Origin: Escherichia coli
GTDB lineage: Bacteria; Pseudomonadota; Gammaproteobacteria; Enterobacterales; Enterobacteriaceae
Strand: one strand, 5' to 3'
DNA length: 64,000 nucleotides
Assembly (NCBI RefSeq): GCF_036507355.1
Contig: NZ_AP027877.1
Part shown: positions 1 to 64,000 of the stretch, in pieces
Layout: each line of letters opens with the position of its first letter
Numbering within the stretch: the first letter of the stretch is position 1
Notes under the pieces: model-generated
Told to the model about the DNA's origin: nothing
The model's input: the letters and a program-made list of their open reading frames with translations, nothing else
The model's database searches: none
Made by a program: the position numbers and the translations under genes

Positions 1-13573: not shown

Positions 13574-13665
13574 CGTTTAATTGTTTTTTTTAATAGCGGG
13601 AATAAGGGGCAGAGAAAAGAGTATTTCGGCGACTAACAAAAAATGGCTGTTTGTGAAAAAAATTC

Positions 13666-13692
13666 TAAAGGTTGTTTTACGACAGACGATAA
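13666..13692 (+). promoter_or_regulatory. Sigma-28 (FliA) class 3 promoter of fliC
   Basis: TAAAGGTT-N11-GACGATAA about 75 bp upstream of the fliC ATG. Confidence 0.75.
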
Positions 13693-13768
13693 CAGGGTTG
13701 ACGGCGATTGAGCCGACGGGTGGAAACCCAATACGTAATCAACGACTTGCAATATAGGATAACGAATC

Positions 13769-15436
13769 ATGGCACAAGTCATTAATACCAACAGCCTCTC
13801 GCTGATCACTCAAAATAATATCAACAAGAACCAGTCTGCGCTGTCGAGTTCTATCGAGCGTCTGTCTTCTGGCTTGCGTATTAACAGCGCGAAGGATGAC
13901 GCCGCAGGTCAGGCGATTGCTAACCGTTTTACTTCTAACATTAAAGGCCTGACTCAGGCTGCACGTAACGCCAACGACGGTATTTCTGTTGCACAGACCA
14001 CTGAAGGCGCGCTGTCTGAAATCAACAACAACTTACAGCGTATCCGTGAACTGACGGTTCAGGCTTCTACCGGGACTAACTCCGATTCGGATCTGGACTC
14101 CATTCAGGACGAAATCAAATCTCGTCTGGACGAAATTGACCGCGTATCCGGTCAAACCCAGTTCAACGGTGTGAACGTACTGGCGAAAGACGGTTCGATG
14201 AAAATTCAGGTTGGTGCGAATGACGGCCAGACTATCACTATTGATCTGAAGAAAATTGACTCTGATACGCTGGGTTTGAGTGGATTTAATGTGAATGGTG
14301 GCGGGGCTGTGGCTAATACTGCAGCGACTAAAGATGATTTGGTCGCTGCATCAGTTTCAGCTGCGGTAGGTAATGAATACACTGTCTCTGCTGGCCTGTC
14401 GAAATCAACTGCTGCTGATGTTATTGCTAGTCTCACAGATGGTGCGACAGTAACTGCGGCTGGTGTAAGCAATGGTTTTGCTGCAGGGGCAACTGGAGAT
14501 GCTTATAAATTCAATCAAGCAAACAACACTTTTACTTACAATACCACCTCCACAGCGGCAGAACTCCAATCTTACCTCACGCCTAAGGCGGGGGATACCG
14601 CAACTTTCTCCGTTAAAATTGGTGGCACCAAGCAGGATGTTGTTCTGGCTAGTGATGGCAAAATCACAGCAAAAGACGGGTCTAAACTTTATATTGACAC
14701 CACAGGGAATTTAACCCAAAACGGTGGTGGTACTTTAGAAGAAGCTACCCTCAATGGCTTAGCTTTCAACCACTCTGGTCCAGCCGCTGCTGTACAATCT
14801 ACTATTACTACTGCGGATGGAACTTCAATAGTTCTAGCAGGTTCTGGCGACTTTGGAACAACAAAAACTGCTGGGGCTATTAATGTCACAGGAGCAGTGA
14901 TCAGTGCTGATGCACTTCTTTCCGCCAGTAAAGCGACTGGGTTTACTTCTGGCACTTATACCGTAGGTACAGATGGAGTTGTTAAATCTGGTGGCAATGA
15001 CGTTTATAACAAAGCTGACGGGACGGGATTAACTACTGACAATACCACAAAATATTATTTACAAGATGACGGGTCTGTAACTAATGGTTCTGGTAAAGCT
15101 GTGTATGCTGATGCAACAGGAAAACTAACTACTGACGCTGAAACTAAAGCCGAAACCACCGCCGATCCCCTGAAAGCTCTGGACGAAGCGATCAGCTCCA
15201 TCGACAAATTCCGTTCTTCCCTCGGTGCGGTGCAAAACCGTCTGGATTCCGCAGTCACCAACCTGAACAACACCACTACCAACCTGTCTGAAGCGCAGTC
15301 CCGTATTCAGGACGCTGACTATGCGACCGAAGTATCCAACATGTCGAAAGCGCAGATTATCCAGCAGGCCGGTAACTCCGTGCTCGCAAAAGCCAACCAG
15401 GTACCGCAGCAGGTTCTGTCTCTGCTGCAGGGTTAA
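13769..15436 (+). CDS. fliC: Flagellin FliC (H antigen), 555 aa
   Basis: Conserved flagellin N- and C-terminal domains flanking a Thr/Ala/Gly-rich variable central region. Confidence 0.95.
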
Positions 15437-15479
15437 TCGTCGTAAACTGATTAACTGAGACTGACGGCAACGCCAAATT

Positions 15480-15579
<100 letters not shown>

Positions 15580-15610
15580 ACATGAAGCGCAATTTGTCAG
15601 CAACGTGCTT

Positions 15611-15633
15611 CCCCGCCACCGGCGGGGTTTTTT
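15611..15633 (+). terminator. Rho-independent terminator after fliC
   Basis: CCCCGCCACCGGCGGGG hairpin followed by a T-run. Confidence 0.7.
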
Positions 15634-15755
15634 CTGCATGGAATTTACCGGTAACCCCCAAATAACCCCTCATTTCACCCACTAATCGTCCGATTAAAAA
15701 CCCTGCAGAAACGGATAATCATGCCGATAACTCATATAACGCAGGGCTGTTTATC

Positions 15756-16475
15756 GTGAATTCACTCTATACCGCTGAAGGTGTAATGGATAAACACTCG
15801 CTGTGGCAGCGTTATGTCCCGCTGGTGCGTCACGAAGCATTGCGCCTGCAGGTTCGACTGCCCGCGAGCGTGGAACTTGACGATCTGCTACAGGCGGGCG
15901 GCATTGGGTTACTTAATGCCGTCGAACGCTATGACGCCCTACAAGGAACGGCATTTACAACTTACGCAGTGCAGCGTATCCGTGGCGCTATGCTGGATGA
16001 ACTTCGCAGCCGTGACTGGGTGCCGCGCAGCGTGCGACGCAACGCGCGTGAAGTGGCACAGGCAATAGGGCAACTGGAGCAGGAACTTGGCCGCAACGCC
16101 ACGGAAACTGAGGTAGCGGAACGTTTAGGGATCGATATTGCCGATTATCGCCAAATGTTGCTCGACACCAATAACAGCCAGCTCTTCTCCTACGATGAGT
16201 GGCGCGAAGAGCACGGCGATAGCATCGAACTGGTTACTGATGTTCATCAGCGAGAAAACCCGCTACAACAACTGCTGGACAGTAATCTGCGCCAGCGGGT
16301 GATGGAAGCCATCGAAACGCTGCCGGAGCGCGAAAAACTGGTATTAACCCTCTATTACCAGGAAGAGCTGAATCTCAAAGAGATTGGCGCGGTGCTGGAG
16401 GTCGGGGAATCGCGGGTCAGTCAGTTACACAGCCAGGCCATTAAACGGTTACGCACTAAACTGGGTAAGTTATAA
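15756..16475 (+). CDS. fliA: Flagellar sigma factor sigma-28 FliA (GTG start)
   Basis: 239-aa ORF recognised as FliA (NSLYTAEGVMDKHSLWQRYVPLV...). Confidence 0.93.
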   Translation: MNSLYTAEGVMDKHSLWQRYVPLVRHEALRLQVRLPASVELDDLLQAGGIGLLNAVERYDALQGTAFTTYAVQRIRGAMLDELRSRDWVPRSVRRNAREVAQAIGQLEQELGRNATETEVAERLGIDIADYRQMLLDTNNSQLFSYDEWREEHGDSIELVTDVHQRENPLQQLLDSNLRQRVMEAIETLPEREKLVLTLYYQEELNLKEIGAVLEVGESRVSQLHSQAIKRLRTKLGKL

Positions 16476-16520
16476 CGTCAGTAAATGCCGCACTTTAACT
16501 TTGACTACCAGGAGTTCTTA

Positions 16521-17072
16521 ATGATGGTGCAGCACCTGAAAAGACGGCCATTAAGCCGCTATCTTAAAGACTTTAAACACAGCCAGACCCATTGCGCGCA
16601 TTGCCGTAAATTACTCGATCGCATTACCTTAGTTCGCGACGGCAAAATAGTGAATAAAATCGAGATTTCCCGCCTGGACACGCTGCTTGATGAAAATGGC
16701 TGGCAAACGGAACAAAAATCATGGGCGGCATTGTGCCGATTTTGCGGTGATTTACACTGCAAAACGCAGAGTGATTTTTTCGATATTATCGGCTTTAAGC
16801 AATTTCTTTTTGAGCAAACTGAAATGAGCCCAGGTACGGTGCGTGAATATGTCGTTCGTCTGCGCCGTTTGGGGAATCATCTACACGAGCAAAATATTTC
16901 CCTCGATCAGCTGCAGGACGGTTTCCTTGATGGAATCCTCGCCCCGTGGCTGCCCACCACCAGCACCAACAATTACCGCATCGCATTACGGAAGTATCAA
17001 CACTATCAGCGCCAAACCTGTACCGGACTTGTGCAGAAATCCTCCAGCCTGCCTGCTTCTGATATATATTAA
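16521..17072 (+). CDS. fliZ: Regulator FliZ
   Basis: Product starts MMVQHLKRRPLSRYLKDF after AGGAG; the listed ORF carries 12 extra N-terminal codons. Confidence 0.88.
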   Translation: MMVQHLKRRPLSRYLKDFKHSQTHCAHCRKLLDRITLVRDGKIVNKIEISRLDTLLDENGWQTEQKSWAALCRFCGDLHCKTQSDFFDIIGFKQFLFEQTEMSPGTVREYVVRLRRLGNHLHEQNISLDQLQDGFLDGILAPWLPTTSTNNYRIALRKYQHYQRQTCTGLVQKSSSLPASDIY

Positions 17073-17159
17073 ATAAGAATAAGATGTAGCGGAGTTGTTT
17101 TTGTGTTTACAAACAATGGCTCTACACTGCAAACAGACATAACAACATTCGGGGTGAAT

Positions 17160-19051
<1,892 letters not shown>

Positions 19052-19065
19052 CTCCGGGAACGCTC

Positions 19066-19734
19066 ATGCAAGAAAGTATACAACTGGTTATTGATTCCTT
19101 GCCGTTCCTGCTGAAAGGGGCTGGGTATACGCTGCAACTCAGTATCGGCGGCATGTTTTTTGGCTTACTGCTCGGGTTTATTCTCGCGCTGATGCGCCTG
19201 TCGCCAATCTGGCCCGTGCGCTGGCTGGCGCGTTTTTATATCTCTATTTTTCGTGGTACGCCGCTCATCGCACAACTGTTTATGATCTATTACGGCCTGC
19301 CGCAGTTTGGTATCGAATTAGATCCCATTCCGTCAGCAATGATTGGTCTGTCGCTCAACACTGCCGCCTATGCTGCCGAAACGCTTCGCGCCGCCATTTC
19401 TTCTATTGATAAAGGTCAGTGGGAAGCAGCTGCCAGTATTGGTATGACGCCATGGCAGACTATGCGTCGCGCGATTTTGCCACAGGCGGCGCGGGTGGCG
19501 TTGCCGCCGCTGTCAAACAGCTTTATCAGTCTGGTAAAAGATACGTCGCTGGCCGCGACAATCCAGGTGCCGGAGCTGTTCCGTCAGGCGCAGTTGATTA
19601 CCTCGCGCACGCTGGAAGTGTTCACCATGTACCTGGCGGCTTCGCTCATCTACTGGATCATGGCGACAGTGTTATCGACGTTGCAGAACCATTTTGAGAA
19701 TCAACTTAATCGCCAGGAGAGAGAACCAAAATGA
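19066..19734 (+). CDS. tcyL: Cystine ABC transporter permease TcyL (YecS)
   Basis: 222-aa polar amino-acid ABC permease. Confidence 0.9.
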   Translation: MQESIQLVIDSLPFLLKGAGYTLQLSIGGMFFGLLLGFILALMRLSPIWPVRWLARFYISIFRGTPLIAQLFMIYYGLPQFGIELDPIPSAMIGLSLNTAAYAAETLRAAISSIDKGQWEAAASIGMTPWQTMRRAILPQAARVALPPLSNSFISLVKDTSLAATIQVPELFRQAQLITSRTLEVFTMYLAASLIYWIMATVLSTLQNHFENQLNRQEREPK

Positions 19735-20483
19735 GTGCCATTGAAGTTAAGAACCTGGTGAAAAAATTCCACGGTCAGACGGTGCTGCACGGTATCGACC
19801 TTGAGGTAAAGCCTGGCGAAGTGGTGGCAATTATCGGTCCGAGTGGTTCCGGCAAAACCACGTTGCTACGCAGCATAAATCTGCTGGAACAACCCGAAGC
19901 GGGAACGATCACCGTTGGCGATATCACTATTGATACTGCACGTTCATTAAGTCAGCAAAAATCGCTGATTCGCCAGTTGCGTCAGCACGTCGGGTTTGTC
20001 TTCCAGAACTTTAATTTGTTTCCGCATCGTACGGTGCTGGAGAACATTATTGAAGGGCCGGTGATCGTCAAAGGCGAACCAAAAGAAGAGGCTACGGCGC
20101 GCGCTCGCGAGCTACTGGCAAAAGTTGGGCTGGCCGGTAAAGAAACCAGCTATCCACGTCGTTTGTCTGGCGGTCAACAGCAGCGTGTTGCGATTGCGCG
20201 TGCGCTGGCAATGCGTCCTGAGGTGATTTTGTTTGACGAGCCAACGTCAGCGCTGGATCCAGAGCTGGTGGGCGAAGTCCTGAACACCATCCGTCAGCTG
20301 GCGCAGGAAAAGCGCACGATGGTGATTGTGACACACGAAATGAGCTTTGCCCGGGATGTTGCGGACCGGGCGATCTTTATGGACCAGGGGCGGATAGTCG
20401 AGCAGGGGGCCGCAAAAGCGTTATTTGCCGATCCCAAGCAGCCTCGCACCCGCCAGTTCCTCGAGAAGTTTCTGCTGCAATAA
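19731..20483 (+). CDS. tcyN: Cystine ABC transporter ATP-binding protein TcyN (YecC)
   Basis: Walker A GPSGSGKTT, signature LSGGQQQR, Walker B ILFDEPTSALD; 4-nt overlap with tcyL. Confidence 0.92.
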   Translation: MSAIEVKNLVKKFHGQTVLHGIDLEVKPGEVVAIIGPSGSGKTTLLRSINLLEQPEAGTITVGDITIDTARSLSQQKSLIRQLRQHVGFVFQNFNLFPHRTVLENIIEGPVIVKGEPKEEATARARELLAKVGLAGKETSYPRRLSGGQQQRVAIARALAMRPEVILFDEPTSALDPELVGEVLNTIRQLAQEKRTMVIVTHEMSFARDVADRAIFMDQGRIVEQGAAKALFADPKQPRTRQFLEKFLLQ

Positions 20484-20712
20484 TAAGAAAAAATCAGCCC
20501 CGACGATTCACCTGTCGGGGCGGGACGCCATTTCAAGCCTGATAAAACTGCTTAACAAATCAGCATAACTCATTAATAACATAAGAGAATGCGATGGCTT
20601 GCAAAAGTAATTCATTGCCTGAATAATATAAATTATATATAAATCTTATTTATGTGATAGTTTGAATTATCATTATAAATGATACTCACTCTCAGGGGCG
20701 TTGCGGTTTACT

Positions 20713-21435
20713 ATGCAGGATACGGATTTTTTCAGCTGGCGTCGCACGATGCTGTTGCGTTTTCAGAGGATGGAGACCGCAGAAGAGGTCTACCATGAAA
20801 TTGAGCTTCAGGCTCAGCAGCTGGAGTACGATTACTATTCGTTATGTGTCCGCCACCCGGTACCATTCACTCGACCTAAAGTGGCTTTCTACACCAATTA
20901 CCCTGAGGCGTGGGTTAGTTATTATCAGGCAAAAAACTTTCTCGCAATTGATCCGGTGCTGAACCCTGAAAACTTTAGTCAGGGCCATCTAATGTGGAAT
21001 GATGACTTATTCAACGAAGCACAGCCGTTATGGGAAGCCGCGCGCGCACATGGTTTACGCCGCGGTGTCACTCAGTATTTAATGCTGCCAAACCGGGCGC
21101 TGGGCTTTTTGTCCTTTTCCCGTTGCAGCGCGCGCGAAATACCCATTCTTAGTGATGAACTGCAATTAAAAATGCAGTTACTGGTGCGCGAAAGTCTGAT
21201 GGCTCTGATGCGTTTAAATGATGAAATAGTGATGACGCCAGAGATGAATTTCAGCAAGCGCGAAAAAGAAATTCTGAGGTGGACGGCGGAAGGGAAGACA
21301 TCAGCAGAGATAGCGATGATTTTGTCAATCTCTGAGAATACGGTCAATTTCCACCAGAAAAACATGCAGAAAAAAATTAATGCACCAAATAAGACCCAGG
21401 TTGCCTGTTACGCGGCCGCTACTGGCTTAATTTGA
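20713..21435 (+). CDS. sdiA: LuxR-family quorum-sensing regulator SdiA
   Basis: Product begins MQDTDFFSWRRTMLLRFQ; C-terminal LuxR HTH. Confidence 0.9.
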   Translation: MQDTDFFSWRRTMLLRFQRMETAEEVYHEIELQAQQLEYDYYSLCVRHPVPFTRPKVAFYTNYPEAWVSYYQAKNFLAIDPVLNPENFSQGHLMWNDDLFNEAQPLWEAARAHGLRRGVTQYLMLPNRALGFLSFSRCSAREIPILSDELQLKMQLLVRESLMALMRLNDEIVMTPEMNFSKREKEILRWTAEGKTSAEIAMILSISENTVNFHQKNMQKKINAPNKTQVACYAAATGLI

Positions 21436-21463
21436 TCTCTTTTCTGTCCTGCGTGCCAGATGC

Positions 21464-21500
21464 AAAAACCGGCTGAAAGGCACGCTATCAGCCGGTTTTA
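21464..21500. terminator. Bidirectional terminator between convergent sdiA and yecF
   Basis: AAAAA-CCGGCTGA-loop-TCAGCCGG-TTTT hairpin flanked by A- and T-runs. Confidence 0.6.
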
Positions 21501-21502
21501 TA

Positions 21503-21727
21503 TTACTGACGGTAGGCTTGTTTAATTTGCTTAACCGTTTTGGAAAATACTGCAGCCTGGGTTTCGTCTTCGATCAGCGCAAGCTGTTTTTCCATCTTTA
21601 ACATCACGCGGCCCGCGTCAGCTTGTCCCATCGCCTGCAGCATCAGCGTCAGCATCGCTTTCAGGCAGGAGACTTCATTTGCCAGTTCTTGATTATTCTC
21701 GGCAGTAGAAAAATCAGGCGTACTCAT
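21503..21727 (-). CDS. yecF: Small protein YecF
   Basis: 74-aa ORF in the conserved position between sdiA and uvrY. Confidence 0.75.
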
Positions 21728-22185
21728 TTATTTTCCTCGTCATGTTGCAATGAAAATTTGCGGTGAAAAATGTTAAGGCGGCGGAGTATACCATAAGCTT
21801 TGCTAAAAATAGCAGTGGTTGTTTTTTGAGCGTGATATCGGCAGTGCTATAAAATACGTTAATATAATGACCAATAAATATTTTTATCATGAATGTTTTT
21901 TGCCCGTATTGTTCGGGTTAATTAATGTTACATATTCAGCGGGCTGATTTTCATTTTTGCTGAATAAAGTCAATTTTTGTCACATTTCATCGCAGGGCTT
22001 ACTGTGAAACGATCCCGGAAGCCGTTGGTGACGGGCGTGACCATAACTGTGGACAATCGAATTTACAAAAACGAGAGAAAAATCGAATACCCACCATTTT
22101 TAACGTTTCAAAGTTGCAATAAAAACCGCTAATATACGAATGACTAACTATCAGTAGCGTTATCCCTATTTCTGGAGATATTCCT

Positions 22186-22842
22186 TTGATCAACGTTCTA
22201 CTTGTTGATGACCACGAACTGGTGCGCGCAGGGATACGACGCATTCTGGAAGATATAAAGGGTATAAAAGTCGTCGGTGAGGCATCGTGCGGTGAAGACG
22301 CCGTTAAGTGGTGCCGGGCAAATGCCGTTGACGTGGTGCTAATGGACATGAGTATGCCGGGCATTGGCGGTCTTGAGGCGACGCGTAAAATCGCGCGTTC
22401 CACAGCTGATGTCAAAATCATCATGCTTACCGTCCATACAGAAAACCCTTTACCAGCGAAAGTCATGCAGGCCGGTGCTGCGGGCTACCTCAGCAAAGGC
22501 GCGGCACCGCAGGAAGTCGTGAGTGCGATCCGTTCTGTCTATTCAGGGCAGCGTTACATTGCTTCTGACATCGCTCAACAAATGGCGTTAAGCCAGATCG
22601 AACCAGAAAAAACAGAAAGCCCATTTGCCAGTTTGTCTGAACGTGAATTGCAGATTATGCTGATGATCACCAAGGGCCAGAAGGTCAATGAGATCTCAGA
22701 ACAGCTCAATCTCAGTCCGAAAACGGTGAACAGCTACCGCTATCGTATGTTCAGTAAACTAAACATTCATGGCGATGTTGAGCTGACTCACCTGGCAATT
22801 CGCCATGGTCTGTGTAATGCGGAGACATTATCAAGTCAGTGA
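22186..22842 (+). CDS. uvrY: Response regulator UvrY (BarA/UvrY two-component system), TTG start
   Basis: Receiver domain (LLVDDH...) plus LuxR-type HTH; stop overlaps the uvrC start. Confidence 0.92.
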
Positions 22843-24671
22843 GTGATCAGTTTGACGCAAAAGCGTTTTTAAAAACCGTAACCAGCCAGCCAGGCGTTTA
22901 TCGCATGTACGATGCTGGTGGTACGGTTATCTATGTCGGCAAAGCGAAAGACCTGAAAAAACGGCTTTCCAGCTATTTCCGTAGCAACCTCGCTTCGCGC
23001 AAAACCGAAGCGCTGGTCGCCCAGATCCAGCAAATTGATGTAACGGTTACTCATACAGAAACCGAAGCGCTGTTGCTGGAACACAACTACATCAAACTCT
23101 ATCAGCCGCGTTACAACGTTTTGCTACGCGATGATAAATCATATCCTTTTATCTTCCTGAGTGGCGATACCCACCCGCGTCTGGCGATGCATCGTGGTGC
23201 GAAGCATGCCAAAGGTGAATATTTCGGCCCGTTCCCGAATGGCTATGCCGTACGTGAAACACTGGCGCTACTGCAAAAGATTTTCCCCATTCGCCAGTGC
23301 GAAAATAGTGTTTATCGCAATCGCTCGCGTCCGTGTCTGCAATATCAGATAGGGCGCTGTCTGGGACCGTGCGTTGAAGGACTGGTGAGTGAAGAAGAAT
23401 ACGCTCAGCAGGTCGAGTATGTGCGCCTGTTTTTGTCTGGCAAAGATGATCAGGTGCTTACGCAACTGATTAGCCGTATGGAAACTGCCAGTCAGAATCT
23501 GGAGTTTGAAGAAGCGGCACGTATTCGCGACCAAATTCAGGCGGTGCGACGCGTCACCGAAAAACAGTTTGTGTCCAATACCGGCGACGACCTTGACGTT
23601 ATTGGTGTGGCGTTCGATGCGGGCATGGCTTGTGTCCACGTATTGTTCATTCGTCAGGGCAAAGTGCTCGGCAGCCGCAGCTATTTCCCGAAAGTGCCTG
23701 GCGGTACGGAACTGAACGAGGTGGTGGAAACCTTCGTAGGACAGTTCTATTTACAAGGCAGCCAGATGCGCACCTTACCGGGTGAGATCCTGCTCGATTT
23801 TAATCTTAGCGATAAAACGCTGCTCGCCGATTCCCTTTCAGAACTGGCGGGACGCAAGATTAATGTTCAAACCAAACCTCGTGGCGATAGGGCGCGTTAC
23901 CTGAAACTCGCGCGCACCAATGCGGCGACGGCCTTAACCAGCAAACTTTCGCAGCAATCTACCGTTCACCAGCGGCTTACAGCACTTGCCAGCGTGTTGA
24001 AATTGCCGGAAGTGAAGCGGATGGAGTGCTTTGACATCAGCCATACCATGGGTGAACAAACCGTCGCTTCCTGTGTGGTGTTTGATGCTAACGGCCCGCT
24101 GCGTGCGGAGTATCGGCGCTATAACATTACTGGCATCACGCCGGGCGATGATTATGCGGCGATGAATCAGGTGCTGCGTCGGCGTTATGGTAAAGCCATC
24201 GACGACAGTAAGATCCCGGATGTGATACTTATCGACGGCGGCAAAGGCCAGCTTGCGCAGGCGAAAAATGTCTTCGCCGAACTGGATGTCTCATGGGATA
24301 AAAATCATCCGCTGCTACTTGGCGTTGCCAAAGGAGCAGATCGTAAGGCTGGGCTGGAAACGCTGTTCTTTGAGCCGGAAGGTGAGGGATTCAGTTTGCC
24401 GCCAGATTCTCCCGCGCTGCATGTTATCCAGCATATTCGCGATGAATCACACGATCACGCGATTGGCGGGCACCGTAAAAAACGGGCGAAGGTCAAAAAT
24501 ACCAGTTCCCTGGAAACCATTGAAGGCGTCGGGCCAAAACGCCGGCAAATGTTGTTGAAATATATGGGCGGTTTGCAAGGTTTACGTAACGCCAGCGTCG
24601 AGGAAATTGCAAAAGTGCCGGGTATTTCGCAAGGTCTGGCAGAAAAGATCTTCTGGTCGTTGAAACATTGA
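22839..24671 (+). CDS. uvrC: Excinuclease ABC subunit C UvrC
   Basis: 610 aa with GIY-YIG N-terminus ([24 protein letters not shown]). Confidence 0.95.
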
Positions 24672-24727
24672 TGTCTCTGTAGCAACATAGGGGTAATCTT
24701 ACTGACAACAGATAGTTACCCGTCATT

Positions 24728-25276
24728 ATGCAATTTAATATCCCTACGTTGCTTACACTGTTCCGTGTCATCCTTATCCCATTCTTTGTATTGGTCTTTT
24801 ATCTGCCTGTCACCTGGTCGCCGTTTGCCGCCGCGCTCATTTTCTGCGTCGCGGCGGTGACTGACTGGTTCGATGGTTTTCTGGCACGCCGCTGGAACCA
24901 GAGTACCCGGTTTGGTGCTTTCCTTGACCCTGTAGCAGATAAAGTTCTCGTGGCTATCGCCATGGTGCTGGTAACCGAGCATTACCACAGCTGGTGGGTG
25001 ACCTTACCGGCGGCAACGATGATCGCCCGTGAAATTATTATTTCTGCGCTACGCGAATGGATGGCGGAGTTGGGTAAACGCAGTAGCGTGGCTGTCTCCT
25101 GGATTGGGAAAGTGAAAACCACTGCCCAGATGGTGGCGCTGGCATGGCTGCTGTGGCGTCCGAACATTTGGGTTGAGTACGCCGGTATTGCACTTTTCTT
25201 TGTGGCTGCGGTACTGACTCTGTGGTCAATGTTGCAATATTTGAGCGCTGCGCGTGCAGATTTGCTTGATCAGTGA
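24728..25276 (+). CDS. pgsA: CDP-diacylglycerol--glycerol-3-phosphate 3-phosphatidyltransferase PgsA
   Basis: 182-aa ORF recognised as PgsA. Confidence 0.92.
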
Positions 25277-25326
25277 TCGTTTCGGCGCAATTTTCAGCAA
25301 ACGATCAAAAGTGGTGAAAAATATCG

Positions 25327-25354
25327 TTGACTCATCGCGCCAGGTAAGTAGAAT
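25327..25354 (+). promoter_or_regulatory. Putative sigma-70 promoter of the glyW-cysT-leuZ tRNA operon
   Basis: TTGACT-N16-TAGAAT followed by a GC-rich discriminator, about 70 bp upstream of tRNA-Gly. Confidence 0.5.
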
Positions 25355-25427
25355 GCAACGCATCGAACGGCGGCACTGATTGCCAGACGATAATAAAATC
25401 AAGTGATTAACTGATTGCTTGATGAAT

Positions 25428-25503
<76 letters not shown>

Positions 25504-25557
25504 GTTTAAAAGACATCGGCCTCAAGCGGATGTCTGGCTGAAAGGCCTGAAGAATTT

Positions 25558-25631
25558 GGCGCGTTAACAAAGCGGTTATGTAGCGGATTGCAAATCCGTC
25601 TAGTCCGGTTCGACTCCGGAACGCGCCTCCA
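25558..25631 (+). tRNA. cysT: tRNA-Cys (anticodon GCA)
   Basis: GGCGCGTTAACAAAGCGGTTATGTAGCGGATTGCAAATCCG...CGCGCCTCCA. Confidence 0.95.
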
Positions 25632-25643
25632 ATTTCTTCCCGA

Positions 25644-25730
25644 GCCCGGATGGTGGAATCGGTAGACACAAGGGATTTAAAATCCCTCGGCGTTCGCGCT
25701 GTGCGGGTTCAAGTCCCGCTCCGGGTACCA
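25644..25730 (+). tRNA. leuZ: tRNA-Leu (anticodon UAA), integration target of the island
   Basis: GCCCGGATGGTGGAATCGGTAGACACAAGGGATTTAAAATCCCTCGGCG...CCGGGTACCA, long variable arm. Confidence 0.95.
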
Positions 25731-25805
25731 TGGGAAACATCAGAATAATCAAAGCAATAAGCAGTGTCGTGAAACCACCTTCGGGTGGTTTTTTTGTGCA
25801 TGCAA
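25675..25805 (+). repeat. Left direct repeat (attL): 3' half of tRNA-Leu plus downstream terminator
   Basis: About 131 bp repeated with a few mismatches and a 2-bp indel at 51890-52022. Confidence 0.85.
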
Positions 25806-25969
25806 TTCACGCCCTGTGCATATCCTGTGCTCACGGGGTGCAATGAGCTGCAATCTTCAGCCTGGCAATGCCGAATCGAACGTGTCGCTTCCAGCATAGA
25901 GAACCAGGCCGCTTTGCCTGTTTTCCGGTACGCTTCCGGGAAGGGGGCCGCTGAGCAAGCTGTAATGCT

Positions 25970-26709
25970 CTAGCCACCCTGAGTACAAAGTTGCTTAATT
26001 CGTGCAATCACCTCATCTCTGTACTTCTGGTGTCCGCGCATAGCCCTTGGATGGGCAATTCTGAAACAGATTGCATTACCTGTTTTGAACTCCCATAGCT
26101 TCCCCGGAATGACTGCAGAAGTCTCATAGCCGCCCAGCTCAGTAAGCACCTGTTTTATGATGTAGTCTGTTCTCCGGGCTCCAGATGCAAAGATGATGAA
26201 ATCAGGCTCAAGGTGTTTAATTTGTACCGCCAGCAGCTTCAGCGAGGCAATATAACTTCCTGCACTTCATTTTGAGGGCGATTGAGAGGGGTCAGTCCGT
26301 CGTAATCCCACGCCAGTAGATTGGCATACACGATAGCCTGAGGAGGGATATTAAGCTCCCGGGCCAGCCTGAAATGATACTGCGTGAAGCGGCTACGTGA
26401 TTTGAGGTTAGTGGTGCCATAATTTTGTACCGGAAGATGTTTCCTGTAACGATCTACAGCTTCTTCAACCACCTGCCCGATGGTGACGTCAGGTATAAGT
26501 CCCAACACCCGTGATATCGTATTCTTACCATTCAGAGTATTCCAGCCAGCGGTTTCACGTCCAACCAGCATGATTTTTACCGGTGAGTGCCAGTATTCTT
26601 CAAAGGGCACGGGTAAAAAGACGCCTGAGTATTTATCCTCATTCAGGTTAAATGACTGGGCGTCAACTTCCTGCAATATCCGTTTGTACGCGTCTAATAG
26701 CTTTTCCAT
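25970..26709 (-). pseudogene. Uracil-DNA glycosylase-like gene (family-4-like), apparently split by a frameshift near 26239-26260
   Basis: ORF 26239-26709 (...KIMLVGRETAGWN...) continues in another frame to 25970 (...FRIAHPRAMRGHQKYRDEV...), resembling UDG motif A and the C-terminal HPS-type motif B. Confidence 0.45.
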
Positions 26710-26789
26710 TCTTCAATCCTGCCCCGTAATAAAAACACCTTCAGATATATATTATCTCCATGATATCAATCAGATACATGAGGATAATT

Positions 26790-27989
26790 ATGCAAAAATC
26801 CTTCCGGTTTACCAATGCATCCATCAAAGCCCTACCTGCAAATACTGATACCCGCTCTACAGAGCTTGAGGTATCTGATACCGAAGTTATTGGACTCAAG
26901 TGCCTCTCAGGTCGAACAGGCAACAAGCGCTTCCTTCTGCGGTATACATTCCACGGTACCAAAAAAAGTATCAGTATTGGCAGATTTCCTGAAATTGATG
27001 TGGGAACAGCCCGGCAAATAGCCCGTCGTCACAAAGAAGCGATTGCGCTGGGAAATGACCCTAAAGCGGAGCGAGATAACTACCGCGCGATGCCAACACT
27101 TGGTGAGTTTTTCCATCAAACCTATGTTCCTTATATAAAGCGCCATAAAAAGTCATGGGATAAGGATGTTCAGCGTTTCACGCAATACATTGAACCTCGT
27201 CTGGGAAAGATACGTTACTGCGATCTCAGGGCCAGAGAGATACAACAGGTGCTGTTTGACATGCTGGAGGGGCGTATTCACGGGCAGCAATATGCGCCGT
27301 CTACCTGTAACAGAGCCCTTGCTATTCTGAAAACGATGGGGCGTTATGCGTTGCGACAGGATGTGCTGGAAAAGAATGAAGCCGATAAGATCCCTTTGCT
27401 GAAAGAGAATAATCAGCGGACGCGCTTTTTTGATGCTGATGAGATCAGGCGCATTCTTGACGCTGCTACCCAATATCCCAACAAAGCTGCCGGGGGATTG
27501 ATAGCCATGTTGTTGTTAACCGGTACACGCAAATCAGAAATGCTTAATGTCAGGCATGAACATATCGACCGGGCCAATCGTACTCTGTTCATTCCTTATA
27601 CAAAAAATGGTCGCAGTCGGACGGTATATCTAAGCGATGCCGCATTATCGATTATTGATGCTATCCCACGAGTTGGCAGTAATCCGTATCTGTTCGCCAT
27701 TAAGGATAATGGAAAACCGATATCGGAACCCCGATGGGCATATGAAAAAATACTGGCACAGTGCGGTATAGACAAGAATGAAGTCTGTTTTCACACCACA
27801 CGTCATTCTGTTGCCTCTTTACTGGTTTCGAGTGGTCAATTCAGCCTGTATGACGTTAAAGCCCAACTGGCGCATGCCAGTATTCAGAGTACAGAACGTT
27901 ACGCGAAATTAACACCGGAACGTATGCGTCAGACAGGGCAGGGAGTGACTGACCTGCTTCTGAATACTGCGGCTACGAAGCAGATGTGA
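26790..27989 (+). CDS. Tyrosine recombinase / integrase (P4-like arm domain)
   Basis: N-terminal arm-binding region, catalytic HTTRHSVAS (HxxR) and TERYAKL (Tyr); start taken at MQKSFRF. Confidence 0.85.
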   Translation: MQKSFRFTNASIKALPANTDTRSTELEVSDTEVIGLKCLSGRTGNKRFLLRYTFHGTKKSISIGRFPEIDVGTARQIARRHKEAIALGNDPKAERDNYRAMPTLGEFFHQTYVPYIKRHKKSWDKDVQRFTQYIEPRLGKIRYCDLRAREIQQVLFDMLEGRIHGQQYAPSTCNRALAILKTMGRYALRQDVLEKNEADKIPLLKENNQRTRFFDADEIRRILDAATQYPNKAAGGLIAMLLLTGTRKSEMLNVRHEHIDRANRTLFIPYTKNGRSRTVYLSDAALSIIDAIPRVGSNPYLFAIKDNGKPISEPRWAYEKILAQCGIDKNEVCFHTTRHSVASLLVSSGQFSLYDVKAQLAHASIQSTERYAKLTPERMRQTGQGVTDLLLNTAATKQM

Positions 27990-28019
27990 CTACTTTTTAG
28001 CAAACTATAAATATGGAGA

Positions 28020-28262
28020 ATGAGGATGCATTTAAAATGCCCACAGTGTGGCAGTTGTAATACATTGATAAGTTCAGCAGGAAAACTGCCATCGATAACC
28101 GATAATAAACGCTCTGGGTATATTAGCCTGGAGTTTTTACCTGAAATACTGAAAGAAATTATTAAGGCTATTAAAAAACTATTTGGATTCCTTGAACAGT
28201 GTGAAAGGAATAATGCTCCAGTGCTTATCTGTATGGACTGTGGGTATTATGAAAGAATTTAA
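28020..28262 (+). CDS. Small zinc-ribbon protein (two CxxC pairs)
   Basis: CPQCGSC ... CMDCGYY in an 80-aa ORF. Confidence 0.5.
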   Translation: MRMHLKCPQCGSCNTLISSAGKLPSITDNKRSGYISLEFLPEILKEIIKAIKKLFGFLEQCERNNAPVLICMDCGYYERI

Positions 28263-28357
28263 ATAGAAAACCAATAACTGTAAATAATAGTTATGCGGAT
28301 GTATAAAAACCCCGATACGTTAATCGTATCGGGTTTTTTGTTTATGAGGATCATTCA

Positions 28358-28729
28358 ATGAAATTTGTCTCGAACTGGCAAGACCTGCCGTCGCTCCTTC
28401 TTCCGGAGTCAGTAATGAGTCTGTTGAAAACAGAGCTGGTACTCCCATTTGAAGATGAATACTCTGCAATGAGTTTCTGGGATGAAGTCGGGGTGACATT
28501 AATATATGTCGAGCCCGATGATGTACCTGAAGATATTAAAGCGCAGGTATTAAATGTGATTCATCAGTTAATTGCAAATCCAGAATTTGTAGTCCGTCTG
28601 ACAGATGACTATTACCTGATGCTTTCTGTTACGGAAGATAACGGGAACGGTATTTATCTGTTATTTCACCCCGATTGCCCTCTGAAGGGTATTGATTTAT
28701 TAGTTTCTATGGCCGAATCACGCTATTAA
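28358..28729 (+). CDS. Hypothetical acidic protein (123 aa)
   Basis: ORF in a same-strand cluster; no family recognised. Confidence 0.5.
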   Translation: MKFVSNWQDLPSLLLPESVMSLLKTELVLPFEDEYSAMSFWDEVGVTLIYVEPDDVPEDIKAQVLNVIHQLIANPEFVVRLTDDYYLMLSVTEDNGNGIYLLFHPDCPLKGIDLLVSMAESRY

Positions 28730-28754
28730 ACACAAGCAAAACCAGGAACACAAA

Positions 28755-29288
28755 ATGAGTAAATCAAAATTAGTTAAAAATAATGTTGAGTCAGTTTCGA
28801 AGGAGATTAAAAATGAGGCAGAGGTTATTCATGAAAATCTCAGTGCAGATGAACAAACATTATCTGATGTAAAAGACTATCAGTTGCTCATTGAAACAGG
28901 TCAGGCAGAAAAAATCAGTCCTAAGGCAAGTGGTATGCTGACATGGCAACTGGCGATATCAGAGGTGGACAATGAACTTTATCTTCGTCTGGTGGCAAAT
29001 GGCTGTGGAGGGTTGTTCTCTAAGGACTGGATCTCACTTTCAAAGATTGCATCTGTTCTGGAAACACAACCTGCTACCGGCTTCTCATCCGGAGTATTCA
29101 GGCCGCTATTCAAAGGGGCAAGCACCAACAATGCAGGTTTTCTGGCTGCAGTTTTACGCTCCCCGGATATATGTCTGCTGGAGGCACATCCAGAGAAGTT
29201 ATTTACTCATGTATTATACCCGGACTGGAGGGAGCGGTTGAATAAACTTAATACGATTAGTAGCCAGGAAAAGATTACAGAGGATTAA
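28755..29288 (+). CDS. Hypothetical protein (177 aa)
   Basis: ORF 26 bp after the previous gene; no family recognised. Confidence 0.5.
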   Translation: MSKSKLVKNNVESVSKEIKNEAEVIHENLSADEQTLSDVKDYQLLIETGQAEKISPKASGMLTWQLAISEVDNELYLRLVANGCGGLFSKDWISLSKIASVLETQPATGFSSGVFRPLFKGASTNNAGFLAAVLRSPDICLLEAHPEKLFTHVLYPDWRERLNKLNTISSQEKITED

Positions 29289-29360
29289 TTTATTTCCTGC
29301 ACTGTTATACAACCAGAAATCACCACACACCACTATTTACTTTCTAAAGGAAAATTTATT

Positions 29361-29795
29361 ATGCAAACCCAATATGCCTTAAAACAGGCAGGATTAACTC
29401 TGCCTGTTACTAAAGAATTTCAGCAGCATATTACTACGCTTCTGGCAAATCGGGTTTTACAAAAAATAACTGAGGCAGTGGTTATTAATTTCCGTGATCC
29501 GGACTACAGTGCAGAATCCGGCGGATTTCATCCGGTTGAAATGCGATTCATCCGTCAGGATAACGAATGGTATTTCGATTATGTCACAGACTTTAGTTAC
29601 ATGGGACGAGTCTACCCGGAACTGGAAAAAGAAATTGATTTTTGCTGGTCGGGGAATTATGTCTTCCATTATCTGGCTGGGGATATTTCACTGGCGGCAG
29701 AGAGGAATGAACTCTGGTCCTTATGGGAGGGTAATTTTATGGATTACCTGTCTATGGGGATTTACCGGGTAACGGTAACTGTGGAAAGTTGTTGA
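29361..29795 (+). CDS. Hypothetical protein (144 aa)
   Basis: ORF with plausible spacing; no family recognised. Confidence 0.5.
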   Translation: MQTQYALKQAGLTLPVTKEFQQHITTLLANRVLQKITEAVVINFRDPDYSAESGGFHPVEMRFIRQDNEWYFDYVTDFSYMGRVYPELEKEIDFCWSGNYVFHYLAGDISLAAERNELWSLWEGNFMDYLSMGIYRVTVTVESC

Positions 29796-30096
29796 CCCGT
29801 TATGAACAGGAAGAAAGCGGGCGGCTTTGTAATCTACTGCATGTGGCGTGCATCACAGCATGGAGATGATGTCTCTTTTTCCTGGCTGTTCGCATAAACA
29901 AGTGCAGACACGGGGGATCTCAGATCCCTCGTGATTTTTGCCCCCTATGGTGCATTCTCCAGTAGCAGGGTGATAACGGTTAATCCATTACCCCAACGAC
30001 AGTATTACACCGGTAATAAATGTTCATGAATACAGTTAGTTATGTGGGTTTTGAGGTGGGCTATGTCATCGTTGACGATAACTGAAGGTTTTACAG

Positions 30097-30324
30097 ATGT
30101 ATAAAACTCGCGGTGAAAGGATCGCAGAAAGGCTGTGCTGGATATTACTTCAACTGTATACCGGTAATACGGTATCGGTTAATGATATATGTCAGCGTTT
30201 CGCGGTCAGTCGCCGAACCGGACAGCGTGATTTGTTGAGAGTTGAAACTGTAACGGAAACTATTTCACCTGGAAGGGTAAGGCTGGCAAATTTGATAAGG
30301 GAACGAGTTAGACGAAATTTTTAA
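30097..30324 (+). CDS. Short HTH protein, possibly a remnant of a DeoR/WYL-type regulator
   Basis: VSVNDICQRFAVSRRTGQRDL resembles the N-terminal HTH of WYL/DeoR regulators; only 75 aa. Confidence 0.35.
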   Translation: MYKTRGERIAERLCWILLQLYTGNTVSVNDICQRFAVSRRTGQRDLLRVETVTETISPGRVRLANLIRERVRRNF

Positions 30325-30546
30325 TCGAATCCATATCAATTCTATAAAATATGAAAATTAACGGGAGTAAATATACACTCCCGTTATAATGCAACCTTTT
30401 TTTAACTACTCAAATGATATTAATTTAGGTGCGACAGTGTTTTTATGACATGTTAAATTCGCAAGATCAATAATATCATGAAACAATTTTAGGTAATGCT
30501 GCCAACTTACTGATTTAGTGTATGATGGTGATTTTAAGGTGCTTGC

Positions 30547-30822
30547 GTGGCTTCCATTTCCATCAGATGTCCTTCCTGCTACGCTACTGAAGGCGTGGTG
30601 CGTAACGGCAAAAGCACTGCCGGACATCAGCGCTATCTCTGCTCTCATTACCGTAAAACATGGCAACTACAGTTCACTTACACCGCCTCTCAGCCCGGTA
30701 CGCACCAGAAAATCATTGATATGGCCATGAATGGCGTCGGATGTCGCGCCAGTGCACGCATTATGGGCGTTGGCCTCAACACGGTTTTACGTCACTTAAA
30801 AAACTCAGGCCGCAGTCGGTAA
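30547..30822 (+). CDS. insA: IS1 InsA
   Basis: [40 protein letters not shown]... Confidence 0.92.
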
Positions 30823-30848
30823 CCTAGCGCATACAACCGGGCGGTGAT

Positions 30849-31244
30849 GTGATTGTCTGCGCTGAAATGGACGAACAGCGGGGTTACGTCGGCGCTAAAT
30901 CACGCCAGCGCTGGTTGTTTTACGCGTATGACAGGATTCGGAGGACGGTTGTGGCGCACGTATTCGGTGAACGCACTCTGGCCACACTGGAGCGTCTTCT
31001 GAGCCTGCTGTCGGCCTTTGAGGTCGTGGTATGGATGACGGATGGCTGGCCGCTGTATGAATCCCGCCTGAAGGGAAAGCTGCACGTTATCAGCAAGCGT
31101 TACACTCAGCGCATTGAGCGACATAATCTGAATCTGAGACAACATCTGGCAAGGCTGGGACGGAAGTCACTGTCGTTCTCAAAATCGGTGGAGCTGCATG
31201 ACAAGGTCATCGGGCATTATCTGAACATAAAACACTATCAGTAA
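30849..31244 (+). CDS. insB: IS1 InsB (transposase part; InsAB' made by frameshift)
   Basis: ...[47 protein letters not shown]... Confidence 0.9.
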
Positions 31245-31435
31245 GTTGGAGTCATTACCTGTTTTTGCTGCATATTTGGCCATGCACTTTTGCCATCAAG
31301 TCAGAGAGACAGGGGCACCGTAAGAGACGAAGGTTGCTGCCTGTGATGAGAGGTTATCAGCAATTACAATGGTCACTAATATTTACATAATGTCGGAGAA
31401 CATCATTTTAGTTGAAATAATATAAAGGCGGTTCT

Positions 31436-31762
31436 ATGTATTTACATATCAGAAAGTATCAACTCGTAAATGCGAGATGGCGTGATATCATTGATTTGAC
31501 GGATTATGAAGAAACAATCAAGCAGGTTGTGAGTACATTATTTGGAAATGATTTTATTGAGGTCAGAGTTGAAACGCGTTGTTTTATTCTGACAGTAAAC
31601 AGTACAAGCAGTAAAATACCACACGGCATACTGGTGAATATGGGGAAAAGGCTGGCGGCGAATCTCCAGAGTATCACCTGTCATGCCATGCGGATCTATC
31701 ATGTAAATGGCCATCCTGACGCGCGGCAGTTATTTCACTGTTTTGATGCCGATTGCCTGTGA
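31436..31762 (+). CDS. Hypothetical protein (108 aa)
   Basis: ORF between IS1 and the convergent polymerase gene; no family recognised. Confidence 0.4.
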   Translation: MYLHIRKYQLVNARWRDIIDLTDYEETIKQVVSTLFGNDFIEVRVETRCFILTVNSTSSKIPHGILVNMGKRLAANLQSITCHAMRIYHVNGHPDARQLFHCFDADCL

Positions 31763-31810
31763 TTAAGCCCCCAACTTCTGTTAAAGGAGTTGGGGGAGAT
31801 TTAACGGTTA

Positions 31811-34474
31811 TCAGACTGGAAGACAGAATGTCGGATATTTACGGGCTATGATATCCATCAGTGACTTCATTCGCGGTGTTACAGAACTAAATTTCATTTG
31901 GGGTATTTTTGCTCTTACCGCATTTTTTACATCAGTCACCGTTACTGAATAGCCTTCTGACGTCAGCCATTCAGCAACCTCTTTACAGGAATAACTTTTT
32001 TTATCTTTCAGCATCAGCCCCCATTGGCACTGAGTCAGCGCCCGGAGAAATAGTCTGACTAAAATATCATCACTACGTTTGCTTCCGACTTTTAGTTTCA
32101 TATCAGAAAACACCGTCCGGCAATAGAGAAAATCACACCAGTCATCCCAGTCAGCCAGGGTCTTCAGTGTATGCGTTTGCCGCCAGTCGTCGAAAAGGGA
32201 GCGTTGCTGCAGAGCCTCTTCCATATTATCCCACGGGCGGGAAAACATCAGTAGATGCCCTTCATTCATGGCGGGCCGTACGGGCTGGCGTTTGAAATCG
32301 AATTCCAGATTAAGACGGATATCCTGTTCCCGGGATACCAGATCGCTTTCCGAGAGCCACATCTCACGCGTTGATATCAACGTACTTCGGGATAACGTCT
32401 GACCGGGTAAACGATTAAGGTAAAGATCTACCATATAGTCGTTATAGTCACTGCGTGGAATATCGGCAGGAGGTTTGACGCCAGCCCTGGCATGAACAAC
32501 AGGTTTTCCCTGAATCGCTTTATAGGTTAACTGCCCCCGGGTTTTCATGGCGATAAGCTGGCTGACCTCATGCTTACATGTCAACATTGATGAACCCGGA
32601 TCAACAATATCGCACAGCGACTGGAAGCGGGAAGACAGTGGACCGCTCATGTTTATCTTGTCAAGTGGGCAATTTGTCAAAAAACCATCGGTTGTGACGC
32701 TGACAACCGATGAATCAGAAGGCAAAGCATTCATGAGTTCCCCGACAACGGCGCGGATAAATCCCGTCACATGCGCAGCAAAGAATGGCTGAGTAACCGA
32801 TGATGGTGGGAGGGATCTGTTTAATCCACGGGCAGTATCAAAGGCGGTTTTGGCGCGAAGGCCCTGAGCAAGTTTGCCATAAAGCGAGTTGCCAATTTCT
32901 TTCCAGAATTTCTCCTCCAAAGAACCCTTAATATGGCGATTACGGTTCTCACGGACCTGTTGAACAAAGGGAAGAAACACCGATGTTGATTCGCTGTTAT
33001 GTGGGGAGGTGTCACAGATCCAGGGGACGATGATCCCATTATGGATCGTCATCTCTGCCCCGAGCGACAGAGCAAGTTCGATTTCAGGTGCCGTTGCCCA
33101 TGATTCGCCACTTAATGGAAAGAATAACCCATATTGATCGGTCCGAACCGGCAGGCTGGGATAGGGAACTGATTCCGGGAACCGAAATGTGACAAGCGCA
33201 AATCCCATCACATGCCCACAGTAATCGTCCGGATTTTTACTGAGGCGGATGTTTCCGTAATCGGGTATGAGGATATCTAATAGCCCGGTGGTATACGCTC
33301 CAGCCAGATCGTAGTCATACCAGTGATCAGACGGTGTAACCCCCATCATAAAACACTCATTGCGTCCGCCGTGGTAACAGTTGATCGGGAACGTTTCAAA
33401 CAACTCTCTTGAAGGAACACTGGCGGGGTTTTTAATCGTCCGGAATGCCTGTTTCTCCGTGAGCCAGAGTTCACGGGTTTTAATGTGTGTCCCAAGGCAG
33501 ACTTCAGGAGACATATTGTTTTCTTTAAGTGTTTTGGTGAACCGTGAAACTGCCATCGCCCCGATGGTGGCGGGGACACGATCAATCATCAGCTCCCGGG
33601 CGCAAAAATTGCGAACCTGTAAAGCATAACGAACCGCAATCTCGGCATCCCGCAGAGCATAGGCTTCAAACCCTGCTCTGTCGCCCAGAAGATATTCACG
33701 CATATTGGTTATGGAATAAGGTGCAGGAATGGTGAGTTTGGGAAGACCCAGTAATTCACCACATTCAGCCAGACCCATACCCCCGGGAGTGATAAGCAGT
33801 GTATCGATGAAAGCTACGTTACTGCAACGCGGAGGGGAAGTTCGTTTGTCAAACATTATCTGTTCAGTCTTTACGCGACGTTCCTGCTGTTCATCAAAAT
33901 CGATACCGTAACGATTTTTGAAGCTGCTGACAGTACCGCGTATTCCTTTCAGAAGAATTTTGTAGTCTGACCAGAAATTGGCAAAGGAGGCGATATCCGC
34001 ACGAATGAAATGCGCATATATATTAATAATACCGGGCCATTTTGTAATCACACCCGTTTCAAGAAGCGGTGTAATCGTTTGACAGAGAAATTCCTTAAAA
34101 GACAGTCGGGATTTTTTCTGTGAGTCAGGTGGATAGATAATGTTCGATATACCAGTGTTATCGGGTAAGACGACATAACTCTGATATGACAGAATATCAT
34201 TCTGTTGTGTTTCAGGATTGAAAACATATTCGGTATCAAAACCGATATGGAGTGTCAGGTCACTTGAAATAACAGATACTTTTTTTGATGCAGGTGGTAT
34301 CACAGGATAATCATCAAGCGTTTTAGGTCTTTTAAGATTGAGCGCTGGCTCTGAAGTCACGGACTGATACCCCGAGGCGGCAGCGAGGATATCCTGCAAA
34401 TTATGGCTCATAGTTAACTCCGAAAAAATGCCGGGAGCTGTGTCCCGGCATAAAGAATCAAGATTTAATAACAT
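31811..34474 (-). CDS. Family-B DNA polymerase of the primer-independent PolB (piPolB) type
   Basis: Exo I FDTEY, motif B KEIGNSLYG (KxxxNSxYG), motif C-like VTTDG, and KTRG in AMKTRGQLTY in place of the KxY motif; 887 aa. Confidence 0.85.
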   Translation of the reverse strand: MLLNLDSLCRDTAPGIFSELTMSHNLQDILAAASGYQSVTSEPALNLKRPKTLDDYPVIPPASKKVSVISSDLTLHIGFDTEYVFNPETQQNDILSYQSYVVLPDNTGISNIIYPPDSQKKSRLSFKEFLCQTITPLLETGVITKWPGIINIYAHFIRADIASFANFWSDYKILLKGIRGTVSSFKNRYGIDFDEQQERRVKTEQIMFDKRTSPPRCSNVAFIDTLLITPGGMGLAECGELLGLPKLTIPAPYSITNMREYLLGDRAGFEAYALRDAEIAVRYALQVRNFCARELMIDRVPATIGAMAVSRFTKTLKENNMSPEVCLGTHIKTRELWLTEKQAFRTIKNPASVPSRELFETFPINCYHGGRNECFMMGVTPSDHWYDYDLAGAYTTGLLDILIPDYGNIRLSKNPDDYCGHVMGFALVTFRFPESVPYPSLPVRTDQYGLFFPLSGESWATAPEIELALSLGAEMTIHNGIIVPWICDTSPHNSESTSVFLPFVQQVRENRNRHIKGSLEEKFWKEIGNSLYGKLAQGLRAKTAFDTARGLNRSLPPSSVTQPFFAAHVTGFIRAVVGELMNALPSDSSVVSVTTDGFLTNCPLDKINMSGPLSSRFQSLCDIVDPGSSMLTCKHEVSQLIAMKTRGQLTYKAIQGKPVVHARAGVKPPADIPRSDYNDYMVDLYLNRLPGQTLSRSTLISTREMWLSESDLVSREQDIRLNLEFDFKRQPVRPAMNEGHLLMFSRPWDNMEEALQQRSLFDDWRQTHTLKTLADWDDWCDFLYCRTVFSDMKLKVGSKRSDDILVRLFLRALTQCQWGLMLKDKKSYSCKEVAEWLTSEGYSVTVTDVKNAVRAKIPQMKFSSVTPRMKSLMDIIARKYPTFCLPV

Positions 34475-35096
34475 TTACTACAGATTTGAAAATATCGGTT
34501 TTGCGTGATTCATCATCTACATGGATAAAGGAAACGAGTTTCCTGCCTGCTTTAATCAGGATACCGCGTTGCGTCTTTTCCACAGACGGGGTAACGTGTG
34601 CAGATAACAGACAATGTTCATGTAAATGAAGAAACTTTTTTGAGGCGTAGCCGCCATGTAATCGGGCTTGAATGTCAAGATACATATCATCAAGAGAACC
34701 GGGTTCTCCTGATTCACTCAATACCGGATAACCCTTCTTATCAAAGAGGTTAAGGATAGATTTACTATCATGTTCGAACAGGGTAACACCGTAAATGTAT
34801 TTCATTCGAAAGGTGAGGGAATCGGTGGTGTAGACCTCCTCCTGACGATTGAAATTTTTGAGACGCCTGGCTAATTCATTAAAAACAGCACGAGCAGTAG
34901 CCGTGTCCTGCAGGGTGTAGGTATAAAGTACGAAGCCATCTGTGCCGATGAGCTTTACTAAGTTGTCCATAATCGTGATAGCGAGAACTAATGCAAAGGA
35001 TAGATATTTTTCATCGTTGTCTACAGCTGTGTTTGCTGCTTCAGGAAGAATGTTCAGTGCATTATTAGCATTATTTGCTGTGTTCTTAGTAACCAT
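34458..35096 (-). CDS. Hypothetical protein (212 aa) co-transcribed upstream of the polymerase
   Basis: Overlaps the polymerase start by 17 nt and the AlpA-like gene stop by 11 nt. Confidence 0.55.
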   Translation of the reverse strand: MVTKNTANNANNALNILPEAANTAVDNDEKYLSFALVLAITIMDNLVKLIGTDGFVLYTYTLQDTATARAVFNELARRLKNFNRQEEVYTTDSLTFRMKYIYGVTLFEHDSKSILNLFDKKGYPVLSESGEPGSLDDMYLDIQARLHGGYASKKFLHLHEHCLLSAHVTPSVEKTQRGILIKAGRKLVSFIHVDDESRKTDIFKSVVNVIKS

Positions 35097-35286
35097 TTAT
35101 ATCACCTTTAAGTTTGTTTTGACGATGTGCATTTTCCCACTCAACAATATCATCAAGAGAGAATCGTATAGCCCGCCCAATTCTGATGAAGGGCGGGAGT
35201 TTTCCGGGGTTGCGCGATATATCTGACGCAACCGTGGATGCAGAAAGATTAAATCTTTCTGCGAACTGCTTAATGGTTAAATACAT
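35086..35286 (-). CDS. AlpA-family phage-type regulator / excisionase-like HTH protein
   Basis: 66 aa, MYLTIKQFAERFNLSASTVASDISRNPGKLPPFIRIGRAIRFSLDDIVEW, typical AlpA/Xis HTH_17. Confidence 0.75.
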   Translation of the reverse strand: MYLTIKQFAERFNLSASTVASDISRNPGKLPPFIRIGRAIRFSLDDIVEWENAHRQNKLKGDINGY

Positions 35287-35436
35287 AAACCTCCGGTTTC
35301 AGAGAATAAGAAGCCACGCGGATTTAATATCAATCCACATTCTGTGATGACTTAATGCAGGGCCCTGCAGAAGCATGCAATGACAATACCGTCCTTAAAC
35401 GAGTGTTGCATCAATCACGAATCACAGATCATAGGT

Positions 35437-36564
35437 TCATTTTGTGTCATAACTTTCTATGACCTGAGAAACCACTGCGTGTGATGTCGCTGCATTGTGA
35501 AAAGCGTAGCGACGGGTCGCCGTGAGTGAATGGTGATTTAGCAGATGGGAAGCGATTGCAATATCCCCGGTCGCCTGTAGTACCCGGGTGGCAAAGGTAC
35601 GGCGCAGGTCATGCATCCGCAGGTTATCAATGTTGGCATCCCGACAAATACGGGCAAAGGTTGCACGCGGATATGCCAGAGGGCGGGCATTGTCGGTTAG
35701 TTGTGGAAAAATGTAAGTTTTGCTGAGCATCAGGTCCTGCTGGCACTGGACAACTGCAATGGCTGGAAGTGCAAGTGGGCAGGTGAAAGGGTGTCCGGAC
35801 TTTGTATCAGGCAGTATGAGTTGATGCATATCCGGGTGCCAGTACTCCCATTTCAGGGTACATACCTCACCAATACGCATCCCCGTATAAAGAGCAAGCA
35901 ATATAGAATCAGCTGCCGGTGTTTGCAGCGCTGTTGCTGCGTTAATAAAGCGCGGGATTTCTGTCGCTGACAGTGTGCGATAGCGAATGTTATTTTCTTT
36001 CAGATAGCGGACATGTGACATCGGGGAATGTGTGATCCATCCAGCACGTACTGCCAGAGAGCATATTTTGGACAATATTGCGAGGATACGGTTTACTGTT
36101 GACGGACGTAATTTTTCCCGTAAGCCAGCAGCATATTGTTCTAGTTCTCCTGCCGTGATGTCGCGAAGTTGCCGCTTGCCCCAGAACGGGCGAACGTAGA
36201 GGTTGAGTTTTGACAACTCTGACTGAGGACTCTTTTTATACAACTGCAAATCCGGTAGCCACAGGTCATTGATGGCCTGTTCCACAGTGAATCGACGGGA
36301 CTGAACAGCAAGGCGATTTTTATCGGCAAGCAGGTTCATCACATGCTGACGGGCATCCTCAATGCAGAGATGAGGGAATTCACCCAGTGTTTCATATATA
36401 CGTTGATTTTTGATGGTGGCGCGAAAGGCCAGCGTGATCCGTTTTGGATATACCAGTGCACGCAGGTTTTGGCACTGAATATCACGGTATTCCTGACAAC
36501 CCGTGAGGGGATGTGGAAGTTGGTGAATTGATTTGTTGCTGAAACGCAGATCCAGAATAGGCAT
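35437..36564 (-). CDS. Second tyrosine recombinase / integrase
   Basis: Catalytic HDLRRTFATRV (HxxR) and TRRYAF (Tyr), plus core-binding-like N-terminal region. Confidence 0.85.
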   Translation of the reverse strand: MPILDLRFSNKSIHQLPHPLTGCQEYRDIQCQNLRALVYPKRITLAFRATIKNQRIYETLGEFPHLCIEDARQHVMNLLADKNRLAVQSRRFTVEQAINDLWLPDLQLYKKSPQSELSKLNLYVRPFWGKRQLRDITAGELEQYAAGLREKLRPSTVNRILAILSKICSLAVRAGWITHSPMSHVRYLKENNIRYRTLSATEIPRFINAATALQTPAADSILLALYTGMRIGEVCTLKWEYWHPDMHQLILPDTKSGHPFTCPLALPAIAVVQCQQDLMLSKTYIFPQLTDNARPLAYPRATFARICRDANIDNLRMHDLRRTFATRVLQATGDIAIASHLLNHHSLTATRRYAFHNAATSHAVVSQVIESYDTK

Positions 36565-36706
36565 CGTATTTCTCCTGTAAATGACACTGGAAAAATACGA
36601 TGTGAGGTTATAGTCTGCCAGTTACAGCTTTCACAGTTCATCAGGTGAAAAATGCTGATTCGGATATAATGGCAACACAATTCCATGTCGCCATTATATT
36701 AAGAAA

Positions 36707-37837
36707 CTACAGTTTCATGATCTTGTTCGCTATTTTTTCGAAGTAAACCTCATTCTTAAGAAGAGTGATATTGTTAGTTTGAACACCCAGACCACTGGAG
36801 GTTGACTGGAAGTTGAGTGAACCACTTATCACGGTGGACTTTCCTGATAAAAATGAAATCAACTCCTTGGAAGATGGTGCCCACTCAGGGTTTAAGAGTA
36901 ATGCAATGTAGATATATGTCTTACGAAGCAATTGTTCGATATCTTTTTTATACCCCGTAGTGTTTTGCTTACCTTTAATGCAAATTGATTTGATTATGAA
37001 CTCATCAGGGCTGGTTAAAGGCGTTTTAAACTTATTCAGTGATCCATCGTTATGAATGACTTCATAAGGCAGCATAGATAAAATGATCAATGCAATCATT
37101 TTAGGATGATAAAGGTAGTTATCACGAATGATTTTTCCTGCCTTCATTGTATTGAGTGTTGTTTGAATAAATACAAAAAGATATTCAGAGCAAAAGTAAC
37201 AAAACACAAGCCAGGATAGGTCAATGGCTGGAATGTTAATATCCTTAGGTAGTTTGTTTAGCCAGTATTCAGACTTCAAAAAGGTCCTGATTTCAACAGT
37301 ATATTCATGCATTTTTGCGCTGAAATCAAGCATTGCTACTTGACCTGATTGTTCCGTAACTGTGTGGTCTATAAATGTTAGTGTATTGCACATTTTATCC
37401 AGCGTGTTTTGAAAACAAGAAAGGAGTTCGGCATTATTATTACCATTAACCGCAGATGAAAGTTCAGTTGCAATAAATGCATCCAGTAGCATACAGATTT
37501 TTTTCGGAATGACATTTTTACGGGATTGCTGTGAATAGAAATATACTGCCAGTAAATTAAAGGCAGTGCACTCCTTTTTTAACCATTGTTCGAGCACTGG
37601 GACGTGCTGAAAAAAATTGATATGCTTAGCAGTAGATGCTGATGGAGATAGTACATGAAGAATATCTACAGCAGGCTTCATTTGCAATATTTGATCGGAT
37701 TCGGTAGTCGTCATTAGTTCCAGTAATTGCTGTTCAGAAAATAGTTTAGACAGGTGATCAATGTCTTTTTGGTATTGGTTAAGTTTTTTTAAATTCCCCG
37801 GTACACGGGTTACATTGTTTTTCATTTTCTCGAACAT
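36707..37837 (-). CDS. Hypothetical protein (376 aa), AT-rich orphan
   Basis: Long ORF in visibly AT-rich DNA; no motif recognised. Confidence 0.55.
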   Translation of the reverse strand: MFEKMKNNVTRVPGNLKKLNQYQKDIDHLSKLFSEQQLLELMTTTESDQILQMKPAVDILHVLSPSASTAKHINFFQHVPVLEQWLKKECTAFNLLAVYFYSQQSRKNVIPKKICMLLDAFIATELSSAVNGNNNAELLSCFQNTLDKMCNTLTFIDHTVTEQSGQVAMLDFSAKMHEYTVEIRTFLKSEYWLNKLPKDINIPAIDLSWLVFCYFCSEYLFVFIQTTLNTMKAGKIIRDNYLYHPKMIALIILSMLPYEVIHNDGSLNKFKTPLTSPDEFIIKSICIKGKQNTTGYKKDIEQLLRKTYIYIALLLNPEWAPSSKELISFLSGKSTVISGSLNFQSTSSGLGVQTNNITLLKNEVYFEKIANKIMKL

Positions 37838-38239
37838 AATTTTATCCTCGTTTGAATTAATACACTGATTTAAAAAGTAGCATGTCGTGTTAGCGAGGTA
37901 ATCCTAAAACGTGAATGGGATCAGGGGCAAGCTTGAATCTGCGTAAGGATATGGCTTAAATTTAATGGTGTAATTAGTGGATTAGAGGCTTATAGCTATT
38001 TAAATACAATAAGTTATGACGGTGTGTGGCGGGTGTAAATCGGTTAGTTTTTATGGTTAAAATATGAGCGCTATGAGGTTTCAGAGATGGTGGTGTTTAA
38101 ATTACATAAAACCAAGGCCTGATAATCAGTATCAATACCGGAACGATGTCATATGATTAACACTGTCTATGGCATTGATAATGATCTATGCAAGGCTGAA
38201 ATTAGCTCTGCTTCACGATGATATAGTGTTCTATAAAGA

Positions 38240-39475
38240 TTAAAAGGAAATAAACAGAGCCTTTCGCCGATGAATCAATGTGCTGATTTCCCTCAAATCA
38301 GCCTCAATACTACCAACATCACCAAAGACTTCACCTCTAATCTCACTTCGATTTTTCATGAAATTGGTGCTTAATAAGCTTTCTTTTTTTAATGCCATTA
38401 ATTTTGGTTTTATATCGTTATAGAAATGCTTACGGCTTACCCTGATGCTATGAATCGAGTAGTAAACTGTTTTATACATCAAAAATATAAGTAACTGGCC
38501 GAGAAGATATTCTTTTTCAATGTATTTATATTGAGAGGATTTTTCGCGTTTCGCCAGGTAGAAAACATGAGGTGCGATGATGGTGGGGATAAAATCCAGT
38601 GCTGGAGAGGTTTTGGTTTTTTCTGTTTCTCTTCCGGATTGAAGATGTTGAAGTACAGAGTATACAATGCTTAAAATTATGGCGTTACTTATATTATTAA
38701 TTGCAGTTGGGTAAATATGCAGATTGCTTATCAATTCTGAAAGGCAAAGTAAAACACCAGTGATGTTGGGTTTTCTGCCGGAGATTGTGGTGCTGTTGAA
38801 AATGTGACGATTCTTACGACTTATATTGACAAGTTTATGAGTGCAGAACTCTATATGTTCGACGATTTTATCTTGACTATTTTTAATGTATTTTGAAATG
38901 TTAGTGATCCGGCCATTCAACGTTAGTTCATCAAGCAATATATCATTTTTAATATTGCGAATTTCATCGCAATGTTCACATTGAGAAACTATCTCATGTA
39001 ATACATAACTCGAAGTATTGCGTGACGATGCTGATATGTAATCTAAAATGGAATGCTCGACTTTGATTTTTTGTTTGTATTTTTTAATGCACTGTTTGAT
39101 TGTTTTTTGTAGAGTATTTGAGATGTGTTTTTTATATTCTTTTAGAAAATCTTGCTCTAAAAAGAGTGAGGAGAAGATCAACTGCTGGCGAGATAATTTA
39201 ATCTCAGGCTTGATCAATTTAATCCGAAAAACTCTTCCCTCCAACTCATAGCTGAACATGGAAGATAAGTCATAGTGGGGTGATAAATGTTCGAGTAACG
39301 ACATTCGTGTATTCATTAGCCGCTTGAATTTATGGTCAGCATACATAAGTGTTTTTTTTATTTGCTCATCATAAAGTGGGCCGATAGCGCAGTTGGCAAT
39401 ACTCATTCTATCCGGAGACCTCCAGTCAGCAGGGGAATCACATTGACGGTCATCATTACTATCAAAGGGCATCAA
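38240..39475 (-). CDS. Hypothetical protein (411 aa), AT-rich orphan
   Basis: Long ORF in visibly AT-rich DNA; no motif recognised. Confidence 0.55.
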   Translation of the reverse strand: MMPFDSNDDRQCDSPADWRSPDRMSIANCAIGPLYDEQIKKTLMYADHKFKRLMNTRMSLLEHLSPHYDLSSMFSYELEGRVFRIKLIKPEIKLSRQQLIFSSLFLEQDFLKEYKKHISNTLQKTIKQCIKKYKQKIKVEHSILDYISASSRNTSSYVLHEIVSQCEHCDEIRNIKNDILLDELTLNGRITNISKYIKNSQDKIVEHIEFCTHKLVNISRKNRHIFNSTTISGRKPNITGVLLCLSELISNLHIYPTAINNISNAIILSIVYSVLQHLQSGRETEKTKTSPALDFIPTIIAPHVFYLAKREKSSQYKYIEKEYLLGQLLIFLMYKTVYYSIHSIRVSRKHFYNDIKPKLMALKKESLLSTNFMKNRSEIRGEVFGDVGSIEADLREISTLIHRRKALFISF

Positions 39476-39778
39476 CGTTGCCGATTATGGATGATGTCAG
39501 CTTCACACACCAGTACGGGTGATATATGGATCATCATTACCCCAACGGCAGTTTTACACCATGGCTAATATGGATGCTATCTTACTAAGATAATTGGTTT
39601 TTAGCGAGTGACGAGCCAGGTTGTGTCAGTCTGTCTCATGTCGATATTACGGGGATGATGCAAACCTGAATGCTGCGATATTGGCGTGTCAGGGGAGGCA
39701 TCTTACGGTATCATTTACCGCAATTTTTAAGATGCAAAGCCCTGCATCGCTAGCTTTTTCTTCAGACCAGGATGATTC

Positions 39779-41302
39779 ATGAACGACAAAATCAGTCAGG
39801 ACACGATCAACAAAGCCCTGTGGGCCGCGTGTGATACGTTCCGTGGCACCATCAGTGCTGATACCTATAAAGACTTTATCCTTACCATGCTGTTCCTCAA
39901 GTACATTTCAGATGTCTGGCAGGATCACTACGACGAATATAAAGTGCAATATGGCGATGCGCCGGAACTGATTGAAGCGATGATGGCGAACGAGCGCTTC
40001 GTGTTGCCGAAAAGCGCCAGTTTCTATGCGTTGTACGAGCGACGTCATGAGCCGGGCAACGGTGAGCGTATCGATCAGGCGCTGCATGCGATTGAAGAAG
40101 CCAACGGCACCAAACTGAAAGATGCCGGGAAAAGTGTCTTCCAGGATATTTCGTTTAACACTGACCGTCTGGGCGAAGAAAAACAGAAGAACACCATCCT
40201 GCGTCAGTTGCTGGAAGACTTTGCCGGTGAAGATCTTAACCTGAAGCCAAGCCGTGTCGGTACGCTGGACGTTATCGGTAATGCTTACGAATATCTGATC
40301 AAAAACTTTGCTGCCAGCGGTGGGCAGAAAGCCGGGGAATTCTATACCCCGCCGGAAGTTTCGGACCTGATTGCTGAACTGCTCGATCCGCAACCGGGTG
40401 ATACCATCTGCGATCCGGCCTGTGGTTCGGGTTCATTGTTGATGAAGTGTGGGCGTAAAATTGTCTCCGGGCATGATAGTCGTAACTATGCATTGTTCGG
40501 TCAGGAAGCGATCGGTTCTACGTGGTCGCTGGCGAAAATGAATATGTTCCTGCACGGGGAAGACAACCATAAAATCGAGTGGGGCGATACCATTCGTAAC
40601 CCGAAGCTGCTCGATAAAAATGGCGACCTGATGCTGTTTGATATCGTGACCGCTAACCCACCGTTCAGCCTCGATAAGTGGGGCCATGACGAGGCCGAGA
40701 ACGATAAGTTTGGCCGTTTTCGTCGCGGTGTACCGCCGAAGACTAAAGGAGATTACGCTTTTATCTCGCATATGATCGAAACCCTGAAACCGGGAACTGG
40801 CCGTATGGGCGTAGTTGTGCCACACGGTGTGCTTTTCCGTGGCTCCAGCGAAGGTAAAATTCGCCAGAAACTGATCGACGAAAATTTGCTGGATGCGGTA
40901 ATTGGTCTGCCGGAAAAACTGTTCTACGGTACGGGGATTCCGGCTGCGATTCTGATTTTTAAAAAGCAGAAAGTTGATGACAAGGTGCTGTTTATCGATG
41001 CCAGCCGTGAATTCAAGGCAGGTAAAAACCAGAACCAGCTTAGCGAAGAAAACATTAAGAAAATCGTCAAGACCTACCGTGATGGCGATAACGTCGAGAA
41101 ATACGCCTATCTTGCCAGCCTGAAGGAAATTCAGGACAACGACTATAATCTCAATATCCCGCGCTATGTCGATACCTTTGAAGAAGAGGATGAGATTGAC
41201 CTGCTGGCGGTGCGAGCAGAACGCGAGCAACTGAAGGCGGAATTGGCGAAGCTGGAAACGGAGATGGCTGGATATTTGAAGGAGTTGGGTTATGGCTCGT
41301 GA
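39779..41302 (+). CDS. hsdM: Type I restriction-modification methyltransferase subunit HsdM
   Basis: N6-adenine MTase motifs (DPACGSGS, TANPPFS), 507 aa. Confidence 0.92.
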   Translation: MNDKISQDTINKALWAACDTFRGTISADTYKDFILTMLFLKYISDVWQDHYDEYKVQYGDAPELIEAMMANERFVLPKSASFYALYERRHEPGNGERIDQALHAIEEANGTKLKDAGKSVFQDISFNTDRLGEEKQKNTILRQLLEDFAGEDLNLKPSRVGTLDVIGNAYEYLIKNFAASGGQKAGEFYTPPEVSDLIAELLDPQPGDTICDPACGSGSLLMKCGRKIVSGHDSRNYALFGQEAIGSTWSLAKMNMFLHGEDNHKIEWGDTIRNPKLLDKNGDLMLFDIVTANPPFSLDKWGHDEAENDKFGRFRRGVPPKTKGDYAFISHMIETLKPGTGRMGVVVPHGVLFRGSSEGKIRQKLIDENLLDAVIGLPEKLFYGTGIPAAILIFKKQKVDDKVLFIDASREFKAGKNQNQLSEENIKKIVKTYRDGDNVEKYAYLASLKEIQDNDYNLNIPRYVDTFEEEDEIDLLAVRAEREQLKAELAKLETEMAGYLKELGYGS

Positions 41303-42566
41303 TTCGCTTTACCCAGTGAGCGTTAAAGCTGGAAAACCGATCCTTGGAATGCTACCTACAGGATGGCAAAAGTTATCATTAGAAAAGTGCTTAAATATAG
41401 AGGCAAGAAAGGCATATATACAAGATAATCAAGAGTATGACTTAGTTACAGTAAAGCGCTCCAGAGGTGGCGTAATAAGACGTGAGCATCTTAAAGGAAA
41501 AGATATCTCCGTAAAAAGTCAATTCTATATTAAAGAAGGCGACTTTCTCATATCAAAACGACAAATTGTGCACGGTGCTTGCGGTCTTGTACCTAAAGAA
41601 CTTTCTGGCTCAATTGTATCGAATGAATATTGTGTGCTTACAGGGAAGTCCGGTTTTTATCTTCCTTATATGGAATTTCTATCGGAGTCTCTATATTTCC
41701 AGCAAACCTGCTTCCACTCTAGCATTGGTGTGCACATAGAGAAAATGATTTTTAAGTTAGATAGTTGGTTTAAGTGGCCATTTAATATCCCCCCACTGTC
41801 TGAACAAAAGAGAATCGTTAAAATCCTGTCAACCTGGGATAAGGCGATTTCGGTGACGGAAAAGCTTCTCACCAACAGTCAGCAGCAGAAAAAAGCCCTG
41901 ATGCAGCAATTGCTTACCGGGAAAAAACGCTTGCTGGATGAGAGGGGGGTGAGGTTTAGTGGGGAGTGGAAGAGAGTAAAACTGGGTGCGATAGCCGATA
42001 TGAACAGTGGAGGTACTCCGAAATCAACGGTTGAAGAGTATTATGGCGGGAATATCCCATGGGTATCTATTTCTGATATGACATCTAATGGAAAGTGGAT
42101 TGCTACAACTGAAAAATATCTGACTGAATTAGGATTGAACAGTTCATCCGCAAGAATATATCCAAAAAACTCGGTTCTTTATGCTATGTATGCTTCTATA
42201 GGTGAATGCAGCATTGCTGCTGTAAATTTAACATCTTCGCAGGCAATCTTGGGTATTAGACCAAAAGATTGTTTAAATTATGAGTTTTTATATTTCTATC
42301 TTACATCATTAAAAGAAAAAATAAAACTGCAAGGCCAGCAAGGTACACAGTCCAACCTAAACGCCGGAATGGTTAAAGAGTTTGAACTAGACTTACCCAG
42401 TATAAGAGAACAACAAAAAATCGCCGCCGTCCTGTCCGTCGCCGATGCCGAAATCTCCACGCTGGAGAAAAAACTCGCCTGCCTGAGAGATGAGAAAAAA
42501 GCCCTGATGCAACAGCTACTGACTGGCAAACGTCGTGTTAAGGTCGATGAGGCGGTTGCCGAATGA
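41292..42566 (+). CDS. hsdS: Type I R-M specificity subunit HsdS
   Basis: Two target-recognition domains separated by repeated conserved helices (KKALMQQLLTGKKRL / KKALMQQLLTGKRRV); overlaps hsdM. Confidence 0.9.
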   Translation: MARDSLYPVSVKAGKPILGMLPTGWQKLSLEKCLNIEARKAYIQDNQEYDLVTVKRSRGGVIRREHLKGKDISVKSQFYIKEGDFLISKRQIVHGACGLVPKELSGSIVSNEYCVLTGKSGFYLPYMEFLSESLYFQQTCFHSSIGVHIEKMIFKLDSWFKWPFNIPPLSEQKRIVKILSTWDKAISVTEKLLTNSQQQKKALMQQLLTGKKRLLDERGVRFSGEWKRVKLGAIADMNSGGTPKSTVEEYYGGNIPWVSISDMTSNGKWIATTEKYLTELGLNSSSARIYPKNSVLYAMYASIGECSIAAVNLTSSQAILGIRPKDCLNYEFLYFYLTSLKEKIKLQGQQGTQSNLNAGMVKEFELDLPSIREQQKIAAVLSVADAEISTLEKKLACLRDEKKALMQQLLTGKRRVKVDEAVAE

Positions 42567-43246
42567 AACTGACGAAAAGCGGTCCACTGACTGACCGGGA
42601 AATCGACTGGCTGGAAGAAATATTAATGAAGTATGGAATGGATGATTCTGTACTCTGTTTCTCTGAGCTGGATGGATTGCTGACGGCGATTTTATCAGGT
42701 CCAAATATGGTTTCACCCAATATCTGGCTGAGTGCTATTTGGGGAGGAGGCGATTATCATCCGAAATGGTCATCTGAGAGAGAGATGGAGCGTTTTGTCA
42801 GTCTGTGTTTTCAGCATATGAACGATATCGCTGGTTGCCTTTATGACGCCCCTGAACTGTTTGAGCCGATTTTCAATGAGCGTGAGGTAAAGGGGGAAAA
42901 ATATACCATTGTGGAAGAGTGGTGTTTTGGTTATATGAAAGGAAAGTCACTGGATGACTGGTCTGGTCTTCCCGGTGAGTTACGGCCTTCTCTGGAAGTG
43001 ATCGCTCTTCATGGCGTGGAGAAGAATTTTCCTGTACTTGAGAAAATGACCAGAGAGCAGTTTGAGAAAAGTATTTCCCTTATTAAGCCTGCTGCACTGG
43101 CACTTTATCAGTACTGGTTGTCAGTGAGAATGTCAGAGGCATCATCCCGGCCTGTTCCAGTGAAGGGGGCAGAAAACATGCCCGGGCGAAATGACCCGTG
43201 TCCGTGTGGCAGCGGTAAAAAATTTAAGAAGTGCTGTCTGCATTGA
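42563..43246 (+). CDS. YecA-like UPF0149 protein with C-terminal SEC-C metal-binding motif, nested in the hsd operon
   Basis: Aligns along its length with chromosomal YecA at 52141-52806; ends [20 protein letters not shown]; ATGA overlap with the hsdS stop. Confidence 0.8.
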   Translation: MKLTKSGPLTDREIDWLEEILMKYGMDDSVLCFSELDGLLTAILSGPNMVSPNIWLSAIWGGGDYHPKWSSEREMERFVSLCFQHMNDIAGCLYDAPELFEPIFNEREVKGEKYTIVEEWCFGYMKGKSLDDWSGLPGELRPSLEVIALHGVEKNFPVLEKMTREQFEKSISLIKPAALALYQYWLSVRMSEASSRPVPVKGAENMPGRNDPCPCGSGKKFKKCCLH

Positions 43247-43295
43247 TGAATCTTCATGTGACCAGTAGCGAGTAGCGCCAGAAAGAAAAGGATTA

Positions 43296-46200
43296 ATGAT
43301 GAACCAGACGTACACGCCTAAATTCCAGGAAGAATACAGCGCCAAAATTCCGGCACTGACGTTACTGACCAGCCTCGGCTGGACGTTTTTATCTCCGAAA
43401 CAGATTATGGATTACCGGGGCTATAAACAGGATGAGGTGGTGCTGCGTCCGGTTCTGCGTGAAGAGCTGTCGAAGCGTTCCTTTATGGCGGGTGGCAAAA
43501 CCTGCCAGTTATCGGAAAAAGCACTGGATAACCTGATATCACAGGTCTGTTCTCCGGCGCTGAATGAAGGGCTGCTCAAAGCCAATGAACGGATGTATAA
43601 CCATCTGCTCTACGGTATCGCCGTCACGGAGTTTGTCGATGGCAAGAAGGTGAACCCCACCATTGCGCTGATCGACTGGGAACATCCGGAAAGTAACCAG
43701 TTCCATTTTACCGAAGAATTTACGGTATTGCGGTCAGGCGGTGTCGAAACCCGCAGGCCGGATATTGTGTGTTTTGTGAATGGTATCCCGCTGGCCGTCA
43801 TTGAAGCGAAAAGCCCGGCGGGTCACGGCAAGAAAGGGCCAACCATTGACGAAGGGATATCCCAGAGTATCCGCAATCAGCTCAACGACGAAATCCCGCA
43901 GCTGTTTGCTTACAGCCAGATATTACTGTCGATTAACGGGCATGACGGGCGCTACGGTACCTGTCATACACCAATGAAATTCTGGGCGGCATGGCGCGAA
44001 GAAGATATTACTTACGCGCAGATGTATGCGCTGCGCAACCATAAGTTATCGACTGAACAAATTCATGCGTTGTTTGATGATCGTCCTTCAGTCGATCTCA
44101 AATGGTATCAACAGTTAATCGATGGGGGGGAACTGGCAGTCAGCGGGCAGGATAAGCTGCTCATCAGTCTGCTTTCACCGGAACGTCTGCTGGAGATGAC
44201 CCGCTTCTTCACCCTGTTTGATAAAAAAACCGGAAAAATTGTTGCCCGCTATCAGCAGGTGTTCGGTATTAAAAGACTGCTGGAACGCATCAGTACCCGC
44301 AGACCAGACGGGGGCAGGGAAGGTGGGGTGATCTGGCATACCACGGGGTCAGGTAAATCTTACACCATGGTATTCCTCAGCAAGGCGCTGATTCTTCATG
44401 ACAGCCTGAAGCAGTGTCGTATTGTGGTGGTGACGGACCGCGTGGACCTTGAAGGGCAGCTCAGCGGCACTTTTGTCTCTGGTGGCGAACTGGCAGGGAA
44501 GGATGATAAGGCCAAAGCGATGGCAACCTCAGGTCAGAAGCTGGCACAGCAGATTGGCTCTGGTAAAGAACGTATAATCTTTACCCTTATCCAGAAATTT
44601 AACTCAGCGACAAAATTGCCTGAATGCGTCAACACCAGCCCCGACATCATCGTTCTGATTGATGAAGGACACCGTAGCCAGGGTGGTGAGAACCATGTGC
44701 GAATGAAACTGGCACTGCCGAACGCCGCCTTTGTGGCATTTACTGGTACGCCATTGCTAAAAGAAGATAAGACCACCAATAAATTCGGGCCGATTGTCCA
44801 CGCTTATACCATGCAGCGAGCGGTAGAAGATAAAGCCGTTACACCTTTGCTGTATGAAGAACGTATTCCCGACCTTGAGGTTAACGATCGGGCAATAGAT
44901 GCCTGGTTTGATCGTATTACCGATGGGTTAAGCGAAGCGCAAAAAGCCGACCTTAAGCGTAAATATGCCCGTAAAGGTGAGGTTTATAGTGCAGATGATC
45001 GCATCCGTCTGATCGCACTCGATATCGCCACGCACTTCTCGAAGAATATTGATGAGGGGCTGAAAGGCCAGCTTGCCTGCGACAGCAAGATTTCCGCCAT
45101 CAAATATAAAAAGTATCTTGATGAAGCCGGGTTGTTTGAGTCAGCAGTAGTTATCAGCCCGCCGGATACCCGGGAAGGGAATACCGAAGTGGATGAAAGC
45201 AAACTGCCGGAAGTGACGAAATGGTGGAAGGATAATGTCGGCACGCAGGATGAGTCTGTGTATACCCGTAATATCATCAGTCGTTTCGATACCGATGAGA
45301 AGCTCAAATTGCTGATAGTCGTTGATAAACTGCTCACCGGGTTTGATGAGCCGAAGAATACCGTGCTGTATATCGACAAGCCGCTTAAGTCCCACAACCT
45401 TATCCAGGCGATTGCGCGGGTGAACCGACTGCATCCACTAAAAAAGTTCGGTCTGCTGATTGATTATCGCGGTATTCTGGCTGAGCTGGACACGACTATC
45501 GGCAAATATCAGGACCTCGCCTCCCGAACTCAGGGCGGATACGATATCAAAGATATTGACGGGCTGTACAGCGCCATGAGCTCTGAATACAAGCGCCTGC
45601 CGCATCTGTATAACCAGCTGTGGGCCATATTTGCCGGTGTTAAAAACAAAAATGATACTGAGCAGTTACGTGCGGTACTGGTGCCTAAAATGGAAGAACG
45701 TGACGGAGAGATGGTCGATATCCATCAGAAAACCCGTGATGATTTCTTCGAGGCGTTAACGGCCTTTGCCGGATGCCTGAAAGTGGCACTGCAGTCCGCT
45801 ACCTTCTTCACCGACAAGAGCTTTACGGAACAAGACCGAAATCTCTATAAAGAAACCGTAAAACAGATGTCCAGCCTGCGCCAGTGGGCGATGCAGGTAA
45901 GTGGAGAGCAGGTCAATTATGACGACTACGCTGAGCAGGTGAAAAAACTGCTGGATAAGCATGTCACCGGCGTTGAGGTTCGTGAACCGGATGGCGTGTA
46001 TGAAGTCGGTAAAATGGGCAAGAGCGAAAAGCCCGAAGAGTGGGACAACAATAAAACCCGCAATGAAACCGACATCATTAAAACCCGCGTGACGAAGATG
46101 ATTGAGCAGGAATTGCGTGATGACCCGTATGCTCAGGAGGCATTTTCAAAACTCCTGCGTATGGCTATCGAAGAGGCTGAAAAACTGTTTGACCATCCGC

Positions 46201-46583
46201 TGAAACAGTACCTTTTGTTCCGTGAATTTGAAGAACAGGTTGAAGCCCGTAAGCTCAGCGATATCCCGGATGCACTGGCGGTAAACAAGCATGCTCAGGC
46301 GTATTACGGTGTATTTAAAAAAGAGCTACCTGAGGTTTTTGCGGTAAACGACGTTCAGGTGCAGGATAAGTGGACCAAGCTGGCTTTTGAAGTGGACAAC
46401 ATTATCGTCAAAGCGGTGGCAGAAAACTCCCTGAACCCCCAGGACATTGAGAAAGTCGTTAAGACAAGTCTGCTACCACTGCTGTTTACGGCCTGCCGGG
46501 AAATTGGTGCCGGAATGAATCAGGTTAACCGTATTGTGGAAACCATCATCCAGATACTGCGCGTTGGTTTGATGAAATCATGA
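43296..46583 (+). CDS. hsdR: Type I restriction endonuclease subunit HsdR
   Basis: 1095 aa; Walker A TGSGKSYT and DEAH-like box DEGHRS. Confidence 0.92.
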   Translation: MMNQTYTPKFQEEYSAKIPALTLLTSLGWTFLSPKQIMDYRGYKQDEVVLRPVLREELSKRSFMAGGKTCQLSEKALDNLISQVCSPALNEGLLKANERMYNHLLYGIAVTEFVDGKKVNPTIALIDWEHPESNQFHFTEEFTVLRSGGVETRRPDIVCFVNGIPLAVIEAKSPAGHGKKGPTIDEGISQSIRNQLNDEIPQLFAYSQILLSINGHDGRYGTCHTPMKFWAAWREEDITYAQMYALRNHKLSTEQIHALFDDRPSVDLKWYQQLIDGGELAVSGQDKLLISLLSPERLLEMTRFFTLFDKKTGKIVARYQQVFGIKRLLERISTRRPDGGREGGVIWHTTGSGKSYTMVFLSKALILHDSLKQCRIVVVTDRVDLEGQLSGTFVSGGELAGKDDKAKAMATSGQKLAQQIGSGKERIIFTLIQKFNSATKLPECVNTSPDIIVLIDEGHRSQGGENHVRMKLALPNAAFVAFTGTPLLKEDKTTNKFGPIVHAYTMQRAVEDKAVTPLLYEERIPDLEVNDRAIDAWFDRITDGLSEAQKADLKRKYARKGEVYSADDRIRLIALDIATHFSKNIDEGLKGQLACDSKISAIKYKKYLDEAGLFESAVVISPPDTREGNTEVDESKLPEVTKWWKDNVGTQDESVYTRNIISRFDTDEKLKLLIVVDKLLTGFDEPKNTVLYIDKPLKSHNLIQAIARVNRLHPLKKFGLLIDYRGILAELDTTIGKYQDLASRTQGGYDIKDIDGLYSAMSSEYKRLPHLYNQLWAIFAGVKNKNDTEQLRAVLVPKMEERDGEMVDIHQKTRDDFFEALTAFAGCLKVALQSATFFTDKSFTEQDRNLYKETVKQMSSLRQWAMQVSGEQVNYDDYAEQVKKLLDKHVTGVEVREPDGVYEVGKMGKSEKPEEWDNNKTRNETDIIKTRVTKMIEQELRDDPYAQEAFSKLLRMAIEEAEKLFDHPLKQYLLFREFEEQVEARKLSDIPDALAVNKHAQAYYGVFKKELPEVFAVNDVQVQDKWTKLAFEVDNIIVKAVAENSLNPQDIEKVVKTSLLPLLFTACREIGAGMNQVNRIVETIIQILRVGLMKS

Positions 46584-47335
46584 GTGAAAAAGAATCGCCA
46601 TCAATGAAAGCGTTACGCATTGTCTATGGTGATGATGTCATCACCGTACAGTGTGTTCCGCGTCAGGTCGTAAAGGGCAGGGTGCTCATCAAGGTTTATC
46701 CGGACTGCCGGGTTGTGGCCTCTGTACCGCCTGAAACACCGGAGCACGAGGTATTGTCTGCGCTGAAAAAAAGAGGGCGCTGGATATACCAGCAACTGCG
46801 TGATTTCAGGGAGCAACAGACACACATTGTTCCGCGTCAGTATGTCAGCGGAGAAAGCCATTATTATCTCGGTAAGCAATATCAGTTGAAAGTGACAGAA
46901 GACGCTACTGTGCCGCAACGAGTGAAAATGTTGCGTGGGCGTCTGGAAGTGACTGTCAGACACAAATCGGCAGAAAAGATTAAAGCCTTGCTGGCTGAAT
47001 GGTATCGGGAACGTGCCAGAGATGTTTTTCAGCGCAGGCTTGATTTACTGATTCCGCAGACCCTTTGGGTCAGTGAGCGTCCTCCGATACGTCTGCGGGC
47101 GATGCAAACGCAATGGGGCAACTGTTCAGCAAAAGGCTGTCTGACCCTGAATCCATGGCTGGTTAAGGCATCCTCAGAATGTATCGATTATGTTTTGCTA
47201 CATGAGTTATGCCATGTGGCTGAGCACAACCACAGCGAGGAGTTTTACCGTCTGATGGGGCAGGTTATGCCTGGGTGGGAAAAGGTCAAGAAACGACTGG
47301 ATGGGATGGCTGGGATGTTGTTGGCTGATATGTAA
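46580..47335 (+). CDS. HExxH zinc metallopeptidase (M48/YgjP-like) after hsdR
   Basis: HELCH motif; ATGA overlap with the hsdR stop. Confidence 0.7.
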   Translation: MSEKESPSMKALRIVYGDDVITVQCVPRQVVKGRVLIKVYPDCRVVASVPPETPEHEVLSALKKRGRWIYQQLRDFREQQTHIVPRQYVSGESHYYLGKQYQLKVTEDATVPQRVKMLRGRLEVTVRHKSAEKIKALLAEWYRERARDVFQRRLDLLIPQTLWVSERPPIRLRAMQTQWGNCSAKGCLTLNPWLVKASSECIDYVLLHELCHVAEHNHSEEFYRLMGQVMPGWEKVKKRLDGMAGMLLADM

Positions 47336-47393
47336 CTTATCAATATGAGTTCTTAAGGGTTTGGTCAGTCTCGTTAATGTAGGGAGTATAATA

Positions 47394-49232
47394 ATGAGTA
47401 AGTTAGATAATAAAATTGAAGCACGCCATCGTAATTTGTTTGATGTTCTAAATGCGCAAAAATATACCGTTGATTACTTTCAGCGCGAGTATAGCTGGGG
47501 TGAGAAACATATTGAAGAGTTGGTTACAGACTTAACATCTGCGTTTCTCAATGAATACACCGTCGGTGATTCTCGGGAGCAGGGTGAAAACTACAATAAT
47601 TATTACTTAGGACCATTTGTTGTGAGTAGTAAAGATGGGAAACGGAGTATTATTGATGGTCAGCAACGACTGACTTCATTAACTTTATTTCTAATTTACC
47701 TCCATAACCTTCAGAAAGAACTTAAATATGAAGAGAAAATAGAATCAATGATTTTCTCCGAGTTACGTGGCAGCAAATCATTCAATATAGTAGTTGAAGA
47801 CAGAATACCTTGCATGGAAGCATTGTTTAATTTTGGTAGCTATAGTTTAGTTGATGGGGATGATGAGTCAACCCATAACATGGTGGAGAGATATCAGAAT
47901 ATCACAGATGCTTTTCCTGATGAATTAAAAGGTCAGGCTTTTCCTTTTTTTATCGACTGGCTTAAGTATAACGTTATTATGGTTGAGATAGTTGCCTATT
48001 CAGATGAAAACGCATATACCATCTTTGAGACTATGAATGACCGAGGATTAAATCTTACTCCGTCCGAAATGCTTAAAGGTTTTTTACTTTCACGCTTTCA
48101 TCAGGGAGATAAACGCCAAAAGGTAAATGAACTCTGGAAAAAAGCGATGATGGATTTAAAAAACTATGATAAAGATGAAGACCAACGTTTTTTCCAGTCA
48201 TGGTTGCGTGCTCAATATGCTGATACAATACGCCCGGGTAAAGCTGGTTCAAAAAATGAAGACTTTGAAAAAATAGGTACGCGTTTTCATAGCTGGGTTA
48301 GAGATAATCTTCAGGCGGTGGGATTGGACCCAGATAATGGTGAGACATTCGAACGATTTATACAAAAAAACTTTTTGTTTTATTTGAATGCCTATACACA
48401 AATACTGAATGCTGAGAGAGCATTAACGCACCAACTGGAATATGTATTTTATATCCACCATTGGGGTATTGCACCTACTTTAAGTTTCCCTTTGATGTTG
48501 GCTCCATTAAATGTAGGTGACAGTCCTGATGCTGTGATAGCCAAAATAAACCTGGTGGCGCGCTATATTGAAACATTTGTTGTTCGTCGTTCTGTTAATT
48601 TCCGAAAATTCTCTGCCAGTTCTATTCGTTACACAATGTACAGTCTTGTTAAAGAAATTCGTGGTAAAAGTATTGAAGAATTAAAAGATTTGTTATCTAA
48701 GAAGTTATCCGAAATGCCAGATACTTTTGCAGGAATGGAAGAGTTTCGTCTCCATGGTCAAAACTATCGTTTTGTGAAGTTTTTGCTTTCTCGTATAACT
48801 GCGTGGGTTGAGCAGCAAGCCGGAATGAGTACAACCTTCATTACATATTATCAGCCAGAACACGGTAAGCCATTTGAAGTCGAGCATATTTGGGCCGATA
48901 AATATGAACGTTACTCTGATGAGTTTGAACAAGAGCACGAATTTAACAATTACAGAAATCGCTTAGGTGATTTGGTTTTATTACCTAGAGGCTCAAACCA
49001 GTCATATGGTGATTTGTGTTACGATCAAAAGCAACCTCATTACATCAAAGAGAATCTCCTGGCTAAATCGTTATGCCCATTGGCATATATGAATAACCCT
49101 AATTTCAATCAGTTGAGAAATGTATTCGGATTGCCTTTCAAACCACATGATTCATTTAAAAAACAAGATGTCGATGAACGACAGTCTTTGTATAAAATAA
49201 TTTGTGAGAATATTTGGGACCATAATTTATAG
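47394..49232 (+). CDS. GmrSD-like DUF262/DUF1524 nuclease (type IV restriction-like)
   Basis: N-terminal DGQQR hallmark (IIDGQQRLTSL) and C-terminal His-Me-finger-like FEVEHIWAD; GGGAG RBS before ATG 47394. Confidence 0.7.
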   Translation: MSKLDNKIEARHRNLFDVLNAQKYTVDYFQREYSWGEKHIEELVTDLTSAFLNEYTVGDSREQGENYNNYYLGPFVVSSKDGKRSIIDGQQRLTSLTLFLIYLHNLQKELKYEEKIESMIFSELRGSKSFNIVVEDRIPCMEALFNFGSYSLVDGDDESTHNMVERYQNITDAFPDELKGQAFPFFIDWLKYNVIMVEIVAYSDENAYTIFETMNDRGLNLTPSEMLKGFLLSRFHQGDKRQKVNELWKKAMMDLKNYDKDEDQRFFQSWLRAQYADTIRPGKAGSKNEDFEKIGTRFHSWVRDNLQAVGLDPDNGETFERFIQKNFLFYLNAYTQILNAERALTHQLEYVFYIHHWGIAPTLSFPLMLAPLNVGDSPDAVIAKINLVARYIETFVVRRSVNFRKFSASSIRYTMYSLVKEIRGKSIEELKDLLSKKLSEMPDTFAGMEEFRLHGQNYRFVKFLLSRITAWVEQQAGMSTTFITYYQPEHGKPFEVEHIWADKYERYSDEFEQEHEFNNYRNRLGDLVLLPRGSNQSYGDLCYDQKQPHYIKENLLAKSLCPLAYMNNPNFNQLRNVFGLPFKPHDSFKKQDVDERQSLYKIICENIWDHNL

Positions 49233-49290
49233 CAAAGTTAGGGTGTTAATTAATCTGTAATGGCATCATGATTTTTAAAAGGAGGTTGAA

Positions 49291-50418
49291 TTGCGTTCTG
49301 AAACGTTTTTTGTCAAATTTATTGAACAACTGAAAGGTATTTCGGTTGAGGATGATGTTGAATTCAATTTTTTTGAATTGGGTGGTTCCGGATATCTCGA
49401 AAATCCAACTACGGATTTGATGGCTTTGTTTATGGGAGCCCAGAAAATGGTGCCGCCATGGTTGCTCAAAGCATTGCTATGTTGCCTGGATGATTCCCTC
49501 GATGTTGATGAAATTGATTTCACTTCTCTGGAGCTAATGAGAGAGGCCCGAACAGAAGATGGGAAATATATTGATATTCTTATCAGACATGATGAATTCA
49601 TTATAGGTATTGAGCATAAAGTTCTGGCTGATACATATAATCCTTTTCCCAGCTATGTAAGTCTCATTGATAGTTACGGCGGCAACAATCAAAAACTATT
49701 TCGCTGTATATTAAAGCCTGACGGTAACAGCGCTAAAGGCGTAGACGGTTGGCAACTGATCAATTATTCACTGCTGCTGGAAACCGCCATTCGACGTCTG
49801 GGGTTGGAGATGATGAATCAAGAGTTCAGCAAGTGGACTGTTTTTTATCAGGAGTTTTTAAGTCATCTTAAAAAATTGAGTGAGGTTAGTATGGATAAGG
49901 TATCTGATAAAAATGTGGAGTTTGTCACTGAAAATTTCTCAGCTTTGATAAAATCGGTTCAACTGCTGGAAATGTACCAAAATGCTATCACCGAGGAAGC
50001 TAAATCGGTTGTCTCAGAGGTATTGCCTGATATTCATATTGCAACAGGTATTAATAACTGGAAGGGTTACTATAAAGCAATTCATCTGATGCCGGGATGC
50101 TGGGGGCAAGGTAAAACAGGAATTACGTTAGTTTATCGCCCTTCAGAGGATGGACGAGATGAAGCTGAGTTCTACGTATATGGATGGATACATTCAGATG
50201 ATTACCCTGAAGTTAATGCACTAAAAGAAGAAATAAGAGTTGCTTTAAGTGCTGGAGATTTCATTCCAACAGCTAGCCCTGAGGACTATGAAGTATCAAT
50301 TACTGGGAAGGGGAAAGTGCTTGAACTGAGTTTTTGGGGGAATACGAGAAGCAAAAAAGATGCACTGGTTCTTCTTAAGGATATGACTAAGTGGATGGAC
50401 TCAAAAATAAGAACATAA
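49291..50418 (+). CDS. PD-(D/E)xK-type nuclease-fold protein (TTG start)
   Basis: Candidate catalytic core ...GKYIDILIRHDEFIIGIEHKV (D...ExK); AAGGAGG RBS. Confidence 0.55.
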   Translation: MRSETFFVKFIEQLKGISVEDDVEFNFFELGGSGYLENPTTDLMALFMGAQKMVPPWLLKALLCCLDDSLDVDEIDFTSLELMREARTEDGKYIDILIRHDEFIIGIEHKVLADTYNPFPSYVSLIDSYGGNNQKLFRCILKPDGNSAKGVDGWQLINYSLLLETAIRRLGLEMMNQEFSKWTVFYQEFLSHLKKLSEVSMDKVSDKNVEFVTENFSALIKSVQLLEMYQNAITEEAKSVVSEVLPDIHIATGINNWKGYYKAIHLMPGCWGQGKTGITLVYRPSEDGRDEAEFYVYGWIHSDDYPEVNALKEEIRVALSAGDFIPTASPEDYEVSITGKGKVLELSFWGNTRSKKDALVLLKDMTKWMDSKIRT

Positions 50419-50522
50419 AGTAATATGACTGAGTGATGACGATCTTTTTTAAATTGTGGATTATTAGGCTGGTAATTGAAGCGCCGAATAGACAGATATT
50501 GGAATAAAAGGAGAATATTCAA

Positions 50523-51704
50523 ATGATTTATCAGTGTGATACTTGCAGTAGAACGACTTTTGAGGTTAATTGTCCCTGGTGTAGTGGAGTTTCGCCTGTA
50601 AAAACGTCTGCATGGGGTTCAGCATCATCGACCGCACAAGCAATAGGCATACAACGTATGACACCATTGAATCCATCGTTTTATCCCGAATTTCAGTATC
50701 GTTCAAAGGGTGTTCTAAAAGATCTATTTGGGAAAAAGAAAGAGCAAACTCAGCTTAATCAATTGCTTGAAAATGTTCTCAAAAAATACTCCAGTTTAAA
50801 AGATCCATATTTTACTAACTTCATTTACACTTCCAGATTCTCACATAATAATAAATCGGAAGCAGATTACTCAACAGATAATGGTACATACTCCGAATTA
50901 CAACTTTTCCGTGAGGTGTTGGTCAGAAAAGGGTTCAATGAGCTTGAGCAGTTACCTGAGCTATTAGATAAATTACTCCTTACCACGTCATTTAACGCTC
51001 TTTATTATGGTTTCGCTAAGGAAGTTAAACGGCATATTAAATCCACACTTACTGAATCCTTGAAGTCATGGATTGAGGAAGCGGGTACCACTTTTAGGGC
51101 AGATCTTTCATTGTTTCTATTCTATATATGGAGCAATAAAATAGAGTTCTCATCAGTAGAGTTCAATGAAAAAGCGGAGGCTACGCCTGGTGTTCCTTTA
51201 GTTTCATTTGATGAAGTTAAAAAATACTTAGCTGTGTGCGAACATATTTATTTTGATATTCTGGTTGATAGATTAGCTACACGGCTCGAACATTTTAACC
51301 CTAACAAATTCGTCACCATGTATTTAGTTGATGCAATGGACGGTTTCCAGTTTGAAGATTTCCTTGTGGAAGTATTCCAGACTATGGGCTATGACGTCAA
51401 AGAAACCAAGAGAACGCAAGATCAGGGGGCAGATCTCTTCGTCACTCGATTTGGTAAGGATATGGTTATTCAGGCGAAAAATTATTCTGGTTCTGTAGGT
51501 AACTCGGCGGTGCAGCAGGTGATCTCTGCTAAAACATTCTATGGTTGTGATGAGGCGATGGTTGTGACTAATTCCTACTTCACACGCTCTGCCAAAGAAT
51601 TAGCTGAATCAGCCTTGGTACGTTTGATCGACAGGGATGAACTGCAAAAGTATCTGGATGATTACAATCAGAAGATAATTGAAGATTTCCAGTCAAACTC
51701 GTAA
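50523..51704 (+). CDS. Zinc-ribbon protein with C-terminal Mrr-like restriction endonuclease domain
   Basis: N-terminal CDTCS...CPWC; C-terminal ...GADLFVTRFGKDMVIQAKNYSGSVG... resembles the Mrr catalytic domain. Confidence 0.6.
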   Translation: MIYQCDTCSRTTFEVNCPWCSGVSPVKTSAWGSASSTAQAIGIQRMTPLNPSFYPEFQYRSKGVLKDLFGKKKEQTQLNQLLENVLKKYSSLKDPYFTNFIYTSRFSHNNKSEADYSTDNGTYSELQLFREVLVRKGFNELEQLPELLDKLLLTTSFNALYYGFAKEVKRHIKSTLTESLKSWIEEAGTTFRADLSLFLFYIWSNKIEFSSVEFNEKAEATPGVPLVSFDEVKKYLAVCEHIYFDILVDRLATRLEHFNPNKFVTMYLVDAMDGFQFEDFLVEVFQTMGYDVKETKRTQDQGADLFVTRFGKDMVIQAKNYSGSVGNSAVQQVISAKTFYGCDEAMVVTNSYFTRSAKELAESALVRLIDRDELQKYLDDYNQKIIEDFQSNS

Positions 51705-51889
51705 CTTTGCAGTCATATAGATATAGCAAAGGACAGGTAGGCCTCCGTGAGAGGGGGACTTACCTGTGCAGATTCTGTGCTCAAAGTTATCCAAGTCTAT
51801 CTATTTACTGCCAATTACAGTAAAATGAGTAAGCAATTACAGCAAAGTTTCGCAATGCACTGCTATGTAACTCATTGATCCTGCGTAGA

Positions 51890-52022
51890 ATTTAAAATCC
51901 CTCGGCGTTCGCGCTGTGCGGGTTCAAGTCCCGCTCCGGGTACCATGGGAAAGATAAGAATAAAATCAAAGCAATAAGCAGTGTCGTGAAACCACCTTCG
52001 GGTGGTTTTTTTGTGCCTGCAA
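51890..52022 (+). repeat. Right direct repeat (attR): copy of tRNA-Leu 3' half plus terminator
   Basis: Matches 25675-25805 with a few mismatches and a 2-bp indel; begins inside the anticodon arm, so no complete tRNA here. Confidence 0.85.
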
Positions 52023-52140
52023 CTTGTCGTTACACCCTCCTTAATTTTTAATCACCGGCAAAGCCACTCAAAAAGTATCTCTGATACGGACCGGCATGTA
52101 AGATAGGTGTTGGCGAGTTGAGATCCACAAGGAAAAGCGT

Positions 52141-52806
52141 ATGAAAACGGGACCGTTAAACGAAAGTGAGTTGGAATGGCTGGACGATATTCTGACCAAA
52201 TACAACACTGACCACGCCATCCTTGATGTGGCGGAGCTGGACGGTTTATTGACGGCGGTGTTGAGTTCTCCGCAAGAGATTGAACCGGCACAGTGGCTGG
52301 TTGCCGTGTGGGGTGGGGCTGACTATGTGCCGCGCTGGGCGTCAGAGAAAGAGATGACGCGCTTTATGAACCTGGCTTTTCAACATATGGCCGATACCGC
52401 AGAGCGTCTGAACGAATTCCCGGAGCAGTTTGAGCCGTTATTCGGCTTGCGAGAAGTTGATGGCAGCGAGCTGACGATTGTTGAGGAGTGGTGCTTTGGC
52501 TATATGCGGGGCGTGGCACTTTCTGACTGGTCAACATTGCCCGATTCGTTAAAACCAGCGCTGGAGGCGATAGCGCTGCACGGTACTGAGGAAAACTTCG
52601 AGCGGGTAGAGAAGATGTCGCCAGAAGCGTTTGAAGAGAGCGTAGATGCCATTCGACTGGCGGCGCTTGATCTACATGCGTACTGGATGGCGCATCCGCA
52701 GGAAAAAGCTGTTCAGCAACCGATCATAGCAGAAGAGAAACCGGGGCGTAACGATCCTTGCCCGTGCGGTAGTGGTAAGAAATTTAAGCAGTGCTGCCTG
52801 CATTAA
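52141..52806 (+). CDS. yecA: UPF0149 SEC-C-motif protein YecA
   Basis: 221 aa ending [20 protein letters not shown]; leuZ-adjacent position restored once the island is ignored. Confidence 0.9.
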
Positions 52807-52815
52807 GAAGTCAAA

Positions 52816-52845
52816 TTGGGTGTCAGCGTTAATTCTGGCACCCAA
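52816..52845. terminator. Hairpin between convergent yecA and tyrP
   Basis: TTGGGTG...CACCCAA inverted repeat. Confidence 0.45.
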
Positions 52846-52867
52846 TAAGGAATTTGAGGCTATCTAA

Positions 52868-54079
52868 TCACCCCACTTCTGGTAACAACCCTGCCGCAAT
52901 CAAAAATTGCACGCCAATCACAGCAATACCACAGAGAAACACCACCACCAGCGCCGGACGACCACCTTTGACCCGGTAACCCGCTTGAGGATTGTGCTTT
53001 CTGCTTTGCCAGGTCAACAGCGAAGGGATAATCAATGCCAGTACCGCCAGCGCCACACCGGCGTAACCCAGCGCCATCACAAATCCTCGTGGATAAAACA
53101 GTGCAAACGCCAACGGCGGCAGAAAGGTAATTGCACCAGTTTGCAATCTTCCACCAACGGTATTTGAACGCTGAAACAAATCAGCCAGATAATCAAATAA
53201 GCCTAACGCAACGCCGAGAAATGACGTGGCGAGGGCTAAATCAGCAAATAAATGCACTGCCAGCTCAACATGCGGAGAGGCCACCATTTCGCGTAACGCC
53301 TGTAACAGCCCGTTTAATCCGGCATGATTAGCCAGCAATCCCATAAAGGTTGTTGAATCAATGCTGCCAAGCGTCGCCACCTGCCAGAAAATATATGCCA
53401 CCAGGGGGATCGCACTACCGGTTATAAACACCCAGCGTAGCTTACGAATGTTGCCATCCATATAGCTGACAATACTCGGCACGCTACCGTGAAAACCAAA
53501 CGACGTAAAAATCACCGGGATTGCAGACAGTGCCAGCCCCTGTTGCAACGGCAGGGTTAAAAGATTCACTTTGTGAATATGCGGTAGCAGCAATACCAGC
53601 ATCACCACCAGAAAAATAATTTTGGCGCTGAACAGAAAACGGTTAAATAAATCGACCAGCGATGTTCCAACACAAACCACGCCACCGGCAACAAAAGTGA
53701 ACAACAGCACGCCAGCGGTTGCCGACATTGAAATACCTGTCCAGTCGCTGATGCTGGAGGCCAACAATTCACCGGCACCGCTGATGTATGCCGCAGTCAG
53801 AGCATACATTAAGAACATCATACTGAAGCCCGTCAGCCATTGACCGTAGCGTCCCAGATAGCGTTTTGCCAGCGTGCCCAGACCGGTATCTGCCGGAACA
53901 TGCTGGTACACCTCCAGCAGTAATAGCGCCGTGTAGCACATCAACGCCCAAAGCCCAATCAACAAGATTAACGTAACGCTAAAACCAACACCGGCCGCAG
54001 CCAGCGGCATTGCCAGCATGCCTGCGCCAATTGTGGTTCCCGCCACGATAAAAACACTTCCCAGGGTTCTGTTTTTCAC
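52868..54079 (-). CDS. tyrP: Tyrosine-specific transporter TyrP
   Basis: 403-aa polytopic permease recognised as TyrP. Confidence 0.92.
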
Positions 54080-54269
54080 GCTTTCTTCTGTCCTGACGAT
54101 CTTTATGAGTGATATCTGCGGCGCAGGTTAAGGCATAACGGCTGCTTCGTCAAACCGACGTTACATATGGTGTAAATATAAATGTACAATAAAAAGCATT
54201 CAGTCCTGCGCTGGCGCAAAGTCTTCATAAGCGGCAATCGCTACGCTAGGCTTTTTTTGAGGAGGAACG

Positions 54270-54509
54270 ATGGACTCTATTCACGGTCATGAAGTGTTAA
54301 ATATGATGATTGAATCAGGCGAGCAATATACGCATGCCAGTCTGGAAGCTGCGATTAAAGCGCGTTTTGGTGAACAGGCACGTTTTCACACCTGCTCGGC
54401 AGAAGGGATGACAGCGGGAGAGCTGGTAGCGTTTCTGGCAGCAAAAGGCAAATTTATACCTTCAGAAGACGGTTTTTCGACCGATCAGAGTAAGATTTGC
54501 CGTCACTGA
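54270..54509 (+). CDS. yecH: Small protein YecH
   Basis: 79-aa ORF in the conserved position next to ftnA. Confidence 0.75.
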   Translation: MDSIHGHEVLNMMIESGEQYTHASLEAAIKARFGEQARFHTCSAEGMTAGELVAFLAAKGKFIPSEDGFSTDQSKICRH

Positions 54510-54516
54510 TTTGAAA

Positions 54517-54538
54517 CGGCGGCAGAAACCTGCCGCCG
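54517..54538. terminator. Hairpin between convergent yecH and ftnA
   Basis: CGGCGGCAG-AAAC-CTGCCGCCG. Confidence 0.5.
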
Positions 54539-54545
54539 GAGAGCA

Positions 54546-55043
54546 TTAGTTTTGTGTGTCGAGGGTAGAGAGTTCTTTGTCGATAAAATACAGACCTTCG
54601 CCGCTTTTGCCTGCCAGGCTTAATTTATCAATAATCGATTTGAACAGTTTCTCTTCTTCATGCTGCTCAGAAACATACCACTGCAGGAAATTAAATGTTG
54701 GGTAGTCCTGATTGGTCATTGCAGCATGAGCCAGTTCGTTAATTTTCTGGGTGATTAATTGTTCGTGTTTATAGGTTTCCTGGAATAATTCATCAAGTGA
54801 GGAATATTCAGCAAACGGAGATTCAACGGTATTAATACGCGGTAAATTGCCGGTATCAGTCAGGTAATCAAACAGACGCTGCATATGCGTCATCTCTTCC
54901 TGGGCGTGACGGCGCAGGAACGCGGCAGCACCTTCGAAGGTATGATAGCTGCACCAGGCGCTCATTTGCTGATAAAGCAGTGAAGAGTACAGTTCCAGGT
55001 TCATCTGCTCATTAAGTTTTTCAATCATTTCTGGTTTCAGCAT
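54546..55043 (-). CDS. ftnA: Ferritin FtnA
   Basis: Product begins [30 protein letters not shown]; the listed ORF has 5 extra N-terminal codons. Confidence 0.9.
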
Positions 55044-55213
55044 GATAGTGCTCCACAAAGGTTATATTTGTTGCTGTGGCGTCACTATAATTTGTTATTT
55101 TATTATTTGCAAAAGGTAAAATATAAACTTCAATTATTAAAAATACGAATGGGAATAAAACGCATTACCGCTATTTCTTTAATCAGCGAAGATCCCCTCG
55201 CTGATTAAAATAT

Positions 55214-55537
55214 TTAGAGAAAGACAGGGAAGGCGGAATGATGGCACTGATATGACAAAGTGAATTCCGTATTCAAACATAAGGAACCCGCAAAAAGGCT
55301 ACAGTTGCCTACTGGCTGACCAAAGGGGATCGCGTGGGTATAGCCTTCCTGTTGGCATGCGCGATCGGCGATCCCGCGACTGACATAACGATCGGTATGG
55401 GCATGCTGCAAAAAAGCCTGGTCATAAACCAACCGTACAATACCTGTTGCCGCGTCAACTTCGCTCACATGGGCCTGGCGAGTAACCGTACACCCCGCCA
55501 GCGTTATTAATGAAAGAGTCAGAATCAGAAGTCTCAT
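55214..55537 (-). CDS. yecR: Lipoprotein YecR
   Basis: 107 aa with lipobox (LAGC). Confidence 0.75.
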   Translation of the reverse strand: MRLLILTLSLITLAGCTVTRQAHVSEVDAATGIVRLVYDQAFLQHAHTDRYVSRGIADRACQQEGYTHAIPFGQPVGNCSLFAGSLCLNTEFTLSYQCHHSAFPVFL

Positions 55538-55799
55538 GGTCCAGCCAGAAGAGTAAGAGAAAGCACTATTTTACGCGTTACAGCGCTGCGACAATGGCCG
55601 GAAAAGACGCCTGGCAGGCGCTATTTCTTGCCATCTGTAGGTGTCAGAAATAGGGGGGCTGTTTTTTGATTATCATTTTTATAACATTAAAGGGGTATTT
55701 ATGTGATTTGTATCACATAAAGATTGATTTTTGTGATGGTTGTCATATTATAAGCGCAAAGACAATAACACCTGTATAACAAATGGTCGGAGTGCCGCG

Positions 55800-55886
55800 A
55801 TGAAACTGCGCAAAATCCTGAAAAGTATGTTCAATAACTATTGCAAGACGTTCAAAGACGTACCGCCAGGCAATATGTTCCGATAA
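55800..55886 (+). CDS. azuC: Small membrane-associated protein AzuC (28 aa)
   Basis: ATG at 55800 encodes MKLRKILKSMFNNYCKTFKDVPPGNMFR; too short for the ORF track. Confidence 0.7.
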   Translation: MKLRKILKSMFNNYCKTFKDVPPGNMFR

Positions 55887-56000
55887 CAAAAAACCTGCTC
55901 CGGCAGGTTTTTTTGTGTCCTGATGACGGTGGATGTGACTATCGCTGAAGATGTGAAGCCGCTACTATAACGGCTTTCAAAATGCTATCAGGAGTTTACG

Positions 56001-56252
56001 ATGTCCCAGCCGCTGAATGCCGATCAGGAACTGGTTTCTGATGTGGTTGCTTGCCAGTTGGTTATCAAACAAATTCTGGATGTTCTCGATGTAATCGCGC
56101 CCGTTGAAGTTCGCGAAAAAATGTCCAGCCAGCTGAAGAATATCGACTTTACTAACCATCCCGCCGCCGCAGACCCGGTCACCATGCGGGCAATCCAAAA
56201 AGCCATCGCGCTGATTGAACTCAAGTTTACCCCACAGGGCGAATCCCATTAA
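56001..56252 (+). CDS. yecJ: Small protein YecJ
   Basis: 83-aa ORF, conserved neighbour of ftnB. Confidence 0.75.
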
Positions 56253-56330
56253 AAAACCGCTGCTTCAAAAAGATGAGGCAGCGGTTTCTCAAAAACTTCA
56301 TCGGCGCAATGCATTAGCGCCGATGTATGA

Positions 56331-56834
56331 TCAATGCAGCTGGTGTGACACGACATTCAGAACATGTTGGTCGGTCTGCACTGGGCACATACCAGCAAGT
56401 TTCGCACTGCGCACTTCATCAAGAATGGTTTGCAGCAACAGGCCATCATGCTGCTGTTCTTTTTCCAGATCGCGCAGGAAATTGACGGTTGAATCATCAT
56501 TCAGTTCTTTCGCTTCATCGGCTAACTGCGCCAGCGTGCTTGAACGTTGCTCGTATTCTTCCATCGTTTTTTGGAACAGTTCTTCCAGAGAGTTCAGTTT
56601 TTCACCGGGAACATCAATGGCTTTAACGATGGGGGTAGCGCCGACACTCTTCATAAAGTTAAACATGCGCATCATTTGGGTCACATTACTCTGTGCCTGG
56701 GCGCGAAGGAAAGTGGCGGTGCCGTTCAGACTCTGTTCAGAACACCAGTTACTCAGGTGAAGGTAGAGATTGGATGCGTAAAACTCGCGGTTCATTTGAG
56801 AGTTGAGTTTGAGAAGCATTCCAGCGGTTGCCAT
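56331..56834 (-). CDS. ftnB: Ferritin-like protein FtnB
   Basis: 167-aa ferritin-fold ORF. Confidence 0.88.
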
Positions 56835-57630
56835 ACCTAATATCCTTATATCCAGAAGTGGAGAGGTGCAAGATAAATCAAAACACCATAATTACTGTTT
56901 GCAGAATAATTCCTTTCTGCCGGTCCGAAATGTGATCGTGGAGTCAATTCTGACGATGCTCTGAAATAAGAATAACGTCTGAACGGGTATAAGAAAATGC
57001 TTAAATCATCAAGTTTATATATTTTTACATTTCATTGATGAAATCAATGTAACTGCAATGAATTTTAATGATAGTGCTTTTTGTATCTTGTTGATATTAA
57101 TCGATGAATTTGAATTCATGATGAAGTGATGATTTTATAAAACGTTTTTTCATTTTTGCGAGATGGCTCTCATTATACGTGTTCTGTTAATTAATGAGCA
57201 CAGTGATAATTAATGGCGAAATGAATGACGCGCATTTTCCACATCTTTGAGTTGTGGTTATTACACCATTTCAAAAACTCAACGCCAGGTAATGCGGCCT
57301 ATTGACTGGTTAAAAAGAAGACATCCCGCATGGGTACCAAAGACAACAAGGATTTCCAGGCTAATCTTATGGATTAATCTGCTGTGCATTCGACAATTTG
57401 TCTGACAAATTGGCTTTCCCTTATGTCTTTTCCCGCTAAATTTATGCACGTTCTCACTGTAATTCTGCGATGTGATATTGCTCTCCTATGGAGAATTAAT
57501 TTCTCGCTAAAACTATGTCAACACAGTCACTTATCTTTTAGTTAAAAGGTAATGCTTTGTTTTCCGATTAATTTAACGAATGTCATTCGTTTTTGCCCTA
57601 CACAAAACGACACTAAAGCTGGAGAGAACC

Positions 57631-58620
57631 ATGCACAAATTTACTAAAGCCCTGGCAGCCATTGGTCTGGCAGCCGTTATGTCACAATCCGCTATGGCGG
57701 AGAACCTGAAGCTCGGCTTTCTGGTGAAGCAACCGGAAGAGCCGTGGTTCCAGACCGAATGGAAGTTTGCCGATAAAGCCGGGAAGGATTTAGGATTTGA
57801 GGTTATTAAGATTGCCGTGCCGGATGGCGAAAAAACATTGAACGCGATCGACAGCCTGGCCGCCAGTGGCGCAAAAGGTTTCGTTATTTGTACTCCGGAC
57901 CCGAAACTCGGCTCTGCCATCGTGGCGAAAGCGCGTGGCTACGATATGAAAGTCATTGCCGTGGATGACCAGTTTGTTAACGCCAAAGGTAAGCCAATGG
58001 ATACCGTTCCTCTGGTGATGATGGCGGCGACCAAAATTGGCGAACGTCAGGGCCAGGAACTGTATAAAGAGATGCAGAAACGTGGCTGGGATGTCAAAGA
58101 AAGCGCGGTGATGGCGATTACCTCCAACGAACTGGATACGGCTCGTCGCCGTACTACGGGTTCTATGGATGCGCTGAAAGCTGCAGGATTCCCGGAAAAA
58201 CAAATTTATCAGGTACCTACCAAATCTAACGACATCCCCGGGGCATTTGACGCTGCCAACTCAATGCTGGTTCAACATCCGGAAGTTAAACATTGGCTGA
58301 TCGTCGGTATGAACGACAGCACCGTGCTGGGCGGCGTACGCGCGACGGAAGGTCAGGGCTTTAAAGCGGCCGATATCATCGGTATCGGTATTAACGGTGT
58401 GGATGCGGTGAGCGAACTGTCTAAGGCACAGGCAACCGGCTTCTACGGTTCCCTGTTGCCAAGCCCGGACGTACATGGTTATAAGTCCAGCGAAATGCTT
58501 TACAACTGGGTAGCAAAAGGTGTTGAACCGACCAAATTCACCGAAGTTACCGACGTGGTGCTGATCACGCGTGACAACTTTAAAGAAGAACTGGAGAAAA
58601 AAGGTTTAGGCGGTAAGTAA
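57631..58620 (+). CDS. araF: L-arabinose-binding periplasmic protein AraF
   Basis: Product begins MHKFTKALAAIGLAAVMSQSAMA; GGAGAG RBS before ATG 57631. Confidence 0.92.
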   Translation: MHKFTKALAAIGLAAVMSQSAMAENLKLGFLVKQPEEPWFQTEWKFADKAGKDLGFEVIKIAVPDGEKTLNAIDSLAASGAKGFVICTPDPKLGSAIVAKARGYDMKVIAVDDQFVNAKGKPMDTVPLVMMAATKIGERQGQELYKEMQKRGWDVKESAVMAITSNELDTARRRTTGSMDALKAAGFPEKQIYQVPTKSNDIPGAFDAANSMLVQHPEVKHWLIVGMNDSTVLGGVRATEGQGFKAADIIGIGINGVDAVSELSKAQATGFYGSLLPSPDVHGYKSSEMLYNWVAKGVEPTKFTEVTDVVLITRDNFKEELEKKGLGGK

Positions 58621-58689
58621 TTTGCCGGAAAAATTCCCCTCTGCATGATGCAGAGGGGGTGTGAACGACCAGTGATTCACGGAGACGTT

Positions 58690-60204
58690 ATGCAACAGTC
58701 TACCCCGTATCTCTCATTTCGCGGCATCGGTAAAACGTTTCCCGGCGTTAAGGCGCTGACGGATATTAGTTTTGACTGCTATGCCGGTCAGGTTCATGCG
58801 TTGATGGGTGAAAATGGCGCAGGAAAATCAACTCTCTTAAAAATCCTCAGCGGCAACTATGCGCCAACCACGGGTTCTGTAGTGATTAATGGGCAGGAAA
58901 TGTCCTTTTCCGACACGACCGCAGCACTTAACGCGGGTGTGGCGATTATTTACCAGGAACTGCATCTCGTGCCGGAAATGACCGTCGCGGAAAACATCTA
59001 TCTCGGCCAGCTGCCGCATAAAGGCGGCATTGTGAATCGCTCATTGCTGAATTATGAGGCGGGTTTACAACTTAAACATCTTGGTATGGATATTGACCCG
59101 GACACGCCGCTGAAATATCTCTCCATTGGTCAGTGGCAGATGGTTGAAATCGCCAAGGCGCTGGCGCGTAACGCTAAAATTATCGCCTTTGATGAGCCAA
59201 CCAGCTCCCTTTCTGCCCGCGAAATCGACAATCTTTTCCGCGTTATTCGTGAACTGCGAAAAGAGGGGCGGGTGATCTTATACGTTTCTCACCGTATGGA
59301 AGAAATATTTGCCCTCAGCGATGCCATCACTGTCTTTAAAGATGGACGTTATGTCAAAACCTTTACCGATATGCAGCAGGTTGACCACGACGCGCTGGTG
59401 CAGGCGATGGTCGGGCGCGACATTGGCGATATCTACGGCTGGCAACCGCGTAGTTATGGCGAGGAGCGCCTGCGTCTTGATGCTGTGAAAGCACCAGGCG
59501 TGCGTACGCCAATAAGTCTGGCGGTTCGCAGTGGTGAAATTGTTGGGCTGTTTGGTCTGGTAGGGGCGGGGCGTAGCGAATTAATGAAAGGCATGTTTGG
59601 CGGGACGCAAATCACCGCCGGTCAGGTTTATATCGACCAACAGCCGATCGATATTCGTAAACCGAGCCACGCCATTGCCGCAGGCATGATGCTCTGCCCG
59701 GAAGATCGCAAAGCGGAAGGCATTATTCCCGTGCACTCCGTTCGCGACAATATCAACATCAGTGCCAGACGTAAACATGTGCTCGGCGGTTGTGTAATCA
59801 ACAACGGTTGGGAAGAAAACAATGCCGATCACCACATTCGTTCGCTCAACATCAAAACGCCGGGCGCGGAGCAACTGATCATGAATCTCTCAGGCGGAAA
59901 TCAGCAAAAAGCCATTCTGGGCCGCTGGTTATCGGAAGAGATGAAGGTCATTTTGCTGGATGAACCTACGCGCGGCATTGATGTTGGCGCTAAGCACGAA
60001 ATATATAACGTAATTTATGCGCTGGCGGCGCAGGGTGTGGCGGTGCTGTTTGCCTCCAGCGACTTACCTGAAGTCCTCGGCGTTGCCGACCGGATTGTGG
60101 TGATGCGGGAAGGTGAAATCGCCGGTGAATTGTTACACGAGCAGGCAGATGAGCGTCAGGCACTGAGCCTTGCGATGCCTAAAGTCAGCCAGGCAGTTGC
60201 CTGA
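58690..60204 (+). CDS. araG: Arabinose ABC transporter ATP-binding protein AraG
   Basis: Product begins [23 protein letters not shown]; two ABC domains (GENGAGKST; LSGGNQQK). Confidence 0.92.
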
Positions 60205-60215
60205 GTAAGGAGAGT

Positions 60216-63571
<3,356 letters not shown>

Positions 63572-63577
63572 GAGCGG

Positions 63578-64000
63578 TTAATCTCCCGTAAGTGGAACTA
63601 ACAGCACATCGACCTCACTTGAGGCAATCACTCTTTTCGCCGAGCAGGATGCTCGCGAAAAGAAACTGTGATTGTGATTACCGCAAATCACCAAATCGAA
63701 ATGATATTTGCGACAAACTTCCAGAATATGTTCGCTTAACTCACCGTAGGCAATAAACGTCTTGTCAACGGGATACCCCGCATCCTGAATTAACTTATCA
63801 AGAAAGCTTTGCGTTTCTTCCTGCATCACGCTGCGTAAATCTTCAAGCATCGGCGCAGCTAATTGATTGTACATTTCCGGGTCGGAAGCGAGAGTAATTA
63901 AACTGATGTGTCCCTTTACTGGCCTGGCGATAGATACCGCTTTTGCCAGCAGTTGCTGACTTTCCGGTGTAACCGCAACAGCGACAAGAATATTGCTATA
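63578..64000 (-). CDS. uspC: Universal stress protein UspC, C-terminal part (start lies beyond the window end)
   Basis: Minus-strand frame open to the window edge; ...MYNQLAAPMLEDLRSVMQEETQSFLDKLIQDAGYPVDKTFIAYGELSEHILEVCRKYHFDLVICGNHNH... matches UspC. Confidence 0.8.
   Translation of the reverse strand, partial: YSNILVAVAVTPESQQLLAKAVSIARPVKGHISLITLASDPEMYNQLAAPMLEDLRSVMQEETQSFLDKLIQDAGYPVDKTFIAYGELSEHILEVCRKYHFDLVICGNHNHSFFSRASCSAKRVIASSEVDVLLVPLTGD

What the first reader, a model, noticed from the sequence alone, without database searches (positions are those of the whole stretch)
47394..49232. GmrSD-like DUF262/DUF1524 nuclease immediately after the type I system
The N-terminal DGQQR motif (IIDGQQRLTSL) and a C-terminal His-Me-finger-like region are typical of GmrSD/BrxU/SspE-type enzymes that cleave modified phage DNA. 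It stacks a modification-dependent nuclease on a modification-based R-M system.
Basis: partly seen in the sequence, partly recalled or inferred. Interest (0 to 1): 0.45.

Follow-up and report, generated by a model that had tools for sequence, protein, structure and literature searches.

The report
GmrSD-family restriction nuclease beside type I system

Summary
Observation confirmed. Window 47394-49232 (+) is an intact 612-aa ORF with a GGGAG ribosome-binding site. It passes Pfam gathering scores for GmrSD_N/DUF262 (4.4e-33) and GmrSD_C/DUF1524 (6.6e-8). The QR, DGQQR and FxxxN motifs and the His-Me finger residues (E497-H498, N522, N535) are present and conserved in 58 homologues of 32-76% identity. 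An AlphaFold model (pLDDT 91.8) significantly matches only DndI, SspE and BrxU among solved structures.

The window is E. coli chromosome. The gene lies in a 26-kb island integrated at tRNA-Leu (leuZ). It belongs to a low-GC cassette (gmrSD, PDDEXK_4, Mrr-like) appended to hsdM-hsdS-yecA-like-hsdR-ygjP.

Orthologues sit after ygjP (Citrobacter, Yersinia), between hsdS and hsdR (Marinobacter), inside a CRISPR operon (Aggregatibacter), or alone. The gene is therefore an autonomous single-gene module that is often embedded in other defence operons.

The DUF262/type I link is already published (RloF, Machnicka 2015, TgvAB, HEC-06). This E. coli protein family is listed as cluster CLS_012 in Silas et al. 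2025.

The most likely function is an NTPase-gated, modification-dependent (type IV) nuclease. Its substrate is untested, and its closest solved relatives are phosphorothioate sensors. Interest is low.

The parts
47394..49232 (+). GmrSD-family gene (612 aa; exact protein = BED22042.1 / WP_338388298.1, annotated 'DUF262 domain-containing protein')
   Evidence: ORF and translation; Pfam domains; exact-sequence look-up
47382..47386 (+). Shine-Dalgarno-like GGGAG, 7 nt before the ATG
   Evidence: Sequence read directly
47442..48086 (+). N-terminal DUF262 / GmrSD_N (ParB-like NTPase) domain, residues 17-231
   Evidence: Pfam PF03235, E 4.4e-33
47481..47486 (+). QR motif (Q30 R31), invariant in 58/58 homologues
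47655..47669 (+). DGQQR motif (residues 88-92), the nucleotide-hydrolysis motif of the family
   Evidence: D88, G89 and Q91 are 58/58; Q90 is 56/58; R92 is 57/58
48024..48038 (+). FxxxN motif (F211...N215, FETMN), invariant
48087..48845 (+). All-helical linker region, residues 232-484
   Evidence: DSSP of the AlphaFold model
48846..49067 (+). C-terminal DUF1524 / GmrSD_C His-Me finger nuclease domain, residues 485-558
   Evidence: Pfam PF07510, E 6.6e-8. Beta 494-498, beta 527-531 and helix 534-538 in the model
48882..48887 (+). E497-H498, predicted catalytic acid/histidine pair at the end of beta-1
   Evidence: E 56/58 and H 57/58 conserved. The equivalent EH pair is essential in HEC-06 (bioRxiv 10.1101/2024.01.29.577857)
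48957..48959 (+). N522, middle Asn of the H...N...N motif
   Evidence: 46/58 conserved
48996..48998 (+). N535, predicted metal-binding Asn in the helix of the beta-beta-alpha finger
   Evidence: 57/58 conserved; lies in helix 534-538 of the model
39779..41302 (+). hsdM (context: type I R-M methyltransferase)
   Evidence: Pfam N6_Mtase 4e-107 and HsdM_N; PADLOC MTase_I
41292..42566 (+). hsdS (context)
   Evidence: Pfam Methylase_S; PADLOC Specificity_I 1e-213
42563..43246 (+). YecA-family UPF0149/SEC-C gene embedded between hsdS and hsdR (PADLOC candidate PDC-S12)
43296..46583 (+). hsdR (context)
   Evidence: Pfam HSDR_N and SWI2_SNF2; PADLOC REase_I 1363 bits
46580..47335 (+). YgjP-like M48 metallopeptidase gene, overlaps hsdR by 4 nt
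   Evidence: Pfam YgjP-like 3e-58
49291..50418 (+). PD-(D/E)XK nuclease family gene (PDDEXK_4; PADLOC candidate PDC-S26), same low-GC cassette
50523..51704 (+). Mrr_cat-domain restriction endonuclease gene, same low-GC cassette. It follows the GmrSD-like gene directly in Citrobacter and Yersinia
25675..25805 (+). Left direct repeat (attL): 3' half of tRNA-Leu(taa) leuZ plus downstream terminator
51890..52022 (+). Right direct repeat (attR) that closes the ~26-kb island just before chromosomal yecA

Best explanation
The gene encodes an autonomous, single-polypeptide restriction nuclease of the GmrSD (DUF262-linker-DUF1524) superfamily.

**Proposed mechanism (inferred from characterised relatives)**
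- The N-terminal ParB-like DUF262 domain binds and hydrolyses NTP through its QR, DGQQR and FxxxN motifs and acts as the DNA-modification sensor and switch.
- It gates the C-terminal His-Me finger (E497-H498...N522...N535), which cuts the DNA.
- The most probable target is hypermodified phage DNA of the T-even type (hmC or glucosyl-hmC). That would make it a type IV, modification-dependent enzyme.
- It would then cover phages whose base modifications let them escape the neighbouring type I R-M system.

**Shown versus inferred**
- Shown: gene integrity, domains, motifs, fold, genomic context and modularity.
- Inferred: NTPase activity, nuclease activity, modification dependence and the identity of the substrate.

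**Genomic setting**
- The gene is part of a low-GC cassette (gmrSD, PDDEXK_4, Mrr-like) added downstream of hsdMSR-ygjP in a leuZ-integrated defence island.
- It is probably read through from the type I operon.
For: **Domains and motifs**
- Both Pfam domains score above their gathering cut-offs.
- In 58 homologues of 32-76% identity the motif residues are invariant or nearly so: Q30, R31, D88, G89, Q91, F211 and N215 are invariant; R92, H498 and N535 are 57/58; E497 is 56/58.

**Fold**
- The AlphaFold model has pLDDT 91.8 and shows a beta-beta-alpha finger at residues 494-538.
- The only Foldseek PDB hits at E<=0.001 are DndI (7e-13), SspE and BrxU. A profile search of PDB sequences gives the same set.

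**Closest defence family**
- The best PADLOC model is HEC-06 (4e-41).
- HEC-06 defence needs its DGQQR and EH residues (bioRxiv 10.1101/2024.01.29.577857).
- HEC-06 blocks T4. A distant homologue restricts T4 but not the unmodified-cytosine T4-GT7 (PMC12366544).

**Autonomy**
- No conserved partner gene exists. The flanking genes are ygjP/PDDEXK_4 (E. coli), ygjP/mrr (Citrobacter, Yersinia), hsdS/hsdR (Marinobacter and metagenomes), cas4/cas1 (Aggregatibacter) or unrelated genes.
- Of 35 family loci from other species, 14 have some type I-like gene within 10 kb, always on the same strand; 21 have none.

**Cassette nature**
- GC content is 36.5% against 50% for hsdM, hsdR and ygjP.
- The similarity break with other E. 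coli genomes falls at the end of ygjP.

**Transcription**
- Neither a promoter-like nor a terminator-like site was found in the 58-bp ygjP-gmrSD gap.
Against: - No activity data for this protein were readable. It belongs to cluster CLS_012 of Silas et al. 2025. Representatives of 15 groups drawn from the 20 commonest clusters were tested on T-even phages, but the per-cluster outcome is only in a figure image.
- By sequence and fold the nearest solved relatives are DndI and SspE, which are not modification-dependent cutters. BrxU is much more distant (profile E 4e-4).
- The match to HEC-06 models is only 139 bits, and its best stretch covers the N-terminal half only. This is a sister family, so substrate specificity cannot be transferred with confidence.
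- The promoter/terminator scan is a weak consensus tool; its counts did not exceed shuffled controls.
Confidence: 0.7

Rival explanations
1. It works with SspE/DndI-like logic. The nuclease nicks DNA that lacks a host mark and is released or restrained when its DUF262 domain senses that mark. The mark could be a phosphorothioate made elsewhere in the genome, or the m6A written by the adjacent HsdMS.
For: - DndI (9jfl) and SspE are the closest solved relatives by profile (7e-23 and 5e-17, against 4e-4 for BrxU) and by fold.
- PADLOC 'Orf5' and SspE models also score.
- Orthologues in Marinobacter and in metagenomes sit between hsdS and hsdR with 4-nt overlaps on both sides.
Against: - No dnd or ssp genes appear in the island or in any of the neighbourhoods read.
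- The 76% identical Aggregatibacter orthologue lies in a CRISPR-Cas operon with no methyltransferase nearby.
- 21 of 35 family loci have no type I-like gene within 10 kb.
- In EC590 the cassette persists after the type I system was deleted, although the gene is 5'-truncated there.
Confidence: 0.1
2. It is a functional accessory of the type I enzyme, not a stand-alone system. It could be an extra nuclease or regulator that needs HsdR or HsdM to act.
For: - The hsdMSR-ygjP-gmrSD order is conserved across E. coli, Citrobacter and Yersinia at 90-97% protein identity.
- It is embedded inside the operon in Marinobacter.
- The gene is co-oriented with the type I genes, and no terminator-like site lies between ygjP and gmrSD.
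Against: - About 530 E. coli genomes have the same type I + ygjP block without this gene.
- The family occurs in CRISPR loci and alone.
- The related embedded enzyme BrxU (GmrSD of ECOR21) restricts T-even phages when cloned alone, and inactivating the surrounding BREX system did not affect that defence (PMC12373910). HEC-06 gave defence when cloned without the Hma system that surrounds it (bioRxiv 10.1101/2024.01.29.577857).
Confidence: 0.07
3. It is a silent or decaying passenger in this strain, or it serves inter-element conflict (against plasmids or islands) and not phage defence.
For: - The locus is plastic in E. coli. One strain has a 131-aa remnant and another an IS1-truncated copy.
- Many 472-474-aa entries, at least some labelled 'partial', exist in the databases.
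- In Silas et al. only some of the synthesised GmrSD groups showed activity against T-even phages.
Against: - The copy in the window is full length with every catalytic residue intact.
- Orthologues keep 75-97% identity across distant gammaproteobacteria, which argues for purifying selection.
Confidence: 0.1

Closest known systems
HEC-06 (GmrSD-like single-gene defence; Payne et al. 2024 bioRxiv 10.1101/2024.01.29.577857; PADLOC PDLC04154-04157)
   Same: - It is the best-scoring defence-database family (4e-41).
- It has the same DUF262-linker-DUF1524 architecture.
- It carries the same DGQQR and E-H catalytic motifs, which are essential for HEC-06 defence.
- It is a single gene found embedded in larger defence operons.
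   Different: - The match is only 139 bits, and the best stretch covers the N-terminal ~266 residues.
- HEC-06 models are about 560 aa, against 612 aa here.
- The tested HEC-06 has EHICP, against EHIWA here.
- HEC-06 was defined inside Hma systems, not type I R-M.
- This protein is best treated as a sister family.
DndI (PDB 9JFL; PMC11662687)
   Same: - It is the closest solved structure (Foldseek 7e-13, TM ~0.5; profile E 7e-23).
- It has similar length (596 aa), the DGQQR NTPase motif and a C-terminal HNH-type finger.
   Different: - Identity is only about 14%.
- DndI works with IscS-DndBCDE and is released from phosphorothioate-marked self DNA.
- No dnd genes lie near this gene or its orthologues.
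SspE (PDB 6JIV, 7DRS)
   Same: It belongs to the same superfamily and is the second-best solved relative.
   Different: - SspE is 771 aa and is coupled to SspABCD phosphorothioation.
- It is a nickase stimulated by the host mark.
- No ssp genes are present here.
BrxU / GmrSD of ECOR21 (PDB 7P9K) and EcoCT/Eco94 GmrSD
   Same: - These are single-chain DUF262+DUF1524 type IV enzymes of Enterobacteria, embedded in or beside other defence systems.
- They share the functional logic proposed here.
   Different: - Sequence similarity is very weak (profile E 4e-4, N-terminal ~90 residues only; PADLOC HEC-05 1e-10).
- BrxU lies inside BREX, not next to type I R-M.
TgvAB (V. cholerae VPI-2; PMC11411939) and GmrS1/GmrSD2 of ECOR17 (PMC12373910)
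   Same: - TgvAB is a GmrSD-like type IV restriction system physically nested in a type I R-M operon, and it complements that system against hypermodified phages.
- Orthologues of the window gene occupy the same hsdS-hsdR slot.
   Different: - Both are obligate two-gene systems with a DUF262-only partner.
- No such partner lies beside this gene in any context examined.
RloF (R-linked ORF F of Campylobacter type I loci; cited in PMC4619093)
   Same: It is a DUF262 protein located between hsdS and hsdR, and it is the historical precedent for this linkage.
   Different: No sequence comparison was made here, and RloF function was never established.

Membership tests
GmrSD superfamily (DUF262 + DUF1524) | N-terminal DUF262/GmrSD_N domain above the Pfam gathering score | tested here: met
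   PF03235: 115.5 bits against a cut-off of 33.2, residues 17-231
GmrSD superfamily (DUF262 + DUF1524) | QR, DGQQR and FxxxN motifs of the NTPase domain | tested here: met
   Q30-R31, D88-R92 and F211...N215 are present and invariant or nearly invariant in 58 homologues
GmrSD superfamily (DUF262 + DUF1524) | C-terminal DUF1524 His-Me finger with an H...N...H/N motif on a beta-beta-alpha fold | tested here: met
   PF07510: 33 bits against a cut-off of 23. H498 57/58, N522 46/58, N535 57/58. Beta 494-498, beta 527-531 and helix 534-538 in the model
GmrSD superfamily (DUF262 + DUF1524) | Helical linker and overall fold like solved members | tested here: met
   Model pLDDT 91.8. All ten Foldseek PDB hits at E<=0.001 are DndI, SspE or BrxU
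Type IV (modification-dependent) restriction enzyme | Cleaves modified but not unmodified DNA | not testable with these tools
   Inferred only from relatives (HEC-06, BrxU, TgvAB, GmrSD). The outcome for cluster CLS_012 in PMC12373910 is not readable from the text
Type IV (modification-dependent) restriction enzyme | No cognate methyltransferase required | tested here: inconclusive
   Orthologues occur without any nearby methyltransferase, but in the window an hsdM is 6 kb upstream
HEC-06 | Full-length match to the HEC-06 profile | tested here: inconclusive
   It is the best PADLOC family (4e-41), but at 139 bits, in 2-3 stretches, with the best stretch covering 1-266 of 558
HEC-06 | Embedded in an Hma system | tested here: not met
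   The neighbours are type I R-M, ygjP and PDDEXK_4
SspE / DndI phosphorothioate-sensing nickases | Genetic linkage to ssp or dnd modification genes | tested here: not met
   None were found among the island ORFs scanned with Pfam and PADLOC or in the orthologue neighbourhoods
SspE / DndI phosphorothioate-sensing nickases | Sequence or fold similarity | tested here: met
   They are the closest solved relatives, but at only 13-15% identity
TgvAB-type two-gene systems | Adjacent DUF262-only partner gene | tested here: not met
   No second DUF262 gene flanks it in the window or next to orthologues of 75% identity or more
Type I R-M-embedded gene (rlo-type slot between hsdS and hsdR) | Located inside the hsd operon | tested here: not met
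   In the window it lies downstream of hsdR-ygjP, and the internal slot holds a YecA-family gene. The feature is met by the 75% identical orthologues L003-L005

The most novel reading that the evidence does not exclude
This clade (CLS_012-like) may have been recruited as a second restriction arm that reads the host's type I methylation. It is closer to the self-mark sensors DndI and SspE than to BrxU, and in some genomes it is translationally coupled between hsdS and hsdR. On this reading it would be restrained by m6A-marked self DNA and would nick unmarked DNA, as SspE does with phosphorothioate. That would be the first GmrSD-family enzyme coupled to base methylation and not to a backbone modification.
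Probability: 0.05. Interest if true: 0.75.

Novelty: new member of a known kind. Interest (0 to 1): 0.2.

Why it matters
The result adds little new knowledge. It confirms that this E. coli leuZ island layers a type I R-M system with three further nuclease genes: a GmrSD-like gene, a PDDEXK_4 gene and an Mrr-like gene. This is the familiar 'defence island' pattern, in which enzymes that attack modified DNA complement enzymes that attack unmodified DNA.

The practical value lies in annotation. 'DUF262 domain-containing protein' can be upgraded to 'GmrSD-family putative type IV restriction endonuclease'. It also matters for phage-therapy host-range prediction, because 178 of 5426 complete E. coli genomes carry the gene.

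The substrate specificity of this sub-family remains an open, testable question.

Tried and rejected
- **NCBIfam:** no model matches the protein.
- **Single-sequence PDB search:** it found only the N-terminal half of DndI. A 58-sequence profile was needed to reach SspE, BrxU and both domains.
- **Experimental outcome for cluster CLS_012 in Silas et al. 2025:** I looked in the main text, the supplementary PDF and Dataset 6. Cluster membership of WP_075699494.1 was found, but the activity data are only in figure images. A full-text search for 'CLS_012' found nothing relevant.
- **PADLOC label 'Orf5':** its meaning could not be traced; it is absent from the DndI paper.
- **Promoter/terminator scan of 39000-52300:** promoter-like counts did not exceed shuffled controls. 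Nothing was found in the ygjP-gmrSD gap, so co-transcription is only suggested.
- **Other island ORFs:** PADLOC and Pfam scans found no dnd, ssp or other recognised system.
- **Rfam on 25000-53000:** only the three tRNAs.
- **Upstream TTG start at 47361:** considered and rejected. It has no ribosome-binding site, and annotators and orthologues use the ATG.
- **Obligate two-gene system (TgvAB-like):** considered and rejected. No DUF262-only partner is present.
- **Phage origin:** the family is essentially absent from 50,697 phage records.
Full report
**1. The observation**

Window 47394-49232 (+) is one uninterrupted ORF of 612 codons ending in TAG. The mechanical ORF list begins at an upstream TTG (47361). 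The ATG at 47394 is preceded by GGGAG at 47382-47386, and RefSeq uses the same ATG in a 99.9% identical copy. No ORF of 80 aa or more lies on the opposite strand within the gene.

Both domain calls pass their curated thresholds:
- GmrSD_N/DUF262: E 4.4e-33, 115.5 bits against a cut-off of 33.2, residues 17-231.
- GmrSD_C/DUF1524: E 6.6e-8, 33 bits against a cut-off of 23, residues 485-558.

One correction applies: a YgjP-like metallopeptidase gene (46580-47335) lies between hsdR and this gene.

**2. The protein**

An exhaustive HMMER search of 1.84 billion cluster representatives found 541 clusters at E<=1e-30, most of them aligned over the full length. I aligned 58 members of 32-76% identity. 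Conservation of the key residues:

| Residue(s) | Conservation |
|---|---|
| Q30, R31, W35, D88, G89, Q91, F211, N215, R217, G218 | 58/58 |
| R92, H498, N535 | 57/58 |
| Q90, E497 | 56/58 |
| N522 | 46/58 |

These are the QR, DGQQR and FxxxN motifs of the DUF262 NTPase and the H...N...N motif of the DUF1524 His-Me finger described for the family (PMC4619093; PMC11411939).

An AlphaFold2 model built on this alignment has mean pLDDT 91.8. It shows an N-terminal alpha/beta domain, a long all-helical linker, and a beta(494-498)-beta(527-531)-alpha(534-538) finger. H498 sits at the end of beta-1 and N535 in the helix.

Foldseek against the PDB returns ten hits at E<=0.001, all from the same superfamily: DndI 9jfl (7e-13), SspE 7drr/7drs/6jiv/7dri, and BrxU 7p9k/7p9m. 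A profile search of PDB sequences gives DndI 7e-23, an 818-aa DUF262 protein (20yv) 2.5e-22, SspE 5e-17 and BrxU 4e-4. Among defence-system models the best is HEC-06 (4e-41), followed by 'Orf5', SspE and HEC-05/BrxU. NCBIfam has no model for the protein.

**3. Where it is**

The window is E. coli chromosome. The gene lies in a ~26-kb island bounded by a 131/133-bp direct repeat, 25675-25805 and 51890-52022. The repeat consists of the 3' half of tRNA-Leu(taa) leuZ plus its terminator. An integrase gene lies next to the left repeat, and chromosomal yecA lies just outside the right one.

The co-oriented block is:

hsdM - hsdS - YecA-family gene (PADLOC candidate PDC-S12) - hsdR - ygjP - GmrSD-like gene - PDDEXK_4 gene (PDC-S26) - Mrr_cat gene

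The last three genes have 36.5-39.4% GC, against 50% for hsdM, hsdR and ygjP. A megablast of the whole block shows about 700 complete E. coli genomes with hsdM-to-ygjP, and the similarity stops exactly at the end of ygjP. Only 178 of 5426 genomes carry the GmrSD-like gene. The three nuclease genes are therefore a separable cassette added to the type I system.

The locus is plastic. In strain 64EVA the gene is reduced to a 131-aa remnant. In EC590 an IS1/tet(B) insertion removed the type I system and clipped the 5' end of the gene.

**4. Context of relatives**

- Citrobacter freundii (96-97% identity) and Yersinia enterocolitica (90%) have hsdM-hsdS-(variable slot)-hsdR-ygjP-gmrSD-mrr, without the PDDEXK_4 gene.
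- Marinobacter and two metagenomic contigs (75%) have the gene between hsdS and hsdR, with 4-nt overlaps on both sides.
- Aggregatibacter (76%) has it between cas4 and cas1 of a type I-C CRISPR-Cas operon.
- More distant members sit beside integrases, another DUF262-HNH gene, or genes without annotation.
- Of 35 family loci from other species, 14 have an HsdM-, HsdS- or HsdR-like gene within 10 kb, always on the same strand. Seven have two or more subunits, and 21 have none.
- No neighbour is conserved across these contexts, and no dnd or ssp genes were seen.

I conclude that it is an autonomous single-gene module that is frequently nested in or appended to other defence operons.

**5. Mechanism**

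Characterised relatives support the following model. The DUF262 domain binds and hydrolyses NTP and senses DNA modification. It controls the DUF1524 His-Me nuclease.

- Mutating the DGQQR or the catalytic acid/His pair abolishes defence in BrxU, TgvB, HEC-06 and DndI (PMC11411939; bioRxiv 10.1101/2024.01.29.577857; PMC11662687).
- HEC-06 is the nearest defence family. It blocks T4, and a distant homologue restricts T4 but not cytosine-containing T4-GT7 (PMC12366544).

I therefore favour a type IV, modification-dependent nuclease that complements the type I system (confidence 0.7). Domains, motifs, fold and modularity are shown. NTPase activity, cleavage and substrate are inferred.

The main rival is the SspE/DndI logic, in which the enzyme is restrained by a host mark and attacks unmarked DNA. 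That rival is suggested by the closer similarity to those proteins. It is weakened by the absence of dnd or ssp genes and by occurrences without any nearby methyltransferase. Dependence on the type I enzyme is unlikely, given the many genomes that have one without the other.

**6. Comparison with the literature**

The linkage of DUF262 proteins to type I R-M loci is long known:
- RloF in Campylobacter, and type I domains as the most enriched neighbours of GmrSD homologues (PMC4619093).
- TgvAB, nested in the V. cholerae VPI-2 type I operon (PMC11411939).
- A type I + Mrr + GmrSD-family island in Marinomonas (PMC12455610).

The exact protein is in NCBI as BED22042.1 / WP_338388298.1, 'DUF262 domain-containing protein'. 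The near-identical WP_075699494.1 is a member of cluster CLS_012 in Supplementary Dataset 6 of Silas et al. 2025. That study synthesised representatives of 15 groups drawn from the 20 commonest enterobacterial GmrSD clusters and tested them on T-even phages. I could not read which groups were active.

**7. Verdict**

The functional reading is the most likely one but remains untested. The wording about SspE is imprecise. This is a new, uncharacterised member (a sister family to HEC-06) of a well-known kind, in a well-known genomic arrangement. Interest is 0.2.

Noticed in passing
window 42563-43246 (+) and 52141-52806 (+): A YecA-family (UPF0149 + SEC-C) gene is embedded between hsdS and hsdR, with 4-nt overlap to hsdS. 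It matches PADLOC candidate PDC-S12 (2e-99) and is 57% identical to the chromosomal yecA that lies just outside the island. Why a paralogue of a housekeeping gene sits in the variable slot of a type I operon is unexplained. Citrobacter has nothing in that slot, and Yersinia has a 99-aa ORF.
   Followed up: partly
window 25675-25805 and 51890-52022: A 131/133-bp direct repeat (63 bp exact) consists of the 3' half of tRNA-Leu(taa) leuZ plus its terminator. It delimits a ~26-kb genomic island. The island holds an integrase (26760-27989), a second integrase (35437-36564, - strand) and an IS1 transposase (30849-31244).
   Followed up: yes
window 49291-50418 (+): A PD-(D/E)XK nuclease gene (PDDEXK_4; PADLOC candidate PDC-S26, 1e-50) lies between the GmrSD-like and Mrr-like genes in E. 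coli. It is absent at that position in Citrobacter and Yersinia. It is an untested defence candidate.
   Followed up: partly
window 50523-51704 (+): A 393-aa protein has a C-terminal Mrr_cat domain (7e-30) and an unassigned N-terminal ~260 residues. It stays adjacent to the GmrSD-like gene in E. coli, Citrobacter and Yersinia (89-92% identity). It is possibly a second type IV enzyme.
   Followed up: partly
window 31811-34474 (-), 34458-35096 (-), 36707-37837 (-), 38240-39475 (-): Four sizeable island ORFs (887, 212, 376 and 411 aa) have no Pfam or PADLOC hit. The 887-aa and 212-aa ORFs overlap like an operon. The region is low in GC (35-43%). These may be uncharacterised cargo or defence genes.
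   Followed up: partly
window 46580-47335 (+): A YgjP-like M48 metallopeptidase gene overlaps the hsdR stop codon by 4 nt. It travels with this type I system in about 700 E. coli genomes and in Citrobacter, Yersinia and Marinobacter. Its role in type I R-M is not established.
   Followed up: no
L002 10001-11845 (Aggregatibacter actinomycetemcomitans): A 76% identical orthologue is inserted between cas4 and cas1 of a type I-C CRISPR-Cas operon. This is an example of a GmrSD-like gene nested in a CRISPR adaptation module.
   Followed up: no
L088 (E. coli EC590) and L089 (E. coli 64EVA): These show decay variants of the locus. In EC590 an IS1-flanked tet(B) segment replaced the type I system and clipped the 5' end of the GmrSD-like gene. 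In 64EVA a 131-aa remnant replaces the gene, and an anti-phage dCTP deaminase gene follows the cassette.
   Followed up: partly

What the first reader, a model, noticed from the sequence alone, without database searches (positions are those of the whole stretch)
49291..51704. Adjacent PD-(D/E)xK protein and zinc-ribbon-Mrr-like nuclease: candidate uncharacterised two-gene defence module
A 375-aa protein with a PD-(D/E)xK-like core (DILIRHDEFIIGIEHK) is followed by a 393-aa protein with an N-terminal Cys4 ribbon and a C-terminal Mrr-like catalytic region. Both are AT-rich, on the same strand 105 bp apart, each with its own strong RBS, at the attR end of a defence island. Neither looks like a canonical single-gene Mrr or McrBC.
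Basis: inference. Interest (0 to 1): 0.6.

Follow-up and report, generated by a model that had tools for sequence, protein, structure and literature searches.

The report
Two independent nuclease genes, not a pair
The two neighbouring nuclease genes are real and probably anti-phage, but they are two separately exchangeable single-gene cassettes at the cargo end of an E. coli pipolin island, not a dedicated two-gene system.

Summary
Gene A (49291-50418, 375 aa) is a PD-(D/E)xK nuclease of Pfam PDDEXK_4. Gene B (50523-51704, 393 aa) has a Cys4 zinc ribbon, an unassigned helical region and an intact Mrr-type nuclease domain. Both are AT-rich, lie on the + strand 104 nt apart, and sit just inside the attR of an island inserted in tRNA-Leu.

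The two-gene reading is not supported. A matches PADLOC's untested single-gene candidate PDC-S26. B belongs to a large, highly conserved stand-alone family found in Enterobacterales, Pseudomonas and Burkholderiales. Across 83 loci, A and B are adjacent in only 11, all from one shallow clade (A >=89% and B >=93% identical to the window's proteins). Twelve loci have A without B, and 60 have B without A.

Within the same island family, three genomes lack exactly 49267-50522, the A cassette. One E. coli clade carries a broken A next to an intact B. B has no conserved partner anywhere. Its neighbours elsewhere are other defence genes such as Septu, Gabija, PD-Lambda-1 and a retron.

The island fits the published description of enterobacterial pipolins, whose variable module is reported to carry type I RM, PDC-S12, PDC-S26, HEC-06 and MZA. 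Interest is low to moderate. B is an uncatalogued Mrr-type defence candidate that merits testing by itself.

The parts
49291..50418 (+). Gene A: a 375-aa PD-(D/E)xK (PDDEXK_4) nuclease of the PADLOC single-gene candidate family PDC-S26. Nuclease core at about residues 25-166, a helical linker, and a C-terminal alpha/beta domain at about 245-375 with no Pfam match.
49573..49620 (+). Catalytic motif of A: D95-x12-E108-H-K110 (DILIRHDEFIIGIEHK).
   Evidence: D95, E108, K110 and the upstream E85 are invariant in 34 homologues down to 29% identity. They sit on strands 93-99 and 103-109 of the model.
49267..50522 (+). The A cassette, defined as an exchange unit: 24 nt upstream of A (including its RBS), gene A, and the whole A-B spacer.
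   Evidence: L003, L015 and L016 align with the window up to 49266 and resume exactly at 50523. L009, L010, L013, L017 and L078 share homology only from 49267-49272 onward.
50523..51704 (+). Gene B: a 393-aa stand-alone nuclease with a zinc ribbon, a family-private helical region and a Mrr_cat domain.
   Evidence: ORF. Pfam Mrr_cat, E 9.8e-30. More than 405 clusters at 90% identity, full length, 59-88% identical among the listed hits from Enterobacterales to Burkholderiales. Residues 1-264 occur only in proteins of this architecture among 1.84 billion representatives. No Pfam match for residues 1-264.
50535..50582 (+). Cys4 zinc ribbon of B: C5-x2-C8 ... C17-P-W-C20.
   Evidence: All four cysteines are invariant in 26 homologues. 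Four of the ten most distant full-length representatives showed no CxxC...CxxC motif.
51330..51653 (+). Mrr-type catalytic domain of B (residues 270-377), with E278, D304 and Q317-A-K319.
51918..51945 (+). attR of the island: a 28-bp exact copy of the 3' end of tRNA-Leu. attL is at 25703-25730 inside the tRNA gene.
   Evidence: 2 matches, 0 expected.
39779..49232 (+). Same-strand upstream array that A and B terminate: hsdM, hsdS, the PDC-S12 YecA-like gene (42563-43246), hsdR (43296-46583), an M48/YgjP-like peptidase (46580-47335) and a DUF262/GmrSD gene of the HEC-06 type (47361-49232).
   Evidence: ORFs. RefSeq annotation of the identical locus. PADLOC: HEC-06 at 4.7e-41 and PDC-S12 at 2.4e-99.

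Best explanation
The region holds two autonomous single-gene nuclease cassettes. They sit next to each other at the distal cargo end of an E. coli pipolin, an island integrated in tRNA-Leu between pgsA and yecA. Gene A is a PDC-S26-family protein. Its N-terminal PD-(D/E)xK nuclease is the effector, and its uncharacterised C-terminal alpha/beta domain probably senses or gates activity. Gene B belongs to a separate, widespread and strongly conserved family. A zinc ribbon and a family-private helical region control a Mrr-type nuclease domain, most likely as a stand-alone Type IV-like or trigger-activated DNA endonuclease. The two genes are probably transcribed as the tail of one long same-strand defence array (hsdMS, PDC-S12, hsdR, M48, DUF262, A, B). 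Each acts by itself, and their adjacency reflects cassette stacking in the variable module of the island. Shown here: domain content, intact catalytic residues, independent phylogenetic distribution, exact cassette junctions and defence-island neighbourhoods. Inferred: anti-phage function, DNA as the substrate, the sensor role of the accessory domains and co-transcription.
For: Independence: over 83 loci, profile searches find A and B together in 11, A alone in 12 and B alone in 60. All 11 joint loci belong to one shallow clade (A 89-100%, B 93-100% identical). A homologues at 77%, 71%, 51%, 48%, 45%, 42%, 33%, 32%, 29% and 27% identity have no Mrr_cat neighbour. Clustering the neighbours of B finds no family conserved outside the enterobacterial island. 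Cassette junctions: L003, L015 and L016 lack exactly 49267-50522, and other loci share only 49267-51704 with a different upstream slot. DNA upstream of B is not conserved across contexts, and homology begins at the B start codon. Dispensability: E. coli p10A and relatives have A split into 119-aa and 202-aa fragments next to an intact B. One strain has an IS5 element in B. In E. coli, A occurs in 214 of 5426 genomes and B in 245. Family identity: A matches PDC-S26 at E 1e-50, which PADLOC lists as an untested single-gene candidate. The N-terminal 264 residues of B are found only with Mrr_cat. Defence context of B elsewhere: Septu PtuA, Gabija GajB, PD-Lambda-1 and an AbiO/Nhi-like gene, and a retron. 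Island identity: the published pipolin site and cargo list match this island (PMC11551731).
Against: Within the shallow clade the 2.4-kb A+B block is found behind at least three different upstream neighbours: DUF262, a 130-aa hypothetical protein, and CBASS plus a 245-aa protein. This means it has moved or persisted as a block. No terminator-like site separates A from B, so they are probably co-transcribed. Neither gene has been tested for phage resistance, so a clade-specific functional interplay cannot be excluded from sequence alone. The unusually strong conservation of B (about 60% identity between E. coli and Paraburkholderia) is atypical for fast-evolving defence genes.
Confidence: 0.78

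Rival explanations
1. A and B are a genuine two-gene defence system, at least in the enterobacterial pipolin clade. One nuclease would sense or license the other, or the two would back each other up, and the pair would be selected and transferred as a unit.
For: The pair shows the same order, strand and roughly 104-107-nt spacing in 11 loci from E. coli, Citrobacter, Klebsiella, Buttiauxella, Intestinirhabdus, Kluyvera and Enterobacter. The block 49267-51704 is the only shared segment in loci with different upstream genes, including a CBASS context. No terminator-like site lies between the genes. In E. coli, A is essentially never found without B (214 genomes against about 213 with the pair).
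Against: All joint loci fall in one shallow clade. Every more distant A homologue examined (10 of them) and every B at or below 95% identity from the genome scan lacks the partner. B at 92-97% nucleotide identity also occurs directly after DUF262 with A precisely absent. A has decayed in one E. coli clade while B stays intact. PADLOC's curators independently catalogued A's family as a single-gene candidate. B's private N-terminal region is always fused to its own effector, as expected of a self-contained sensor-effector protein.
Confidence: 0.12
2. One or both genes are not anti-phage defences. They would instead serve the mobile element or DNA metabolism, for example in element maintenance or addiction, exclusion of competing elements, or repair and recombination.
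For: Neither family has experimental data: no paper mentions the accessions, and PDC-S26 is explicitly untested. B is far more conserved than typical defence genes. Some A homologues sit among housekeeping genes with no island context, for example Xenorhabdus L006 between the crr and cysK-like genes. A Kluyvera copy is resident next to pgsA.
Against: Both genes sit in the defence cargo module of an island that also carries type I RM, PDC-S12 and an HEC-06-type GmrSD gene. B's neighbours in unrelated genomes are Septu, Gabija, PD-Lambda-1, a retron and MZA. A's neighbours include SIR2, NERD, SMODS, KAP NTPase, AIPR and OLD-like genes. A toxin-antitoxin relationship between A and B is excluded because each occurs without the other.
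Confidence: 0.1

Closest known systems
PDC-S26 (PADLOC phage-defence candidate, single gene; Payne et al., bioRxiv 10.1101/2024.01.29.577857)
   Same: Gene A matches the best PDC-S26 profile at E 1e-50 over about 80% of the profile, and it matches seven further PDC-S26 profiles. It lies next to a type I RM system, the kind of context used to nominate PDCs. PDC-S26 is reported among the most frequent defence systems of enterobacterial pipolins.
   Different: There is no contradiction. PDC-S26 is only a bioinformatic candidate with no assay, mechanism or structure. The last 75 or so residues of A fall outside the profile match.
Mrr (E. coli K-12 Type IV modification-dependent restriction endonuclease) and other Mrr_cat enzymes (MspJI, AspBHI, the LlaBIII nuclease domain)
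   Different: B has no recognisable Mrr_N winged-helix, SRA or other known modified-DNA reader. Residues 1-264 are a zinc ribbon plus a helical region with no Pfam match, and they are found only in this family. Modification dependence has not been tested.
PDC-S02 (PADLOC single-gene candidate) and the C-terminal nuclease domain of Zorya ZorD
   Same: Both share a Mrr-like domain with B residues 259-385 (E 2.7e-16 and 2.3e-21).
   Different: The matches cover only the nuclease domain: 39% of the PDC-S02 profile and the last 130 or so positions of the 1071-position ZorD profile. B has no helicase and lacks the N-terminal part of PDC-S02.
McrBC and other multi-gene Type IV systems
   Different: Neither gene has an AAA+ GTPase, and no partner is conserved. 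The A-B pairing does not hold across homologues.

Membership tests
PD-(D/E)xK nuclease superfamily, Pfam PDDEXK_4 (gene A) | Significant match to PF14281 | tested here: met
   E 9.5e-13, residues 25-166 against model positions 1-160 of 183
PD-(D/E)xK nuclease superfamily, Pfam PDDEXK_4 (gene A) | Catalytic D ... (D/E)xK residues on the central beta strands | tested here: met
PDC-S26 (PADLOC candidate, gene A) | Match to a PDC-S26 profile over most of its length | tested here: met
   PDLC04981, E 1e-50, profile positions 8-295 of 358. I did not check PADLOC's own coverage cut-offs.
PDC-S26 (PADLOC candidate, gene A) | Functions as a single gene, with no obligate partner | tested here: met
   Ten distinct homologues in 12 loci have no B and no shared neighbour.
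PDC-S26 (PADLOC candidate, gene A) | Confers phage resistance | not testable with these tools
   The authors describe the PDCs as untested. No later report was found.
Mrr-type Type IV restriction endonuclease (gene B) | Mrr_cat nuclease domain with conserved D and (E/Q)xK | tested here: met
Mrr-type Type IV restriction endonuclease (gene B) | N-terminal reader domain for modified DNA (Mrr_N winged helix, SRA or similar) | tested here: not met
   No Pfam family matches residues 1-264 at E <= 0.001. No PDB sequence match. The structural model of residues 1-160 is of low confidence, so a cryptic reader fold is not excluded.
Mrr-type Type IV restriction endonuclease (gene B) | Cleaves only modified DNA | not testable with these tools
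   Requires in vitro or in vivo assays.
PDC-S02 (gene B) | Match over most of the profile | tested here: not met
   Only profile positions 185-313 of 334 are matched, which is the nuclease domain.
Zorya ZorD (gene B) | SWI2/SNF2 helicase fused to the Mrr-like nuclease, with ZorABC neighbours | tested here: not met
   Only profile positions 935-1065 of 1071 are matched. There are no Zor genes nearby.
Dedicated two-gene defence system (A+B) | Homologues of both genes stay adjacent across divergent lineages | tested here: not met
   A and B are adjacent in 11 of 83 loci, all with A >=89% and B >=93% identity. A is alone in 12 loci and B alone in 60.
Dedicated two-gene defence system (A+B) | Neither gene is lost separately within the element | tested here: not met
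   A is precisely absent in L003, L015 and L016. A is disrupted while B is intact in L081 and relatives.
Toxin-antitoxin pair (A+B) | The toxin is never found without its cognate antitoxin | tested here: not met
   Each gene is common without the other.
Pipolin (the surrounding island) | Integration at tRNA-Leu between pgsA and yecA with terminal direct repeats | tested here: met
   tRNA-Leu at 25644-25730, 28-bp repeats at 25703 and 51918, and yecA at 52141. The site matches that described in PMC11551731 and PMC7385651.
Pipolin (the surrounding island) | Encodes a primer-independent family-B DNA polymerase (piPolB) | tested here: inconclusive
   The 886-aa ORF at 31811-34474 (-) gives only a weak DNA_pol_B_2 hit (E 0.0098). 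I did not compare it directly with a reference piPolB.

The most novel reading that the evidence does not exclude
Gene B represents an uncatalogued, widespread single-gene defence family of about 390 aa: a zinc ribbon, a private helical domain and a Mrr-type nuclease. Its N-terminal region would be a new kind of sensor or DNA reader. The unusually strong conservation from Enterobacterales to Burkholderiales would then reflect recognition of a conserved phage or DNA feature. A weaker variant that is also not excluded is that the A+B block works cooperatively in enterobacterial pipolins.
Probability: 0.45. Interest if true: 0.4.

Novelty: new member of a known kind. Interest (0 to 1): 0.25.

Why it matters
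If it holds, this shows in detail how the variable module of an E. coli pipolin is assembled from single-gene cassettes with exact, recurrent junctions at 49266/49267, 50522/50523 and about 51704. It also yields two concrete single-gene targets for phage-resistance tests. A is a representative of the untested candidate PDC-S26. B is a conserved Mrr-type family that PADLOC 2.0.0 matches only through its nuclease domain. It does not reveal a new type of multi-gene immune system, and the nuclease effectors are of well-known kinds.

Tried and rejected
- **Named systems:** PADLOC, NCBIfam and PHROGs give no named or characterised system for either protein. NCBIfam gives nothing above its cut-offs.
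- **Solved structures by sequence:** a PDB sequence search finds no relative of A and only a chance hit for B.
- **Universal partner of B:** neighbour clustering over 66 loci found none. A 140-aa upstream ORF recurs in only five Pseudomonas loci and is unrelated to the 150-aa ORF upstream of B in E. coli L077.
- **Conserved promoter or leader carried with B:** upstream DNA is not conserved across contexts. The sigma-70 and terminator scans were not above the shuffled expectation.
- **B's N-terminal domain fused to other effectors:** none was found among 1.84 billion representatives.
- **RNA families and junction repeats:** no Rfam hits in 46500-52300 and only chance-level short repeats.
- **Literature:** searches by accession, PF14281 and PDC-S26 found no functional study.
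- **Plasmids:** there is only one full-length B, on a Burkholderia megaplasmid, and the A relatives on plasmids are distant and have no Mrr neighbour.
- **Rejected readings:** McrBC-like, because there is no AAA+ GTPase. Toxin-antitoxin, because each gene occurs alone.

Full report
**1. Observation**

Gene A is 49291-50418 on the + strand, 375 aa, with a TTG start. Gene B is 50523-51704 on the + strand, 393 aa. RefSeq annotates the identical DNA in E. coli HKUOPY1 with the same boundaries, as 'PD-(D/E)XK nuclease family protein' and 'restriction endonuclease'.

A matches Pfam PDDEXK_4. The quoted motif is residues 95-110. E85, D95, E108 and K110 are invariant in 34 homologues down to 29% identity.

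GC content is 0.37-0.38 here against about 0.50 in the flanking chromosome. The spacer is 104 nt. Both genes have strong Shine-Dalgarno sequences.

The genes lie 214 nt inside the attR of an island. The island is bounded by an exact 28-bp repeat of the tRNA-Leu 3' end at 25703-25730 and 51918-51945. The chromosomal genes yecA, tyrP, yecH and ftnA follow.

**2. What each gene is**

Gene A hits eight PADLOC PDC-S26 profiles. The best is E 1e-50 over about 80% of the profile. PDC systems are 145 untested 'phage defence candidates' nominated because they are embedded in RM, BREX or DISARM loci (Payne et al., bioRxiv 10.1101/2024.01.29.577857). The 'S' series is the single-gene set.

PADLOC matches gene B only through its nuclease domain: the ZorD C-terminus, 39% of the PDC-S02 profile, and mREase_IV. 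Residues 1-264 have no Pfam match. Searched against 1.84 billion representative proteins, they are found only in proteins of the same architecture and size.

The B family is large, with more than 405 clusters at 90% identity. It is strikingly conserved: 59-88% identity over the full length among the listed hits, from Enterobacterales to Pseudomonas and Burkholderiales. The model of the N-terminal half is of low confidence, so that half remains structurally unassigned.

**3. Are they a pair?**

I gathered 83 loci and searched each with profiles of both families.

| Content of locus | Number of loci |
|---|---|
| A and B together | 11 |
| A alone | 12 (10 distinct homologues) |
| B alone | 60 (51 with at least 1.4 kb of upstream sequence) |

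All 11 joint loci belong to one shallow clade: A 89-100% and B 93-100% identical to the window's proteins.

A homologues at 77% (Kluyvera), 71% (Pantoea), 51%, 48%, 45%, 42%, 33%, 32%, 29% and 27% identity have no Mrr_cat neighbour. Instead they sit beside integrases, SIR2, NERD/SMODS, KAP NTPase, AIPR or housekeeping genes.

Every B at or below 95% identity in the species-level genome scan lacks A within up to 8 kb. Clustering B's neighbours finds nothing conserved beyond the enterobacterial island itself.

Elsewhere, B sits next to Septu PtuA, Gabija GajB, PD-Lambda-1 and an AbiO/Nhi-like gene, and next to a retron. It is therefore a recurrent inhabitant of defence islands that stands by itself.

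**4. Cassette structure**

Block alignment of window 46500-52200 against related islands shows exact, recurrent junctions.

- L003 (E. coli 0H23), L015 (Atlantibacter) and L016 (Enterobacter) align up to 49266 and resume at 50523, the start codon of B. They lack exactly the A cassette.
- L009, L010, L013, L017 and L078 share only 49267-51704 with the window and have a different gene in the upstream slot. L002 shares from 49333 and also has a different upstream gene.
- Downstream of B, some islands carry the MZA system (L002, annotated) or other genes.
- DNA upstream of B is not conserved between contexts.

In E. coli, A is present in 214 of 5426 complete genomes and B in 245. One clade (p10A and relatives) has A split by an internal deletion while B is intact. 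One strain has an IS5 element in B.

These facts argue against obligate cooperation and against a toxin-antitoxin relationship. The counter-evidence is that the A+B block persists behind at least three different upstream neighbours. No terminator-like site separates the genes. A clade-specific interplay therefore cannot be excluded, and I give it about 0.12.

**5. Context**

The island occupies the site described for E. coli pipolins, the tRNA-Leu gene between pgsA and yecA. The published account describes enterobacterial pipolins as 'bimodular', with a conserved core and a distal, frequently exchanged defence module. That module is reported to carry type I RM, PDC-S12, PDC-S26 and, more rarely, mza, hhe and HEC-06 (PMC11551731; PMC7385651).

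The window matches this cargo list item by item:
- type I RM (hsdM, hsdS and hsdR);
- a YecA-like gene embedded between hsdS and hsdR that matches PDC-S12 at 2.4e-99;
- a DUF262/DUF1524 gene that matches HEC-06 at 4.7e-41;
- gene A, which matches PDC-S26.

An 886-aa ORF at 31811-34474 on the minus strand gives a weak DNA_pol_B_2 hit (E 0.0098). This is consistent with a divergent piPolB but does not prove it.

**6. Mechanism**

The best-supported reading (confidence about 0.78) is that A and B are autonomous single-protein nuclease defences stacked in the pipolin cargo module. They are probably read through from the upstream same-strand array.

For A, the PD-(D/E)xK core would be the effector, and the C-terminal domain a regulatory or sensing module. 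For B, the Mrr-type domain would be the effector, controlled by the zinc ribbon and helical region. Either modification-dependent (Type IV-like) cutting or activation by a phage cue is plausible, and the sequence data cannot separate the two.

Shown here: the domains, the intact catalytic residues, the independent distribution, the cassette junctions and the defence neighbourhoods. Inferred: anti-phage function, the substrate, the trigger and co-transcription.

**7. Novelty and score**

A belongs to an already catalogued but untested candidate family. B is a new member of a well-known kind, a stand-alone Mrr-type nuclease with an unassigned N-terminal region. The proposed two-gene system is not supported. 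Interest is 0.25. The most novel surviving reading is that B defines a new, widespread single-gene defence family with a private sensor domain (probability about 0.45, interest if true about 0.4).

Noticed in passing
window 25703-51945: The whole 26-kb island has the hallmarks of an E. coli pipolin. It is inserted at tRNA-Leu between pgsA and yecA with 28-bp terminal direct repeats. It carries tyrosine recombinases and DUF2787 genes in the RefSeq annotation of the same locus. An 886-aa ORF (31811-34474, minus strand) has a weak DNA_pol_B_2 hit (E 0.0098) and is a likely piPolB.
   Followed up: partly
window 42563-43246 (+): A 227-aa YecA-like (SEC-C motif) gene is embedded between hsdS and hsdR. 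It matches PADLOC candidate PDC-S12 at E 2.4e-99. A paralogous chromosomal yecA lies just outside the island at 52141-52806.
   Followed up: partly
window 47361-49232 (+): A DUF262/DUF1524 GmrSD-like protein of 623 aa (612 aa in RefSeq) matches HEC-06, a GmrSD-like defence validated by Payne et al. In related islands this slot instead holds an unrelated 130-169-aa hypothetical gene.
   Followed up: partly
window 46580-47335 (+): An M48/YgjP-like (DUF45) metallopeptidase gene overlaps the hsdR stop codon by 4 nt. It is conserved with hsdR in 11-12 related loci. Its role beside type I restriction subunits is unexplained here.
   Followed up: no
window 49266/49267, 50522/50523 and about 51704-51712: Recombination junctions between cargo cassettes recur at the same nucleotide positions in islands from different genera, and they coincide with gene starts and stops. 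No repeat or site that could explain this precision was found. The string ATGATTT occurs both at 49268 and at the B start (50523).
   Followed up: partly
L073, L074, L075 (Kluyvera): Kluyvera carries a resident, solo A paralogue (77% identical) right next to pgsA at the same tRNA locus. In L073 a pipolin-type island with A+B has inserted beside it, giving the order A, B, A'.
   Followed up: partly
L031, L034, L035, L036, L060 (Pseudomonas): A 140-aa ORF of unknown function lies directly upstream of B on the same strand in five Pseudomonas loci (37-92% identical to each other). It has no PADLOC match, and it is absent from other B contexts.
   Followed up: partly
L002 14807-24007 (annotated); L017 downstream of B: In E. 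coli HCP8S3_I1 (L002) the five-gene MZA anti-phage system is inserted between B and attR. L017 has a 697-aa ORF in the same position that I did not check against MzaA. This shows a further cargo slot downstream of B.
   Followed up: no
L077 (E. coli LT883142.1) 8911-10053: A second, divergent B homologue (74% nucleotide identity) lies in a different E. coli island, next to a retron St85-type system and a DUF927 primase-like gene.
   Followed up: no
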